64,000 bases of DNA from Oculatellaceae cyanobacterium bins.114 (GCA_033764315.1 JANRJA010000092.1:1-64000); one strand, 5' to 3'. Shown: positions 1 to 64,000, numbered from the stretch's first letter. Numbers and translations: made by a program. Notes: generated from the sequence alone by a model not told the origin.

Positions 1-36
1 CAACCTCCTAATTTCACAAATGATTTAGGACTGCTA
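1..36. repeat. Partial MITE-like palindromic repeat (TATAGC...GCTATA family)
   Basis: Reverse complement of the start of the 27333-27425 repeat (TAGCAGTCCTAAATCATTTGTGAAATTAGGAGGTTG). Confidence 0.8.
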
Positions 37-106
37 CATCACTAATCTGTGACCATTTTTATTGAACCCAAAATATGAGTATTAATTGGTATTAAGGAGT
101 CTAGAT

Positions 107-331
107 TTAATCAGTAGCAATGCGGCGATCGCGCTCTTCTCGCCTGGGTTGTTTGCTATCTCGTGATGCTTCTGCATCTATCAATGACTCAACCTGCTTT
201 GGAGGCATATCGACAGTTGTTAAGGGTATGGCTTGTTGAGACGGGTTTTGTTCAGACGGGGGTGAGGCTTCCAGTTCATCTTGGGGCACTTGTTCCACTC
301 CCAATGATTCGTCGTGTTGCTCATTAGACAT
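107..331 (-). CDS. Small acidic hypothetical protein
   Basis: 74-aa ORF with ATG start, no motif recognised. Confidence 0.5.
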   Translation of the reverse strand: MSNEQHDESLGVEQVPQDELEASPPSEQNPSQQAIPLTTVDMPPKQVESLIDAEASRDSKQPRREERDRRIATD

Positions 332-518
332 ACCATTTCACCCTGATCTGAATATTTCTTTAGTTTAAGAAAGATCGAGATAATTTACCTCTTCTCAGAG
401 GTATCTATACCGAGAGTCAAGGTCTATCAAATGGCAGATCTGGACGGTAAAAAAGCCATCATTCTCTAGAAAATTAGGATTTGAGTATGATCAAAGAGAA
501 ATTTATGAATGATGCAGA

Positions 519-1313
519 ATGACGGTATTTGATGGAATTGAGTCGATTAACGCCTTAGTAGTAGGGGCTAACCGAGGTATTGGCTTAGGCTTTGTAGAAC
601 AATTACTGAAAGACAATCGAATCGGGACACTCTACGCTACATACCGCAACGACATCTCGCCAGAGTTATTAGCGATGCAAAGCCGTTTTTTTGAGGGGGC
701 GATCGCCACTCAACCGTCTGATCGACTGCACTTAATCGCGATGGATGTGACTGATGAAACTCAGATTGCTCAAGGGATTGCTCAGATTAAGACTCAAACC
801 CCTCAATTGCATCTGGTGATGTATTGTGTTGGGCTTTTGCATGAGGGTGAGATGCAACCTGAGAAGGGATTGCAACAGATTCAATCTGATCGCCTCTTGC
901 GTTATTTTCAAGTCAATAGTATCGGGGCGGTGCTTCTCGCCAAACATCTCGTACCATTACTTAAACATGGCGATCGCAGTGTGTTTGCGAGCATCTCCGC
1001 CAAAGTCGGCAGCATTGGCGATAACCAGTTGGGTGGCTGGTATGGCTATCGCGCCTCAAAAGCTGCACTGAATATGTTTATGCGAACTGTGGCGATCGAA
1101 TATCACCGTAAGAGCCCCAAAACCCTCGTGACCCTGCTGCATCCCGGCACAACTGATACCCAGTTATCCAAACCGTTTCAGCGCAACGTCCCCCCCGAAA
1201 AGCTATTTTCGGTTGACCGAACTGTGACCCAACTGCTGGCCGTGATTGAGCAGTTGCAACCTGAGGATAGTGGTCAATTTTTTTCGTGGGATGGAAGCCG
1301 TTTGCCCTGGTAA
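519..1313 (+). CDS. Short-chain dehydrogenase/reductase (CsgA/C-factor-like)
   Basis: GANRGIG Rossmann motif, YRASK catalytic YxxxK, LHPGTTDT. Confidence 0.9.
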   Translation: MTVFDGIESINALVVGANRGIGLGFVEQLLKDNRIGTLYATYRNDISPELLAMQSRFFEGAIATQPSDRLHLIAMDVTDETQIAQGIAQIKTQTPQLHLVMYCVGLLHEGEMQPEKGLQQIQSDRLLRYFQVNSIGAVLLAKHLVPLLKHGDRSVFASISAKVGSIGDNQLGGWYGYRASKAALNMFMRTVAIEYHRKSPKTLVTLLHPGTTDTQLSKPFQRNVPPEKLFSVDRTVTQLLAVIEQLQPEDSGQFFSWDGSRLPW

Positions 1314-1383
1314 CAGGGAACCTGTCATTTCAAGATGAAATCAGTACTCTAGAGATATTGCTTGTTTACACTCCAAAGTCGTT

Positions 1384-1746
1384 ATGCTGTCTTACCCTCG
1401 TTGGTTCGCTACCCTGACTGTCGTCGCCCTAATGCAACTGATCAACAGCGGCGTAGCCGTGGCACAATCTAGCTCTGCTGCACCGATTGCTAACCCAACC
1501 CATGCCACCCCTCCAGCAGGCAATTCTGGTGCTCCACCTAACCCAACTCTGCGATCGTCGCCTCAAATGACTGAACCCTCGCAACCCCAATCAACCCCAC
1601 TCTCACAAGAGACTGTAACCCCTTGTGCAGCAGGACAATTTCTCTCGGTGTTTTCAGATGTACGCCCTGATCACTGGGCATATGAAGCGGTCAACCGATT
1701 GGCCGTTGGGGAACCCCGGTGTTTTCCATTAACCCCTCAATCATGA
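1384..1746 (+). CDS. Secreted protein with SLH-like motif
   Basis: Signal peptide (AVA-Q), Pro/Ser linker, FSDVRPDHWAYEAVNRL. Confidence 0.7.
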   Translation: MLSYPRWFATLTVVALMQLINSGVAVAQSSSAAPIANPTHATPPAGNSGAPPNPTLRSSPQMTEPSQPQSTPLSQETVTPCAAGQFLSVFSDVRPDHWAYEAVNRLAVGEPRCFPLTPQS

Positions 1747-1878
1747 GACAAATGAGTGACTCTTTCACCCTTTAGAGAATTAATTGTGTATGCGTCGAAG
1801 CAGCGTTATGTCCCGTAACTGTGCAATGGTTAAGAGTAAAGTAGAACCAATGAAGACTAAATAGCAGAAGATCTACCA

Positions 1879-3540
1879 ATGGCAAAACCTGTAATTCTGA
1901 CCGTTGATGATGATCCAGATGTGTTGCAAACAGTGTCACGCGACTTGCGGCATCAGTATGGCGATCGCTTCCGAGTGGTTCGTGCTGATTCTGGACAGTC
2001 TGCTTTAGAGGCGTTGCAGCAGTTAAAGCTGCGCAATGAATTCGTTGCATTGTTTTTAGTCGATCAACGGATGCCCTATATGAGCGGGGTTGAATTTTTA
2101 GAACAAGCCCTGACCCTATATCCCGGTGCCAAGCGAGCCCTGCTAACCGCTTATGCCGATACGGATGCTGCTATTCGGGCGATTAACACCACTCGCATTG
2201 ATTATTATCTGCTCAAACCCTGGGATCCTCCTGAAGAGAGGCTCTACCCCGTATTGGATGACTTACTAGACGACTGGTCAGCCTCCTTCCGTCCTCCCTT
2301 CGAGGGCATTCGGGTTGTTGGCAACCGCTGGTCACCGCTGTCTCATCAGGTAAAGGATTTTCTAGCACGGAACCAAATTCCCTATCAGTGGTTAGACATT
2401 GAACTGGAAGCTGAAGCCGAGAAACTGGTGGAATATGCTGAAGCCGAGGGCAGACAACAGTTGCCCCTGGTTTTGTTTGCCGATGGCTCACGCTTGGTTC
2501 AACCCTCTAATCTGGCGATCGCCGAAAAAATTGGACTGCGAACTCAGGCAGAGCGTCCCTTTTATGACCTGGCGATTATTGGTGGCGGGCCTGCCGGACT
2601 GGCTGCCGCTGTGTATGGAGCCTCTGAGGGGCTCAGCACGGTCATGATTGAGCGAGAAGCACCTGGCGGACAGGCAGGCTCTAGTTCTCGCATTGAGAAT
2701 TATCTGGGGTTTCCGGTGGGGTTAAGTGGTGCCGATTTAGCTCGTCGAGCCGTGACTCAGGCCCGTCGATTTGGGGTCGAGATTCTCACGCCTCAAGAAG
2801 TGTCTGGTATTCGCCTGACTGACCCCTACCGCATTTTGCAATTAGCAGATGGCAGTGAGATCAGCTGCCACGCCCTGTTAGTAGCAACTGGGGTGTCTTA
2901 TCGCAAGCTAGATGTTCCTGGGATGGCTCAGCTCAGTGGAGCAGGGGTGTATTATGGAGCCGCCATGACCGAGGCGATCGCCTGTCAGGGAGAATCGGTC
3001 TATGTGGTCGGTGGTGCAAACTCAGCAGGGCAAGCCGCCATGCACTTTTCTAAATATGCGGGTGAGGTGGTGATGCTGGTGCGATCGCCCCTCTCTAAGA
3101 GCATGTCTCAATATTTAATTGACCAGATTGAGGCAACCGACAACATCACGGTCTGTACTGGGTGCGTGGTTGAAGAAGTCAAAGGTGAAACCAACCTGGA
3201 AGCTATTGTAATCAAGCACACCAACACTGGACAGATCGAAACGGTGGCTGCGTCTTCTCTCTTTATCTTTATTGGAGCGATGCCCCAAACGGATTGGTTA
3301 GATGGCGTTGTAGAGCGAGACGAGCGAGGCTTTATTCTCACTGGATCTGACTTAATTCGAGAGGGCAAACCACCCAAAGGATGGAACCTGGAGCGATCGC
3401 CTTTTCTATTAGAAACCAGTGTTCCTGGCATTTTTGCAGCGGGAGATGTGCGCTATAACTCTGTCAAACGGGTGGCATCCGGTGTCGGAGAAGGGGCGAT
3501 CGCCGTTCAGTTTATCCATCGATATCTCAGCAAGGTATAA
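1879..3540 (+). CDS. Response-regulator receiver fused to thioredoxin-reductase-like FAD oxidoreductase
   Basis: VDDD/DQRMP/KPW receiver motifs; GGGPAG, GGANSAGQ, AAGDV TrxB-like motifs. Confidence 0.9.
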   Translation: MAKPVILTVDDDPDVLQTVSRDLRHQYGDRFRVVRADSGQSALEALQQLKLRNEFVALFLVDQRMPYMSGVEFLEQALTLYPGAKRALLTAYADTDAAIRAINTTRIDYYLLKPWDPPEERLYPVLDDLLDDWSASFRPPFEGIRVVGNRWSPLSHQVKDFLARNQIPYQWLDIELEAEAEKLVEYAEAEGRQQLPLVLFADGSRLVQPSNLAIAEKIGLRTQAERPFYDLAIIGGGPAGLAAAVYGASEGLSTVMIEREAPGGQAGSSSRIENYLGFPVGLSGADLARRAVTQARRFGVEILTPQEVSGIRLTDPYRILQLADGSEISCHALLVATGVSYRKLDVPGMAQLSGAGVYYGAAMTEAIACQGESVYVVGGANSAGQAAMHFSKYAGEVVMLVRSPLSKSMSQYLIDQIEATDNITVCTGCVVEEVKGETNLEAIVIKHTNTGQIETVAASSLFIFIGAMPQTDWLDGVVERDERGFILTGSDLIREGKPPKGWNLERSPFLLETSVPGIFAAGDVRYNSVKRVASGVGEGAIAVQFIHRYLSKV

Positions 3541-3556
3541 CGCTATGGAGATCCAT

Positions 3557-4960
3557 ATGGGAGATAAATTATGTATCAACGATCTACTGGCGTTAGAACC
3601 GTTTCAACACCTTCCTAAAGCTCGATTAGAGTGGGTGTGCGATCGCGCCAAAATCGTGGAACTGGCGGCTGGCGAAGTGCTGATTCACGAAGGCGACCCC
3701 CATCGCGGTTTGTTCATTCTGGTGGCTGGGCAAGTCGTCATCACTCGCCGCAGCGAAGGGGTCGAAATGCCTTTAGGACGACATACCGCCCCTGCTTTTT
3801 TTGGCGAAATTCAAGTGCTCACCGATGACCCTGCCCCAGTTACGCTGCAAGCCTTAACTCCATGCCATCTGCACGAAATTGAGGCAGATGATTTTCGCAC
3901 ACTGCTGCATGAGTGCCGTGATTTTGAACGCATCGTGTTTCGCATGGTTGAGCGACGGCTGCGCGGATTGGAATCTTTCATTCGGGGACGAGAAAAAATG
4001 GCAGCATTGGGCACCCTGGCAGCAGGGCTTGCCCACGAATTGAATAACCCTGCTGCTGCGCTGGTTCGATCTTTAAAGGAAATGCCAGCCGCTGTGTTAG
4101 AACTGCAACGCATGAACCTGGTCTATGGGCAACGTCAGGTCGAGCCAGAACACACGCAACAATGGCTACAAGCACGAGATGCAGGCTATGATGTGCTGCT
4201 AAACGATCGCACCGATCCAGTTACGCTGAGCGATCGCGAAGATGTCCTCTTGACCTGGCTGGAAGACTATGGGGTTAACCAGGCGTGGAAACTGGCTGAA
4301 CCTCTTGCAGCCGCAGGGGTTAAAACCAAAACATTAGATCAGCTAATGGAGCGTTGGCGAGACGACCCAACAGAATTGCGAGAAATGGGGCTGCACTGGT
4401 TGTCACTTTCCTTTGAAGTGATGGCGATGATCAAACATGGGCTGCGAGGGGCTGAACGTATTTCAGAACTGGTGCAAGCCATGAAATCCTACTCTTATTT
4501 GGATCAAGGCGTACAACAGGAAGTTGATGTCCATCAAGGCTTAGAAGATACTCTGCGGTTATTTGCACACAAACTCAAACAAGGCATCCAAGTTCAACGC
4601 AATTATCATCCTCAATTGCCCAAAGTGATGGCTTATGGCAGTGAACTCAATCAGGTGTGGACAAATTTAATCGACAATGCGATCGATGCGATGGATGGTA
4701 AAGGAGTGCTTGAAATTACAACACACCTCAAAGAACACTCCATTCAAGTCTTGATCGCTGACTCCGGTAATGGCATTCCTCCTGAGATTCAATCCCGTAT
4801 TTTTGAACCCTTTTTTACGACAAAACCCGTTGGCAAAGGGTCAGGTCTGGGTCTGGAGATGGTGCGACGGATTGTCGAAAATCGCCACCAGGGTACAATC
4901 TTAATGGAGTCAAAGCCAGGAAGAACTTGCTTTAATATTTGTTTGCCACTGGCGAGATAA
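3557..4960 (+). CDS. cNMP-binding-domain sensor histidine kinase
   Basis: cNMP fold (EGD, FFGEI), AHELNNP H-box, NAIDAM/FFTTK/GSGLGL; start uncertain (3544 or 3557). Confidence 0.9.
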   Translation: MGDKLCINDLLALEPFQHLPKARLEWVCDRAKIVELAAGEVLIHEGDPHRGLFILVAGQVVITRRSEGVEMPLGRHTAPAFFGEIQVLTDDPAPVTLQALTPCHLHEIEADDFRTLLHECRDFERIVFRMVERRLRGLESFIRGREKMAALGTLAAGLAHELNNPAAALVRSLKEMPAAVLELQRMNLVYGQRQVEPEHTQQWLQARDAGYDVLLNDRTDPVTLSDREDVLLTWLEDYGVNQAWKLAEPLAAAGVKTKTLDQLMERWRDDPTELREMGLHWLSLSFEVMAMIKHGLRGAERISELVQAMKSYSYLDQGVQQEVDVHQGLEDTLRLFAHKLKQGIQVQRNYHPQLPKVMAYGSELNQVWTNLIDNAIDAMDGKGVLEITTHLKEHSIQVLIADSGNGIPPEIQSRIFEPFFTTKPVGKGSGLGLEMVRRIVENRHQGTILMESKPGRTCFNICLPLAR

Positions 4961-4973
4961 AATCCTCAAATCG

Positions 4974-6194
4974 ATGCCATCACCTCTCTCTTTCCTTGCC
5001 GATGAGCTCAAGCAAAACGGAATTGCCGCAGAAGTTCCTCAATTGCTGCAATATCCTGCTGTTTTAGCGGAGTTGAGTTATGCCCTCAGTCCAGTGCTAC
5101 ACGAGGGAAAGCTGCAACCCTACGGCTTCATCGCTATTCAAAAAAGCACGGCTCCCCTTATCAAAAGTCCCTACGAGAAATTGTTGATCCATTTGCCGGA
5201 AGCTAGACGGGTGGCAGATGGATGCTATGGATTTTCAATCTTTAAGGAAGGCCAGTTTTATGGTGTATTCATTCCTAAATACGCGGCTTATACCGAACTG
5301 CAACTGGTGCAACTTCAACAAGAATTGCATGCCATCATCTGTGTCACTGATGCTAGCGGAGTGACAAAACTCTTTTGTGATGCTGGTTTGTTCATTCACC
5401 AATATCGCAGTTGGCAAAAAAAACCCTGTATCAATAGTGCCCTACAAAATATTTGTCGCTGTTCTCCTCAAGCAAATCCTGAAACGTTAAAGAACCTGTT
5501 GGAGTTTTGTTTTCATGACCTCAGCCCCCGTAAAATTGGGGCGACGCTAGTTTGGTGCTTAACAGAACCCAACCCAGACGAGTGGGACAATATGCGTCCT
5601 AACTTCACCTTAGAAGAAATTGAGACGCGCGTTGGCAGCCTCCCCGGTGGCAGTGACAGTGCTGACCGCTCGGTTGCCGTGTTACGTCATCTATTGAACT
5701 ATACTGACGGAGCCGCTATTTTAGATACCCAAGCACGGGCTATTGGGGTGGGTGCACAACTGAAGTACTCAGAAGCCAGTAAGCAACTCATTGAGGCTCG
5801 CTCTGGAACACGCCATACCTCAGCCCAACGGTTTTCCTACGACTTTGCTAAAGGCATCATATTTGTAGTCTCGAGCGATGGGCCGGTGACGGTCTTCTCA
5901 GATGGCATGAGCGTGACTGATTTAGATGTTCGCTTTGCTGATGAGATGCCGATGGAGGTTTCAGCAGAGGCTTTGACAGCGGAGGTTCCAGATCCTTGCT
6001 GTACTAGTGAGCTTGAATGTCAGAATTGCAAAAAACAACTCAAGATTCAAACAACCGATAATGTTGAATTAAAGCAACAGGAAAAGCAATTGTATTGCCC
6101 TGTATGTAGTCATTTTATTCACCCGGTGAGATGCAGTAATTTGGACGTTTATGTAGTCAAAACCTGGCAAAAATCCATACCTATAAGCAGTTAG
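4974..6194 (+). CDS. DisA_N/DAC (diadenylate-cyclase-like) domain protein with C-terminal Zn-ribbon
   Basis: DGAAIL and GTRHTSA motifs, VVSSDG; C-terminal CQNC...CPVC. Confidence 0.75.
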   Translation: MPSPLSFLADELKQNGIAAEVPQLLQYPAVLAELSYALSPVLHEGKLQPYGFIAIQKSTAPLIKSPYEKLLIHLPEARRVADGCYGFSIFKEGQFYGVFIPKYAAYTELQLVQLQQELHAIICVTDASGVTKLFCDAGLFIHQYRSWQKKPCINSALQNICRCSPQANPETLKNLLEFCFHDLSPRKIGATLVWCLTEPNPDEWDNMRPNFTLEEIETRVGSLPGGSDSADRSVAVLRHLLNYTDGAAILDTQARAIGVGAQLKYSEASKQLIEARSGTRHTSAQRFSYDFAKGIIFVVSSDGPVTVFSDGMSVTDLDVRFADEMPMEVSAEALTAEVPDPCCTSELECQNCKKQLKIQTTDNVELKQQEKQLYCPVCSHFIHPVRCSNLDVYVVKTWQKSIPISS

Positions 6195-6285
6195 AGGGTG
6201 TCTTAAAAGTCTAAGTTGAGACAGCATTGGCGGCTCAAGTTGCAGACTTCGGCTGAGGCTCACGCCGAAGTCTACAAGGGCAAAA
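6192..6285. repeat. Dispersed REP-like repeat (TTCGGCTGAGGCTCACGCCGAAG family)
   Basis: Similar copies at ~10806-10953, ~24891-24946 and ~45070-45250. Confidence 0.75.
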
Positions 6286-6611
6286 ACATTGTGCTCAGTT
6301 TCTCGTTGATGGCTTTTAGCTAGCTATGTGGTTCTGAAGGCTTTGCCTCCACAGATGGAGTGAGGAGGCAGAGACTTTGGTATGGCATTTCCAAGCTCTG
6401 CCTGAAAACGAGATGTTGCTACATTTGTCTCTAGATAGAGTGACAGAAGAAGATTGGTAAGTAGACTTTAATCAATTATGAGATGCATTTTGCTCCCATT
6501 TGACATGTTTAGGACAAGCCTTGACGCTTCCGCTGAGTGGATTTTGGCTTCACTCAATTCACTGTCTTAGTTGATTTTAATGAAGTCCTTTTACCAGGCT
6601 CTAGCTAAACA

Positions 6612-7142
6612 ATGCAGCTATTATCTATGCTGATGATCTTATTTTTCCTGTCAGCTTGTATCTCTTCTCAAGCTCTTAGTGTTATGAATGATTCATCCAA
6701 CTCTACTCACGTATCGCCATCTGAAGCATCCAGAGTTGACGCAAACCCTGATTCTGCACAGAGCATTGACTTTGATCTGAACGAGCATCAATGGCAACAC
6801 CGAATTCTGTTAGTTTTTGCGCCCTCTGCCCAATCTTCTGATTACCAGCACCAACTCCAGCAGTGGAACACTTACCCCAGGGAGATGAGCGATCGCGATC
6901 TTAAATTGGTCGAAGTTTTGGGAACTGGAACCAGTCAAGCTGATGGACAATCTATCTCTGCTGCATCGGCTGAGCGACTCAGACAACATTTTGGAGTCAC
7001 AGCCGAGGAATTTGTGGTAATTTTAGTGGGCAAAGATGGCACTGAAAAACAACGTCGCCAAACCTCAATTGAACCAACCACACTGTTTCAAACGATCGAT
7101 GCGATGCCCATGCGGCAACAAGAAATGCGCTCTCGACCCTAG
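6612..7142 (+). CDS. DUF4174-like lipoprotein
   Basis: Lipobox LSAC; WQHRILLVFAP, LVGKDGTEK, IDAMPMRQQE. Confidence 0.8.
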   Translation: MQLLSMLMILFFLSACISSQALSVMNDSSNSTHVSPSEASRVDANPDSAQSIDFDLNEHQWQHRILLVFAPSAQSSDYQHQLQQWNTYPREMSDRDLKLVEVLGTGTSQADGQSISAASAERLRQHFGVTAEEFVVILVGKDGTEKQRRQTSIEPTTLFQTIDAMPMRQQEMRSRP

Positions 7143-7164
7143 TTAGTTAAATAGAGAATAAGTT

Positions 7165-7998
7165 ATGCGATCGCTAACCTTGTCCTCTGGACAAACCATT
7201 CCTGTGCTTGGAATGGGCACCTGGCAAATGGGCGAAAACCCGAATCATCGTCAGAACGAAATCAATGCACTACATCACGGGTTAGATTTAGGACTGTCGC
7301 TGATCGACACGGCTGAAATGTATGGGGAAGGAGGAGCCGAGGAGGTCATTGCTGAGGCGATCGCCACTCGTCGTCCAGATGTTTTCTTGACCAGCAAAGT
7401 TTATCCTCACAATGCCTCTAAGCGAGGAGCCATTGCTGCGTGCGATCGCAGCCTCAAACGCTTAAAAACAGATTATCTAGATCTATACCTGCTGCACTGG
7501 CGTGGGTCTGTGCCATTGGCAGAGACACTAGAGGCGTTTCAAACACTGCAACAGGCGGGCAAAATTCGCAGTTATGGCGTCAGCAATTTTGATACCAAGG
7601 ATATGGAAAAGGCCGCTCACATCCCAGGTGGCACCGAAATTGTCACTAATCAGGTGCTCTATAACCTGACACGCCGGGGAGTTGAATGGGACTTGTTGCC
7701 CTGGTGTCGGCGACACAACATGCCGATTATGGCGTATTCCCCCATTGAGCAAGGGCGATTGCTCAACAACCGCTCCCTCAACGCGATCGCCCAAAATCGT
7801 GGAGTCACAGCCGCTCAAGTGGCGATCGCCTGGTTGTTACATCAAGACGATGTGATTGTCATTCCTAAGTCAAGCCGCATTGAGCACATAGAGCAAAATC
7901 ACGCTGCCCTAGATTTGAAATTGAGTACTGAAGAACTAGCAACTCTAGATGCGGCGTTTCCACCCCCCACGAAACCTGTTCCCCTGGAGATGCTGTAA
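7165..7998 (+). CDS. Aldo/keto reductase
   Basis: LGMGTW, IDTAEMYG, LYLLHW, GVSNF, AYSP, IPKS. Confidence 0.92.
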   Translation: MRSLTLSSGQTIPVLGMGTWQMGENPNHRQNEINALHHGLDLGLSLIDTAEMYGEGGAEEVIAEAIATRRPDVFLTSKVYPHNASKRGAIAACDRSLKRLKTDYLDLYLLHWRGSVPLAETLEAFQTLQQAGKIRSYGVSNFDTKDMEKAAHIPGGTEIVTNQVLYNLTRRGVEWDLLPWCRRHNMPIMAYSPIEQGRLLNNRSLNAIAQNRGVTAAQVAIAWLLHQDDVIVIPKSSRIEHIEQNHAALDLKLSTEELATLDAAFPPPTKPVPLEML

Positions 7999-8044
7999 GA
8001 GTGATGGCTTCAACTGGCGATACCAAACTGTGGGAAGAAGACCT

Positions 8045-9184
8045 TTAGGATAATCGCCGTTTGTAGTCGTCGTAGCTAAACTGCCGCACTAACTCAAACG
8101 TGCCATCGCTGCGAATAATGCCAATTGATGGATGGTGAATGCCATTAAACATAGAGGTTTTCACCATTGTGTAGTGGATCATGTCCTCAAAGATAATCGT
8201 GTCCCCAATTTGTAAGGGTGTGTCAAACGCATAATCGCCCATACCCATGACATCGCCTGCCAGACAGGTCGCACCCCCCATGCGATAGGTGAGTTCTCCA
8301 GGTTGAGGCGATCGCGCCCCTCGAATGCGAGGTTTATAAGGCATCTCCAAACAGTCGGGCATATGTGCAGTAAAAGAGACATCTAACATGGCGATCGCGG
8401 GGCCAGGGGTTTCAATCAAATCAAGCACAGTTGCCTTTAAAAAACCAGTTTCCCAGGCGATCGCTGCACTGGGTTCAATGTAAATCTCAAGATGAGGATA
8501 GCGAGACTTGAACTGGGTGATGACCTGAATGAAGTGTTCAGGATCATAGCCTTGGCGGGTGATGAGATGCCCACCCCCTAAATTGAGCCAGCGAATTTGC
8601 GGCAGGTGATGCCCAAACAGCTTTTCAATTTGTTTTAGGGTGGTTTCTAAATCGGTAGCATCGCTCTCACACAGATTGTGGCAGTGCAAGCCCTCAATTC
8701 CTTCAGGGAGTTTGCCGCTCAAGTTTTCAGCACGAATACCCAGGCGTGAGTAGGGCGAAGCCGGATTGTAGATGTCGTGAACCACCGGAGAATATTCAGG
8801 ATTGATTCGCAGCCCTGGAGACAACTTAGCAGACAGCGTCTTTTCCCGGAACTGTTGCCACTGACTGATTGAATTAAAGGTGATATGACTCGCCCCCTGA
8901 ATCAGCTGATCGAATTCATCGGGTCGATAGGCAGGCAGATAGAGATGCAAACTGCTTCCTAGCTCCTCTCGCACCAGCATTGCCTCATATAATGAGCTTG
9001 CCGCTGCACCGTGTAGATAGCGTCGAACAATAGGGAATGCGCTAAACATAGCGAATCCTTTTAACGCCAACAAAACCGTGATCCCCGCTTGTTGTTGCAA
9101 AGCTGCGATTTTCTCCAAATTTTGGATCAGCTTTTGCTCTTCAAGCACATAGCAAGGCGAGGGAAGGTCGGAATAATGGGTCAT
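8045..9184 (-). CDS. nspC: Carboxy(nor)spermidine decarboxylase
   Basis: LALKGF PLP lysine, LRINPE, NLGGGH, HMPDCLEMPY, TCLAGD, HYTMVK. Confidence 0.9.
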   Translation of the reverse strand: MTHYSDLPSPCYVLEEQKLIQNLEKIAALQQQAGITVLLALKGFAMFSAFPIVRRYLHGAAASSLYEAMLVREELGSSLHLYLPAYRPDEFDQLIQGASHITFNSISQWQQFREKTLSAKLSPGLRINPEYSPVVHDIYNPASPYSRLGIRAENLSGKLPEGIEGLHCHNLCESDATDLETTLKQIEKLFGHHLPQIRWLNLGGGHLITRQGYDPEHFIQVITQFKSRYPHLEIYIEPSAAIAWETGFLKATVLDLIETPGPAIAMLDVSFTAHMPDCLEMPYKPRIRGARSPQPGELTYRMGGATCLAGDVMGMGDYAFDTPLQIGDTIIFEDMIHYTMVKTSMFNGIHHPSIGIIRSDGTFELVRQFSYDDYKRRLS

Positions 9185-9369
9185 TGTTATGTCGATTCAA
9201 ATAGTTTTCTAGAGATTTCCAAGTTTAGAACGGGCTTGACAATGCCAAGCCCGTACAGGATGCTGTTGTTTTTTAGGATTCAAGACAGGTTGAGAACAAC
9301 TCTAGTGCTTTGTCTAATCAAGTTTTGAGGGGCAGTGCCCCTCTTAAATCAAGATTGACAGACTACTAG

Positions 9370-10572
<1,203 letters not shown>

Positions 10573-10805
10573 ATTCCCCTTTTCTTACAAATGGTCTGCT
10601 CACAAATATCGCCTCATTCAAAATGAATCTGTTGGTTTGAGGTGCGATCGCCAATTGTCTCATATTGTGTTTAAGGTAAAACTTAAACTCTATATATGGC
10701 TACTGCCACCAAGATTTAAGACTGGCTTGAGTCACAACTACTAGCTCATTCTAGAGCACTCATCTACCAGTTGCAGAAATAGGGAATGGAGAGTGATCAT
10801 CAGCC

Positions 10806-11094
10806 GCATTGGCGACTAAAGTCGTAGACTTCAGCGTGAGCCTCAGCCGAACACTACAAGGGCGAAACCTGCCTCCGCAGGTTAAGAAAGCCTGGATTGA
10901 CTTGAGTCCGTCGTTGCGGACTTCGTTCCAATAGCCGTAAATTCATTCGCCGGGTTCAGTCCCCCAACCACTCAAGGATCAAGGACAGGACATCTTTACA
11001 AATGATTGAGGATAGCTATAGCCATCCCAAATGGGTTGTGAGAGGGGTGCGCCTCTCAACCTGCTGATCTCACAAATGATTGAGGATGGCTATA
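10806..11094. repeat. Cluster of dispersed REP/MITE-like repeats
   Basis: Matches to the 6192-6285, 46159-46325 and 27333-27425 repeat families. Confidence 0.7.
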
Positions 11095-11167
11095 GATAGG
11101 GTCTACTGTTGATGAAATGTCAGAATAGAGTAGAACCTTCCTTTGCTCCTGAGCTTTATTTATCCCA

Positions 11168-12220
11168 ATGCCTACCCGTGAAGAAATCCTGCAAACCTAT
11201 GACCCCAGTGGAATTGGTCTTGACAACGGCAATTTGTTAGGGTTGCCGTTTGACTATGACTCTGCCAACCTGATTGTGTTTGGTGTGCCCTGGGAAGTGA
11301 CCGTCTCCTATGGGGCAGGTACCGCTAACGGCCCCCTGCGTGTTTTAGAGGCTTCTCGGCAATTAGACGTGTTTGACTTCGATTATCCTGACGGCTGGAA
11401 GCACGGCATTTTTATGGCAGAGATTCCGGCTCAGATTCAGGCTCAAGGAGAGTCTCTGCGACGAGATGCGGCTCAAATTATCGAGCATCTTGAACAGGGA
11501 AACGCCATCGAAGACGACCCAGATCTCTTGCAGCGACTGCAACAAATCAATCAAGCCTGTGCCCAGGTAAACCAATGGTTATTTGAGCGATCGCAAGCTG
11601 CCATGAACCAGGGCAAACAGGTAGCCGTAATTGGGGGCGATCACAGTACCCCTTTGGGGTATTTACAGGCATTGGCACAACACTACTCTGACTTTGGCAT
11701 TTTGCACATTGATGCTCATGCTGATTTGCGCGATGCCTATGAAGGGTTTCAGTTCTCTCACGCTTCGATCATGTTTAATGCGCTGCAACTGCCACAAATT
11801 TCTAAATTGGTGCAAGTTGGCATTCGTGACCTGTGCCAAGACGAAGTGACCTTGATTCAACAATCACAGGGGCGGGTGTCTGCTTACTATGACCCAATGC
11901 TCAAGCAAAAACTTTATGCAGGTATTCCCTGGTCAGAACTCTGCCAGCAAATCGTGTCAGAACTGCCATCACAGGTTTACATCAGTTTTGATATTGATGG
12001 GTTAGATCCCAAGCTTTGCCCCAATACAGGAACCCCTGTTCCAGGAGGATTGGAGCTAGAGCAGGCGTTTTGCCTCTTTCGAGAGGTGGTGCAGAGCGGA
12101 CGACAGATTATTGGCTTTGACTTGGTCGAAGTCGGAGATGCCGAATGGGATGGCAACGTTGGGGCAAGAGCAGTTTATAAACTGTGTAACTTGATGGCAC
12201 TGTCGGCTCACCAACATTAG
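11168..12220 (+). CDS. speB: Agmatinase (ureohydrolase family)
   Basis: GGDHS, DAHADL, SFDIDGLDP, TGTPVPGG; next to the polyamine genes. Confidence 0.85.
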   Translation: MPTREEILQTYDPSGIGLDNGNLLGLPFDYDSANLIVFGVPWEVTVSYGAGTANGPLRVLEASRQLDVFDFDYPDGWKHGIFMAEIPAQIQAQGESLRRDAAQIIEHLEQGNAIEDDPDLLQRLQQINQACAQVNQWLFERSQAAMNQGKQVAVIGGDHSTPLGYLQALAQHYSDFGILHIDAHADLRDAYEGFQFSHASIMFNALQLPQISKLVQVGIRDLCQDEVTLIQQSQGRVSAYYDPMLKQKLYAGIPWSELCQQIVSELPSQVYISFDIDGLDPKLCPNTGTPVPGGLELEQAFCLFREVVQSGRQIIGFDLVEVGDAEWDGNVGARAVYKLCNLMALSAHQH

Positions 12221-12606
12221 GCATGGGGGAATGGTTCAACCCTTTAACAAAGCTCAGTGATCACAAAGGTCATACCATTTCTAGAAGTTTGGGCTACACC
12301 TCAATATTCCCGTAAAGGCGTTTCGCGAAATGTCTCTACTGCTAATCTGTAACCATTATGGGTTGAATTGGTATCAGCAAAACGGGAGGAGAGTTCAACG
12401 GGAGTATTATGCGAACCCTTCTAAAATCATTCCTTTTAGAGCACTCCCAAATTACGTACATGGCGTTAAGATTCCCCTGACTCTAGACAGAAACGGGTTA
12501 AAACTATAGCTTGCTTGGGGTGCATTTTCGGTTCTAACGTTCCTCCCTGACTGTTGGTTCAAGGGAGTGTATTTGTATGATATCCCTGTCCTCCCAAGGC
12601 GCACCT

Positions 12607-13512
12607 ATGTTTAAGAACTTAAAACTTGGAAAAAAGTTCACACTTCTGTTGTTGAGCGTCTTCTTTGGCAGCTTATTGCTGAGTAGTGTTGCCTTTGCCT
12701 ATGTGCTCAATCAAAATGCTCAGGATCAGCTGATGTCAAAGGCATTGGTTTTAATGCAAACGATGAACTCGGTGCGCCACTACACAAGCACCCAAATCAA
12801 CCCAGAATTGAAGCCTCGCTTAGAAGAAGAATTTTTGCCTGAGAGTGTTCCGGCTTACTCTGCCCGTGAGGTGTTTGAAAAGCTGCGAGAAGAGAGTGCC
12901 TACCGCGAATTCTTTTACAAAGAAGCAACCTTAAATCCAACCAACCTGCGAGACAAAGCAGATGGCTTTGAAACAACCGTGGTGGAGCAGTTTAGAAATT
13001 CCTCCGATCTCTCAGAACTTCACGGGTTTCGTAAATCAGCGGGTAATAATCTCTTTTATGTGGCTCGTCCTATTCAAATCACAGAACAAAGCTGTCTCCA
13101 GTGCCATAGCACTGCATCAGCGGCTCCAGCAAGCATGATTGAGCGTTATGGTGACGCGAATGGCTTTAACTGGCAGTTGAATGAAATCGTGGGAGCACAG
13201 ATCATCTCTGTTCCTGCGCGTCAGGTGGTGAATAGTGCAGCTCAAGCTTTTATGTTGTTGATGAGTATTTTATTAGTGGTGTTTGCGATCGCCATCTTTG
13301 CGGTGAATTCTCTCCTCCGTCGCTTTGTCGTACGTCCTCTGAGTCGCATGGCACAGGTTGCAGAGGTGGTGAGCACAGGAGATATGGGTGCTGAGTTTGA
13401 ATATGCAGCAAAAGATGAGGTGGGTGACATTGCCAAAGCCTTTGACCGCATGAAGGTCAGCTTGAGTATGGCAATGCACATGTTAGAACAGCCGCAAAAG
13501 TATAAGGAGTAA
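12607..13512 (+). CDS. Membrane protein with periplasmic heme-c (DUF3365-like) sensor and HAMP domain, no output domain
   Basis: TM - CLQCH (CxxCH) - TM - HAMP (DEVGDIAKAFDRM), then stop. Confidence 0.85.
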   Translation: MFKNLKLGKKFTLLLLSVFFGSLLLSSVAFAYVLNQNAQDQLMSKALVLMQTMNSVRHYTSTQINPELKPRLEEEFLPESVPAYSAREVFEKLREESAYREFFYKEATLNPTNLRDKADGFETTVVEQFRNSSDLSELHGFRKSAGNNLFYVARPIQITEQSCLQCHSTASAAPASMIERYGDANGFNWQLNEIVGAQIISVPARQVVNSAAQAFMLLMSILLVVFAIAIFAVNSLLRRFVVRPLSRMAQVAEVVSTGDMGAEFEYAAKDEVGDIAKAFDRMKVSLSMAMHMLEQPQKYKE

Positions 13513-13559
13513 AAGAGCGCAATGTGAAATTCAGGGGTTTAGATCCCTGGTTTCTCGGT

Positions 13560-13790
13560 ACAGAGTTGTTGCAAGCGTGTGAGAACCAGGCATTGGGGGA
13601 GTCTCCCCCAAACCCCCATTGGGGGACGCCACTGCCTCCCCCAAACCCCCTAGCAGACGGTGTTTCGATTCACCCAAAGACGCGCTTCGCATCGGTGCCA
13701 AGTCCGGGTGTTTCGGGTGAGGGCAAGACCCCTGGCAACGGCTCAAAGTCCCCCAAAGTTAGGAGATTTAGGGGGCTAAGAAGACTTGTA
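13560..13790. repeat. G/C-run palindromic intergenic repeats
   Basis: TTGGGGGAGTCTCCCCCAA, GGGGGA...TCCCCCAAACCCCC and CCCCCAAAGTTAGGAGATTTAGGGGG hairpins between convergent genes. Confidence 0.6.
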
Positions 13791-13863
13791 AGCAGACAGT
13801 AGGATGGCGACAGCCGGGGATGAATTAGAGGCCCCCTCATGTCCAAACTGGTACTACTGCCTC

Positions 13864-15651
13864 TCAAGGCAACAGTTTGTGGCGAAATTCTTCGGCAGCT
13901 TGGGGTGAGGGAATCTTACTGGCAAGCTTAGCGATTAACTGGTCTTGCGAAAGATGGGGTTCCTGGTTTAAGACGTTGTTTACCAACAACCGCGCCATTG
14001 GGCCAATGCAACGCGCCAACTCATATTCACAGGATGCCCGAAACTCTGGGCTAATAGTCGCAGCGGACACTGCCTGTGATGGATGCGATGGAGTCGATGG
14101 AGATAGAGTCGCGTGAGCAAAGGCTGGAGAATGGGATTGAGCCGTTGTCGGAAGCAGGGGAGAGCCTGATTGATCGAGCCTGTTAAGGTCAACTAAAACC
14201 TCTTGTGCCGACTGATAGCGGTCTTTGGGTTTGTCAGACAACAGGCGATGCAAAATTGCGGCAAGGCGATCGCCCACCTCCACATATTCTTGCCACTTCC
14301 ATTCCAGGGTTTGGGCATCCATCAAATTACCAGGCTCTTGCCCGGTCAATAGCACTAGAGCAGTCACTCCCAATGCATAGAGATCACTACAGGGAAAACA
14401 TTGCCCCATACTTAACTGTTCACGAGGGGCATATCCCACCTTCCCAGCAAACGATCCCTGACTTTCACGAGTGGCGCGACCAGAGCTGATAGCGTGCAAC
14501 TTGGTCATCGTTTGTTTCACCAACCCAAAGTCAATCAGCATGGGTTGAGTCCGCAGAGTGGGCAACATGATGTTGTCCGGTGAAATATCTCGATGAATAA
14601 TGCCCTGGTCATGGATATAAGTCAGAACGGGCAACAGATCCTTAAGCCATTGCACAATTTCATCAGGAGTAAACTTTTTCCCTTCTTTTTGACGCTCTCG
14701 TAAGACCTCAGCATACGTCTTGCCGTTGACGTATTCCTGCACTAAAAACAAGCGTCCATTTTCCTCAAACCATGCCGAAAATTTAGGAATTTGGGGGTGA
14801 TTGATTTGATAGAGAATGCCTGCTTCTTTTTGAAAGAGCTCTCGTGCATTACTAGCCGTGTAACCTGCCGTCCAACGGGGCACAAATTCCTTCAACACAC
14901 ACAATTCATCAAATCGTTGGGTATCTACTACCAAATAGGTACGCCCAAATCCACCTTCTCCTAAGGTTCGTTGAACTCGGTAACGATTGACGATCAAGCT
15001 ATCAGCTGACAGTTCGTGAGTCTTGTGATCGACCGTTGGTGTCGATCTAACTTCGCCAAAGGTAATGCTATAAGCTGGAATGGGGTTCTGAATGTTTTTG
15101 AGTTCAAGTTCACCGAGATACTCTGCGTTCAACGACAGTTGGTTATTAACCACATCAAAGACGGTCTGCGAAATGCAGATGCCTCCTGGTTTTGCACAGG
15201 TTTGCAACCGAGCCGCAATATTGACCCCATTGCCCATCGCATCTTCTTGACGAAAGAAAACATCGCCTAAATGAATGCCAATGCGATGCAACAAGACATC
15301 TGATGCAGACAGGCGACTACTAGAGTCAGCGATCGCTTTTTGAATCTCTAAAGCACAAGACACCGCTTGCACGGCACTGGAGAAATACATCATCAGTCCG
15401 TCTCCAGTGGATTTGAGCACTTGCCCCGAAAACTGGACACACAAACGACGCATTAAGCTAATGTCACGGTTCATCAAATCTAACGTGTGTTCTTCGGCAG
15501 CAGACATGCGGGCACTGAAGTTAACGCCATCTGTAAAGACAATAGCGGCTAGTGTGCGCTGACCACGAATGTCAACCGAAGGAGCATCAGAACTCATAGA
15601 TACGCCAGGGTAAGAGAGTAGATCTAGAGGGGGTATTGTCATGGATCTCAT
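13864..15651 (-). CDS. Class III nucleotide cyclase fused to Hanks-type Ser/Thr kinase
   Basis: VFTD, KSTGDG, RIGIHLGD, NIAARLQ; LGEGGFG, VLKE, HRDISPDN, DFG, YAPRE. Confidence 0.9.
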   Translation of the reverse strand: MRSMTIPPLDLLSYPGVSMSSDAPSVDIRGQRTLAAIVFTDGVNFSARMSAAEEHTLDLMNRDISLMRRLCVQFSGQVLKSTGDGLMMYFSSAVQAVSCALEIQKAIADSSSRLSASDVLLHRIGIHLGDVFFRQEDAMGNGVNIAARLQTCAKPGGICISQTVFDVVNNQLSLNAEYLGELELKNIQNPIPAYSITFGEVRSTPTVDHKTHELSADSLIVNRYRVQRTLGEGGFGRTYLVVDTQRFDELCVLKEFVPRWTAGYTASNARELFQKEAGILYQINHPQIPKFSAWFEENGRLFLVQEYVNGKTYAEVLRERQKEGKKFTPDEIVQWLKDLLPVLTYIHDQGIIHRDISPDNIMLPTLRTQPMLIDFGLVKQTMTKLHAISSGRATRESQGSFAGKVGYAPREQLSMGQCFPCSDLYALGVTALVLLTGQEPGNLMDAQTLEWKWQEYVEVGDRLAAILHRLLSDKPKDRYQSAQEVLVDLNRLDQSGSPLLPTTAQSHSPAFAHATLSPSTPSHPSQAVSAATISPEFRASCEYELARCIGPMARLLVNNVLNQEPHLSQDQLIAKLASKIPSPQAAEEFRHKLLP

Positions 15652-15843
15652 GACTCTAATAACATCTACAACAGTCGTGATAGTGAACCCTGAGACTTCT
15701 AGTATATACGGAAGTTTATAAAGCAGAGGAATAGAAGCCGTTGCTACTTTAGGGCAACAGAGTTGTTAGAAATACGCCTTGACGAAATTCATCCACTCAG
15801 CAACACCCAGAAGAATGTTGATTGTTGAACCAATCTTCTCCTG

Positions 15844-16761
15844 CTATGGATTTTCTACAGCTAAAACCGCTGGGATTTCGCGAACATTTGCCTCAATTGG
15901 CTCAACTTTTTGAATAAATTCAATCAGATGAGCATAGCTCGGTGCATCACCTGTAGGGATATAACCCGCATCTGAGGCAATATCAGAGGTGGCTTGACTG
16001 AGAGCCTGACGAATCACCTGTTCTTGATTGCGATCGACCATCGGACTCAACAACACAGCCCCCGGTGGAATGGCACGGCTCTGGTGAATCACCTTTAGCT
16101 CGGCATTGACCTCAAACTCATATTGCTCTAGTTGGGTTTGGGACAAAGCAGCGGCATCAATCTTGCCCTCTGCTAGCCAGGTCAATGCAGTTTTGGGGGT
16201 TGGGGCAAAGCGAATCTCAGCTAGCGTCAGCCCATACAAATCGTAAAGTGGTAAGTAATAGCCAGCGGCTGATCCCTGCTCTCCTAATGCCAGAACTCGA
16301 TTTTGCAAATCTTTTAACTGGCTGATGCCACTGTCTGCTCGCACCACCAACACCGACATTTCAGTGCCCTGACTTTCCAGGGGAAGGATGGGAATATATT
16401 GCTCTTGATCGATGGCGATCGCGGCTAAACCGGGAGGGGCAAACACAATCGACCAGGACTGCCGCCGAATCTGCTCTAACGCTTGAATCTCGTTATAGAC
16501 TGGCTCTAACTCAATCACGGCCCCAGTTTGTTCACCCAGATATTGCTTAAAGCGATCGTACTTTTCGAGGGATGCACTGCCCTCGCCATAGCTGACGATG
16601 CCCACGGTAAGTTTGCTGATAGGGGTTTCAGGTTCAGTGGCGCATCCGGTGATTAGCAATGGGACACTCAATACGGTGGAGGTGACGAGTGTGATCAACC
16701 CAGATAGGATTCCACGCTGAAAACGAAGACGGGTGTTTCTTGAACCCTGGATAGTGCTCAT
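15844..16761 (-). CDS. PhnD-like phosphate/phosphonate-binding lipoprotein
   Basis: Lipobox-like ITGC; GSAAGYYLP; PBP2-type pattern. Confidence 0.8.
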   Translation of the reverse strand: MSTIQGSRNTRLRFQRGILSGLITLVTSTVLSVPLLITGCATEPETPISKLTVGIVSYGEGSASLEKYDRFKQYLGEQTGAVIELEPVYNEIQALEQIRRQSWSIVFAPPGLAAIAIDQEQYIPILPLESQGTEMSVLVVRADSGISQLKDLQNRVLALGEQGSAAGYYLPLYDLYGLTLAEIRFAPTPKTALTWLAEGKIDAAALSQTQLEQYEFEVNAELKVIHQSRAIPPGAVLLSPMVDRNQEQVIRQALSQATSDIASDAGYIPTGDAPSYAHLIEFIQKVEPIEANVREIPAVLAVENP

Positions 16762-17010
16762 CGGTATTCAATCAACTGAAGATCAACAAATTTGCCCTGG
16801 CGATGTGACTACTCTATAGCGATCGCCCCTGATCTCTGAAATTCTTTAAGAATCTTCCCAGAACCGGGTTAACCACGCCCTGGTTTTAGACGAAATCAGG
16901 GAACGAAACTAGAATTTAAGTGCCGTGATTCTTGAGTGGGGTTTGGGAAACTAAACCGCTGGTTGGGAGTGGGGCGATCACCATTGAAATTGTTATGGGG
17001 GAGCTGTTGT

Positions 17011-17364
17011 ATGCATCAAAGTCAACTGGCGGGTCTGATCATTGACTGCCAAACCGATGACCTGGATCAAGCGGCTGAATTTTGGAGTCAAGCCCTTGGT
17101 CTTACATTGAAACCTTCAATAGACCCCGCAGAAGATCAGTATCGAGCCTTGGCAACAGAACCCAACAAACCCTATATCGAAGTGCAAAAGGTCGAGCATC
17201 CCAGTCGAGTGCACATCGACATCGAAACCAATGATGTGGAGGCAGAGGTGCAGCGACTAGAGGGATTGGGTGCCACTCGTGTGACACACGTGCGAACTTG
17301 GTGGGTGATGGAGGCTCCGACAGGACATCGGTTCTGCGTGGTGCCGATGAAAGCTGATTTGTAG
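17011..17364 (+). CDS. VOC/glyoxalase family protein
   Basis: IIDC, FWSQALG, RVHIDI, LGAT, APTGHRFCV. Confidence 0.85.
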   Translation: MHQSQLAGLIIDCQTDDLDQAAEFWSQALGLTLKPSIDPAEDQYRALATEPNKPYIEVQKVEHPSRVHIDIETNDVEAEVQRLEGLGATRVTHVRTWWVMEAPTGHRFCVVPMKADL

Positions 17365-17395
17365 AACCTACCCTTTTTCGCTTGCGATCGCTCCG

Positions 17396-18154
17396 TCACC
17401 CATCAGACGGATTGTCAAGATGTAATTGGTCTTGCTCCCATAAAAGGGGATTGTTTTGAATGTATTGCCGAATGAATTTCAAGGCTTTTTCATCCCGAAT
17501 GATGCGATCGTAGTAGTCGCGTTGCCACAAGGGAACCCCCCTGATCTGACGCATTTGATTAATCCGTCGTGTTGTAATCGATTTGAAATTGAGAACGATC
17601 GCACCTATTGATCCTTTTGTTAACCGGGGTGGTAGGGGTGCGGCATTCGGCAATTTGTCTTTGAGTTTGTGCGATCGCCCTTGCCCGAATGCCACACCCG
17701 GATTGGGCGATCGCTTGGGTTGGGGTGCGGCATTCGGCAATTTGTCTTTGAGTTTGTGCGATCGCCCTTGTCCGAATGCCACACCCGAATTGGGCGATCG
17801 GTTGGGTTGGGGTGTGGCATTGGAATTTAGGTTTTCGGTGAGGGTTGATGAACTGTGATCCAATGCCGCACCCCTACAGGGTGGTTCGGTTATGACCAAA
17901 ATGCCGTGAAGATGGTTGGGCATGACCACAAACATGTCTAATTTAAGGTTTGGAAAATGAGATGGTAATCGTTGCCAATGGGCATCCACTAATTTCCCAA
18001 ATTCGTTCAATTGCATCTCACCGTTGACAATTTCCCCAAACAAACATTCTCGTTGATGCACACAAAGGGTAATGAAATAGGCTCCGGGCGATGTGTAATC
18101 GTGTCCCTTTAACCGAATCGATCGCCTGTGATGTTTATCTGGGTTATATTTCAC
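17396..18154 (-). mobile_element. REP-associated tyrosine transposase (RAYT, Y1 HUH)
   Basis: RRSIRLKGHDY, YFIT, VVMPNHLHGI (HUH), WQRDYYDRIIR, YIQNNP. Confidence 0.9.
17632..17877. repeat. In-frame REP array inside the RAYT gene
   Basis: Perfect 16-bp IRs GTAGGGGTGCGGCATT/AATGCCGCACCCCTAC enclosing 87-bp tandem units. Confidence 0.9.
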
Positions 18155-18236
18155 GAAATTCTACCAACGCTTTTAATTTGTAGAATTCCCCGATCACACT
18201 GTTTCTCACATTGATGATGTTTGCAAGAACGGTTTT

Positions 18237-18278
18237 GTAGGGGCGGTTTTGTAAGGGCGGTTCGCGAACCGCCCCTAC
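18237..18278. repeat. GTAG-type REP hairpin upstream of RAYT
   Basis: GTAAGGGCGGTTCGCGAACCGCCCCTAC palindrome. Confidence 0.8.
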
Positions 18279-18348
18279 GGGGTTCCACACCCGATCGCCC
18301 CTCACCTCCACCTCCCCGGTTGCTCCAAGCGACCGGGGAGGTAAACCC

Positions 18349-21117
18349 CTACTCGCCACACCCGATCGGTGCCCCAATCTCTTCTCGAATCGCCACACAC
18401 TGCGCTCGAAACTCCTGCGCTCGATCGGGTTGACCCAACCCCCGATAAACAACACCAAGCCAACCCAGCGTAAACCCCTCACCCAATCGATCGCCCACCT
18501 CACGACGAATGACAAGTGCCTGTTCTAGATAACTCAATGCCTGCTCATACTGCCTCTGGTCAGCATAAACAGTGCCAATGTTGCTGAGGGTTCTCCCTTC
18601 ACTAAGACGATCGCCCACTTCACGAGTAATGGCAAGGGATTGTTGGTAATAATCGAGTGCCTGTGGGTATTGCCTTTGACTCCAATAAATTCCCCCAATG
18701 TTATTGAGGGTGACTCCTTCTCCAGGGCGATCGCCCACCTCACGAGCAATGGCAAGGGCTTGTTGGTAATAGTCGAGTGCCTGCGGATATTGCCCTTGAT
18801 TGTTGTAAACCAGTCCAATGTTGTTGAGGATAACTCCTTCACTAAGGCGACTCTCCTGCGGAAACGCTTCGCGAACGCTCACTTCCTGAGTAATGACAAG
18901 GGCTTGTTGGTAATACTCTAATGCTTGCAGATACTGCCCTTGATTAGCATAAACCAACCCAAGGTCACTGAGGGTAGTGCCTTCTGCCTGACGATTTCCC
19001 TGTGCTTGAAAGCCTTTGAGAGCCTGTTCATAGGTTTCTAATGCTTCGGGGTAACGTCCCCGTGCTAAAAGAGCAACGCCAAGCCCATAGAGGCTCTGAG
19101 TTTCAACCGATTGTTCGCCAATCACGCTTCCAGCAGCATCTAAAAAGCGACGATAGGCATCGTTGATATTGCTAATGTCATCGGTAGAAAACAAATCAGT
19201 TCCAGCACCTCGTAGTCGAGGGATGATGGTGTCAAAGATTTCTCTGCCCTGACTCATGGCGGCGACGGCTTCTCCAGTGCGGCGTTCGGCTTCGTCAGCA
19301 CGGGCGGTGACTTCTTCTAGACGCTCGGTAGCTTCATTGGCACGGGCGGTGGTAGTGACTAAACGGTCTTCGGCTTGTCGGGCTTGTGTTTCGATGGTCT
19401 GTCGTTGTCGGTTGGCGTTTGCCAGATCGGTTTTGGTGGCGTTGAGTTGTCGGGTGGTGGCTTGTAGTTGTTGTTGAGCAGTGGTGCGTTCGCGTTCTGC
19501 CCGTGCGGTGATTTGCTCCAATTGGTCTTGGGCTTCTGCGGTTTTTTGTTCAGCGGTTTCTCGCTCTGCGCTGACTCGCTTCAGTTCTGCGACTGCCTCG
19601 GCTTCATTTTGTAGGGCATTTGTGAGTCGGGCTTCGGTGGCATCGGCTTCAGCAGAAAGTTGGGTGGCGCGATTTTCTACAATGTCCAGTTCTCGAAATG
19701 ACCAGAGTGCGGCTCCCGCTGCAACCAGGAGTGAGATCGCCAAAATCTCTAAACTAATGCGGTTGCGGCGATTGGCTTTGCGAGTAGCGGCTTCTAAGAT
19801 CTGCTTGGCTTCGGTTTCTTGGGCGAGTGCCGCTTCCATGTCGCGGGTGGCGAGTTCTTGGCTGGCTCTCAAGAAGTCGTTGTCGTCCTGGCTCAGGTTT
19901 TTGCCCTGCGACCACTCGACGGCTTCCTGCAATGCCTGTCCGCGCAACAGGCGGGACTCGTCGGTGCGGTCTGAGGCAAGCCAGATGCTAATGGCTTCGG
20001 CGTAGGGGCGCAGTTTTGCCAGTGCCTCTTCGACCCAGGCAGCGTCAAACACGGCGGCATAGATGGGGTTATAGAGCTTGAGGGTTTGCTGCTGTTCGAC
20101 CACCAGACCAGAGAGGCGCAGTTCCATCTGTTCCTCACTGCCATCAGCAGCAATTTCGCCCTGTTGCAAAATCTGCTGATAGAGTCCGAGCAGTTGTCCG
20201 GTGCGTTGTTCGCTGGCACGGAGGCGATCGCGAATGGTTCGCAGATGCACGGGTTCGTCCTGCGATTCCCAGTTGGTGATGAGGCGATCGCGCACGAGTT
20301 GAGCCACAACAGCGGCTTCCTCACCAGGGGGAATGGCATCGGGCAGGGTGAGCACCCGTTGACACAGTTTTTGGGTGAGGAAGGGTTGTCCCCCCGTCCA
20401 TTCTAAAATCGCAGCTAATACGGCTTGGGGATTGGTGGTTTTTGTCGTCAGTCCTGCTGCCAGGGGAGCGACTTCGTGGGGTTGAAAGCCGTTGAGGGCG
20501 ATCGCTCTGCCAATGTTGAACTGAGTGCGGCTCTTGTCGGCAATCAGATCCGAGGGAGTGGCAACCCCTAAAAGCACAAACGATAGCCGTTGATAACGGG
20601 GATCATCCACCCGCCGATTATAGAAGGAACGGATCAGAGCAAAGAAATCGTCCTTAAAGTCGAGCTTAAAGATGCTGTCGATCTCGTCAATAAACAGGGC
20701 GATCGGTTGGGCAATGTCGCCGAGGAGGACGGCATCAATAAACTTGCCAAATTTCTGCACTGGGGAGAGCAACCGTTCCTGCTCCCACCACTCCACCAGG
20801 TCGATGTGGGTCAGGTGCAGCTTGTGGATCAGCGTATCGATCAACCCGCCATACCACTGCTCGTTAGTGATGTTCTTCGTACCAATTCCCGTAATATCGA
20901 TGTCAGCACAAGCAAAGCCCTCTTGCTGCAACCGTCGCATGGTTCGCACCCGCAAGCTCGACTTGCCCATCTGCCGCGAGTTCAACACATAGCAAAATTC
21001 TCCCGCTTTCAGGGCGGTATATAAGTCCTGGTCTGCCTGACGTTCGACATAGCTAGGGGCATCCACGGGCAGACTGCCCCCAACCCGATATTCGTATGGG
21101 GTCGAGTGGTTGTTCAT
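18349..21117 (-). CDS. AAA_35-like NTPase with TM segment, coiled coil and TPR repeats
   Basis: [35 protein letters not shown]; repeated [13 protein letters not shown]s; start at 21117 by ATGA overlap. Confidence 0.88.
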
Positions 21118-22679
21118 GACCGTCCCCCCAATCGTTTGGCAAAATACAGGCGATAGAGGTGACACAGGGCAATCACTTCATCATCCTGCAAGCGTACTAA
21201 ACCCATACTGTGCAACCGAAAACCCAGTTTTGGCTCCAGTCCGACGGCTCCCGGTGTGCTCACCACCTGCTTCATGGCCGTTGCCAGTTGCGGGTCGCTG
21301 TGCAGGTTTTCCAGGTGTCGCCGCAGGTGATCCCCATACAGCCCCGCTTCGGTAGGAGCCGTTTGCAAAAAGCGTTCCAGCGTCATGCCTCGTGCCATCT
21401 CATACAACGCCTTTCGCACCAGATAGGGATGCCCCGACACCATCTCTAGCAGTTGGGCGATCTGCGGCTCTGACCATCTCAAGCCATGCTGCTGCACCAG
21501 ATGGATCACCTGTTGGGAGGTGAACTCTGGCAACTCCGTCGGCAACCCCACGTTAAACGGCGAGTGCTCCACATTCAGGGGAATGTAGACCTCCCTGGAG
21601 TGGGCGATCACCAACCCTAACCGCTGCCAGGTGGGGTCGTTTTTGCTCATCTCGTGCCATGCCCGCAGCAACCCAAAAAAGTCCTGCGCTACATCCAGAT
21701 GTTGAAACACCTGATCCACTTCATCCAGTCCCAGGGTCAGGGGTTGCTGAATCGTCGGCAACAGATAGCGTTGAAAGTAGTTGGTGCAGTTGCTCTTGCT
21801 GCCCAACATTGGTTTCCACACTTCGGCGAGACGGTCATCCAGATTTAGCTCGTTGGCGACACTGGCACAGAACCACTGCAACAGGCGATCGATGCTGGTG
21901 AGGGAGTCGCCATCCACCAGTTGCAGATTGAGGCAGACAGTGCGGTGTCCATGCTCGCGCGATCGCTGCAAAATCCGCTGCATCAAGGAGGTCTTGCCCC
22001 ACTGTCGGGGAGCTTTGATGCGAATCAGTGCTCCCGGTTTGACAATCTCGGCATAACAGTTGGCCTCAATCGGCGGACGCTCGACGTATAGAGGGGAATT
22101 TAAGCCAACGGAACCCTCTGGCAGGTCGAGGCGATCGGGCGGGATGACAGTGATGGCTTCCGAGAGGTCTAGAGATTGAATTGGCTTTCGTTCAGAGGAT
22201 GGCTTTTGCGGTCGGGTAGCAATTGTCTCTGCGGCTTCCCGAATCCCCTTGGCGATGTTGAGAAACGCCTCATCCCGATTGTTCCATTTAGTAACAGGCT
22301 TGGCATCCTTGGGAAACGCCTGTAATTTGGCAAAGGGCGCACTACTCCAGTCCACAGGCTTGAGAATAATCGGAATGACACAGGCTTCGCCTGCTTCGTG
22401 CCGATCCATTGCCCGTTGCATCTCGATCCCGTAGCAATAGTCCGATGCTAGAAACTGGTCACTGATCAGCAACAGAATGATATCCGCCGAGTTTAGCTTG
22501 TCGTCGATCGCCCCTGCCCACTCGGAGCCTGCCGTAATCTTGCGATCGTGCCACGCCTGAATCACCTCCTGCCGCCGCAACAGCGATAGATGCGAGTCCA
22601 ATCTTTCTCGCAACTTTTCATCTCGATGCGAGTAAGAAATAAAAACCTCAACGGGTCTAGCCAGTGAGTTCATAGCCAA
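21114..22679 (-). CDS. TIR domain + AAA_35-like NTPase
   Basis: [45 protein letters not shown]. Confidence 0.9.
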
Positions 22680-23600
22680 TATTTGACAGTCTGTGCTTTC
22701 AGAATATCAATATTTTGTGGTTGAGGCTATTTTATTGAGGGCGATCGCTCTACCACACTTGACTATGTTGGAGAAATTGAGAAGTGAGCAAAGTCAGCAT
22801 GAACTGTCTGGGGGGTTATCCAGGATAGATCACCCCCTCCAAAAAAGGTCGAGAAAAAGAGACCGTTTAACTTTAACGAATCAGTGGTGCGGAAGTTTAA
22901 ACCTTCTTCTTGAGCAACAGCGGTGCCATCAAACCACACCTACACCTGACCGTTATTCCTACCAGGCTCGTTTAAGGTAACTTGTTGCTCAATGTGGTGC
23001 CAAACTCCGGGTCTAAATTGCCAAGCCCCGCGATCGATCGATGTGCCATGATCCTGGCTAGTTGGCAGATAGGCGTAAATCTCACCCTGTCCGCCAGTTC
23101 GCCACATATATCGGGTAGAAAACCCATTAGATATTCTGCAATCTGTGGTGACAAGCCCTCCAACACAACCTGTTATCCTAGTGCTGACAACATCTCACCC
23201 TGCATTGCCCATTGTGATTTAGAATACAGAACTTCCATATCAGGATACGTAATCTACATTTAATTTAATTTTCTAGGCACTAACTCAAGTATTAATTCTC
23301 AGGTTTTATTGATTTAGAGCAATTTTATAGTTTGCTCATTATACGTATTGTTCCTGTTCATCTTCGTGCAGTAACGACAGTTGCTAAAGCTCACTGTTTG
23401 TTGGGTCAACTATTGATTTTGAGTTGTTGAATTGTACTTTTTGGGACGCAGCGTAGTAGCTGCTCTTTTTCCCATTGAGGTCTATTTTTGCGTTCAAGTT
23501 TCTTCTAATTTGCAGTATGCGGTGGGTTAGGCAGAGATGCTGCCTTGTTTATGCTGCAAGCTTTTAGCTGTTTTCTATGTTGATTGCAAAGAGGTAAGTA

Positions 23601-24824
23601 ATGACTGAGTTACGAGCAAAGAGTCTCCGTCGGCAGCGGAGAGCCAATTGGCAGTGGATGATGCTCTCTGTATTGGGTGCATTACTTATGGTCGGTGTGT
23701 GGGGAGTGCGATCGCTAGCCCAGGGACCCGTTCCCTCTAATAGTGGAGGAGAATCTTATGTCTTACTGGCGACCCCTGAAACGACTCATTTAGGATTTTT
23801 TAGTGCAGATCTGCCTCCCGTGTTGAGGGTTAACTCTGGTGATACGGTGACGTTTTCAACGTTCCCCAATGTGGGTGAAGAGGCTCGTCCGGGGCGATCG
23901 ATCGCAGAGTTAGTTGCCTCTGCGGATGCACTGGCACGCGAAAGAAACTTGATTGGCCCTCACTCTTTAACGGGGCCTGTCTACGTTGAAGGAGCACTCC
24001 CAGGGGATGTTTTAGAAATTAAGGTGCTCGATGTTGTGCCCTCTATTTATGCGGGGCAGATCGTGTTTCCCGGTGAGCGGCGGTTGGGGCTGTTGCCAGA
24101 AGAGTTTCCACAAGGCACGATCAGTCACCTTTATGTGGATATAGCCAACGAGACAACTCAATTTGCCGACAATGTCACCTTGCCAGTTAAACCCTTTATG
24201 GGCATTATGGGCGTGGCTCCTCCCAAAGATTTTGCGGCAAGCAACTCTGAAGCAGGAGGTGCATGGACGGCTCGCCCTGAGCGAATTGATGACTATGGTG
24301 GAGTGCGCAGAGTCTCTAGTGTGCCCCCTGATCTGTGGGGTGGCAATATGGACAACAAAGAGCTTGTTGCTGGATCGTCTCTGTTTGTCCCGGTGTTTAA
24401 TCCTGGTGGGTTATTTTCAACGGGAGATGGTCATGTCAATCAAGCCAACGGAGAAGTTGGGTTGACGGCTTCTGAAACGGCAATGCGGAGTGTGACGGTT
24501 CAGTTTATTGTGCACAAAGATCTGGATTTGATTCGTCCGGTGGTCGAAACTCCAACTCACTTTATGACAATGGGTTTTGATCCAGATGTTGATAAAGCTA
24601 TGAAAACAGCAACGCGAGATATGCTCGATTTGCTCACTAAAACAGCGGGGTTGACTCGTTTACAAGCTTATTCGTTGTCAAGTCTGGCAATGGATCTGAA
24701 CATCACACAGGTGGTTGATATTAACCGAGGAGTTCATGCGCTGGTTCCTAAATCTATCTTTAGTGAATACACTCCCATTGCAGAACTCAAAGGCATGATT
24801 CAAACCGATCGCCCAGCCGCATAA
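23601..24824 (+). CDS. Acetamidase/formamidase family protein with N-terminal signal or anchor
   Basis: HSLTGPVYVEGA.PGD, GGNMD, GDGH..Q.NGEV. Confidence 0.85.
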   Translation: MTELRAKSLRRQRRANWQWMMLSVLGALLMVGVWGVRSLAQGPVPSNSGGESYVLLATPETTHLGFFSADLPPVLRVNSGDTVTFSTFPNVGEEARPGRSIAELVASADALARERNLIGPHSLTGPVYVEGALPGDVLEIKVLDVVPSIYAGQIVFPGERRLGLLPEEFPQGTISHLYVDIANETTQFADNVTLPVKPFMGIMGVAPPKDFAASNSEAGGAWTARPERIDDYGGVRRVSSVPPDLWGGNMDNKELVAGSSLFVPVFNPGGLFSTGDGHVNQANGEVGLTASETAMRSVTVQFIVHKDLDLIRPVVETPTHFMTMGFDPDVDKAMKTATRDMLDLLTKTAGLTRLQAYSLSSLAMDLNITQVVDINRGVHALVPKSIFSEYTPIAELKGMIQTDRPAA

Positions 24825-25029
24825 TCAAGGGCCTTGCCTTGCATCCAGTCCTTGCACCCAGTCCTTGCATCCAGTATTTAGCAGTTTACTCTTGTAGCGT
24901 TCGGCGCAGGCTCACGCCGAAGTCTGTAACTTGAGTCGCCAATGCTGGCTAAATATAGGCTCTAAGACACTCTCTAAAAACATTCATCGTTCAGTTAATC
25001 GCTTCAGACATTCTTTAGGAGAGATTTTC

Positions 25030-25839
25030 ATGAAGGCTTCGTTTCCCTATCTGGCTATTTCCGTTCCAGAGTTTTCGGTTCCCAATATCCGCTTGAGTGT
25101 TGTTGCCCTCGTCACGCTGATTGTCGGCACGTTGATGGCTGGGTTATTGTGGCTCTCCCCTGTGCAATTGTCGCTGCCAACTGGGTTTTTAAATCTGGAG
25201 TTGTTCAATGCTCAAGCGTTGCCTGCCTCTTATTACAAGGCGATGCAACTTCGGCAAAAGGGCGACTTAGTCCATGCGTTACAGCAATTAGAACAGGCCG
25301 CGATCGCCTCTCCCGAATCGGTTCCCGTGCTGTATGAGTTAGGTCGGGCTGAGTTTCAGCTCAGTCAAATTGATGATGCGATCGCCCACTATCGCACAGC
25401 CTTGGCACAAGATCCCGATCATGCTCCTTCAGCGTATGAACTGGGTGGAATGTTGGTCACATTAGGCCATTTAGATGAGGGAATTGCTCTACTGCAACAC
25501 TCGGTTGAGGTGACACCGACCGTTCTCGGCTATTATGATCTAGGGGTTGCTTTGGGGCGTAAGGGCGATCGCTCCGGTGAAATTGCGAGTCTACGTCAGG
25601 CGATCGCAATGGAACCTAATCATGCAGATGCCCATCTAAACTTAGGGTTGACCTACGCTCGCATGGAGAACATTCCATTGGCAAAACAACACCTACAACA
25701 AGCTAGAGAGTTATATCAGGCTCAAATTGAGGCTCTCGAGGATGCTCACTTGGGACGCAATAGCCTGGATGCGCAAATCATTGACCAGATGATGGTTGCT
25801 CTTGACTCTGGGTGTGGTGTTAAGTGTTGGCAGCGTTAA
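25030..25839 (+). CDS. Membrane-anchored TPR protein
   Basis: N-terminal hydrophobic segment and several TPR motifs; start uncertain. Confidence 0.8.
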   Translation: MKASFPYLAISVPEFSVPNIRLSVVALVTLIVGTLMAGLLWLSPVQLSLPTGFLNLELFNAQALPASYYKAMQLRQKGDLVHALQQLEQAAIASPESVPVLYELGRAEFQLSQIDDAIAHYRTALAQDPDHAPSAYELGGMLVTLGHLDEGIALLQHSVEVTPTVLGYYDLGVALGRKGDRSGEIASLRQAIAMEPNHADAHLNLGLTYARMENIPLAKQHLQQARELYQAQIEALEDAHLGRNSLDAQIIDQMMVALDSGCGVKCWQR

Positions 25840-25877
25840 TCACAAGCTCGTTGGCAAGTTCTTAATAGGTTGATTTC

Positions 25878-26573
25878 ATGGATCGTTGCGATTGTTCTAA
25901 CTGCGATGTTCTTCAAGGCAAACTCCCGATCGCTCAGGCATTGCCTGATGCGGCAGCTAAGATGCGGCTGTTGGGAATGGGGTTGCTGTTGACGGGTGGG
26001 TTCTCAGGGTTGGAGTGGGTCGCAGGCTGGTGGAGCAATAGCTTAACCCTTGTCACGGATGCAGGACATATGCTGTCTGATTGTCTAGCACTGGGGCTAT
26101 CGCTAGTCGCAACAGGGTTGGCTCAGCTTGCTGTTAACCACAAAGCTACGCTGGGCTATCAAAAAGCTGAACTGCTGGCAGCTTTGGCAAATGGCATCGG
26201 TCTGCTTGTCCTCGCCGTTTGGGTGCTATGGGAAGCGGTTAATCGTTTTCAGAGCAGCCATCAGCCTGTGGTCAGTGAAGTCATGGTCGTGACTGCGATC
26301 ATTGGCTTAGCGATGAACATCTTGGCAGCATCTCTACTCCATAATCACAGTCACCATGATCTAAACCTGCGGGGTGCCTTCTTACATGTTCTGGCGGATA
26401 CCGTGAGTTCAATAGGTGTGATTTTAGCAGCCGTGTTGATCTGGGTTTTCCACTGGAACTGGGCCGATGAAATCATCAGTCTGCTCATCGCTGGGGTCAT
26501 TAGTTTGGGAGCCTTTCCTCTGATTCGAGAGAGCCTCTCTGCTCTATGCAACACCCCAACGGCTAAGAGTTAA
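25878..26573 (+). CDS. Cation diffusion facilitator (Zn/Co/Cd), short form
   Basis: DAGHMLSD, HNHSHHDLNLRGAFLHVLAD. Confidence 0.85.
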   Translation: MDRCDCSNCDVLQGKLPIAQALPDAAAKMRLLGMGLLLTGGFSGLEWVAGWWSNSLTLVTDAGHMLSDCLALGLSLVATGLAQLAVNHKATLGYQKAELLAALANGIGLLVLAVWVLWEAVNRFQSSHQPVVSEVMVVTAIIGLAMNILAASLLHNHSHHDLNLRGAFLHVLADTVSSIGVILAAVLIWVFHWNWADEIISLLIAGVISLGAFPLIRESLSALCNTPTAKS

Positions 26574-27070
26574 GGGGACTCATCCTCTGGTAAGCGGCAA
26601 CGTCCTTCGAGGTCACAGGCAAGACGCTGTTGGCGATCGCGCACGATTGCCGCTAAATTTCCTCTTCCGGTCAAAGGCAAACGATAGTCTGCCCATAATT
26701 CATACGAGGCATTGGCAATAAACCCAATCACGGGCACTTTGGTAATGGCATAAACCCAACCCATGCCCAACACTTCATATACCTGTCGAAACACTTCCAC
26801 ATTTTTGATCACTCTGCCGTCTGGTAAAACCGCATGGATGCGTCCCATTGCCGTCTCAAAATCGACGCCCCCGTTGGCGTCAGCAGAATAATTCTCATCT
26901 GCAACATCCACAAATGCAACTAACCCACGACCTGCATCACGTCGCCTTAAAAAGTTGACCTCTCGCAGACACAGCGGACATGCCCCGTCATACAGCAGCT
27001 TGATTTTCCAGGTGGGAGTCGAGGCGGTTGGCTGAGAAGCCAGCGTTTGCGAATCGATATGAGCCTTCAT
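26570..27070 (-). CDS. DCC1-like thiol-disulfide oxidoreductase (DUF393)
   Basis: LLYDGACPLC (DxxCxxC). Confidence 0.88.
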   Translation of the reverse strand: MKAHIDSQTLASQPTASTPTWKIKLLYDGACPLCLREVNFLRRRDAGRGLVAFVDVADENYSADANGGVDFETAMGRIHAVLPDGRVIKNVEVFRQVYEVLGMGWVYAITKVPVIGFIANASYELWADYRLPLTGRGNLAAIVRDRQQRLACDLEGRCRLPEDESP

Positions 27071-27332
27071 AGTAATGGTTCAGACAGGGTTTAAGAGAGG
27101 GTTTGAAAGAAAGCCAAGATTTTAGACAAAATGCTACCTCTCTTGGTTAAGGGGCAGATATCTAATTGTGCAGATATCTAATTGTATCTAATTGTAAAGG
27201 GCAAATATCCAAATTAGGCGTTGCTGAGTAATTGCAGGAATTTCGTCAGGGCGTTTCGCGAAACGCTGCCGCTGTCATAGTCAATGAGTATGAACCCCAT
27301 CCGTGTCCAACAACACCTATTTCTTTAGGTCA

Positions 27333-27690
27333 TATAGCAGTCCTAAATCATTTGTGAAATTAGGAGGTTGTGAGAGTCGCACCCCTGAGGGGTGCGACTC
27401 TCACAACCCATTTAGGATTGCTATATCTTGCAGCACATTAACTACTTCGCAGAGATAGCAGTCTTAAATCATGGGTGAGATTGGGAAGTTGTAGGAAGCG
27501 CACCTGAATGGAGTGCACTTCTTACAACCCATTTGGGATTGCCATAGCAGTCCTATTTGATTCATGAAAAAGCTTAGGAGGTATGGTCACTTGTCAATCA
27601 TCCTTAGCTTTGAGTACCTATTACATACCAATAACCAACGATCAATAACCAATGACAGAGCAATTTTACAAATGATTTAGGACTGCTATA
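27333..27690. repeat. Three adjacent MITE-like repeats with TATAGC/GCTATA-type ends
   Basis: Units at 27333-27425, ~27455-27545 and ~27544-27690; first has a perfect 20-bp stem (27366-27408). Confidence 0.85.
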
Positions 27691-28021
27691 TTTGGGTATC
27701 AAAAAGAGGAGCCTTTACAAGTAAATCGTATAATTTCTTAACTATTTTTGCAATATATAACGTACCCCTTTAGGCAGGTGTTTATAGAGTTATAAGAATT
27801 TATCCTGAAGATCCTGGAGCAGTATTTGAATATCTTTGTTTAGTTCTCTGATTGTTTTTAATGAATTGTAAAAGCAATCACTGGGCTTGTCGTTGTATTT
27901 CATATTCTGCTTGGGTAGTGATTAGTAATTCTCCATAAAATAGCTCATAAACCAGGCTCAATTAACTGATGTCTAATGCTGGGAAACAACCAATCATAGG
28001 GGATGGGCTATTTAAGGAGTT

Positions 28022-29368
28022 GTGCTTACCTCAGTTGAGTTGTTATTGCCATCAATGTCATATTCACCATTTTTGAATCGATTTAATTTCAAACGACTTA
28101 GGCTGCGATCGCCCAGGCAACTAGGTTTAGCAATTATTTGTTTTCTAGGAACGGTGCTCATCAGTTGGTACGTCATGGCACAACAGCCTGTGACCCTACG
28201 CATGTTGATGCCTGCTCCCGATGTGCCTCCATTTCGATCATTAGTGGCAGCCTTTGAAAAACAAAATCCAGGTATTCGGGTTGAGCTTGTCGAAGGCCCC
28301 AATCAAAGCAATCTGGTAGAAGACCTCTACACTTCTGCCTTTTTATTGGGAGATTCGCCCTATGACCTGATCAATATGGATATTGTCTGGACTCCCAAAT
28401 TTGCAGCCGCCGGATGGCTGACAGATCTGACAGACAAAGTTAGCAATGAAGATTTAGCCAAATTTTCACCCCTTGATGTCGAGGGCGGACGGTATGAAGA
28501 TCGGCTTTATCGCATGCCCGTTCGCTCAGATGTGGGAGTGCTCTACTATCGCAAAGATCTGCTAGAACAGGCAGGATTGCAACCTCCTGAAACGTTTGAC
28601 GACTTGATGCAAGCTTCTAAGCAATTGCAAGAGAGTGGGGCAGTTCCCTGGGGCTATGTCTGGCAGGGGCGGCAATATGAGGGAGTAGTTGCCATGTTTG
28701 TCGAAGTGCTCCAAGGGTTTAACGGTTTTTGGGTCAACCCTGACACCTTAGAAGTAGGACTCGATCGCCCTGAAACCTTGGAAGCCATTAATTTTTTGCG
28801 AAATACCGTGCAAGAAGGGGTGTCTCCTCCAGGGGTGACGACCTATCAAGAAGAGGACACACGGCGGTTTTTTCAAAGTGGTCAAGCGGCTTTTTTACGG
28901 AATTGGCCTTATGCTTGGTCTCTCGCGAATGCAGAAGACTCTCAAATTCGGGGCAAGGTTGGTATTCAACCAATGGTTCACGCTCCCAATGCTGAATCGG
29001 GGGAGTGTTTTGGGGGTTGGGGAATTGGGATTTCCAAAACAACACCTCACCCTGAAGAAGCTTTAAAGGCAGTGCAATTCTTCTCAAGCTATGAACCTCA
29101 GCGCGATTTAATTTTGCAAGAAGGCTACTTACCTAGCATCAAATCATTATTTACTGACGCTCAGGTGGTTGCTGAATACAGCCATTTTCCCGTTTTGCAA
29201 GAGGTGGCGACGAATGCCGTTCTGCGTCCCCCGATCGCCCAATATGCTCAAGCATCTGATATTTTGCAACGCTATTTAAGTGCAGCCCTAACGAATCGCA
29301 TGACCCCTGAAGACGCCATGCGATCGGCTGCCGCAGAGACACAACGGTTATTAGACGCGAGGGGTTAG
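28022..29368 (+). CDS. Sugar ABC transporter substrate-binding protein
   Basis: MDIVWT, LYYRKDLL, YEG, FLRNWPYAW; start uncertain. Confidence 0.9.
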   Translation: MLTSVELLLPSMSYSPFLNRFNFKRLRLRSPRQLGLAIICFLGTVLISWYVMAQQPVTLRMLMPAPDVPPFRSLVAAFEKQNPGIRVELVEGPNQSNLVEDLYTSAFLLGDSPYDLINMDIVWTPKFAAAGWLTDLTDKVSNEDLAKFSPLDVEGGRYEDRLYRMPVRSDVGVLYYRKDLLEQAGLQPPETFDDLMQASKQLQESGAVPWGYVWQGRQYEGVVAMFVEVLQGFNGFWVNPDTLEVGLDRPETLEAINFLRNTVQEGVSPPGVTTYQEEDTRRFFQSGQAAFLRNWPYAWSLANAEDSQIRGKVGIQPMVHAPNAESGECFGGWGIGISKTTPHPEEALKAVQFFSSYEPQRDLILQEGYLPSIKSLFTDAQVVAEYSHFPVLQEVATNAVLRPPIAQYAQASDILQRYLSAALTNRMTPEDAMRSAAAETQRLLDARG

Positions 29369-29379
29369 AGAGCTGAGAT

Positions 29380-30291
29380 ATGGTGAAAATGGATGCGATT
29401 CAAGCAAGAGATCAACGCACCGCCTGGACTCTCATGACTCCAGCATTGTTACTGTTGCTGTTTGTGTTTGCTTACCCGATTTTGCGGGCGTTTTGGTTGA
29501 GCCTTTATGCTAAAAACCTGGGAACGCAGTTACAACCTGTTTTTGCAGGACTGGATAACTACGGACGGATGATTGGCGATGGTCGGTTTTGGCAAAGTTT
29601 TGGGACAACGGCTATCTTTACATCTGCATCGGTTGTGTTGGAATTATTGCTTGGGATGGGCATCGCGTTAGTGCTGCACCAAAAGTTTAAGGGGCGATCG
29701 CTAGTTCGCACAGCCGCATTGATTCCGTGGGCATTGCCAACCGCTCTAATTGGCTTAGCTTGGGCGTGGATTTTTAATGACCAGTTTGGCATCGTAAATG
29801 ACATCCTATTGCGATTAGGAATCATTAACACAGGGATCAACTGGCTCGGTGAGCCAACCTTAGCAATGGTAGCTGTTATTGTGGCAGATGTTTGGAAAAC
29901 AACTCCCTTCATTAGCATTCTGCTGCTTGCCGGACTGCAATCAATTCCCGATGACCTCTACGAAGCCCACGCGATCGACGGAGCAAATGCATGGCAAAGC
30001 TTTTGGCACATTACAATTCCTTTATTAATGCCCCAAATTCTAATTGCTGTGTTGTTCCGGTTTGCTCAAGCATTTGGCATCTTTGATTTGATCTCCGTCA
30101 TGACTGGAGGGGGGCCAGGTGGTGCAACTGAAGTGGTATCACTCTACATCTATTCAATGGTGATGCGCTATCTCGACTTTGGCTATGGAGCTGCGCTCGT
30201 CGTTGTCACCTTCCTGTTGTTAGTATTGGCCGTGGCGATCGCCAGTTTCCTACTCAACCGTCTGCGCCACCGTACCACTGGAGCAACGTAA
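29380..30291 (+). CDS. Sugar ABC transporter permease (MalF-like)
   Basis: Multiple TM segments; LYEAHAIDGA EAA motif. Confidence 0.92.
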   Translation: MVKMDAIQARDQRTAWTLMTPALLLLLFVFAYPILRAFWLSLYAKNLGTQLQPVFAGLDNYGRMIGDGRFWQSFGTTAIFTSASVVLELLLGMGIALVLHQKFKGRSLVRTAALIPWALPTALIGLAWAWIFNDQFGIVNDILLRLGIINTGINWLGEPTLAMVAVIVADVWKTTPFISILLLAGLQSIPDDLYEAHAIDGANAWQSFWHITIPLLMPQILIAVLFRFAQAFGIFDLISVMTGGGPGGATEVVSLYIYSMVMRYLDFGYGAALVVVTFLLLVLAVAIASFLLNRLRHRTTGAT

Positions 30292-30403
30292 AGTTAAGAA
30301 AGAAGAATAAAAAAAGAAGAATGGATTAACTTTTCTTCTTATCTTTTCTTTTTCTCTCTTCTTTTTTCTCTCTCTTCCCTCTTCTCTCTTCTTCTTTTTT
30401 TCT

Positions 30404-31297
30404 ATGACTACGCTTCAACAAGACCAAGTCTTAACGGCTCCCCATCCCCCCAGTCGAGAAACCAATTTTACTTGGCTACGACGACTGCTAATGGGATTAG
30501 CCATCCTAGCCGTCTTACTCATTAGTCTGGCACCAGTTCTTTGGCAACTCCTCACCTCATTTAAGGTGAATGAGGATATTTCTCAAGTACCGACCGTTTA
30601 TTTTCCAACTCGCCTGACACTTCAGCACTACACTGAGCTTTTTACTCGTCGTCCGTTTTTTCGATATATTCTGAATAGTGCTTTTGTCTCAATTGTCTCC
30701 ACTACAGTTTGTCTAGCGATTGGCACCCCAGCAGCGTACGCGTTAGCTCGGTTACGACCTGTTGGCGAAAAAATCATTCTTGCAGCCGTTTTAGTTGTTA
30801 CACTGTTTCCTGGAATTTTGCTGTTTTTAGGACTGCTAGAAATCATCCAAGCACTCCATCTAGGCAATAATTATTTAGCCTTAATCATTCCATATACAGC
30901 TATCAATTTGCCATTAACGATTCTCGTTTTAAGAAGTTTCTTTCAACAGTTACCCAAAGATTTAGAAGATTCTGCCAAAGTTGATGGCTACAACACCTGG
31001 CAAATGCTGACCAAAATTTTGTTGCCCATGACCGTGCCCGCTCTGGTGACAACCGGGATTTTGACATTCATCTTTGCGTGGAATGAATTCATTTTCGCGT
31101 TGACGTTCATTACTCGCGAGAATATGAAAACCATTCCAGTTGCAGCGGCTCAATTGGGGGGTGCGTCAGTGTTTGAGATTCCCTATGGACCTATCGCTGC
31201 CGCTACAGTTCTAGGAACACTACCACTCGTGTTGTTAGTCCTCTTCTTCCAACGCAAGATTGTTCAAGGGTTAACCGCTGGTGCTGTAAAGGGATAA
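30404..31297 (+). CDS. Sugar ABC transporter permease (MalG-like)
   Basis: LEDSAKVDG EAA motif, AWNEF. Confidence 0.92.
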   Translation: MTTLQQDQVLTAPHPPSRETNFTWLRRLLMGLAILAVLLISLAPVLWQLLTSFKVNEDISQVPTVYFPTRLTLQHYTELFTRRPFFRYILNSAFVSIVSTTVCLAIGTPAAYALARLRPVGEKIILAAVLVVTLFPGILLFLGLLEIIQALHLGNNYLALIIPYTAINLPLTILVLRSFFQQLPKDLEDSAKVDGYNTWQMLTKILLPMTVPALVTTGILTFIFAWNEFIFALTFITRENMKTIPVAAAQLGGASVFEIPYGPIAAATVLGTLPLVLLVLFFQRKIVQGLTAGAVKG

Positions 31298-31392
31298 GGG
31301 CTAAAAGTCAAAAAAACTCATGTTAGATCTTTTCTCTCTTTTCATTGTTCTCTCTTCTCTTTTCTATCTTTTTTCTTTCTCTCCTTACTATC

Positions 31393-32499
31393 ATGGCTAA
31401 ACTCGAACTTAAACACCTCAATAAAACCTTTGCTCCTAAAGTGGTTCCGGTTAAAGATGTCAGTTTAACCGTTGACAATGATGAATTTTTGACCCTATTG
31501 GGTCCATCAGGATGTGGTAAGTCAACGGTATTGCGCTTAATTGCTGGATTGGAGCAACCCACGCGGGGTCAAGTAATGATTAGCGATCGCGATGTCACCA
31601 ATCGTCGTCCGGGCGATCGCAACATTGCAATGGTATTCCAGAGCTATGCACTTTATCCTCATCTAACGGTATATGACAACCTATGTTCAGGATTGCGCCT
31701 CAAACACACCCCTGAAGGTGAAATTAAACAACGGGTTGCCGATGCATCGCGGGCATTAGATTTAGAGGGGCTAATGGATCGCAAACCCGGACAACTATCG
31801 GGTGGACAACGCCAGCGGGTCGCCTTAGGACGGGCATTAGTGCGTCGCCCTGATGTATTTTTGTTAGACGAGCCGTTGAGTAACTTAGATGCCTTATTAC
31901 GAGAAAAGGTGCGGGCAGAGTTGAAACAACTGTTTGAAACTCAAGGGGTGCCCGTAGTGTATGTCACTCACGATCAAACTGAGGCGATGACTCTCTCTAG
32001 CAAAGTTGCCGTGCTGAATAAAGGATGTGTGCAACAATTAGACACACCTCACCGCATTTATAATCGACCTGCCAATCTCTTTGTAGCTGGGTTTGTGGGT
32101 AGCCCTCAGATGAACTTGGTCACGGTACCCTGTGAAGGTCGCAATGCGATCTTAGGAGAGTTTCGTATTCCTTTGCCAAACAGCACTGTAACTCCACCGC
32201 GATCGATTATTTTGGGAATTCGTCCTGAGCATATTCAAATTGCTGAACCAGACAATCGCCAAACGATTCGAGGACGAGTTTTTTTAGTGGAAAACTTAGG
32301 GATGCACAACTTGGTTAGTGTGCGGGTAGAGGGCAGTCAAAACGAACCTATTGTACTCCGTGCTCTATTACCGCCCAGTGACGGTTGGCAAAATCAAATA
32401 TTGACATTAGCACTGTCTGCTGATGCGCTGCATTGGTTTGATGTTGATTCCGGTGAAGCAGTGTTTAGGGGCATCATGGAACGGGTAGCCATGCGATAA
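31393..32499 (+). CDS. Sugar ABC transporter ATP-binding protein (MalK-like)
   Basis: GPSGCGKS, LSGGQRQR, LLDEPLSNLD, VTHDQ. Confidence 0.93.
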   Translation: MAKLELKHLNKTFAPKVVPVKDVSLTVDNDEFLTLLGPSGCGKSTVLRLIAGLEQPTRGQVMISDRDVTNRRPGDRNIAMVFQSYALYPHLTVYDNLCSGLRLKHTPEGEIKQRVADASRALDLEGLMDRKPGQLSGGQRQRVALGRALVRRPDVFLLDEPLSNLDALLREKVRAELKQLFETQGVPVVYVTHDQTEAMTLSSKVAVLNKGCVQQLDTPHRIYNRPANLFVAGFVGSPQMNLVTVPCEGRNAILGEFRIPLPNSTVTPPRSIILGIRPEHIQIAEPDNRQTIRGRVFLVENLGMHNLVSVRVEGSQNEPIVLRALLPPSDGWQNQILTLALSADALHWFDVDSGEAVFRGIMERVAMR

Positions 32500-32565
32500 C
32501 CCAGCCCCAAAAATTTAATTGACTTCAGGAGGGTGGGCAATATCCATCCTCCAATTTTTTAGAAC

Positions 32566-32856
32566 ACTGATTTACCTCATATTTTTGAGCACTTTTATAG
32601 CCGTAGCCACATTCGATGGGGCGGAGGCAAGTCAGAAAGCTTTCCCAGCATCAGGATTTGAGCCATTGCCTTTGCCTTAAGCTTTCTGACCAAAGCTATA
32701 TACCACCGACCCTTCCCGTCAAGGCCAAGGACATGGGCTGGGCTTAGCCATTACCAAGCGCATATTGAGTCACATCACGGTAGCATTGCAGTTCAAAGTA
32801 CCTATGGCAAAGGGGCAACATTTATCATTTGTCTACCAATCAAATCTGTTGCTTAA
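32566..32856 (+). pseudogene. Histidine kinase HATPase_c C-terminal remnant, interrupted by a MITE and frameshifted
   Basis: DLPHIFEHFY | TTDPSRQGQGHGLGLAITKR / IESHHGSIAVQSTYGKGATFIICLP*. Confidence 0.8.
32596..32700. mobile_element. MITE-like insertion with TA target duplication
   Basis: TATAGC...GCTATA ends; removing it rejoins the kinase F-box reading frame. Confidence 0.75.
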
Positions 32857-32867
32857 ATCGGCCACCT

Positions 32868-33794
32868 TCAACCTCGCTCTAGCATATCCCGCCCCCAGTG
32901 TGCCAGGTCAGCGGTTGCCTCATAAGTGCTTTGCAAAAACGCCAATAGCATTGCATCAGGATCACTTGCCTGTCGCACAATATCATAAGGCAGAATAAAT
33001 TCTTTCATTTGATCGCTATAAAACGCGGCTTGAGGCTGAATTGGATAATCCTTAAATCCCTCTGGTTCTGGATAGGCGTAGGCATAAAACAGCGGCTCTA
33101 CTGACCCTCCGCCTGCCCAAAACCCACAGCTACTCACCTCATGAGAGTAGGCTTCACGAGTCACCCAATCTGCCATGTTGGGCACTCCACCAGGATGCTC
33201 TGGAGCACGTCGCCCTGAAAACCGAGTCACTGCCAGGTCAAAGCTGCCCCAAAAGAAGTGTACAGGACTCGACTTACCCAGAAACCGGGAGCGAAATATA
33301 GTCATAACGCGATCGACTTGCACCAAAATTCGCCAAAACCGTTGAGCATACTCTGGGTCATAAGTGGTGTGGGTATAGTCCTGCTCAAAGGGAATGGGTT
33401 CTGCGACTTCTTGTGGCATTGTCCAGATGTGAACTTCGATGCCCATTGCAGTGAGCGCGCTCATCACCTGTTGGTAAAACTCAGCAACCGGACGAGACGT
33501 TAACGCAACGGTTTGCACCATACCTTCACTAGTTTGAATGTGAAGCTGATGTTCGAGAAAATCAAAACTAATTTGAAAGTTACCTGTTTTGTAAGGAATG
33601 GTAGAGGTAGTGAGACCGCGAGGGGTGACATATAACGTAGATTGCCACCAGTGATTGAGTTGAGGAGACAATGTTAAACGGATCTTGCCCACAATTTGAG
33701 TCCACATGTGCAGCGTTGCATAAGTGTCTTGCCAAGCATCGATCGGCAAGCTCGTCCAAACATCAGTCATGGTGCTTTGAGTGAAAGCAGTCAT
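32868..33794 (-). CDS. DUF5996-like conserved protein
   Basis: TLHMWTQIVGK, NHWW, HFFWGSFDLAVTRFSGR, EAYSHE. Confidence 0.8.
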   Translation of the reverse strand: MTAFTQSTMTDVWTSLPIDAWQDTYATLHMWTQIVGKIRLTLSPQLNHWWQSTLYVTPRGLTTSTIPYKTGNFQISFDFLEHQLHIQTSEGMVQTVALTSRPVAEFYQQVMSALTAMGIEVHIWTMPQEVAEPIPFEQDYTHTTYDPEYAQRFWRILVQVDRVMTIFRSRFLGKSSPVHFFWGSFDLAVTRFSGRRAPEHPGGVPNMADWVTREAYSHEVSSCGFWAGGGSVEPLFYAYAYPEPEGFKDYPIQPQAAFYSDQMKEFILPYDIVRQASDPDAMLLAFLQSTYEATADLAHWGRDMLERG

Positions 33795-33818
33795 TCAAAA
33801 ACTCCCTATTGATTCAGT

Positions 33819-34235
33819 TCATTCTGATTCACGAGTATTTTGTAACCTGTGAAAACTTAATACTCCCCGCATTCCCTGCCAAAAACAATAAATAAACGGT
33901 AAAAGGAGAGCCAAACTAACAACCAGTTGAGTAACGCTATCTACCCTACTTAAAAAAGGATTTATTCTTGTCGAGATGAATAGGAAAACTTGAATTAAAG
34001 CATTGATGATCGTCAGCGCAAACATCACGATCGCGGCGGTCGATCGTTTTTGATAAATACCTAGTGTTAGCCCAAATAGCAGAGCTATAAACAAGATCGA
34101 CGTGATATCGGTGGGGTTGACGCTTAATAAATAGAGTTCGCTAACGGCAGCAAGAGAGCTATAAATTAAACCGGCAATCCAGGCCATTTTAATTGCCCTT
34201 CTCGCTTGATTCATCTCTGAGAAATAGAAACGCAT
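33819..34235 (-). CDS. Small multi-TM membrane protein
   Basis: About four hydrophobic segments. Confidence 0.65.
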   Translation of the reverse strand: MRFYFSEMNQARRAIKMAWIAGLIYSSLAAVSELYLLSVNPTDITSILFIALLFGLTLGIYQKRSTAAIVMFALTIINALIQVFLFISTRINPFLSRVDSVTQLVVSLALLLPFIYCFWQGMRGVLSFHRLQNTRESE

Positions 34236-34337
34236 GTGCAGTTCCTTCGTTAGCCTTTCCCGTTAGTATCAGCTTACTGCAAATTAGTTGTTTAATTACT
34301 TGACGTAGAAACAACACGATGTGATGTACAGCTTAGA

Positions 34338-34438
34338 CCAATTTGAATTGAAATCAGGATAGATCGTTGTACGGGTTTGGCAGTACCAAACCCCTCCTAA
34401 ACTTTGATGTGCCCAAAAGTCTGTTTAAATCGGTATTA
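34338..34438. repeat. Dispersed repeat; inverted copy at ~44894-44997, partial copy at ~9226-9270
   Basis: Shared GTACGGG(T/C)TTGGCA..CCAA(A/G)CCC core and TTTAAATCGGT end. Confidence 0.7.
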
Positions 34439-34753
34439 GAACCCATTTTTTTGTTAAAGCTGGCTTAAAGACACCTGGATACCATCACCAAAAACCGGAG
34501 ATCTAGAATAGTCACACATAGAGCTAGAAATAGGTCTGAAATAGATTGGTATCAAGCACCCAGATCCCGGTGTATTCTAAGTTAAATTACAGAGAGCGAT
34601 CGCGCCTTGATAAAGTGGGAATCTTATAAATTAGATGTATTATGAAGCACACTAGCACTTCAATAATACTTATGAGTCAGGGTGCACAAATGACATTTCC
34701 CTTAGAAGAGGTTATCGTGCGATCAGGAACATCTCTTTTCAGGGAAAATTTCT

Positions 34754-37700
34754 ATGCAGGGTTTCCAGGATGCATTCATCTCTTATGGACGAGCAGATAG
34801 CAAAGCGTTTGCTGCCAAATTGCATCACCGCTTAGTCGAGCGGGGTTTAACCATTTGGTTTGACTTTGATGACATTCCCCTGGGTGTTGATTATCAAAAA
34901 CAAATCGACGATGGCATCAATCGGGCTGATAACTTTATTTTTATAATTTCGCCTCATGCCGTCAATTCACCCTATTGCCGCCTCGAAATTGAGTTAGCCC
35001 TGAAATGGAATAAGCGCATTATTCCCCTGATGCACGTCGGGCAAATTGACCGACACATTTGGCAAGAACGTAACCCCAATGGAACTGATGCCGACTGGGA
35101 GAACTATCAAGCCCAAGGGTTGCATTCCTGCTTCACTAACATGCATCCCAAAATTGCTAAAATCAACTGGGTTTATTTTCGCGAAGACCAAGATGATTTT
35201 GATCAATCTCTGGCCGGTTTACTCGATATCTTCGATCGCCATCAAGACTATGTGCATCAGCACACCCTATTTCTTGTCAAAGCCCTAGAGTGGGAAGAAA
35301 ATCAGCGGCGATCGCAATATCTGTTAGTCGGTGAAGAACGCCAGCAAGCTGAAACTTGGCTTAAAAAACGCTTTACAGACTCTCAGCCTCCATGCGTCCC
35401 TACTGAACTGCATTGCGAGTTTATCACCGAAAGTATCAAAAATGGCGAAAACCTGATGACTCAGGTATTTTTGTCCTATGCGACTGAAGATCGAAACGTT
35501 GCTCAAAAGATCCGATCTAGTTTGCTGCGAGAGGCATTTACTGTCTGGATCAACACCACCGATATTCAAACCGGAGTTGACTTTGAAAATGCCATTAAGC
35601 AAGGCATTGAAGAAGCAGATAACATTGTTTATTTACTCTCCACTAACTCCCTTCAGTCGCATTATTGTCAACTTGAAATTGACTACGCCCTCTCTCTCAA
35701 TAAACGGATCGTGCCAATTTTAGTCAGTGCGATCGATACTCAAGAATTACCAGCAGCACTCCGAAATCTACAATACATTGATCTGACCGACAACATCTTA
35801 GAAACTGACTATCAACAAGACGAAAATCAACTATTACGAGTATTACGGCAGGATGCAACCTATTACCAAGAACACAAGGTCTTATTAACCAAAGCCCTCA
35901 AGTGGGAACGATACAACTACAACCCCACATTTCTATTGCGAGGCTATAACCTACGTCATGCAGAGGCGTGGTTAAAACTAGCCCTACAACATCCGCGATC
36001 GCCCACCACCTCAATCCAAGAGAAGTTTATCGCCGAAAGCCAGCGACAACCGCCTGGAGTTGTAGTCGATGTGTTTATTTCTTACTCCCGCGCCGACTCT
36101 GGATTTGGTCGCCAGCTAAATGAGGCGTTGCAAATGCAAGGCAAAAACACCTGGTTTGACCAGGAAAGCATTGCCTCTGGAAGCGATTTCCAACAAGAAA
36201 TTTATCGCGGTATTGAAACCGCCAATCACTTTCTATTTGTTCTGTCACCCAGTTCTATCAACTCACCCTACTGTGCCGACGAAGTTGAGTATGCTGCCAA
36301 GCTCAATAAACGGGTTGTGACAGTCTTACATCGACCGATTAATCCAGCTAACCTGCATCCTGAACTAGCAAAAGTGCAGTGGCTTGACTTTAACCAACGG
36401 GATGGCGATTTTTCATCTAACTTCAAAGATCTACTGCGAATTTTAGATACAGATTCTAACCATTTAAAGGCTCACACCTGGCTCCTAGTCAGGGCGATCG
36501 AGTGGGACAACAAAGGACGCAGTGACAGTTTGTTGCTGCGAGGCGACGACCTAGAAGAAGCCGAGCAGTGGCTAACTCAAAGTCAGACCAAACAACCCGA
36601 ACCGACTGAATTGCATCAAAACTATATCAGGAAAAGCCGCGAAGTTGAGGCTGCTAACCAACGTCTGGCACAAGCAGGTGCACGAGCACAGCAAATGGTG
36701 CGAGTAGGGTGGGTCGTTCTCAGTGCGACTGTGGTTGTTGGAGCAACGGTGTGGGTTGGAGCACGACTGGTTGCTCAAAAAATGGTCGATAGTGCCGTCA
36801 ATTTGTGGCTCAAGAGCACGGTTCCTGCAATCTCTCGTGAAATTGGCACCCTGTTTAGTCAGGTCGGATCAACCCAACAAATTATCCGAGAAGCATTTAC
36901 TGACAAGTTGATTGATATTAACAACCAGAATGAATTAGAAGTCTTTTATATTACCCTGGCAAAAGCCCATCCAAGTTTAAATTGGATTCAATTTGGCTTC
37001 CCTAATGGAAACTACTTTGGATTACAACACACCCAAGAAGGCAACATTAATATTATTAACCGTGTTTATGATCCTCAGACACAACAAGCAACTCGGACGA
37101 TTGAATCTTATCAGCAAGTTAACGACTCTACATTAAAACTAGTCGATACGTTGTCTACGCCAGAAGATTACTATGCCCCTCAACGCCCTTGGTATCGGGG
37201 TGCGGTGGGCAACCCAGGTCGTCAAACCTGGACAGATGTTTATATGTTTGCCTCAACACAAACTCCTGGAATCGACTCATCGATCACGGTGCAGCAGCAC
37301 GATCAACTATTAGGAGTGATTAGTATTGCAATCGAACTCAGACAACTCTCAATGTTGTTAGAAAGATTGCAAGAAGGGCAACCGGGAGCACTATTTATTA
37401 TCACTCCAAAAGGAGAATTGATTGCCTCTAGTGATCTTCGAGATCTAGGTTTCACTTCAACAGAACGCGATGTCCCCGACCTGGTGACACTTGATGAAGT
37501 TAAGAACCCTCTCGCCAAATTTGCTAGCCAAGTGTTTCGAGCTCATCACACTCCTTTAGAAGAAATTAAGACGCAACAGACCTTTGAATATCGAGACCCT
37601 GACTCTGAGATCAAATATCGCATTGCTATTAATCCCATTCATCATCTCGATTGGAATTTAGTTGTAGTGATGCCAGAGTCAGTATTAACTGAAGAATTTG

Positions 37701-37837
37701 ACTCTTACAACCGCGTCACCACTACTGCGATCGTGTTGTTGGCACTCTTAATCATTGCAGCTGTATTTTTGCTCTCTAGGCAACAGCCTAAAGCTACAAA
37801 ACACAAATTGAGTAGTGTTGAGGTTAAACCCCTTTAA
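34754..37837 (+). CDS. Triple-TIR protein with TM - Cache-like periplasmic domain - TM
   Basis: Three F(I/L)SY...SxYCxxE TIR units; TM ~aa650-672; RPWY/WTDVY Cache motifs; second TM near C-terminus. Confidence 0.85.
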   Translation: MQGFQDAFISYGRADSKAFAAKLHHRLVERGLTIWFDFDDIPLGVDYQKQIDDGINRADNFIFIISPHAVNSPYCRLEIELALKWNKRIIPLMHVGQIDRHIWQERNPNGTDADWENYQAQGLHSCFTNMHPKIAKINWVYFREDQDDFDQSLAGLLDIFDRHQDYVHQHTLFLVKALEWEENQRRSQYLLVGEERQQAETWLKKRFTDSQPPCVPTELHCEFITESIKNGENLMTQVFLSYATEDRNVAQKIRSSLLREAFTVWINTTDIQTGVDFENAIKQGIEEADNIVYLLSTNSLQSHYCQLEIDYALSLNKRIVPILVSAIDTQELPAALRNLQYIDLTDNILETDYQQDENQLLRVLRQDATYYQEHKVLLTKALKWERYNYNPTFLLRGYNLRHAEAWLKLALQHPRSPTTSIQEKFIAESQRQPPGVVVDVFISYSRADSGFGRQLNEALQMQGKNTWFDQESIASGSDFQQEIYRGIETANHFLFVLSPSSINSPYCADEVEYAAKLNKRVVTVLHRPINPANLHPELAKVQWLDFNQRDGDFSSNFKDLLRILDTDSNHLKAHTWLLVRAIEWDNKGRSDSLLLRGDDLEEAEQWLTQSQTKQPEPTELHQNYIRKSREVEAANQRLAQAGARAQQMVRVGWVVLSATVVVGATVWVGARLVAQKMVDSAVNLWLKSTVPAISREIGTLFSQVGSTQQIIREAFTDKLIDINNQNELEVFYITLAKAHPSLNWIQFGFPNGNYFGLQHTQEGNINIINRVYDPQTQQATRTIESYQQVNDSTLKLVDTLSTPEDYYAPQRPWYRGAVGNPGRQTWTDVYMFASTQTPGIDSSITVQQHDQLLGVISIAIELRQLSMLLERLQEGQPGALFIITPKGELIASSDLRDLGFTSTERDVPDLVTLDEVKNPLAKFASQVFRAHHTPLEEIKTQQTFEYRDPDSEIKYRIAINPIHHLDWNLVVVMPESVLTEEFDSYNRVTTTAIVLLALLIIAAVFLLSRQQPKATKHKLSSVEVKPL

Positions 37838-37985
37838 CACCATTAAATCCATGAAATCAGGACTGGGTGTAGGGTTGGCGCGATCGCACTCCTCTCAACT
37901 CCAATGCCCTTAGTCCAATTCTGGACGTTATCAGACCCTTCTACCCTCATCCAAAACCTATTCTTTCAATCGCGTCAAAATACTT

Positions 37986-38203
37986 ATAGCTACCACCACT
38001 TTATTTAGGCTAGAGGGGAGTGGGGGGGCTGCGCTCCCAGCCCGCTTTCGACATGAGTGCTCAAGCCGAAGGGAGTTCTACCGTTCGGACTTCGGCATAA
38101 GCTCAGACGTTCGGTGATGCTCAGTCGAGTCGTCGAACCGTCAAACGCTGAACTCACGATGAAGCCCCTGCAGCCCGTTCTAACCCAAGTGACTATGGCT
38201 ATA
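37986..38203. repeat. MITE-like repeat (TATAGC...GCTATA) containing GCTCA REP-like units
   Basis: Terminal TATAGC/GCTATA; internal TTCG...GCTCA..CGAA motifs. Confidence 0.7.
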
Positions 38204-38502
38204 AATAACAACAGACAGAGGGCGTTCTTCAATAATGCTCTCTATGTAGTTTATGGTGGTTGCAACACGCTGCTATGGTCTTGCTAAGCTATGGAGAGAG
38301 TTAACTTTAGCTACTTAACCACCCAATTCCTTAACTTTCGCTTAGATTATTAATAGAGTCAGTGTGCTGAGTTACAATTCCAATAGAGTTTTTGTCTGAT
38401 TCATCTGTCTATAGATAAGTGCATGATCAGGAGTACAAATTCTCAAAATTAACTACGGAAATGGCATCGATTCGACCTTTTTTGAGTTGTTTCTGTTAAG
38501 TC

Positions 38503-41500
38503 ATGGCATCAGCACAAAATTCTGACTCAGATCGTTCTTCAAACTCTCCAGACTTAATCGTTACGGCAGAACAGGTTGCCACACTTCAGGCAAAAAATGC
38601 TGATTTAGAACGACAGGTGCAACAGTTGCAGCAGGCACTTGCTGCCAGTGAAGCGAGCCATCATGCCTCTAAAACAAACTTAAATGGCATTCTCAATAGT
38701 GCGATCGCCGCTATTGCTAGCTTTCGTGCCTACCAAAACCGAGAGTGGCACTATGAGTATCTCTCTAGTGGATGTGAAGTTGTGTTTGGCTACACTCCAA
38801 AGGAGTTTTTAGCAGACCCCGCTCTTTGGAAATCACGGATATTTCCAGAGGATTTTACGAATGTCATCAGTCCTGCGATCGCTCAAATCTTTGCAGGAAA
38901 GCCTTTTCAAATGGAGTATCGTTTCTATCACAAAGATGGCAGCCTGCGATGGATCTGTGACAGTATAACGTCTGAGCGAGATGAGGTAACCGATAGCTGG
39001 CTAGTAACCACCGTTACCTTAGACGTGAGTGAACGTAAACAAACCGAGGTGGAGTTACAGCGTAACCGTGATTTCATCGAACGTGTCACTGACGGTTCAC
39101 CGCAGTTGCTCTACATCTTTGACCTTGTTCAACAACGTAATTTTTATATAAATCGTCAAATCACCGCTATTTTGGGCTATACGCCAGAGGAGATTCAGGC
39201 GTGGGGCAAGCAATTTTTTTTGGACTGTCTTCATCCTGATGATCTGCTGAAAGTTCAACAGGCTCTCCAAGGTTGGGACAGCGTTCCTGATGGAGAATAT
39301 GTAGAACTTGACTATCGTCTGCGTCACAAAAATGGCTCCTGGTGCTGGTTACGATCGCGCGATGTGGTGTTTGAACGAGACGAGACTGGGGCACCCACCA
39401 AAATTCTAGGAACAGCAGTCGATATTAGCGATCGCAAGCAAGTAGAAGAAGCACTGAAATTAAGTGAAGAACAACTGCGTCAAATCGTTGAGAATATTTC
39501 CGATGCTTTTTTCTTAAAGGACATGGCAAGCGGGCAGTTAATTTACACTAACTCTGCCTATGAAACTATGGTTGGGCGATCGCCCCAAGTATTCTATGAC
39601 AACCCAGATGCTTGGACAGAAACAATTCACCCTGACGATCGAGCCGTTATCATGGCTAAATATCAGCGGGAGAAACAAGGCGTCAGTTTTTTCGATGATG
39701 AATACCGCCGGGTTCATGCCGATGGTTCTATTTATTGGGTGCGGGATCGCACTTTCCCCATTCGTGATGAGCACGGCAATATTTATCGTTGTGCTGGGGT
39801 CGTTCGTGACATCACCGAACGCAAACAACTGGAACTAGCCCTTCAAGCCTCTGAAGCCAAGCTCAATGACATCCTTAATAGTGCAACGGCTGCCATTTGC
39901 AGCCTCCGGGTGGATGAAACAGGTAGCTTTGAATATGAGTATATGTCATCGGGTTCTAAAGCCGTCTTTGGTTACACCGCAGATGAATTTGTATCTGATA
40001 AGACCTTATGGCGATCGCGCGTTTTTCCAGAGGATCTCGGTCGAGTGCTTCCCCCCGATCAAATTACGCAAGAAATCACCGATATCGTACCGTATCGCTT
40101 TTATCGTAAAGACGGCAGTCTGCGCTGGCTCTCTAACCATATTAAAGTTAGGCGAGATGAAGCGACTCATACCTGGCTGATGACCATCATTGATATCGAT
40201 ATTCACGATCGCAAGATGGTTGCGATCGCCCTTGAAGAATCAGAGGCAAAACTGAGCGATATTTTGAACAACGCTGGAGCCGCTATTACTCGGTTTCGAT
40301 TGTTTACTCATCTCAAGTGGGTCTATGAATTCTATTCCTCCGGCAGTGAGACAATTTTTGGCTATTCAGTAGACGAGTTAATGAACACAGACGGGTTATG
40401 GCTATCCTGTGTCCATCCAGATGATTTACAACAAGTCCATCTTCCAGCACTTCAAGATTTGTATGCCGAACGTTCTGCCACGATCGAGTTTCGTTTCCGT
40501 CAAAAAGATGGCTCTTGGCGATGGATTTCAGAAACAGCCAGTTCAAAGCGAGACGATGCAGCGGATTGTTGGATTGTCACTTGTGTTGCTACTGACATTA
40601 GCGATCGCAAACGAGCCGAGGAAGCATTACGACAGAGCGAGCAAATTTTTAGACAAGCATTTGAAACGAGTGCATTTGGCATTAGCCTGCGGTCTCCTGA
40701 CGGACAATATCTGCGGGTCAACCAAACCTTCTGCCAAATTTTAGGGTATACAGAAGCTGAATTGTTGACATTGACCTATCGCGATGTCACTCACCCAGAT
40801 GATCTCGCGATCGCCCCAAACGAGACTCTCCACAAACTTATAGCTGGAGACATTCCCTATTACCATCTTGAAAAACGGTTTTTGCACAAACAAGGCCATA
40901 TTGTTTGGGGATTGATCAGCATGTCAGTGGTGCGCGATCTCCAGCAACAACCCCTTTACTTTGTCACTCAAATTCAAGATATTACCGTTCGCAAACAACT
41001 AGAACTGGCATTACAAGCCTCCGAGACAAAACTCAATAACATTCTCAATAACACGATCGCAGCTATTTCGAGTTTTAGAATCTTGGCTAATTATGATTAC
41101 AAATATGATTATTGGTCTGACGGGTGCGAGGCTATCTATGGTTATAACGCTCAGGAGTTAATGAATGACAAGTATCTCTGGATCTCGCGTGTTCACCCAG
41201 ACGATGTCGAGAGAGTCATTGCAGCAGAACTGGCCGCTATCTTGGCTGAAAGCACTCTGTCCTACGAGTTTCGGTTCTATCACAAAGATGGGTCGTTGCG
41301 CTGGATCTCAGTAGAGTTGCTCTCTAAACGAGACGAAGCCGCAAATTGTTGGGTTGCTAACTGTGTTGACATTGACATCACAGAACGCAAACAAGCTGAA
41401 GCAGCGTTGCGCTTAAGCGAAGAACAACTTCGTCAAATCATTGAAAATATCCCAGATGTATTCTTCTTAAAAGATGTAGCGACTGGAGGGTTAATATATC

Positions 41501-43239
41501 TCAACTCAGCTTATGAAACGCTGTATGGGCGATCGCGCCAGTCGTTGTATGACAATCCTGATTCCTGGACAGAATCAATTCATCCCGATGACTTTGCCCA
41601 CATTCAGACTAAATATCAAGAGGAATTACAACAGTTCGTTTTCTTTGATGATGAATATCGTCTAACTCGTCCAGATGGCTCCATTCGTTGGATTTGGGAT
41701 CGTACGTTTCCAATTCGCGATGACCAAGGCAAGATTTATCGCTATGCTGGTGTTAATCGTGACATTACCAATCGCAAACAACTAGAGCTAGCACTGCAAG
41801 CCTCTGAAGCCAAGCTTGATGATATTCTCAACAGTGCGATCGCGGCTATCTCTAGTTTTAGAGTATTTGCCAATCGAGATTGGAACTATGAATATTGGTC
41901 TCATGGTTCCGAAACTATCTATGGATACACTCCTCAAGAATTGATGGCTGATCAGCAACTCTGGGTATCTCGCATTCATCCAGACGATTTAGAAACCATT
42001 ATCTTGCCGGGTTATGCCAACATTTTTGCAGCATCCACCTTTTCTTTAGAGTTCCGGTTCTATCACAAAGACGGGACTTTGCGCTGGATTAGTGGAGCAT
42101 TTATCTCTCGTCGAGATGATCACAATAATTGTTGGGTCGTGACCGTAGTTAATATCGACACGACCGATCGCAAACAAGCTGAGATTGCCCTCCGCCATAG
42201 TCGCGAAGAATTGCGCCTGATCACCAATTCGCTGCCTGCCTGCATTGCTTACTTTGACGCTGAACAACGATATCGCTTTGTCAACAACACCTATGAGCAA
42301 TGGTTTGGATACCCTACTCAAGCCATTTTGGGTAAACACATCCGAGAAGTGATCGGTGAAAGAGCCTATGCCTTGACCCAGCATCACATTCAACAAGTTC
42401 TGACTGGACAGACAGTTCAATACGAAATGGAGAAGCCCTATACAAACGGTACCCGATATGTCTCCGCTATGCTCGTTCCTAATATTGATCCCACCACTAC
42501 AGAGGTGCAAGGTTGTTATGCGCTGATTACTGACATTAGCGATCGCAAACAATTTGAAAAACAGTTGCAGAAATCACTGCGTGAAAAAGAAATTTTGCTA
42601 ACTGAAATTCATCATCGAGTCAAAAACAACTTACAAGTCATCTCTAGTCTGCTCGATTTGCAAGCTAATCGTTCTCAAGATATGCACATCCAAACTGCAT
42701 TAAAGATCAGTCAAGACCGTATTTTATCAATGGCGTTAGTGCATGAAGCCCTTTATCGGTTTGAGCAGTTTGCCGAGATGAATTTTGCCACCTATGCAGA
42801 AGGTCTAGTCAATCACTTACTCAGTGGGTATGCGTCGCCAGGGCAAACCGTCATCGTTAACCTTGATATAGATCCAAGCATTACCATCGCGCTAGATCAA
42901 GCTGTGCCCTGTGGTTTAATTCTCAACGAATTGGTGACTAACGTGATGAAATATGGATGTCGGGATGGAGAACCCGGACATTTATATGTCCAGTTAGAAC
43001 GAGTCACAGAGTCAAATATTCAACTGACTGTCGGAAATGATGGGGATACGTTGCCTAAAGACTTTAGTATTTCTAAGGATGTGTCAATTGGCTTTACCCT
43101 GGTGCAGGTTTTAACTGATCAACTCAAGGGTAAGTTTGATATTGACCGAGACGACTCCCCCGTTGGAGACACGACTGCCCATCGCACTTTGTTTAAAGTG
43201 ACATTTCCCCACCACCCCACCTCAAATTTAGATCTGTGA
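38503..43239 (+). CDS. Multi-PAS sensor histidine kinase (HisKA_2 type)
   Basis: About ten PAS/PAC repeats (HPDD, DITERK); [17 protein letters not shown]. Confidence 0.92.
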
Positions 43240-43297
43240 ATTTAGCAATGCCGTGAGGCTCCGTTACACTCAAAGGGTTGCCTCTCAAAAATGCATT

Positions 43298-44845
43298 ATG
43301 CCATCTTCTATTCAGCAGGAACCTGCACTCCAACCCCTAGATGAATACAATCAAACCCTCATGTCTCATGTTCATCCGCCTGATTGGGTTAACCCCAGTC
43401 CAGCGAGTTGTTATGATCTGGTCGTGATTGGGGCTGGCACAGCAGGATTGGTAGTTGCGGCTGGCGCAGCGGGATTGGGGCTAGGTCTCAAAGTTGCCCT
43501 GATTGAAAAAAGCCTGATGGGTGGCGATTGCCTCAATGTTGGTTGTGTGCCTTCTAAGGCTGTCATTCGTTCGTCGCGAGTTGTGGCTGAGATGCGAGAT
43601 GCAGCGCCATTTGGCATCCACCCGCCCGATGCGATCGCCATCGATTTTGCAGCTGTGATGCAGCGGATGCGGCGCATCCGTGCTGAGATTAGCCCCCACG
43701 ACTCCGCAGAACGGTTTCGCCAATTGGGGATCGATGTGTTTTTAGGACATGCCCAGTTTGTCAGCAAAGAGGCGATCGCGGTTGGTGAGAGTCAGTTGCG
43801 CTTTAAAAAAGCCGTGATTGCAACAGGGGCTCGTGCGACTCAACCCTCCATTCCAGGTTTGACAGAAGCCGGATATTTGACTAATGAAACCGTTTTTTCG
43901 CTCACCGAACGCCCCAAACGGTTTGCCGTAATTGGCGGAGGGCCTATCGGCTGTGAATTGGCTCAGGCATTTCAACGACTGGGTAGTGAGGTGACACTGT
44001 TTCACAAGCATGGGCATGTGCTCGATCGCGAAGAGGCTGAAGCTGCTGATATTATTCAACAGCAATTGATCCGAGAAAAGCTGCAATTGGTGCTCAACAG
44101 CACGCTAGAAAAAGTGGAAAAAACTGATGCAGGAAAGGTGATCCACTACCAACAACAGGGGGTTGCTAAAACCATCATTGTGGACGAGATTTTGGTGGGG
44201 GCAGGGCGATCGCCCAATGTAGAAGGGTTAAATCTAGAAACCGTGGCCGTTCAATACGATGCCAAACAAGGAGTGATTGTAAATGACTACCTCCAAACTA
44301 CAAATCCTCGCATTTATGCGGCTGGAGATATTTGCATGAACTGGAAATTTACTCACGCTGCTGATGCTGCTGCTCGCATCGTGATTAAAAATACCCTGTT
44401 TTCTCCCTTTGGTTTAGGACGTAGTAAACTCAGCAGTTTGGTTATGCCCTGGGTGACTTACACAGACCCAGAAGTCGCTCACGTTGGGCTATATGAGCAA
44501 GAAGCACAGGCCAAGGGATTAGACACAACCACGATCACTATTCCTTTTTCATCGGTCGATCGAGCCTTGGCAGATGGCGAACCGGAAGGCTTTGTCAAAA
44601 TTGTGCATCAACGCGGATCTGACAAAATTTTGGGCGCAACTATCGTGGCACGTCATGCTGGAGAAATGATTAGTGAAATCACATTGGCGATCGCCACTAA
44701 ACAAGGACTCAGTGCTCTTTCGGGGGTGATTCACCCCTATCCCACTCAGGCAGAAGCCATCAAAAAAGCAGCCGATGCCTACCGACGAACGTTGCTCACT
44801 CCTCGCACTCAATCGTTGTTAAAGATTTTGACTAAGTTGAGTTAG
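43298..44845 (+). CDS. Mercuric-reductase-like pyridine nucleotide-disulfide oxidoreductase
   Basis: GAGTAG, GGDCLNVGCVPSK, GGGPIGCE, HPYPT; lacks the C-terminal Cys pair of true MerA. Confidence 0.85.
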   Translation: MPSSIQQEPALQPLDEYNQTLMSHVHPPDWVNPSPASCYDLVVIGAGTAGLVVAAGAAGLGLGLKVALIEKSLMGGDCLNVGCVPSKAVIRSSRVVAEMRDAAPFGIHPPDAIAIDFAAVMQRMRRIRAEISPHDSAERFRQLGIDVFLGHAQFVSKEAIAVGESQLRFKKAVIATGARATQPSIPGLTEAGYLTNETVFSLTERPKRFAVIGGGPIGCELAQAFQRLGSEVTLFHKHGHVLDREEAEAADIIQQQLIREKLQLVLNSTLEKVEKTDAGKVIHYQQQGVAKTIIVDEILVGAGRSPNVEGLNLETVAVQYDAKQGVIVNDYLQTTNPRIYAAGDICMNWKFTHAADAAARIVIKNTLFSPFGLGRSKLSSLVMPWVTYTDPEVAHVGLYEQEAQAKGLDTTTITIPFSSVDRALADGEPEGFVKIVHQRGSDKILGATIVARHAGEMISEITLAIATKQGLSALSGVIHPYPTQAEAIKKAADAYRRTLLTPRTQSLLKILTKLS

Positions 44846-45346
44846 AGGGTTAGGTCATTAGTCCATCGTCGATGGGTATCGTCAATGGGTTCTGACACCG
44901 ATTTAAACGGATTTTTGGGCAGATCAAAGTTCAGGAGGGGCTTGGCAGTGCCAAGCCCGTACCAGGATCTGTCGTGTTTTCAATTCAAATTGGTATGACA
45001 CGATGGGTCGCTGAGGGATCTACCCTTCACCCTGTTTCTTTAGGATGTCTGAGAAATTTTTGATGGTTAAAACCGTGACTACAACAACCAAGTCTGCCGT
45101 TGCGGACTCAAGCCAATCCAGGCTTTTGTCACCTGCGGAGGCAGATTGTGCTCGTGTAGCGTTCGGCTGAGGCTCATGCTGAAGTCTGCAACTTTGGTCG
45201 CCAATGTTGCCTAAATGTTGCCTAAATTTAGACTTTTAAGACACCCTCTACTATCTAAAATTCTCATTTTGACTGGTTAAGCTGGCATTACACTGGCGAT
45301 GGATACTGGTGATGGATATTGTTTCAAAACAGTTTCAAAACAGCCT

Positions 45347-46144
45347 ATGCACCCCAATCAATGGGTTCAAATCACGACTGACCCTGACCACCATAACGGT
45401 TATTTTTTCAAGCGGATATCTACCTTAGGAATAGGTGCCATTGTCTGGTTACTGCTTGCGGCTCCGGCTCTGGCTCAAGGAGCACAAAGTTCATCCGGGT
45501 TCAATCCTCAAGATGTATTGCGGAATGCCTTGCAATGGATTGAAAGCCTGGGTATTGCGGGTGGTATCGCTTTCATTGCCATTTACATCTTGGCAACAAT
45601 CGCCTTCTTTCCTGGTTCAATTTTGACACTGGGGGCAGGAGCCGTTTTTGGAGTTGTGCTGGGAGCAATTTATGTTTTCATTGGAGCAACATTGGGGGCG
45701 ATCGCTGCCTTTCTCGTGGGTCGCTATATTGCACGGGGATGGGTTAACCGCAAAATTGCAGGCAACCCAAAGTTTGCAGCAATCGATAAAGCGGTTGCCC
45801 GTGAGGGGTTCAAAATTGTCTTATTGACTCGTCTTTCTCCGGTTTTTCCATTCAACTTGCTCAATTATGCATTTGGCATCACAGGCGTTTCGTTGAAAGA
45901 CTATACGCTGGGGGCGATCGGCATGATCCCCGCAACGGTGATGTATGTCTACATCGGTTCGCTGGCAGGCAATCTCGCTCGCATTGGCACTGCCAATCAA
46001 CCCACCAACTCCACGCTACAATGGGCGATTCGGATTGTGGGTTTTGTGGCAACCGTCGCTGTCACTCTCTATGTCACTCGGATTGCCCGCGGAGCACTGG
46101 CAGACACCGTTGACGAATCGAGCGATCGCCCATCAGTTAAATAA
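45347..46144 (+). CDS. TVP38/TMEM64 (DedA/VTT) membrane protein
   Basis: PGSILTLGAG, LLTRLSPVFPFNLLNY; start uncertain. Confidence 0.88.
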   Translation: MHPNQWVQITTDPDHHNGYFFKRISTLGIGAIVWLLLAAPALAQGAQSSSGFNPQDVLRNALQWIESLGIAGGIAFIAIYILATIAFFPGSILTLGAGAVFGVVLGAIYVFIGATLGAIAAFLVGRYIARGWVNRKIAGNPKFAAIDKAVAREGFKIVLLTRLSPVFPFNLLNYAFGITGVSLKDYTLGAIGMIPATVMYVYIGSLAGNLARIGTANQPTNSTLQWAIRIVGFVATVAVTLYVTRIARGALADTVDESSDRPSVK

Positions 46145-46158
46145 GCCAGCTACTTAGG

Positions 46159-46325
46159 TAACCTGAGTTCGGGATAAGGATTTTGGCGGTTGAAACCGCG
46201 GTTATACGAGCAGAACCAACCTGCCTCTGTTCAGTAAACCTTTAACTTTGCCAGTCCGCGAAGGCGGACTTCGCTCTGGTAGCCGCGAATTTATTCGCTA
46301 GGCTGCTTTAACCTAACTAACGTTA
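46159..46325. repeat. Host dispersed repeat with TAACCTGAGTTCGG...CCTAACTAACGTTA imperfect terminal IRs
   Basis: Imperfect IRs; internal GTCCGCGAAGGCGGAC hairpin resembling the ~10905 and ~45090 copies. Confidence 0.7.
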
Positions 46326-46394
46326 GGTACTGTAGATTTTGATATGGGCAGTACTGGACTCGAACCAGTGACATCCTGCTTGTAAGGCAGGCGC
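46302..46394 (-). repeat. att direct repeat (displaced tRNA-Val 3' part plus 43-bp flank)
   Basis: 90/93 identical to 63195-63287. Confidence 0.95.
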
Positions 46395-46485
46395 ATCCCT
46401 ATTCTAAAAGGCTCTGGAGTGCCTATAAAAGCGTATTCCATCCTGTAGGGGTCTATGCTCTGGACTAAACTCTGGACTGGTTACG

Positions 46486-47112
46486 ATGGCTTGTCTGACC
46501 CCTGATCCAACAGACAGGACGATGAAGAAAATAAGAGTCAAAGTCAGTATGACCCCAGAAATTAAAAGGGCACTAGAGGAAGTTTCGGATTATTTAGGAT
46601 TACCTTTGTCCCAACTGCTGTTAGACTCTGCAATTGATCGTTGGCTACACAAACGCCCCCCTATCACTAAAGATCTAGGGCTATTATGCGATCGGCTTAG
46701 GTCGCTAGAGTCAATCCTAAATAAGCTAGACCAGCCCCAAACCTCTAAACCTCAACCCATCTGCAAGCCTAAGAGATCCGCTCTAGACCCCCTCAACCCT
46801 GTACTGCCTAATCAGTCTCTCTCTGCGCTCACAACGATTGACCAAGCCCTTACAAATGGCAAGCCTTTACACATTGACAACCTTGTGAGCAGGTTTCGAG
46901 GTGACAAGGTCATGAAAGCTCGGTTAAGTCAGTTGGGTGGAAGGGATGGAAAGCTGTTTGAGGGCAGTCTAAGCCACGCCCAAAAGGTTGAGGAGGTTAC
47001 AGTCCGACTAGACCCAGAAGGGTTGTCTTGGATGCCAGTGGACAAAGATCGGCTTTACTGGAAACAGATGATGGCTAACGAGTTTTGTAAGGCTGTATTA
47101 ACTAAATCCTAA
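46486..47112 (+). CDS. Hypothetical protein, possible N-terminal ribbon-helix-helix
   Basis: RVKVSMTPEIKRALEEVSDYLGLPLSQLL pattern. Confidence 0.55.
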   Translation: MACLTPDPTDRTMKKIRVKVSMTPEIKRALEEVSDYLGLPLSQLLLDSAIDRWLHKRPPITKDLGLLCDRLRSLESILNKLDQPQTSKPQPICKPKRSALDPLNPVLPNQSLSALTTIDQALTNGKPLHIDNLVSRFRGDKVMKARLSQLGGRDGKLFEGSLSHAQKVEEVTVRLDPEGLSWMPVDKDRLYWKQMMANEFCKAVLTKS

Positions 47113-47619
47113 AGGTCATCAACTTTTTAGGAGGATGCGATTGCGTCAATTTAGGATAATATTTCGGTGGATGTGCACCCTGACCATCGGCAATGAAGCC
47201 ATGAACTGTCACACTGAGATGAAAATGCAAACCACTCACTGACGATCGCTTCAGTCCTATTTAGTCCAGTGCTAGTCCAGAGGTATTAACACTAATCCTA
47301 GAAACTAATCTCAGCAATGATTAGAAACTCATTGATTATTTGCACATCAGGCAGTTAGTCAAGCCAAAAATGGCTGAAACCATTGAAATCTCGTTATTGT
47401 GCCAGTTTGGGCATTAGTCCAGAGTCCTGAGAGCAGTCTTATTGGATTAAACGTCTAGACTGTTCAGTCTAGTTTGCGATCGCAAATCCCTACACACTTC
47501 AGATTATCTTCCTACATAAGATTTTTACCAAACTAAGCACGATATCTCCGGGATTCTACTAGGAATTTTGTAGGATGCTTCAGATTGTTGCAACCCAGTA
47601 ACTCAAGTGAGTCGGAAAT

Positions 47620-48273
47620 ATGGCGAAAGAAGAATACAGGCAACTGATTAAAGCTAAAGGGCACTTACCCACTGGTATTTTGGGTCAAGACTTTCCCGTA
47701 GACTTCATCGTCAAGTTTTTAGAGGACAATTTAGCCCTTGGCGAGTCTTTGCTCGATGTAGTAGGGGTTAGGTTTCAGGGAAAAAATACATTTTTAGTTC
47801 TAACATCCAAAAGGCTTATCTGCGTTTCTATAAAACCACACACTATTCTTGGGAAAAACTTTGAACTACCGCTGACCTTAAATTACAACCAAATAGAGAA
47901 AATTTTTATCGCACCAAAAAGCGGAGTTCTTGTAAAAGGAAAAAGCACTGAGTTTAGTATGTATTTTGTCCAACTCAAGGAAGTGCAAAACTTTTCAGAG
48001 CCACTTGAAAAATTAGGGATTAAAGTTGAAACACTCACTGCCATTCCTTCAGACAAGCATGAGAAAAGAATAATGCTTCAGGGGACTGCTGTGGTCATAA
48101 TCATAGTAGTTCTATTTGGTAGTTGCATTTATAGATCAATCACCAGTCCTGAACCTGTCAACCCTGGCGCAAGCTCAGAGGAGATTGAAGCGTGTTTAAG
48201 GCGATATATTCAGGGTAGTACCGTAGAACCTCATGAAATCGAAGAAGGACGTAGAAGGTGTGCCCCTCGTTAG
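47620..48273 (+). CDS. Bacterial PH-like domain membrane protein (cargo)
   Basis: LVLTSKRLI PH-like strand; C-terminal TM. Confidence 0.55.
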   Translation: MAKEEYRQLIKAKGHLPTGILGQDFPVDFIVKFLEDNLALGESLLDVVGVRFQGKNTFLVLTSKRLICVSIKPHTILGKNFELPLTLNYNQIEKIFIAPKSGVLVKGKSTEFSMYFVQLKEVQNFSEPLEKLGIKVETLTAIPSDKHEKRIMLQGTAVVIIIVVLFGSCIYRSITSPEPVNPGASSEEIEACLRRYIQGSTVEPHEIEEGRRRCAPR

Positions 48274-48358
48274 CTTTTAGGGTTGAAATTACAAAATTCT
48301 TTTATCCCTAGATTATTAGTTTGCGTCAGTTTCCTTGCTAACCTCCAAAGCAGCAAAA

Positions 48359-48386
48359 AGGGTGTCTTTACTAGTAAAGACACCCT
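48359..48386. terminator. Perfect 28-bp palindrome between convergent genes
   Basis: AGGGTGTCTTTACTAGTAAAGACACCCT. Confidence 0.6.
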
Positions 48387-48416
48387 CTGATGATTAGAGT
48401 CACTAGTTAGCCAGCT

Positions 48417-48776
48417 TTAGCAGTTCTCAATTAAAAACCAGTTCAGTACTGCGCTTTGCTGATCTTCGGAAACGAAGCTAATCAATCCCTTCAATGCTAA
48501 GACTTCAGCGGCTTCAATATCCTGTTCTCCAAATGTGATTAAAGAGAACTTGTCGTAGCCAGATCCAGGATCAACCATAAAGCCCTCGCAAGACACTGTA
48601 AGCAACCCATTCAAAAGTTCATGCCCTTCTAGGGAGAGGTTAAAGCGATCGCAGATTCCCTGAGCTAGCTTATTGACATAAAGCTGCATCATTTTTCCAC
48701 GTTCCTGTCTCAACTTCACAGTAAAGTGACTGGGGTGTTGACAACAGGCTTCAGATTTAGAATTATTTCGAGACAT
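48417..48776 (-). CDS. Hypothetical protein
   Basis: 119-aa ORF, co-oriented with two upstream ORFs. Confidence 0.55.
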   Translation of the reverse strand: MSRNNSKSEACCQHPSHFTVKLRQERGKMMQLYVNKLAQGICDRFNLSLEGHELLNGLLTVSCEGFMVDPGSGYDKFSLITFGEQDIEAAEVLALKGLISFVSEDQQSAVLNWFLIENC

Positions 48777-48793
48777 ACTTGGTAATCCTTGAT

Positions 48794-49114
48794 TTAAGCG
48801 GCAATTACTTCTTGTAACTTAGCGGACTTTTTACGCGCCTCAACATATCGCCATGTACCGCTTGGGAAGTGAAGATTGAGGATGTTCAGGACAACGGCAA
48901 AGCCACCGTTACCAGGACAAAGCAGGTCAATCACCAGACCTTCACCAGTGATCCGGTTCTCAATAATCACCAGTAGTTCGCAGTACCCATAGGCGTATCG
49001 CTGGGTTTGATCAGCAATGAGATTGAAGCCGTTGATTTCAACTGTGCGATCGCCTTTGAAAATAGTCTTTTCAGCAGGTATCACGGGCTTTTTGAGAGCA
49101 ATTTGAGTGGTCAT
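48794..49114 (-). CDS. Hypothetical protein
   Basis: 106-aa ORF with GGAG upstream. Confidence 0.65.
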   Translation of the reverse strand: MTTQIALKKPVIPAEKTIFKGDRTVEINGFNLIADQTQRYAYGYCELLVIIENRITGEGLVIDLLCPGNGGFAVVLNILNLHFPSGTWRYVEARKKSAKLQEVIAA

Positions 49115-49178
49115 CGGGTAAACTCCAGATAGGTCATTAATTTGGTCTGGGGAGGTGTTACAGCACCTCCCTTTTTCA

Positions 49179-49400
49179 TCACTCAGTCAAGTAGGGACGG
49201 TCTGAAACGAATTGTTTATATTCCTTCCAGAATTGATCCCAATCTTTGGGAATCTCGGACTGATCACCGTTGTCGGTAATCTTTACCCCTGTCATTTCTT
49301 CGAGTTGAGCAATTACCGCGTCAACCTCTGCATCTAGGGAGTCGAAGTCAGTAGGGAAATCCTCAACCTCCACAAACCCGTCAGGAATCAAGTAATCCAT
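49179..49400 (-). CDS. Small acidic hypothetical protein
   Basis: 73-aa ORF with AGGAGG RBS upstream. Confidence 0.65.
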   Translation of the reverse strand: MDYLIPDGFVEVEDFPTDFDSLDAEVDAVIAQLEEMTGVKITDNGDQSEIPKDWDQFWKEYKQFVSDRPYLTE

Positions 49401-49520
49401 CGGTCAAACCTCCTTTGCTAAACGGTTTCATTGAATTTGGGCTTTGTCCTCAGTCGCAGATCCCAACCTGCCGGGGAACCCTTTTAGTGGGTAGGTGCAA
49501 CCCTCGTGTCTTAATAGTAA

Positions 49521-49634
49521 TCCCGGTATACCGGGAATGACAAGAGTTTTTATATTAGTATTTCCCGGTATACCGGGAAACTTGCATAAACAGAACTCAT
49601 TAATTGAATTACTGTAATCCCTGGTATACCGGGA
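49521..49634. promoter_or_regulatory. Three palindromic operator-like sites TCCCGGTATACCGGGA in a divergent promoter
   Basis: Copies at 49521-49536, 49563-49578 and 49619-49634 (2 mismatches); TATAAT next to the third. Confidence 0.8.
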
Positions 49635-49666
49635 TATAATTAGACTGATTACAACGTGACATATAC

Positions 49667-49903
49667 TTGAGGAGAAAACCTATTGTGCTGACAGTGGCGA
49701 ATCAAGATCCCGTACTCTCTGACGAGTTCAAAAAAGCTCAAATCCCCAAGGATCAGCGGTTTGAGCTATCAAAAAAGCCGTATTGTTTGAAGCTTCCGAT
49801 CAACATTGATCAATGGTTGCGATCGCATCCCAACGGTGTAGAGATTGCCAGGAATGCCCTCATTCAGGCAGTTAACGAGCATCAACAATCTGGTGAAGAG
49901 TGA
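49667..49903 (+). CDS. Small putative DNA-binding (RHH-like) regulator
   Basis: KPYCLKLPINIDQWLRS...IARNAL pattern; next to the operators. Confidence 0.55.
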   Translation: MRRKPIVLTVANQDPVLSDEFKKAQIPKDQRFELSKKPYCLKLPINIDQWLRSHPNGVEIARNALIQAVNEHQQSGEE

Positions 49904-49912
49904 GGCAACGCC

Positions 49913-50161
49913 ATGAGTAAACCGTCCCTGACCCAATTGGTTGATGTTTTCTGTAGGACTGAGGAGGATGATTTTGACTTAGCCTACAGTTCAATTCGAG
50001 AACTTCTTTCACGGCACTCAGCAGCAGTAATTCTAAAAACTGTCGCATCTGCACTGTTAGATGAATTACAAGAGGAAACAACCCTTGCAAACAAAGATGA
50101 TTTGTCTATGTACGGTAATGCTTTAGATGATCTGGTAGAACGACTGTATAAAGGTTCGTAA
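49913..50161 (+). CDS. Small acidic hypothetical protein
   Basis: 82-aa ORF directly downstream, GAGG RBS. Confidence 0.6.
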   Translation: MSKPSLTQLVDVFCRTEEDDFDLAYSSIRELLSRHSAAVILKTVASALLDELQEETTLANKDDLSMYGNALDDLVERLYKGS

Positions 50162-50243
50162 CTCTTGACCCTCTGTTACCCATAAAACAACCCTCAGAGT
50201 AATCACCACACTGAGGGTTTTCGCTTGTTATAGGGCAGTTCCA

Positions 50244-51491
50244 TCACTTGCAACTTGAACCATCAAACCCTTTGAAGTCGAGGTAATTTATGGGATTCTC
50301 AGGCGTTCCATTGCGGTGAATTTCCAGGTGGAGGTGTGAGCCTGTTGAGAGTCCAGTAGTTCCCATTAGGGCGATAACTTGACCCTGAGAAACGCGATCG
50401 CCCTGCTTCACCATTAGTTGCTGACTGTGGGCGTAAAGGCTTTCCAGTCCATCACCGTGGTCAATCACAACCTTATACCCAAAACCATCACCAGCATCAC
50501 CAGCCGTCACCACAGTGCCAGATGCGATCGCCCTGATTGGGGTTCCTGTTGCTCCTGATAGGTCAATCCCTAAATGAGGTCTTACCACCTTAAGAACCGG
50601 ATGCAAGCGATCAGGGTCAAAGCAGGATGAAACAGTAGCCTCGTTGGGTGAGAGTGGTAGAGCAAGCGTGGTAGTCGTTGCACCTCTGGCAGAGAGAACA
50701 GAGGCGATCGCCTTCATCCGTCTGCTCTGGTCGTGCTCAATCGTCACACCTACAGCAGCAAGACCAGGGGCATCGCCTTCAAAACTTGCGATTCTGGCAC
50801 ATAGGATTAAGTCATCCCCAACCTTGCCTGAGTCTTGGCATCGCTTAAGGTACTCAGCAAAGCTTGCTCCGGCACGTGGGCTTTGATTGGTTAAGTCTGC
50901 CAAGTTGAGAATAGTGGCTGTATCGGGTGTGATGCCTAACTGCTCCAACTCCAACAACTCAGGCTCAATTTGGCTTTTGAGTCGTCGGATCTGCACCTTA
51001 TCGGCTTCCTGTGGTGAGGATGCACCATGAATGTAACTGAACGTCCCCAGGTTTAGATAACCGCTGTCATAGTGCCCATTAAATGCGGATGTAGTCCCTC
51101 CATCAGCGGTTCTCGTTCCTTCTGAAACACCAATGGCGATCGCTGCTAGGGAATCAGAGCCACCATCAAAGTGAGACTCCCATGAAACATTCTCAGTCGT
51201 GGCACCATCGCAAATCTCAAAGGGCATAGCCGCTCTACCCCAAGCAGGCAGGAGAGAGCAGCTATTATTCACGATCCAATCGAGTGAGGCTACTGTGAAA
51301 CAAGTAGTCGCACAGACAAAGCAAAGGATCGCATCATTCCACAAAGCCTGCCAGGTCACAGCATCTTCTACAGCGCCGACCTGCTTGCTGATCCGCTTGT
51401 TGGACTTGGCGATCGCTCCCTGTTGCCGTTCGATTCGTTCGAGTCGGTCTGAGATGGTGTTGAGTTGTTTGGCAATGTCGGTGGATTCCAT
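50244..51491 (-). CDS. Membrane-anchored M23 peptidase with central lysozyme-like domain
   Basis: HLGID, YAH, STGSHLHLEI (M23 HxxxD/HxH); N-terminal coiled coil + TM; central SEGT...NLGTFSY. Confidence 0.85.
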   Translation of the reverse strand: MESTDIAKQLNTISDRLERIERQQGAIAKSNKRISKQVGAVEDAVTWQALWNDAILCFVCATTCFTVASLDWIVNNSCSLLPAWGRAAMPFEICDGATTENVSWESHFDGGSDSLAAIAIGVSEGTRTADGGTTSAFNGHYDSGYLNLGTFSYIHGASSPQEADKVQIRRLKSQIEPELLELEQLGITPDTATILNLADLTNQSPRAGASFAEYLKRCQDSGKVGDDLILCARIASFEGDAPGLAAVGVTIEHDQSRRMKAIASVLSARGATTTTLALPLSPNEATVSSCFDPDRLHPVLKVVRPHLGIDLSGATGTPIRAIASGTVVTAGDAGDGFGYKVVIDHGDGLESLYAHSQQLMVKQGDRVSQGQVIALMGTTGLSTGSHLHLEIHRNGTPENPINYLDFKGFDGSSCK

Positions 51492-51583
51492 CGTTCTACC
51501 TGATCGGGTAATGCTACGCGAATGACAACGAAAACAGTCAGCCCTAAGAGGGTCAATCTCAAGCTGTTAATCAATGCCGTCAT
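51368..51583 (-). CDS. Small single-TM protein
   Basis: N-terminal TM and Ser-rich tail; ATGA-coupled to upstream gene; overlaps the M23 start. Confidence 0.45.
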   Translation of the reverse strand: MTALINSLRLTLLGLTVFVVIRVALPDQVERWNPPTLPNNSTPSQTDSNESNGNRERSPSPTSGSASRSAL

Positions 51584-51798
51584 AGGTCATTCCCTCCCTG
51601 ATCAGAAGGCGTCGGATCTGCATCCTGACGTGTTTCTGGCGATTCCCATGAAGCAGGCTGACGCGTGATAATCTCTTGCACAGTTCCAACAACGTTCAGC
51701 ACAATCCCGTTAATGTTGATAGAGCCATCAGCTAGACACCGCAATAGAACAGGGATACCGACGATTACAATCGCGATCGCACCGATTAGATTTTTCAT
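51580..51798 (-). CDS. Small membrane protein
   Basis: N-terminal hydrophobic helix; GGAG upstream. Confidence 0.6.
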   Translation of the reverse strand: MKNLIGAIAIVIVGIPVLLRCLADGSININGIVLNVVGTVQEIITRQPASWESPETRQDADPTPSDQGGNDL

Positions 51799-51856
51799 TT
51801 TTTGAGTTCTCCAGAGTCAGTTTCAGTAACCAAAAATTGCCGCAAAAAGTCGTCGC

Positions 51857-53302
51857 CTAAGCCGTCTCAGGGTAGACAAAAGGGTTTTCAAACGATTCTT
51901 CAAACCCAGTCGTATCAGTTGCCGTAGCCATTCCCTCTGTCTCCCCTCGTCTCCCATCGCCCAATTTCACCGAATTTTCAGGGTTAGGAACCCCTGATCC
52001 AAGGGCTTCAATTTTTGACTTGAACAACAGGTATTTTTGGTTAGTAGCCTTCATCTCTTTTCGGCTTTGACCTGCCACTGTTACCCAAAACTCAGTAATG
52101 GCGATCGCCTGTTTCCCCTCGCTGACACGCTCCAACATCCGCTTGAGAATCTTGGCTTCAAGTTCAGACGTCCAGAGTTGGTTAAACCACTCCTGATCGG
52201 GATCTGTAACCGCTTCATCTGCCTCATCAACAAACTCAACTTGTTCAATATGGAGGGCTGGCAGTGCCTTGACTGAAAGAGCCTTATCAGTGAACACAAC
52301 GCACGGTCTAAGGTCTTTAACGACCTTGGGCACGTTGCCCATCTGCCTGATCACCTCATCCACTTGGTTTGTGTCGAGGTTGTCATAGTTGCGTTTGCTC
52401 TGGGATGCGCGATACAAGAGCAGCACTTCGAGCAGTTTGAGCAAGGCTCTAGGGATGCCAGAGCTGCCAACACTCAAGTCATGTAAGCCAAGTAGGAAGG
52501 TGACATTACCTTGCTTGATACCCCTGTTGCAGATGTTTCTAAGTGACTTAATGATTTCCTCTAAAGCCTTCTCCTCAAGAGAGTCTTTGAAGCTGATCCA
52601 CTCATCAACCAAAAGCAGGATGGGCTTAAACTGCGGTTTGGATCTGCCCTGTTTGATGGCATCGGCTGTTTTTCTGGCACGGGTCGCAACCTCACCAGCA
52701 ACCATATGGATCACAGCCTCGATGTCGGTCATCTCAATGAAAACGACCTTTCCCACTGGCAGGTTAAACCAGGTGTTTGGATCAGCGCCCTCGTGAGATG
52801 AACCGTAATCCGGGTCAGCGATGTAAATTTCCGCATCCGGATGCTGTTGCAGAAACCGTTGCACTCTCCACAAAAGCAGATGAGTCTTACCATCCTTGCT
52901 CTCACCGCAGACAATAGCCGATCGCTTCTCAAAGCCCTTAAACCAGTCAGTTTCTAGACCTTGTTTGGCGATGAACTGATCCGCTAACTTTTCACCCATT
53001 GGCATCTGTTTCAGGGCACTAATCACCAGGCGTTGCTTGCCTTGGGCGATCGCTTGACTGGCAGGTAAAGCAACCTCATTCAGATCACCGATCGCCTCTT
53101 GCAAATATTGGGATGAACCCCTGAAGACATCGACATATTCAAGTTTGCGACGGCTTCTAAGAGCCTCACCCACACCCCACATACTGAATCCGCCTAACCA
53201 GTGATAGGCACTGCTAGCGGTCACACACATCGTGAAGCTGGCAGCGAATAGACTACCAATCACCAGCTTTTCAGCGTTGCTGACACCGTTAGTAGTCTGC
53301 AT
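51857..53302 (-). CDS. Membrane-anchored FtsK/HerA-superfamily P-loop ATPase (putative DNA translocase or coupling protein)
   Basis: N-terminal TM; Walker A GESKDGKT, IYIADP, Walker B LLLVDE, RGIKQGNVTFLLG. Confidence 0.75.
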   Translation of the reverse strand: MQTTNGVSNAEKLVIGSLFAASFTMCVTASSAYHWLGGFSMWGVGEALRSRRKLEYVDVFRGSSQYLQEAIGDLNEVALPASQAIAQGKQRLVISALKQMPMGEKLADQFIAKQGLETDWFKGFEKRSAIVCGESKDGKTHLLLWRVQRFLQQHPDAEIYIADPDYGSSHEGADPNTWFNLPVGKVVFIEMTDIEAVIHMVAGEVATRARKTADAIKQGRSKPQFKPILLLVDEWISFKDSLEEKALEEIIKSLRNICNRGIKQGNVTFLLGLHDLSVGSSGIPRALLKLLEVLLLYRASQSKRNYDNLDTNQVDEVIRQMGNVPKVVKDLRPCVVFTDKALSVKALPALHIEQVEFVDEADEAVTDPDQEWFNQLWTSELEAKILKRMLERVSEGKQAIAITEFWVTVAGQSRKEMKATNQKYLLFKSKIEALGSGVPNPENSVKLGDGRRGETEGMATATDTTGFEESFENPFVYPETA

Positions 53303-53798
53303 TGCCTAAGACCTCCTCAAAAGCTTGGATGAGTGCTGATGGGTTAACCGTGGTTTGGTCGGATGCAACACCACCATTGACAACCCAGTGGTAGGCAACG
53401 AGACATGCTGACAGTTCAGCAGTCCGGTTGAGCAATTCACCATACTGGACGGCTTCACCCGTCACAGTGCCGTATTGCTGTCTTAGCGAGGCGATGTCAC
53501 CAGCAACATCGCGGCAAAGTTTGTCAGTCCATGCGATCGCGTCACCCGATTCTTGAGCCTTGGTGAATAGCTCGACGGCACGAGCATTAATCACCGATCG
53601 GATCGATTGCGAGTAGATATCTCTTGCCAGTTGTAGATAGGGTGAATTGGCTGAAACAGCGTCACCACTTGAAGGCGACGTTCCAGGGTTGCTTATGGCG
53701 ATTGCTGGCTCTTGCCTTGAGGGAGGTGCCGATAGACCCCTGACAATCAGGACAGTCACCAGGGCAACGACAGGAACAGAAATGAACTTGCTAATCAT
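53289..53798 (-). CDS. Single-TM/secreted protein
   Basis: N-terminal hydrophobic helix; overlaps both neighbours. Confidence 0.7.
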   Translation of the reverse strand: MISKFISVPVVALVTVLIVRGLSAPPSRQEPAIAISNPGTSPSSGDAVSANSPYLQLARDIYSQSIRSVINARAVELFTKAQESGDAIAWTDKLCRDVAGDIASLRQQYGTVTGEAVQYGELLNRTAELSACLVAYHWVVNGGVASDQTTVNPSALIQAFEEVLGNADY

Positions 53799-54156
53799 GG
53801 TGTTTCACCTCTTCCATGAGTCGTGACCACATTTCAAGCTCTTGCTCACTGAGGAGAGGTTGAGACAGCTTGCTACGGGCAATACGACGCAATGCAGCGC
53901 GATCGCTTTGGTCAGGTGCAATCACCACACTGAGAGCATAGAAAACCAATGTGGTAATGAGGATGGATGGCAGCAATGCCCACACATCACCTTGGAATCT
54001 TCCCCATTCCTCCAATGGCACCTCGTAATCAGCCGAAATTTTGTGGTAAAGGTCATTCAACCCGTACAGCATCCCCAGGATCACGCCTCCACTGGTGAGC
54101 GAGAATCCAAGGATGCTACCAGGCGTTAAGAGTCGATTGAATCGTTGATGGGTCAT
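53791..54156 (-). CDS. Two-TM membrane protein
   Basis: Two hydrophobic helices; ATGA overlap with upstream ORF. Confidence 0.7.
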   Translation of the reverse strand: MTHQRFNRLLTPGSILGFSLTSGGVILGMLYGLNDLYHKISADYEVPLEEWGRFQGDVWALLPSILITTLVFYALSVVIAPDQSDRAALRRIARSKLSQPLLSEQELEMWSRLMEEVKHHD

Positions 54157-54362
54157 GGCTTCATGCCTCCTTTGGTGGGCACAATTAGCCCACAAGCTTT
54201 AAGAGTCCTGATGGCAGTGGCGATCGCTGTCTTCGGTCTGTCAGTGAACTGCTGGATGCGTTCAGGTGTGGCTACTGCATCACAGGCATTAATCGCGGCA
54301 ATCGCACCCCAAACGTCTGTCTCTGCGTCCGTGAACGGTCGGATTTGATAGGCAGTTGGCAT
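54153..54362 (-). CDS. Small hypothetical protein (possible winged helix)
   Basis: 69 aa with GGAGG RBS; IRTLKACGLI. Confidence 0.55.
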   Translation of the reverse strand: MPTAYQIRPFTDAETDVWGAIAAINACDAVATPERIQQFTDRPKTAIATAIRTLKACGLIVPTKGGMKP

Positions 54363-54375
54363 TGTTCAACCCTCC

Positions 54376-54561
54376 TCAAACCAGAGCTAAGAAGTGAACG
54401 CAGAGATTCACCAGGTGTTGTTGTCCCTGGTTTGGTGCAATGCCAAAAATCCGCCATCGAGCGAGAGCAATGGCAGCGATCGCGGCTGCATCGATGGGGA
54501 TTCCTACAGAAGTAAAGCTTTGAAAGATTTCTCGTCGAAGTTGTTTGAAATCGGCATTCAT
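54376..54561 (-). CDS. Small hypothetical protein
   Basis: 61 aa with GGAG RBS, in operon. Confidence 0.5.
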   Translation of the reverse strand: MNADFKQLRREIFQSFTSVGIPIDAAAIAAIALARWRIFGIAPNQGQQHLVNLCVHFLALV

Positions 54562-54640
54562 AATGGTCGTATCTCCATTTTTGAAAGGGTGGGGATGGGC
54601 TACTGCTGAACTTGTCGAGGGTCACAGCAGTAGCTTTCGA

Positions 54641-54919
54641 TTACGCTGCATCGGATTGAAACGAGCGAATCCACTGCAAGATGCGATCGCGGTTGTTGTC
54701 GGTAATCTGCTCATCACCTTTGATAAGGTCTGCACAGCTTGCGATTCGATAGAGGCAGTCATCAGCGTCGTATTTGCCGCTGTTGAGGCGTTGAATCTGG
54801 GTTGTGATGTAGTCGCGATCGGAGCCTGAAAGACTTGTCAGGAGGTTTGGCGATACTTGAGCAGGTTTTAAGGTTGGATCGTGCTCCATTAGCCATTTAC
54901 GAAAGCTTTTGAGAATCAT
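54641..54919 (-). CDS. Small hypothetical protein
   Basis: 92 aa with AGGAG RBS, in operon. Confidence 0.6.
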   Translation of the reverse strand: MILKSFRKWLMEHDPTLKPAQVSPNLLTSLSGSDRDYITTQIQRLNSGKYDADDCLYRIASCADLIKGDEQITDNNRDRILQWIRSFQSDAA

Positions 54920-54963
54920 GTGTGGTGTCTCCTGTGGTGAATCCGTGGTGTTTTCGCTGCCGA

Positions 54964-55218
54964 TTAAAAACCCTGAATGGGATCTGAGAACTTGAAATCG
55001 GGTTCAACTTGTGACGATGACGATGGACTGTAATAGTTGGCAGGGTTGGGATCGGCGTATCGGGTCGGGTCTAATTCCCAGGTTTCAAGTAAATGGCGTC
55101 CATACCTGCTCACCATTAGGGCGATCGCTGCACTAGGTGATGTGGTTCGTGTTTTTGCTTGAATCTGGTCAACCACATTTCTGATGTCAGGATCTAGAAC
55201 AATGCGACTCTGACTCAT
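54964..55218 (-). CDS. Putative ParR-like adaptor
   Basis: 84 aa, ATGA-coupled to the actin gene; RHH-like N-terminus SRIVLDPDIRNVVDQI. Confidence 0.55.
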   Translation of the reverse strand: MSQSRIVLDPDIRNVVDQIQAKTRTTSPSAAIALMVSRYGRHLLETWELDPTRYADPNPANYYSPSSSSQVEPDFKFSDPIQGF

Positions 55219-56219
55219 AGACCCAACATCCCCACAATCGAGATAGTCTGAGGGTTTGGGGCAATCTTGAAACGTCCTTTGGTTGCTTCTTGCAATGGAG
55301 CGGCGATCGGGGCAGAGCCACCAATGATTAGCACTTCTCCTAAGTTGGCAAGCCACTGCCCCCAACGGGTTTTGATTTGACCTCTGATGTCTTCTAACCA
55401 CTGCTCACGTGCTGACTCAAAGGCGGCATGGAAGCAATAGCCAGTAGTGCCCAACATGAAATCTCCTGCCTCAATGCCATCCATAATCAGCGACAGGTCA
55501 GGACTGGCAGATAAGTCACGAGTGATCCGGGCGGCAATGCGTCGGGCTAAGTCAAACGTGCCAGGAAGGATCAGATCGGCTTCCCGCATGAGGGAGCCTG
55601 AGACGCTGTAAAGCCTGAGAATGCTTGTCCCCCCTCCCAGATCTAGAACTCCGTTGGTATTGCGTTTGCTGAGGAACAGACCTTGCTGAGTGGCGTAACG
55701 GTATGCTGCAACCGTTTCATCAACTGGCTCAACCTTGCGAACAGTGGCAATGATGGTTTGACCATTGCGGGTGAATTCGTGTGTACCTTCGATCGCTTTC
55801 AACGATTCAACATCGGCATCATTGCGAGAGTTGGGAAGGGCGATCGCCAGTCGTTCGACTCTCACGGCATCAGCCCCCGGCATTGGTTCCAATGCTGTCA
55901 GCACCAATAGACGAGCCAGTTTAACCTTGTCCTTCTCAAACACTGGACTGCCTGACAGGTCTTTAGCAACTTGACCCACGACAAAAGTAGAGCCTTCAAA
56001 CTCAATCACCATAGAGTTTTCATCAGGGCTGACATCTTCCCATGTGGGATCGATCGGCTTGATAAAACTGGGGATGGTATGAACGTTGCTGAGTGGGTCA
56101 ACCCATTGGATCGTGCGATTGCCACCGTCGAAGGCAACGAGGGGACGGATCAGATTCTTTGTATCCGTTAAAGGTTCGTTACTTGTCCGTCTTTCGGACT
56201 TAGCTAGAGCGGTACTCAT
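55215..56219 (-). CDS. ParM/StbA-like actin ATPase
   Basis: AFDGGNRTI (phosphate-1), LDLGGGTS (phosphate-2), IIGGSA (adenosine). Confidence 0.85.
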   Translation of the reverse strand: MSTALAKSERRTSNEPLTDTKNLIRPLVAFDGGNRTIQWVDPLSNVHTIPSFIKPIDPTWEDVSPDENSMVIEFEGSTFVVGQVAKDLSGSPVFEKDKVKLARLLVLTALEPMPGADAVRVERLAIALPNSRNDADVESLKAIEGTHEFTRNGQTIIATVRKVEPVDETVAAYRYATQQGLFLSKRNTNGVLDLGGGTSILRLYSVSGSLMREADLILPGTFDLARRIAARITRDLSASPDLSLIMDGIEAGDFMLGTTGYCFHAAFESAREQWLEDIRGQIKTRWGQWLANLGEVLIIGGSAPIAAPLQEATKGRFKIAPNPQTISIVGMLGL

Positions 56220-56418
56220 TGCGGGTGAATTCTCCTGAAACGTATTAGCTGTAAAGATTTGAAGCATTTCTGGAAGACAGGTAAGCACTTTTTTACTGTT
56301 CGTTGCCTATCCGTTTCGTGTCCCTTGCTTGTACAAATAGTATCACACCAAAGTACAAGAGTGTGCTACTTTATTACTGTAATCTCGTAACCCGCTAAGA
56401 TCGAGGAGTTGAAAGAAC

Positions 56419-56664
56419 GTGAATCTTTTAGTGCCTACGCAGAAGCCCCGAATTGTCTCCTATTGCGACGAAGAAACCCATGAAATCCTCAAAGCAATTG
56501 CTGTAGAGGAGGATCGGAGCCTATCGAAATTGGTTGATATGCTATTGGCAGAGTTAGCGCAGCTAAAACCAGTTTTGGATGCTTATCGAAGTGATGCGGC
56601 ATGGAAGGGACTTCCCTATGCCCAGAAAATTAAAATTCTGATCGAAGAAACAACCAAGAAATAA
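56419..56664 (+). CDS. Ribbon-helix-helix regulator
   Basis: KPRIVSYCDEETHEILKAIAVEEDRSLSKLV. Confidence 0.75.
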   Translation: MNLLVPTQKPRIVSYCDEETHEILKAIAVEEDRSLSKLVDMLLAELAQLKPVLDAYRSDAAWKGLPYAQKIKILIEETTKK

Positions 56665-57008
56665 GAGATTTGAAGGTATCGACACGTGACTATGCCAACC
56701 ACCCTTAAGGATTGGCAATTGTTTGCTGTAATTTTGTGGAAAACTTGCCAACACAGAGGAGCTTAGTCTTACCCCTAGTTCGTAATGTTAAACATGACAG
56801 TTTCTAACAACTGAAAACTACTTTGTAATGCTTTTAATGACAGATCTATTGCAAACGATAGAGTTAAATATTGATAGCTATTAGACCTTTAACCCTATCG
56901 TTACGCGGGTTTTCGAGATATACATAAGTTTTTTGTATGCTCTTTTTTTGGTACAAGCAACTTATAAAAAAATTTGTGGGGTATACAATATTAATAGGAG
57001 GAAGAGCA

Positions 57009-57158
57009 ATGAAAAAACACGACATCTTAACAGCAAGAGTTGAAAAGAATCTCGTTAAACCGTTTGAAGCGATCGCCAAGGAACAAGGGCTAACAAAGTC
57101 ATCCTTACTCAATCAGTTGGTTAAAGAGTTAGTTGAATCTCGACTTGCTAAGTCCTGA
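57009..57158 (+). CDS. CopG-like RHH protein
   Basis: 49 aa, LTARVEKNL..FEAIAKEQGLTKSSLL; AGGAGG RBS; upstream of the rep operon. Confidence 0.7.
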   Translation: MKKHDILTARVEKNLVKPFEAIAKEQGLTKSSLLNQLVKELVESRLAKS

Positions 57159-57220
57159 TAAAAATCAAAAACCCCTAGTGTTTCAGCACTAGAGGTTCAA
57201 GGTTTTTATCAAACGTTTAT

Positions 57221-57679
57221 TTGACCACCCGTGTAGCAGAGAAAGTTTGGTCGCTAAGACTGCTCTACGGTATTCGCCCAAAGGAAAGGCACACCTTTAT
57301 CCATATGAATTGTAATGTTAAACCGCACAAACCCGCAAGTGTATCAAGTCAGTCTCATAGCAAGACTGTTAAGTCCAATTTTTCCTATCCTGTCTCTTTC
57401 AATTCTACAAAAAACCGTGTTAAAAGTCAGCATCGTCAGGTTAGTCTTTTCGACCTGATTGACACTGGTGAGGCTTCACCTAAATCAGAAGAGACTTGGG
57501 GAGATTTAGAGGAATCCCTTGAAACACTAGCCGCTATGCCGTTTCTTCAGCAGTTTTTTGGTGTCGTTCAAGCCGCAAAATTTCACAGGATTGAGTTCAA
57601 GGTTTTTCGGTCGCTTTTCTATGAGTGGCAGGAGTGTCGGAATAATTTTCAGCTAGAAAAAGGGAGTGCAGACCTATGA
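57221..57679 (+). CDS. Hypothetical protein upstream of rep
   Basis: ATGA-coupled to the DUF3854 ORF; start possibly 57305. Confidence 0.55.
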   Translation: MTTRVAEKVWSLRLLYGIRPKERHTFIHMNCNVKPHKPASVSSQSHSKTVKSNFSYPVSFNSTKNRVKSQHRQVSLFDLIDTGEASPKSEETWGDLEESLETLAAMPFLQQFFGVVQAAKFHRIEFKVFRSLFYEWQECRNNFQLEKGSADL

Positions 57680-58461
57680 ACGCTCCTTTTCTAGAAGAGT
57701 TTCAAAAAAGCGCAATTCCTGATCATTTGAGCCTTATCAACGTGCGGTGGATTAAAGGCGATGAAGCTATTCAAATTTTGGCAGAAGAGGCAATTTCCAA
57801 AGCTCAAAAGGTTGAAAGTTTTGTAACCAAATCTGCTTCCAAAATCCTCAACAAATATGCTTTTGCAGCAGCAGGTGGGTGGGTTGCCTATGGTTGCGAT
57901 GCTGACGGTAAGCTTTCAGGCACAGTGCCATTATTCAAGCCTCTAGAGCCTCGTAAAGAGCTGGAAAATGGGAGGCTGAAAACAATCAAATATGAAACCC
58001 CCCAGGGGTATCAGGCTACCCCTATCCTGCCGTGGGTTGACGAGTTGACAGCGGCAGCAATTTACAAATGGTACGGCGTGACCCCATTAGAGGGTGAAAC
58101 GTTCTGGCAGGTAGTTTGGCGTTGTGGACTGCCGATCGCCATCACTGAGGGACTGAAGAAGGCTCTATCACTAATCGCTCACGGTTTACCTGCGATCGCA
58201 CTGCGAGGTGTTGCCTGTTGGCATCTGAAAGGATCTGACAAGCTACATGAATCGATTTCTCACTTTGTCACGCCAGTGCGATCGATTTATATCGTCTTCG
58301 ATCAGGACGAAAAATTGAGGACTCAGCGCGATGTGAGAAACCAGATCCTTAAGTTGGGTTCATCCCTTGAACAGAAGGGATGCAAAGTATTTGCACCAAC
58401 TTGGGATAGAAAACTTGGCAAGGGAATTGATGACGTTTTATGGGGGTTGAGCAATGAATAA
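57676..58461 (+). CDS. DUF3854 (TOPRIM-like primase) part of a plasmid replication protein
   Basis: KYETP, ITEGLKKA, IVFDQD, KGIDD. Confidence 0.85.
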   Translation: MNAPFLEEFQKSAIPDHLSLINVRWIKGDEAIQILAEEAISKAQKVESFVTKSASKILNKYAFAAAGGWVAYGCDADGKLSGTVPLFKPLEPRKELENGRLKTIKYETPQGYQATPILPWVDELTAAAIYKWYGVTPLEGETFWQVVWRCGLPIAITEGLKKALSLIAHGLPAIALRGVACWHLKGSDKLHESISHFVTPVRSIYIVFDQDEKLRTQRDVRNQILKLGSSLEQKGCKVFAPTWDRKLGKGIDDVLWGLSNE

Positions 58462-60832
58462 ATCCCATAAGTGGCTCGACGATCTAATCAAGAATGCTCC
58501 AACCCTAAAGGATTACAAAAGACACGGACGCATTCAGGGAGCTTTAGAGGCGATCGCACGGTTAAATCAGCTTTCCTACCCAGTTGAGCGTGAAACGACA
58601 GGTGAGTATTTGCCACCATTGCCAGAGTTGACCATCGGTTCAATTCACGTTCTTACTGCTGGCATGAACGCGGGTAAGACAACCCGGATCGGCGTTGATT
58701 TGGTGCAATGGGCAAAGGTACGAGAATGGAACGTTTTAGTTATTTCTCCTCTCAACTCACTAGGACAACAAACCGCTAAAGACTGGGAACTATCCCACAT
58801 CCACGATTTTGGCTTATCTAAAGCCGAGCAGGAGGGACTATGGGCAAGTGTTAGCGCATCTCATGGCGTGGTGATGTGTCCTGATTCGTTGCATCGTATT
58901 CCCCAATGGTTTTGGTCACGTCCAACCCTACTAATTCTCGACGAAGCTAACCAAGTGATTGACCACATCACACAGGGTAATACACTGGGCACTCGATGGG
59001 CAGAAATCCTAGAACTGTTCAGTGCGATTGCCTGCCAATCAGCCCAAACTGGGGCAATCGTTTTGAGTGAAGCGGGTATTCCCGATCGAGCAGTGAAGTT
59101 TGTTCAGACCGTTGCAGACTGCGATCGGGTGCGAGTGTTCAAGCACATTAAGCAGGGTAAGCCTTGGAACTGCTCTATTTTCTCAGGTCAAGCCAGTGGG
59201 TTTAGAGCACGGCTGATTCAGTCAATTCAGCAGGGCGATCGCATCTTGATTGTGACCAGCTCTCAGCGCGAAGCGCGACGGCTGCAAAAGGTGATCAGCC
59301 AGAAATTACCCTCAATCAAGGCAGTGAGAGTTGATTCAGAAACCAATCAGCAGGGTGCTTTTAGTAGCTTCTTTGAAAACCCAGATCAGTGGTTAAAAGA
59401 CAATCAGCCAGACGTTTTAATCCTCTCTCCCAGTGCTAAGTCAGGCGTGAGCATTGAGGGCAATGTTCCCGTTGAGAGTGCTTACTTTTCATCGGTTTGG
59501 GGTTACTTTCCAACTCTGGCAACCGACACTCATATGCAACTTTTAGGACGATACCGCCCATCAGTACCACGCTACATCTTTGTACCTCCCTTCATCATGA
59601 CCGATGGGGACGAGTCACTATTTACCCCCAGAGCAGTGAAGCGACGACTAAACACCAATCTGAAGGGCTTTGCAGGTGTTTACGACTTGCACGAATTGAT
59701 TGAAGCTGACGATACCCGCGCCGAATCACTGGTGAGAATAGAGACAGCAGTTCTTGATTATCTGGCAGCGTCAAAGACTGTCAGTGGTGCTCAGAAGTCA
59801 ATTGCTCATGACGCATTAGCTAAGGAGCTGGAGACAGCAGGGCACACGGTCAAGTGTGTTCAATCTCAAAAGGATGCAACAACAGTTGAGTTGTGGAAGG
59901 ATATCCAGGAGGAGATCTGGCGTGAGGACGCAGCAGCGATCGCCAGTGCGGTAGTCGAGGATCGGCACACTCCAGAGTGGGCACACAGAACCCTAGAATC
60001 TCTCGAAGTCAGTTTAGAAACTCGCATTCTTGCCCAGAAGGTAATCTGGCGTGAGCAATTTCCTGGCATATTGTTTGATGACGCTGAGGAATGCTATCAG
60101 ACGCTTTGCAAAGACTACGGAGCTATGCGACGTGGTGTGACGTTGCAGGCTAAAGCAGAGAATCTAGAGGCAGCGAAGGAAGGCGATCGTGCCAGCGTTG
60201 AGGCAATTTTGAAGTCCCGGATCAGAGCAATTCACCACTTGCCTAAAAACTACTTCAAGGCATTGTTAATTGCCAAGACAGGTGTTTTGGAGCTACTGAA
60301 TGGTGAATGCTATTCCAATACCCACCCAAAAGCCCTACAGATTAGAAAAGCGGCACTGTACTGGGCTAACGAGATTAGCTACTGGTTGCGTTTACAAATC
60401 AAGCCAGACCAAACTCCAGTCGAAATCTGTAACAAGTTAATCAGGAAGATTGGATTAAATGGTGTTGCAGACAGCAGACCAGGGCAGCGAGGAACGAGTC
60501 GCGATCGTGTCTACGTAATTGAAGGGATGGAGAATCCTGTCAGGCAGCGGTTATTAGAAGCCCTTCGTCGTAAGACTTCTAGCTCCGTGTCCACCGTTTG
60601 TAATAAAGATAATTCCTCTATTCAAATCATGGACACCAGTATTCAAGGCGCTTCTACTCTCCCTCCAAAAACAGATTTTTCTCCCCAATCTTTAGTGAAA
60701 TGGGGTTCCAGAATTTGTGATTGGGTCATTTTGGAAATAGAAGGTGCGATCGCCAAAGTCAGACAGGTCAATACCCCTCTGTCTAGCGTTGTTTGGGATG
60801 CTCCCATTGATGAGTTGAGGTTAATTGCATGA
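58454..60832 (+). CDS. Helicase-like part of a cyanobacterial plasmid replication protein (CyRepA1-like)
   Basis: GMNAGKT, CPDSL, LILDEANQ, SPSAKSGVSI, QLLGRYR. Confidence 0.85.
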   Translation: MNKSHKWLDDLIKNAPTLKDYKRHGRIQGALEAIARLNQLSYPVERETTGEYLPPLPELTIGSIHVLTAGMNAGKTTRIGVDLVQWAKVREWNVLVISPLNSLGQQTAKDWELSHIHDFGLSKAEQEGLWASVSASHGVVMCPDSLHRIPQWFWSRPTLLILDEANQVIDHITQGNTLGTRWAEILELFSAIACQSAQTGAIVLSEAGIPDRAVKFVQTVADCDRVRVFKHIKQGKPWNCSIFSGQASGFRARLIQSIQQGDRILIVTSSQREARRLQKVISQKLPSIKAVRVDSETNQQGAFSSFFENPDQWLKDNQPDVLILSPSAKSGVSIEGNVPVESAYFSSVWGYFPTLATDTHMQLLGRYRPSVPRYIFVPPFIMTDGDESLFTPRAVKRRLNTNLKGFAGVYDLHELIEADDTRAESLVRIETAVLDYLAASKTVSGAQKSIAHDALAKELETAGHTVKCVQSQKDATTVELWKDIQEEIWREDAAAIASAVVEDRHTPEWAHRTLESLEVSLETRILAQKVIWREQFPGILFDDAEECYQTLCKDYGAMRRGVTLQAKAENLEAAKEGDRASVEAILKSRIRAIHHLPKNYFKALLIAKTGVLELLNGECYSNTHPKALQIRKAALYWANEISYWLRLQIKPDQTPVEICNKLIRKIGLNGVADSRPGQRGTSRDRVYVIEGMENPVRQRLLEALRRKTSSSVSTVCNKDNSSIQIMDTSIQGASTLPPKTDFSPQSLVKWGSRICDWVILEIEGAIAKVRQVNTPLSSVVWDAPIDELRLIA

Positions 60833-61002
60833 GCCAGCAGTCAGGTATTACCACTCGCATCAATGCTGCACTACAGCAAATGACAGAAGGCGATCGCCAG
60901 CGAATGCTAGATTTTGCTACTTTCATCCTCAATAGTCGTGAAGGTAAACACCGCAAGCGTCAACAAAGTTTCAACCGTAAACCAGAAATCATAGAGGATT
61001 AA
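60829..61002 (+). CDS. Small hypothetical protein (57 aa)
   Basis: ATGA overlap with the rep stop; read directly from sequence (below the ORF-track cutoff). Confidence 0.55.
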   Translation: MSQQSGITTRINAALQQMTEGDRQRMLDFATFILNSREGKHRKRQQSFNRKPEIIED

Positions 61003-61004
61003 TC

Positions 61005-61544
61005 ATGCCTGAACAGTTACAGCAAATCAAACAAATCAATGCCGAAATTGAAAGCTTAAGGAGTGAGATCGGCGAGAATTTAGCGGCAGCAAAGAACGCC
61101 GAAGAGGAGCTTGCAAGCATTCAAACCAGGATGCATGAGCATAGATCAGCAGCGTCACTTGCCGATGGTCGTTTAGCCAATCTTCAAGAAGAATTGTATC
61201 GACTCCAGGCAGAGCAGGAGTTAGGCGAGAAGTGCCTTAAATTGCGTGAGATGGCTGATAGTGCCAATGTTTTGTCTGGTCAGCTTTATACCGTCCTAAA
61301 TGGGTTCATGCAACTTGCTGACGAGCTTCAAGGGACGATTACACTTGACCATCAGTTTTTGATTGAAAGGGTTCCCGTGATTCAGCATCGAATCGGCTCT
61401 AACAGCTTCAGGCTTGGCACTCGCCAGGACGCCATGAAAACTCGTTCAAATTCTCTTGACAAGACTTGGGACTGGGATCGGATTTTGCCGGACGGGGCAA
61501 TTGAGCAGGTATCAGCAAGGGTTGAGCCTAGCCTTTGGAGCTAG
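61005..61544 (+). CDS. Coiled-coil hypothetical protein
   Basis: Heptad-rich N-terminal half; GAGG RBS. Confidence 0.65.
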   Translation: MPEQLQQIKQINAEIESLRSEIGENLAAAKNAEEELASIQTRMHEHRSAASLADGRLANLQEELYRLQAEQELGEKCLKLREMADSANVLSGQLYTVLNGFMQLADELQGTITLDHQFLIERVPVIQHRIGSNSFRLGTRQDAMKTRSNSLDKTWDWDRILPDGAIEQVSARVEPSLWS

Positions 61545-61612
61545 ATTTTAGGTCTTCTGTTTGTCTACGCTTGTAAATACCCATCTAGCTAAAGAAAACG
61601 AACTGGTAAGTT

Positions 61613-62122
61613 ATGCCGCGTGAGCGTTTCACAACTGAAGAGTGCCGTCGAGGTGGGCAGCACCCAGCATCAGAATTGCAACGAGCGATCGCCACTCAAA
61701 CTATTCGACGCACAAAACCTTGGGAGCAATCAACAGGTGCCAAGACCATTAAAGGTAAATTTCATAGCTCCCTTAATGCTTATAGCGGATGGCATAAGAC
61801 TGTAGAGTCTAGCAGTCTTGATTATGAATCGGAGTGCCAGAAGCTGAGATCAGCAGTTGCAGAGCTACAGAAATTAGCACCAAAGCATTGTTTTAAGGGA
61901 GTTATCCAGGGTTGTGAGGTTAGCCTAAAAGTTGTCATTCAAGCCAACCTAAAAGACGGTGTTGATGGTCGGGATCACTGGCTAACAGCAAAAGTTAAAG
62001 CTCAAATAAACCTTGCAGTTAGGGGTCATTCTGATAAATTTGAGCTTGCTAAGCCAATTTGCGAGGAAATGAAACGAAAAGCGCATGAGGCGATCGCTAC
62101 AATTTTGGAAAGATTTCAATAG
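61613..62122 (+). CDS. Hypothetical protein with STGxKT.xGK..S..NA motif
   Basis: KPWEQSTGAKTIKGKFHSSLNA. Confidence 0.6.
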   Translation: MPRERFTTEECRRGGQHPASELQRAIATQTIRRTKPWEQSTGAKTIKGKFHSSLNAYSGWHKTVESSSLDYESECQKLRSAVAELQKLAPKHCFKGVIQGCEVSLKVVIQANLKDGVDGRDHWLTAKVKAQINLAVRGHSDKFELAKPICEEMKRKAHEAIATILERFQ

Positions 62123-62142
62123 GAACCTGTCAGCCAAGCTCC

Positions 62143-62364
62143 TTAATTTTCGTTAAGCTCTTTTTGAATCTGTTCATACTTGCCGCAGTCTATTTGATTG
62201 CCAGCATCGCAGGAGGATTTATAGTACTCCATTAATCTAAATTGCGCTTCCCTGGCTTGAATCTCAATCGGACTAAGTGGCGGATTAGTAGCAGCGTTCC
62301 AAATAGACCCGATCACAAAGAACGCCACCAATCCCGCAATGCTCCATTTAAGCCATTTACTCAT
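62143..62364 (-). CDS. Small single-TM protein
   Basis: N-terminal TM; C-terminal Cys pair. Confidence 0.6.
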   Translation of the reverse strand: MSKWLKWSIAGLVAFFVIGSIWNAATNPPLSPIEIQAREAQFRLMEYYKSSCDAGNQIDCGKYEQIQKELNEN

Positions 62365-62370
62365 AAAGGA

Positions 62371-62904
62371 TTACAACATCCCGTCTATTCCAAAGTTATT
62401 GCTATTCAGATCTGTACTCTTGGTTTGTCCTTGTTGGACAGTAACAGGCGTCAGCCAGTATCTCTGTAGTTGATCGTCGCCAGAAGCCCAGTTAACACCA
62501 AACAAAAGATAGTCTCCCGGACTAATTCCTTCTATTGAGTAGTATCCATTTACACTGCTTTGCACTGGCGTTCCACAACTTTGCTTGGCAAAATCTTCCA
62601 TTTCGCTTACAGCAGATAAATGCCTCATTTCGTTCACACCTGGAACGTCTGAAATTTCAGAGGAGTTTCTATCTCGAATTTCTTTGAATTGCTGAAAAAG
62701 ATTTGACGGACAAGCAAACACGCTCATTCCTCTAATAAGTTCAGAACCTACGTCCGATGCAGAATTTAGATAAACGTAACCATCTAATTTGGCTTGAAGC
62801 TGAGGGCTTTCAGTCGTGGGAGCTGAAGCAGTCGGTAGAGGCTGACTAGTTCCACTGCATCCTGTGATAGCCGCAATGCAAAAAACCAAAGCAATTTTCT
62901 TCAT
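62371..62904 (-). CDS. Lipoprotein
   Basis: MKKIALVFCIAAITGC lipobox. Confidence 0.75.
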   Translation of the reverse strand: MKKIALVFCIAAITGCSGTSQPLPTASAPTTESPQLQAKLDGYVYLNSASDVGSELIRGMSVFACPSNLFQQFKEIRDRNSSEISDVPGVNEMRHLSAVSEMEDFAKQSCGTPVQSSVNGYYSIEGISPGDYLLFGVNWASGDDQLQRYWLTPVTVQQGQTKSTDLNSNNFGIDGML

Positions 62905-63194
62905 AATTAGACCTATCTCTGTTTCTAATATTCCTAAACAGAGATAAAAATCAGCAGTAAAACTGAATCTTTATATTTAGTTTCAAAAGTGTTGTTACTG
63001 TTTGCCTGCTGCCAACTTGAATTTCAGTAGTAGTCACGTTAGGGTTGACCCTCGATATCTGGACTACATATGGACTGTTTTGATAGCCTGTTGTTGTAAA
63101 CCAGGGGTCAACGACAGTAATTTGTCCTGACGACACTAATTTGACTTCAATGACACCAATTTGTCACCGATGACAAATAATGTGTCACTGTAGA

Positions 63195-63310
<116 letters not shown>

Positions 63311-63493
63311 GAATCGGGAAAAACCGCTGATTGGCACGATTAAATATAGTAGCAGATAACTTTCCATTTCAAGTCATCTAATTTCAAAAAAATCATTTGA
63401 CCCAACACAGATTGAGGCTGGGTATCCCCAATTCTGCAAATTGGTATTAGGATGCTCTTCAGTAGAGTACTAATGATCTAGTGCCTTGATATC

Positions 63494-64000
63494 ATGCCCT
63501 CTGGTCGAACTCACGATCGCATCACCCTTTGGACACTGCCCCTGACGGGTGGGCTAACCCTTATCACTACCCAAAGCAGCACCTTAACCTTGATAATCTG
63601 TAGTGGGTATTTATTTGGGGGATTAATGTTTGGCCCTGATCTAGATATCCATTCCGTTCATTTCAAACGATGGGGATGGTTCCGTTGGATCTGGATTCCT
63701 TACCGGGGCAGCATCAAGCACCGATCGCCCTTCTCACACTCCCCCATAACAGGCACCGCTTTACGCATCGTCTACTTGCTTGCTTGGGTTGGGTTGGTGA
63801 GCTTTATTACCCTGGCGTTGATGAATGAGTTGTGGCAACTGGGCTGGACCTGGAGTGACATCATCAGCTTTTTAGGGCGATCGCTTCAACAACGCCAATG
63901 GGAGTGGCTAACCCTTTGTTTAGGATTAGAATTGGGGGCTTTAAGTCATTACATTGCAGATGGCATTCTCTCAACATACAAACGCTTTAAAACAAAAGGC
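63494..64000 (+). CDS. DUF2227-like metal-binding membrane protein (runs off the window)
   Basis: MPSGRTHD, FGPDLD, HRSPFSH, SHYIAD. Confidence 0.8.
   Translation, partial: MPSGRTHDRITLWTLPLTGGLTLITTQSSTLTLIICSGYLFGGLMFGPDLDIHSVHFKRWGWFRWIWIPYRGSIKHRSPFSHSPITGTALRIVYLLAWVGLVSFITLALMNELWQLGWTWSDIISFLGRSLQQRQWEWLTLCLGLELGALSHYIADGILSTYKRFKTKG

Follow-up and report, generated by a model that had tools for sequence, protein, structure and literature searches.

The window, that is, the whole 64,000-nucleotide stretch of DNA that was analyzed, holds a 16.9-kb element located at a tRNA-Val gene of a filamentous cyanobacterium. Two 93-nt direct repeats, identified by a repeat search, bound this element, the left copy at positions 46302 to 46394 and the right copy at positions 63195 to 63287, where it overlaps the 3' part of the tRNA-Val match. 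The copies are 97% identical and cover the 3' part of tRNA-Val, and the left repeat region also gives a weak tRNA-like match (46345 to 46413, 33.3 bits), in line with the first-pass annotation, which had placed att sites on both sides of the element.

Besides the operon described below, the element encodes on its plus strand a divergent candidate ribbon-helix-helix regulator (56419 to 56664; PHROG Arc-like repressor, 2.6e-5) and a replication module (57676 to 60832; Pfam and NCBIfam) composed of a DUF3854/Toprim protein (DUF3854, 5.1e-32) and a CyRepA1-type helicase (NCBIfam CyRepA1, 1.2e-63, 215.9 bits for a cut-off of 200). Searching the 28 element ORFs against Pfam, NCBIfam, and PHROGs gave no family match for relaxase, VirB4, capsid, portal, or terminase, which agrees with the earlier claim that no relaxase, VirB-type channel, capsid, portal, or terminase lies between the att sites. 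Tail families and integrase or recombinase families were likewise not found among the element ORFs, and an element without integrase may be decaying. No clt-like cis site was identified in the element, the sole repeat array of which (49521 to 49634) is absent from the other loci. Close to the left repeat, a 208-aa protein (46486 to 47112) showed a weak NikA-like/ribbon-helix-helix match that remained below the cut-off (E 0.004).

Organization of the operon

From position 56219 down to position 50244, ten genes form one co-oriented run on the minus strand, encoding a ParM-like actin, an adaptor candidate, four small membrane proteins, a 481-aa P-loop ATPase, and an M23 hydrolase, along with a 92-aa and a 69-aa protein. 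Overlaps of 4, 4, 8, 14, 4, and 124 nt occur at six of the nine junctions, which confirms both the coordinates and the many overlapping start and stop codons described previously, and a GGAG or GAGG motif is found 5' of 8 of the 10 starts. These genes are not chance ORFs, since five neighbors of the ATPase gene keep their order at other loci and the ATPase itself has 21 relatives (37 to 62% identity). Positions 54363 to 54640 allow two overlapping ORFs, which leaves their coding content uncertain.

The first gene (55215 to 56219) encodes the 334-aa ParM-like actin, an assignment made in the first-pass annotation that was upheld by Pfam ALP_N (4.4e-8, 33.9 bits for a cut-off of 26.3) and by the PHROG 691 partition protein (5.5e-19). 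The annotated ParM/StbA of plasmid pOSCIL6304.02 shares 28% identity with it. A repeat search found no parC-type array upstream of parM. The ATG of the next gene (54964 to 55218) overlaps the parM stop codon (ATGA) and opens the 84-aa candidate ParR-like adaptor, named for its position after parM, a position that is also occupied by a gene in the Oscillatoria plasmids and at locus L006. This protein had no family match in Pfam, NCBIfam, or PHROGs. When co-folded with ParM, it received weak support as a partner, with a score of 0.37 (best control, 0.00), contact agreement between runs of at least 64%, and a partner pLDDT of at least 64. In the calibration, 51 of 78 solved complexes reached the mark, as did 2 of 108 mismatched pairs, and scores of 0.60 or lower accounted for only 5 of these solved complexes and for all 4 passing mismatches. 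As ParM-ParR complexes have already been solved, this pass may come from likeness to them. The adaptor proposed earlier stays a candidate, placed 3' of parM.

The following genes encode a 92-aa protein (54641 to 54919), with an AGGAG motif upstream and no match in Pfam, and a 69-aa protein (54153 to 54362), possibly a winged-helix DNA binder (TrmB match in Pfam below threshold, E 0.055), whose stop codon overlaps the ATG of the next gene. The hydrophobic segments of the operon proteins were found where the first-pass annotation had placed them. They define a 2-TM protein of 121 aa starting at ATG 54156 (53791 to 54156), a 169-aa protein with one N-terminal TM segment at residues 1 to 19 (53289 to 53798), whose gene overlaps the ATPase start by 14 nt, and, 3' of the ATPase gene, a 72-aa (51580 to 51798; segment at residues 4 to 22) and a 71-aa (51368 to 51583; segment at residues 3 to 21) 1-TM protein, the latter with a Pro/Ser/Thr-rich tail. 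Homologs of the 2-TM protein (28 to 38% identity) lie directly upstream of the ATPase pair at loci L003, L004, L005, and L006, and homologs of the 169-aa protein occupy the same position as here at L003 (51% by BLAST, 49% in the alignment), L004, and L005; the L006 ORF at this position has 19% identity in the alignment and no BLAST hit. The 72-aa protein has homologs 3' of the ATPase gene at L003 and L005, and the 71-aa protein has one at L003, where the pair overlaps in a manner similar to the 124-nt overlap seen here between the 71-aa gene and the hydrolase gene. No homology was detectable between the accessory membrane proteins and their positional counterparts in phage PaV-LD and the Oscillatoria plasmids. 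The four small membrane proteins matched no family in Pfam, NCBIfam, or PADLOC, Spd proteins included, and their single match in PHROGs was a weak one of the 72-aa protein to phrog_9343, a family of unknown function (E 0.0076).

The ATPase is predicted to be an FtsK-type motor

The 481-aa ATPase (51857 to 53302) carries the two motifs reported before, GESKDGKT (Walker A, residue 133) and LLLVDE (Walker B, residue 229). The Walker A Gly and Lys and the Walker B Asp and Glu are invariant in 56 family members, and a hydrophobic segment precedes Walker A in 119 of 149 full-length members. By sequence criteria, this family, with 242 representatives, is an unnamed one outside any Pfam family.

An AF2 model of the ATPase (pLDDT 79) was compared to the PDB with Foldseek, and the best matches were TcpA of pCW3 (2.7e-6), FtsK motors (2.4e-5), and EssC/EccC, with about 255 aligned columns for TcpA and FtsK and modest TM-scores (0.33/0.44). 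RadA, RecA, KaiC, Rho, and DnaB-type chains also scored (5e-5 to 1e-3), a viral packaging ATPase ranked no higher than 45, and no VirD4, TrwB, or VirB4 chain was among the matches listed; in these matches, the model groups with FtsK-type translocases, as had been anticipated. Its structural neighbors in the Atlas were FtsK_SpoIIIE clusters, and a C-terminal helical domain is predicted at residues 366 to 440 (pLDDT about 87 to 92). The sequence profiles gave a different picture. The ATPase of the window had no match to PF01580 (FtsK/SpoIIIE) at E ≤ 0.1, and 104 distant relatives gave only 4 subthreshold matches (best, 22.5 bits for a cut-off of 24). Similarity to FtsK and TcpA profiles was not significant either (best E of 0.025 to 0.76 in the PDB profile search; hhalign probability of 13% for TcpA and 0.5% for Escherichia coli FtsK), and the NCBIfam EssC match was weak (E 8e-4). 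Two more distant relatives, PaV-LD ORF127 (1.7e-9) and the Oscillatoria ATPase (6.6e-8), matched PHROG 1358, "FtsK/SpoIIIE-like." The proposed grouping with FtsK-type ATPases is favored by the structural model but not by the sequence profiles. The model shows an FtsK-type RecA-like motor fold, and the sequence has both Walker motifs intact and a membrane anchor at its N terminus.

A membrane-anchored M23 hydrolase ends the operon

The last gene (50244 to 51491) encodes a 415-aa hydrolase composed of an N-terminal coiled coil, one TM segment (residues 55 to 73), a central domain, and an M23 endopeptidase domain (Peptidase_M23, PF01551; 1.7e-32, 111.9 bits for a cut-off of 28.7), in agreement with its initial description as a TM-anchored M23 peptidase. 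The M23 catalytic motifs HxxxD (HLGID at residue 306) and HxH (HLH at residue 386) are both intact in the sequence. The M23 domain matched many PHROG endolysin families as well as a cyanophage ejection protein. The initial description had to be amended by a second conserved domain at about residues 100 to 270, which harbors an invariant Glu124 and is found in 11 other cyanobacterial proteins. Its Atlas neighbors were Phage_lysozyme clusters (TM 0.43 to 0.49), to be taken as a lead only.

A core module recurs on plasmids and a phage

We compared 8 contexts, including Leptolyngbya contigs, two Oscillatoria plasmids, and Planktothrix phage PaV-LD. A core made up of the 2-TM protein, the 1-TM protein, the ATPase, small TM proteins, and the anchored M23 enzyme with or without a muramidase was found in all three of these settings, so the synteny expected for cyanobacterial plasmids was recovered, and plasmids, an integrated plasmid-like element, and a phage have the core in common. 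A hydrolase lies 3' of the ATPase gene in 6 of the 6 contexts for which downstream DNA was available, its M23 domain being on its own or accompanied by Phage_lysozyme or GH108. Replication genes stand beside the module in the window and at L001 to L003, L005, and L006. ParM, which heads the operon here, joins the module in only 4 of the 8 contexts and is absent from L003, L004, L005, and PaV-LD.

A relaxase was found in one context only, on pOSCIL6304.02 (MOBP, typed mobilizable), 30 kb from the module, and pOSCIL6304.01 was typed nonmobilizable. No VirB4 was detected in the annotations and ORFs examined for the 8 contexts, nor were virion genes found in the element or the Oscillatoria plasmids. 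The expectation that homologous elements lack relaxase, type IV secretion system, and capsid was largely borne out, the exceptions being pOSCIL6304.02 with its relaxase and PaV-LD, which has a terminase and a portal. As suggested earlier, the module is linked to filamentous hosts: all named hosts (Leptolyngbya, Thermoleptolyngbya, and Oscillatoria) are filamentous, as are the phage hosts Planktothrix, Nostoc, Anabaena, and Dolichospermum. The host from which the window comes resembles the Leptolyngbyaceae.

Discussion

Our best reading, which we hold tentatively and at somewhat less than even confidence, is that the module is a dsDNA pump acting across septa in the manner of Streptomyces TraB and Spd. 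The genes from position 54156 to position 50244 would encode an envelope-spanning DNA-export machine, with ParMR heading the same operon. A ring of the ATPase, seated in the cytoplasmic membrane and probably at the septa between cells, would pump the dsDNA of the element outward, a direction modeled on Streptomyces TraB, FtsK, and SpoIIIE, through a conduit that the 1-TM and 2-TM proteins may form or stabilize, and the hydrolase, held by its own TM segment, would open the septal peptidoglycan locally. The outer membrane of a trichome is not known to extend into the septa; the DNA would then have to cross just one membrane, the wall, and a second membrane. In the most speculative step, ParMR would drive copies of the element toward the poles, where the septa of a filament lie. 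The recipient would be the neighboring cell along the filament or another filament, with uptake perhaps relying on recipient competence, as in Thermus transjugation. If this is true, mobile DNA of filamentous cyanobacteria would move between neighboring cells by this module. The relaxase-free dsDNA transfer module put forward in the first-pass annotation is partly supported, by the FtsK-type model and the conserved core, even though the small proteins match no Spd family. Against a pump stand the nonsignificant profile links to FtsK and TcpA, the other RecA-like chains among the fold matches, the accessory proteins without a known family, and the lack of an identified cis site and of an integrase. 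It also counts against it that the cells of a trichome are clonal, making the benefit of spread within it doubtful, and that PaV-LD, with its terminase and portal, has no evident need of one.

A phage-type wall-breaching or lysis cassette competes with the pump because the module sits in a tailed phage with terminase and portal, whose M23 protein and its neighbor are published as lytic; we nevertheless regard it as unlikely. The small TM proteins would be holins and the anchored M23 enzyme (with the muramidase) the endolysin, the ATPase and the upstream membrane proteins would be accessory or linked but separate in function, and plasmids would carry a captured phage module, serving either as a regulated "kil" function or to free DNA through lysis. 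The module resembles the PaV-LD ORF122-124 "lysis module": the M23 domain of the window shares 46% identity with ORF123, which is likewise TM anchored, the phage module includes a GH108 muramidase, small membrane proteins adjoin the hydrolase there as here, and a homologous ATPase lies directly upstream. Of the 142 annotated PaV-LD features, no others besides ORF122 and ORF123 are named as peptidoglycan hydrolases. Overexpressed ORF123 and ORF124 inhibit growth and damage the envelopes of E. coli and Synechocystis, both requiring their TM segments for this effect; in its available part, this work deals with ORF123 and ORF124 only and leaves the ATPase unmentioned, the word "FtsK" never occurring (PMC9096620). 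The endolysin matches of the M23 domain and its match to an ejection protein point the same way. Toxicity does not single out lysis, since overexpression of the Streptomyces spread protein SpdB2, a pore former that gives T7 lysozyme access to the wall, is likewise toxic (PMC4447253). Unlike PaV-LD, moreover, the element makes no virions, and with virion genes missing from it and from the Oscillatoria plasmids, lysis would release nothing packaged. The cassette also shares an operon with parM, its hydrolase is consistently tied to the ATPase, and the ATPase would be left without explanation.

Quite unlikely, in our view, is septal DNA clearance or segregation, in which an FtsK/SpoIIIE-like ATPase would act with ParMR to pull plasmid or phage DNA from the closing septum while the hydrolase remodels the septal wall. 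The FtsK-type fold and the presence of parMR in the same operon in 4 of the 8 contexts are consistent with this, as is the ParA that the Oscillatoria plasmids carry besides this ParM, which may therefore serve the module rather than general partition. Bacillus phage FtsK/SpoIIIE genes, furthermore, aid segregation of phage genomes into spores (PMC8597652). Clearance would not be expected to call for four membrane proteins and a bifunctional hydrolase of its own, however, and ParM is not universal in the module. In addition, the host presumably has its own FtsK. Very unlikely is a coupling-protein module of a mobilizable element, with a TcpA-like ATPase, assisted by the hydrolase, handing relaxase-bound ssDNA to a pilus or secretion system whose genes lie elsewhere. 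The coupling protein TcpA heads the structural matches, pOSCIL6304.02 is typed mobilizable, and the 208-aa protein has its weak, subthreshold NikA-like match, but the element has no relaxase that we could find, the other Oscillatoria plasmid is typed nonmobilizable, the pOSCIL6304.02 relaxase is distant, VirB4 was detected in none of the 8 contexts, and the module is present in a phage too. Finally, it appears most improbable that the module is not DNA related and serves EssC-like secretion of small proteins or of the hydrolase, or defense or exclusion. EssC/EccC chains are among the best fold matches, the weak NCBIfam EssC match fits this, and HerA-type ATPases are known in defense (SIR2/HerA, Foldseek rank 24); on the other hand, the PADLOC search ended with a mad8 match at the P-loop level that contained no scored stretch, the other 10 operon proteins had no PADLOC match, neither FHA domains nor tandem ATPase domains are present, the hydrolase carries its own membrane anchor, and the module travels with plasmid replication genes.

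The proposed pump is best compared to TraB and Spd of the Streptomyces plasmids pSVH1, pIJ101, and pSG5, which share with it a single FtsK-like membrane ATPase without relaxase, residence in a filamentous host, on its plasmids and integrated elements, with relatives on phages, accompanying small membrane proteins of no known family, a link to peptidoglycan, and pore-forming partners with toxic or holin-like effects in E. coli (PMC4447253, PMC3548315). The systems differ in ATPase length (481 aa here, 772 residues in TraB construct names [PMC4447253]), in the dedicated anchored M23/muramidase enzyme found here, in the clt-like site, of which none was identified here, and in the host, a diderm cyanobacterium, TraB homologs being reported only in Actinobacteria in the available part of the source (PMC3548315). 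The window ATPase has no significant FtsK or TcpA profile similarity, and TraB is likened to it by description. The same applies to TdtA of Thermus thermophilus ICEth1, a membrane-bound ATPase of the FtsK/HerA family that forms hexamers. Its gene lies on an element of roughly 15 kb, inserted at a tRNA gene and flanked by direct repeats. TdtA pushes DNA out of a diderm donor to be taken up by naturally competent recipients (transjugation); it is HerA-like rather than FtsK-like, and the available part of the source mentions neither a hydrolase nor small TM proteins for ICEth1 (PMC5365140).

TcpA of the Clostridium perfringens plasmid pCW3 resembles the ATPase in its N-terminal membrane anchor and FtsK-like domain, and pCW3 (TcpA with TcpG/TcpI) is likewise a plasmid on which the ATPase occurs with parM and a wall hydrolase; in contrast to the element, it also encodes a relaxase (TcpM), further membrane proteins for conjugation, and a large protein that binds ATP. 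In Bacillus sporulation, SpoIIIE is an FtsK-family pump across the septum between sister cells, and SpoIIQ is a TM-anchored M23-fold protein at the same septum. SpoIIQ is catalytically degenerate, whereas the M23 motifs of the hydrolase are intact, and the SpoIIIE and SpoIIQ genes are chromosomal, are not in one operon, and belong to a developmental program rather than to mobile DNA. SpoIIQ chains were themselves among the matches of the M23 domain.

The element at tRNA-Val

The window consists of cyanobacterial chromosome in which a 93-nt direct repeat delimits an element of 16.9 kb. The left copy of the repeat (46302-46394), detected by repeat search, is 97% identical to the right copy (63195-63287), with mismatches at 3 positions. 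The right copy spans the 3' part of tRNA-Val (63238-63310), and the left junction (46345-46413) gave a weak tRNA-like match of 33.3 bits. Besides a minus-strand operon, the element (46302-63287) carries two candidate ribbon-helix-helix regulators, hypothetical small ORFs and a replication module composed of a DUF3854/Toprim protein and a CyRepA1-type helicase (NCBIfam, 1.2e-63, above cut-off). These replication functions are split between two ORFs (57676-58461 and 58454-60832) overlapping by 8 nt, while the CyRepA-type protein of the Leptolyngbya FACHB-8 locus L003 (2399-5506) is a single chain of 1035 aa.

The first-pass annotation had recognized no relaxase, VirB-type channel, capsid, portal or terminase large subunit between the att sites. 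This was confirmed by comparison with Pfam, NCBIfam and PHROGs, in which none of the 28 ORFs of the element matched an integrase, relaxase, VirB4, capsid, portal or terminase family. The element may be immobilized, may rely on an integrase encoded elsewhere or may have been acquired by recombination.

A compact operon headed by a ParM-like gene

The ten genes of the operon, running from 56219 to 50244, overlap at six of their nine junctions (three ATGA overlaps and overlaps of 8, 14 and 124 nt), and a GGAG/GAGG motif precedes eight of the ten starts. Scanning for promoters and terminators returned fewer sites than in shuffled sequence. The first gene encodes a ParM-like protein, identified by the Pfam ALP_N domain (above cut-off) and a PHROG partition family (5.5e-19). 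Its stop codon is overlapped by a gene for an 84-aa protein that matched no family. Co-folding of the two proteins weakly supports an interaction, with a score of 0.37 against 0.00 for the best control, at least 64% of contacts agreeing between runs and a partner pLDDT of at least 64. Of 78 solved complexes, 51 pass the mark used for co-folds, compared with 2 of 108 mismatches; with a score of 0.60 or below, only 5 of those 78 pass it, yet all 4 passing mismatches do. ParM-ParR complexes have already been solved, and the score may therefore reflect mere likeness to them.

The operon further encodes four small membrane proteins, each with one or two hydrophobic segments, and ends with the hydrolase gene (50244-51491). 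In the hydrolase, a cytoplasmic coiled coil and one TM segment precede a conserved central domain and an M23 domain (1.7e-32) with intact HxxxD and HxH catalytic motifs. The central domain (residues 100 to 270), with an invariant Glu124 in an AEGT-like motif, represents an unnamed cyanobacterial domain family and was also found in 11 other cyanobacterial proteins, all devoid of Pfam domains. Its structural neighbors in the Atlas were Phage_lysozyme clusters (TM-score, 0.43 to 0.49). Together with the invariant glutamate, these neighbors, all below a TM-score of 0.5, suggest that the domain may adopt a lysozyme-like fold; in the PDB fold search of the full model, the M23 domain dominated the matches and left the central domain without an assignment. 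The tethered wall hydrolase is probably two-headed.

The last small TM gene (51368-51583) and the hydrolase gene share the 124 nt. A similarly long overlap was seen in FACHB-8 (11694-11906 and 11786-13048), which suggests that the arrangement is conserved and that expression is possibly coupled or frameshifted.

The ATPase model resembles FtsK-type motors

The Walker A (GESKDGKT) and Walker B (LLLVDE) motifs of the ATPase were invariant in all 21 close relatives and all 56 wider ones. When 1.84 billion representatives were searched with a profile, 242 family members were recovered at an E value of 0.001 or below, 45 of them at 1e-30 or below, and by a simple hydropathy rule a hydrophobic segment precedes Walker A in 119 of 149 full-length members. 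The ATPase itself matched no Pfam family. Among 104 distant relatives scanned against Pfam, FtsK_SpoIIIE appeared below threshold in four and DUF87/HerA in four, one of them barely above cut-off, the others giving generic P-loop matches in some cases and nothing in most.

In the AlphaFold model (pLDDT 79.3), two N-terminal helices and a linker lead into a RecA-like core (about residues 125 to 350), which is followed by a helical C-terminal domain (residues 366 to 440). In a Foldseek search of the PDB, TcpA of pCW3 ranked first (2.7e-6), followed by FtsK motors (2.4e-5) and EssC/EccC, with modest TM-scores of 0.33 by query and 0.44 by target. A DnaB-like helicase ranked seventh (5.3e-5, but with an rmsd of 24), and RadA, SIR2-HerA, KaiC, Rho, RecA and a viral packaging NTPase (rank 45) fell between 1e-4 and 1e-3. 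No TrwB, VirD4 or VirB4 chain was named among the matches listed. Sequence searches of the PDB with the single sequence and with a profile gave nothing significant, the best matches being UvsX (0.025) and EssC (0.63 to 0.76). Compared by hhalign with templates of a single sequence each, the family alignment gave nonsignificant probabilities of 13% for TcpA of pCW3 and 0.5% for the motor of E. coli FtsK. Taken together, these data support an FtsK-type fold, whereas membership of the FtsK family is not supported by sequence. As to the earlier FtsK/HerA-type designation of the protein, the fold lies nearest TcpA/FtsK, with VirD4/VirB4 unseen among the matches listed, and no sequence test was significant.

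TraB, TcpA and FtsK are reported to share one branch, and in the same study homologues of TraB are reported in Actinobacteria only and those of TcpA in Firmicutes only (PMC3548315). Two other assignments of the ATPase were dropped. An inovirus Zot-type protein was rejected because the Pfam match was absent, and a packaging ATPase of a membrane virus because capsid genes were absent, packaging ATPases ranked low in the fold search and the Planktothrix phage PaV-LD, which carries a relative, has its own terminase.

The gene set recurs on plasmids and contigs

Close relatives of the ATPase bear names from Leptolyngbya and Thermoleptolyngbya, and a genome scan with a narrower ATPase alignment gave four loci. 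L003 holds six of the six core genes in the same order, with homologues of the 2-TM and 1-TM proteins upstream of the ATPase and both small TM homologues and the M23 protein downstream. L005 holds five of six, its ATPase being preceded by the 2-TM and 1-TM homologues and followed by one small TM homologue and a protein with M23 and Phage_lysozyme domains. In L004, the 2-TM and 1-TM homologues again lie upstream, and the contig ends after the ATPase; in L006, ParM, the 2-TM homologue and, at the 1-TM position, an unmatched ORF precede the ATPase, after which the locus ends. On the Oscillatoria acuminata plasmids pOSCIL6304.01 and pOSCIL6304.02, ATPases of 478 and 481 aa (24 to 25% identity to that of the window) are preceded by ParM, two small genes and a 1-TM protein of 354 to 364 aa, and followed by two small TM proteins and a TM-anchored enzyme that combines M23 with GH108. 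Synteny with the operon was found, as the core set in L003 and L005 and as a related set on both Oscillatoria plasmids. Homology between the accessory membrane proteins and their positional counterparts in PaV-LD and Oscillatoria was not found.

A hydrolase follows the ATPase in all six contexts with downstream DNA, ParM precedes it in four of eight, and primase-helicase replication genes adjoin the module in five of the remaining six plasmid or contig loci as well as in the window. One Oscillatoria plasmid was typed as nonmobilizable; on the other, 30 kb separate a MOBP relaxase from the module. Searching plasmids by tblastn with distant family members and the Oscillatoria and N1 ATPases returned the two Oscillatoria plasmids, two weak matches to small plasmids of lactic acid bacteria, or nothing.

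Besides the ParM heading the module, both Oscillatoria plasmids encode a ParA-family protein; each thus carries two segregation systems, of which one accompanies the ATPase module. In L003 (14487-19977), genes for Cas3 and a GSU0053-type Cas protein adjoin the module, resembling CRISPR-bearing cyanobacterial plasmids.

Relatives in phages of filamentous hosts

PaV-LD shows the same arrangement, namely, ORF129 (2 TM), ORF128 (1 TM), ORF127 (an FtsK-like ATPase with an N-terminal anchor), the small ORF126 to ORF124, ORF123 (TM-anchored M23) and ORF122 (GH108). ORF127 is 26% identical to an Oscillatoria ATPase over its full length (E value, 9e-47), and the M23 domain of ORF123 is 46% identical to that of the window. 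Since PaV-LD encodes a terminase, portal, capsid and tape-measure protein of its own, the ATPase is not its packaging motor. PaV-LD is called tail-less in the literature. Besides the tape-measure protein, its annotation lists an integrase, a ParB-like protein, an anti-repressor and, for replication, an initiator and a DnaB-like helicase; such genes characterize a tailed phage, possibly a temperate or plasmid-like one.

A more distant branch of the family is represented by a 525-aa protein (23% identity), which occurs in seven records of phages of Nostoc, Anabaena and Dolichospermum. It was the best BFVD fold match (5.8e-15), a Nodularia phage protein being also listed, and no M23 gene lies beside it in these phages. 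When 50,697 phage records were searched by tblastn with the window ATPase, no phage of a unicellular host matched. A preprint describes "potential cell-to-cell spread" of A-1(L)/N1-cluster phages in Anabaena filaments, its available part naming no gene (bioRxiv 10.64898/2026.02.14.705889).

Possible function of the module

An anchored FtsK-type motor on mobile DNA, the overlap of its gene with that of an upstream membrane protein and a tethered hydrolase downstream fit best with a DNA machine that crosses the envelope. In Thermus, TdtA, an FtsK/HerA-family ATPase of a 14.9-kb tRNA-integrated element, is reported to donate DNA (PMC5365140). That the module is a pump of dsDNA resembling TraB/Spd, as first proposed, is a real possibility, if somewhat short of an even one. 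We infer three steps that go beyond the FtsK-type fold, namely, that the module pumps DNA, that it sits at septa and that ParM delivers the DNA, the last being weak because ParM is present in only half of the contexts. More tentative is the broader proposal that filamentous cyanobacteria possess their own counterpart of TraB/Spd of Streptomyces, in which the FtsK-like pump, a few small membrane proteins and the tethered, two-headed hydrolase would move dsDNA across the septum to the neighboring cell of the same trichome. Plasmids, integrated elements and tailed phages might thereby spread along the filament while staying intracellular, the phages being PaV-LD and the N-1/A-1 group, whose ATPase is more distant.

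The strongest rival, which we nevertheless regard as unlikely, is a phage-type cassette for lysis or wall breaching. It has experimental support for the hydrolase pair of PaV-LD, since overexpressed ORF123 and ORF124, termed endopeptidase and holin of a lysis module, were reported to damage E. coli and Synechocystis, the TM segments being needed in both, in a report whose available part does not mention the ATPase (PMC9096620). A lysis cassette, however, explains neither the ATPase nor the retention of the set by plasmids in one operon with parM. We give little weight to a role in segregation at the septum and still less to a coupling protein serving a helper system, while secretion or defense appears very improbable, PADLOC having found no defense system on the element.

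To our knowledge, FtsK-driven, relaxase-free transfer of dsDNA is confined to mycelial Actinobacteria, and a search of literature outside subscription journals revealed no description of the module or of a DNA pump between cyanobacterial cells. If the TraB/Spd-like reading is true, a diderm phylum would have conjugation that needs no relaxase, and phages of filamentous hosts could pass from cell to cell without virions. Such a second system, independent of the first and in a different multicellular lineage of bacteria, would be evidence that filamentous growth repeatedly selects septal DNA pumps, would account for the movement of cyanobacterial plasmids devoid of relaxase or T4SS and would provide a small gene-delivery tool for cyanobacteria. 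The ATPase family, unannotated and comprising at least 242 representatives, would gain a name and a testable role, and the PaV-LD "lysis module" merits re-reading with its full gene context.

Other features of the window

About 600 bp past the hydrolase stop, between two divergent small genes, lie three copies of a 14- to 16-bp palindrome with the core CCCGGTATACCGGG (49521-49634), for which 0.08 matches are expected by chance. The palindrome was found in none of 13 other loci; the array could serve as operator, centromere or transfer site. The last sizeable gene ahead of the right repeat (62371-62904) encodes a 177-aa protein that matched no family and has a lipoprotein-type signal, with a cysteine after a hydrophobic leader.

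Outside the element, a chromosomal oxidoreductase (43253-44845) shares 85 to 86% identity with proteins whose names come from a Leptolyngbyaceae MAG and Oscillatoria sp. FACHB-1407, and 84% with Kovacikia and Leptothermofonsia proteins. Finally, a 1027-aa protein (34754-37837) combines three TIR domains with subsequent Cache/PDC sensor domains, an unusual sensor-TIR architecture, and is encoded directly upstream of a 1578-aa multi-PAS histidine kinase.
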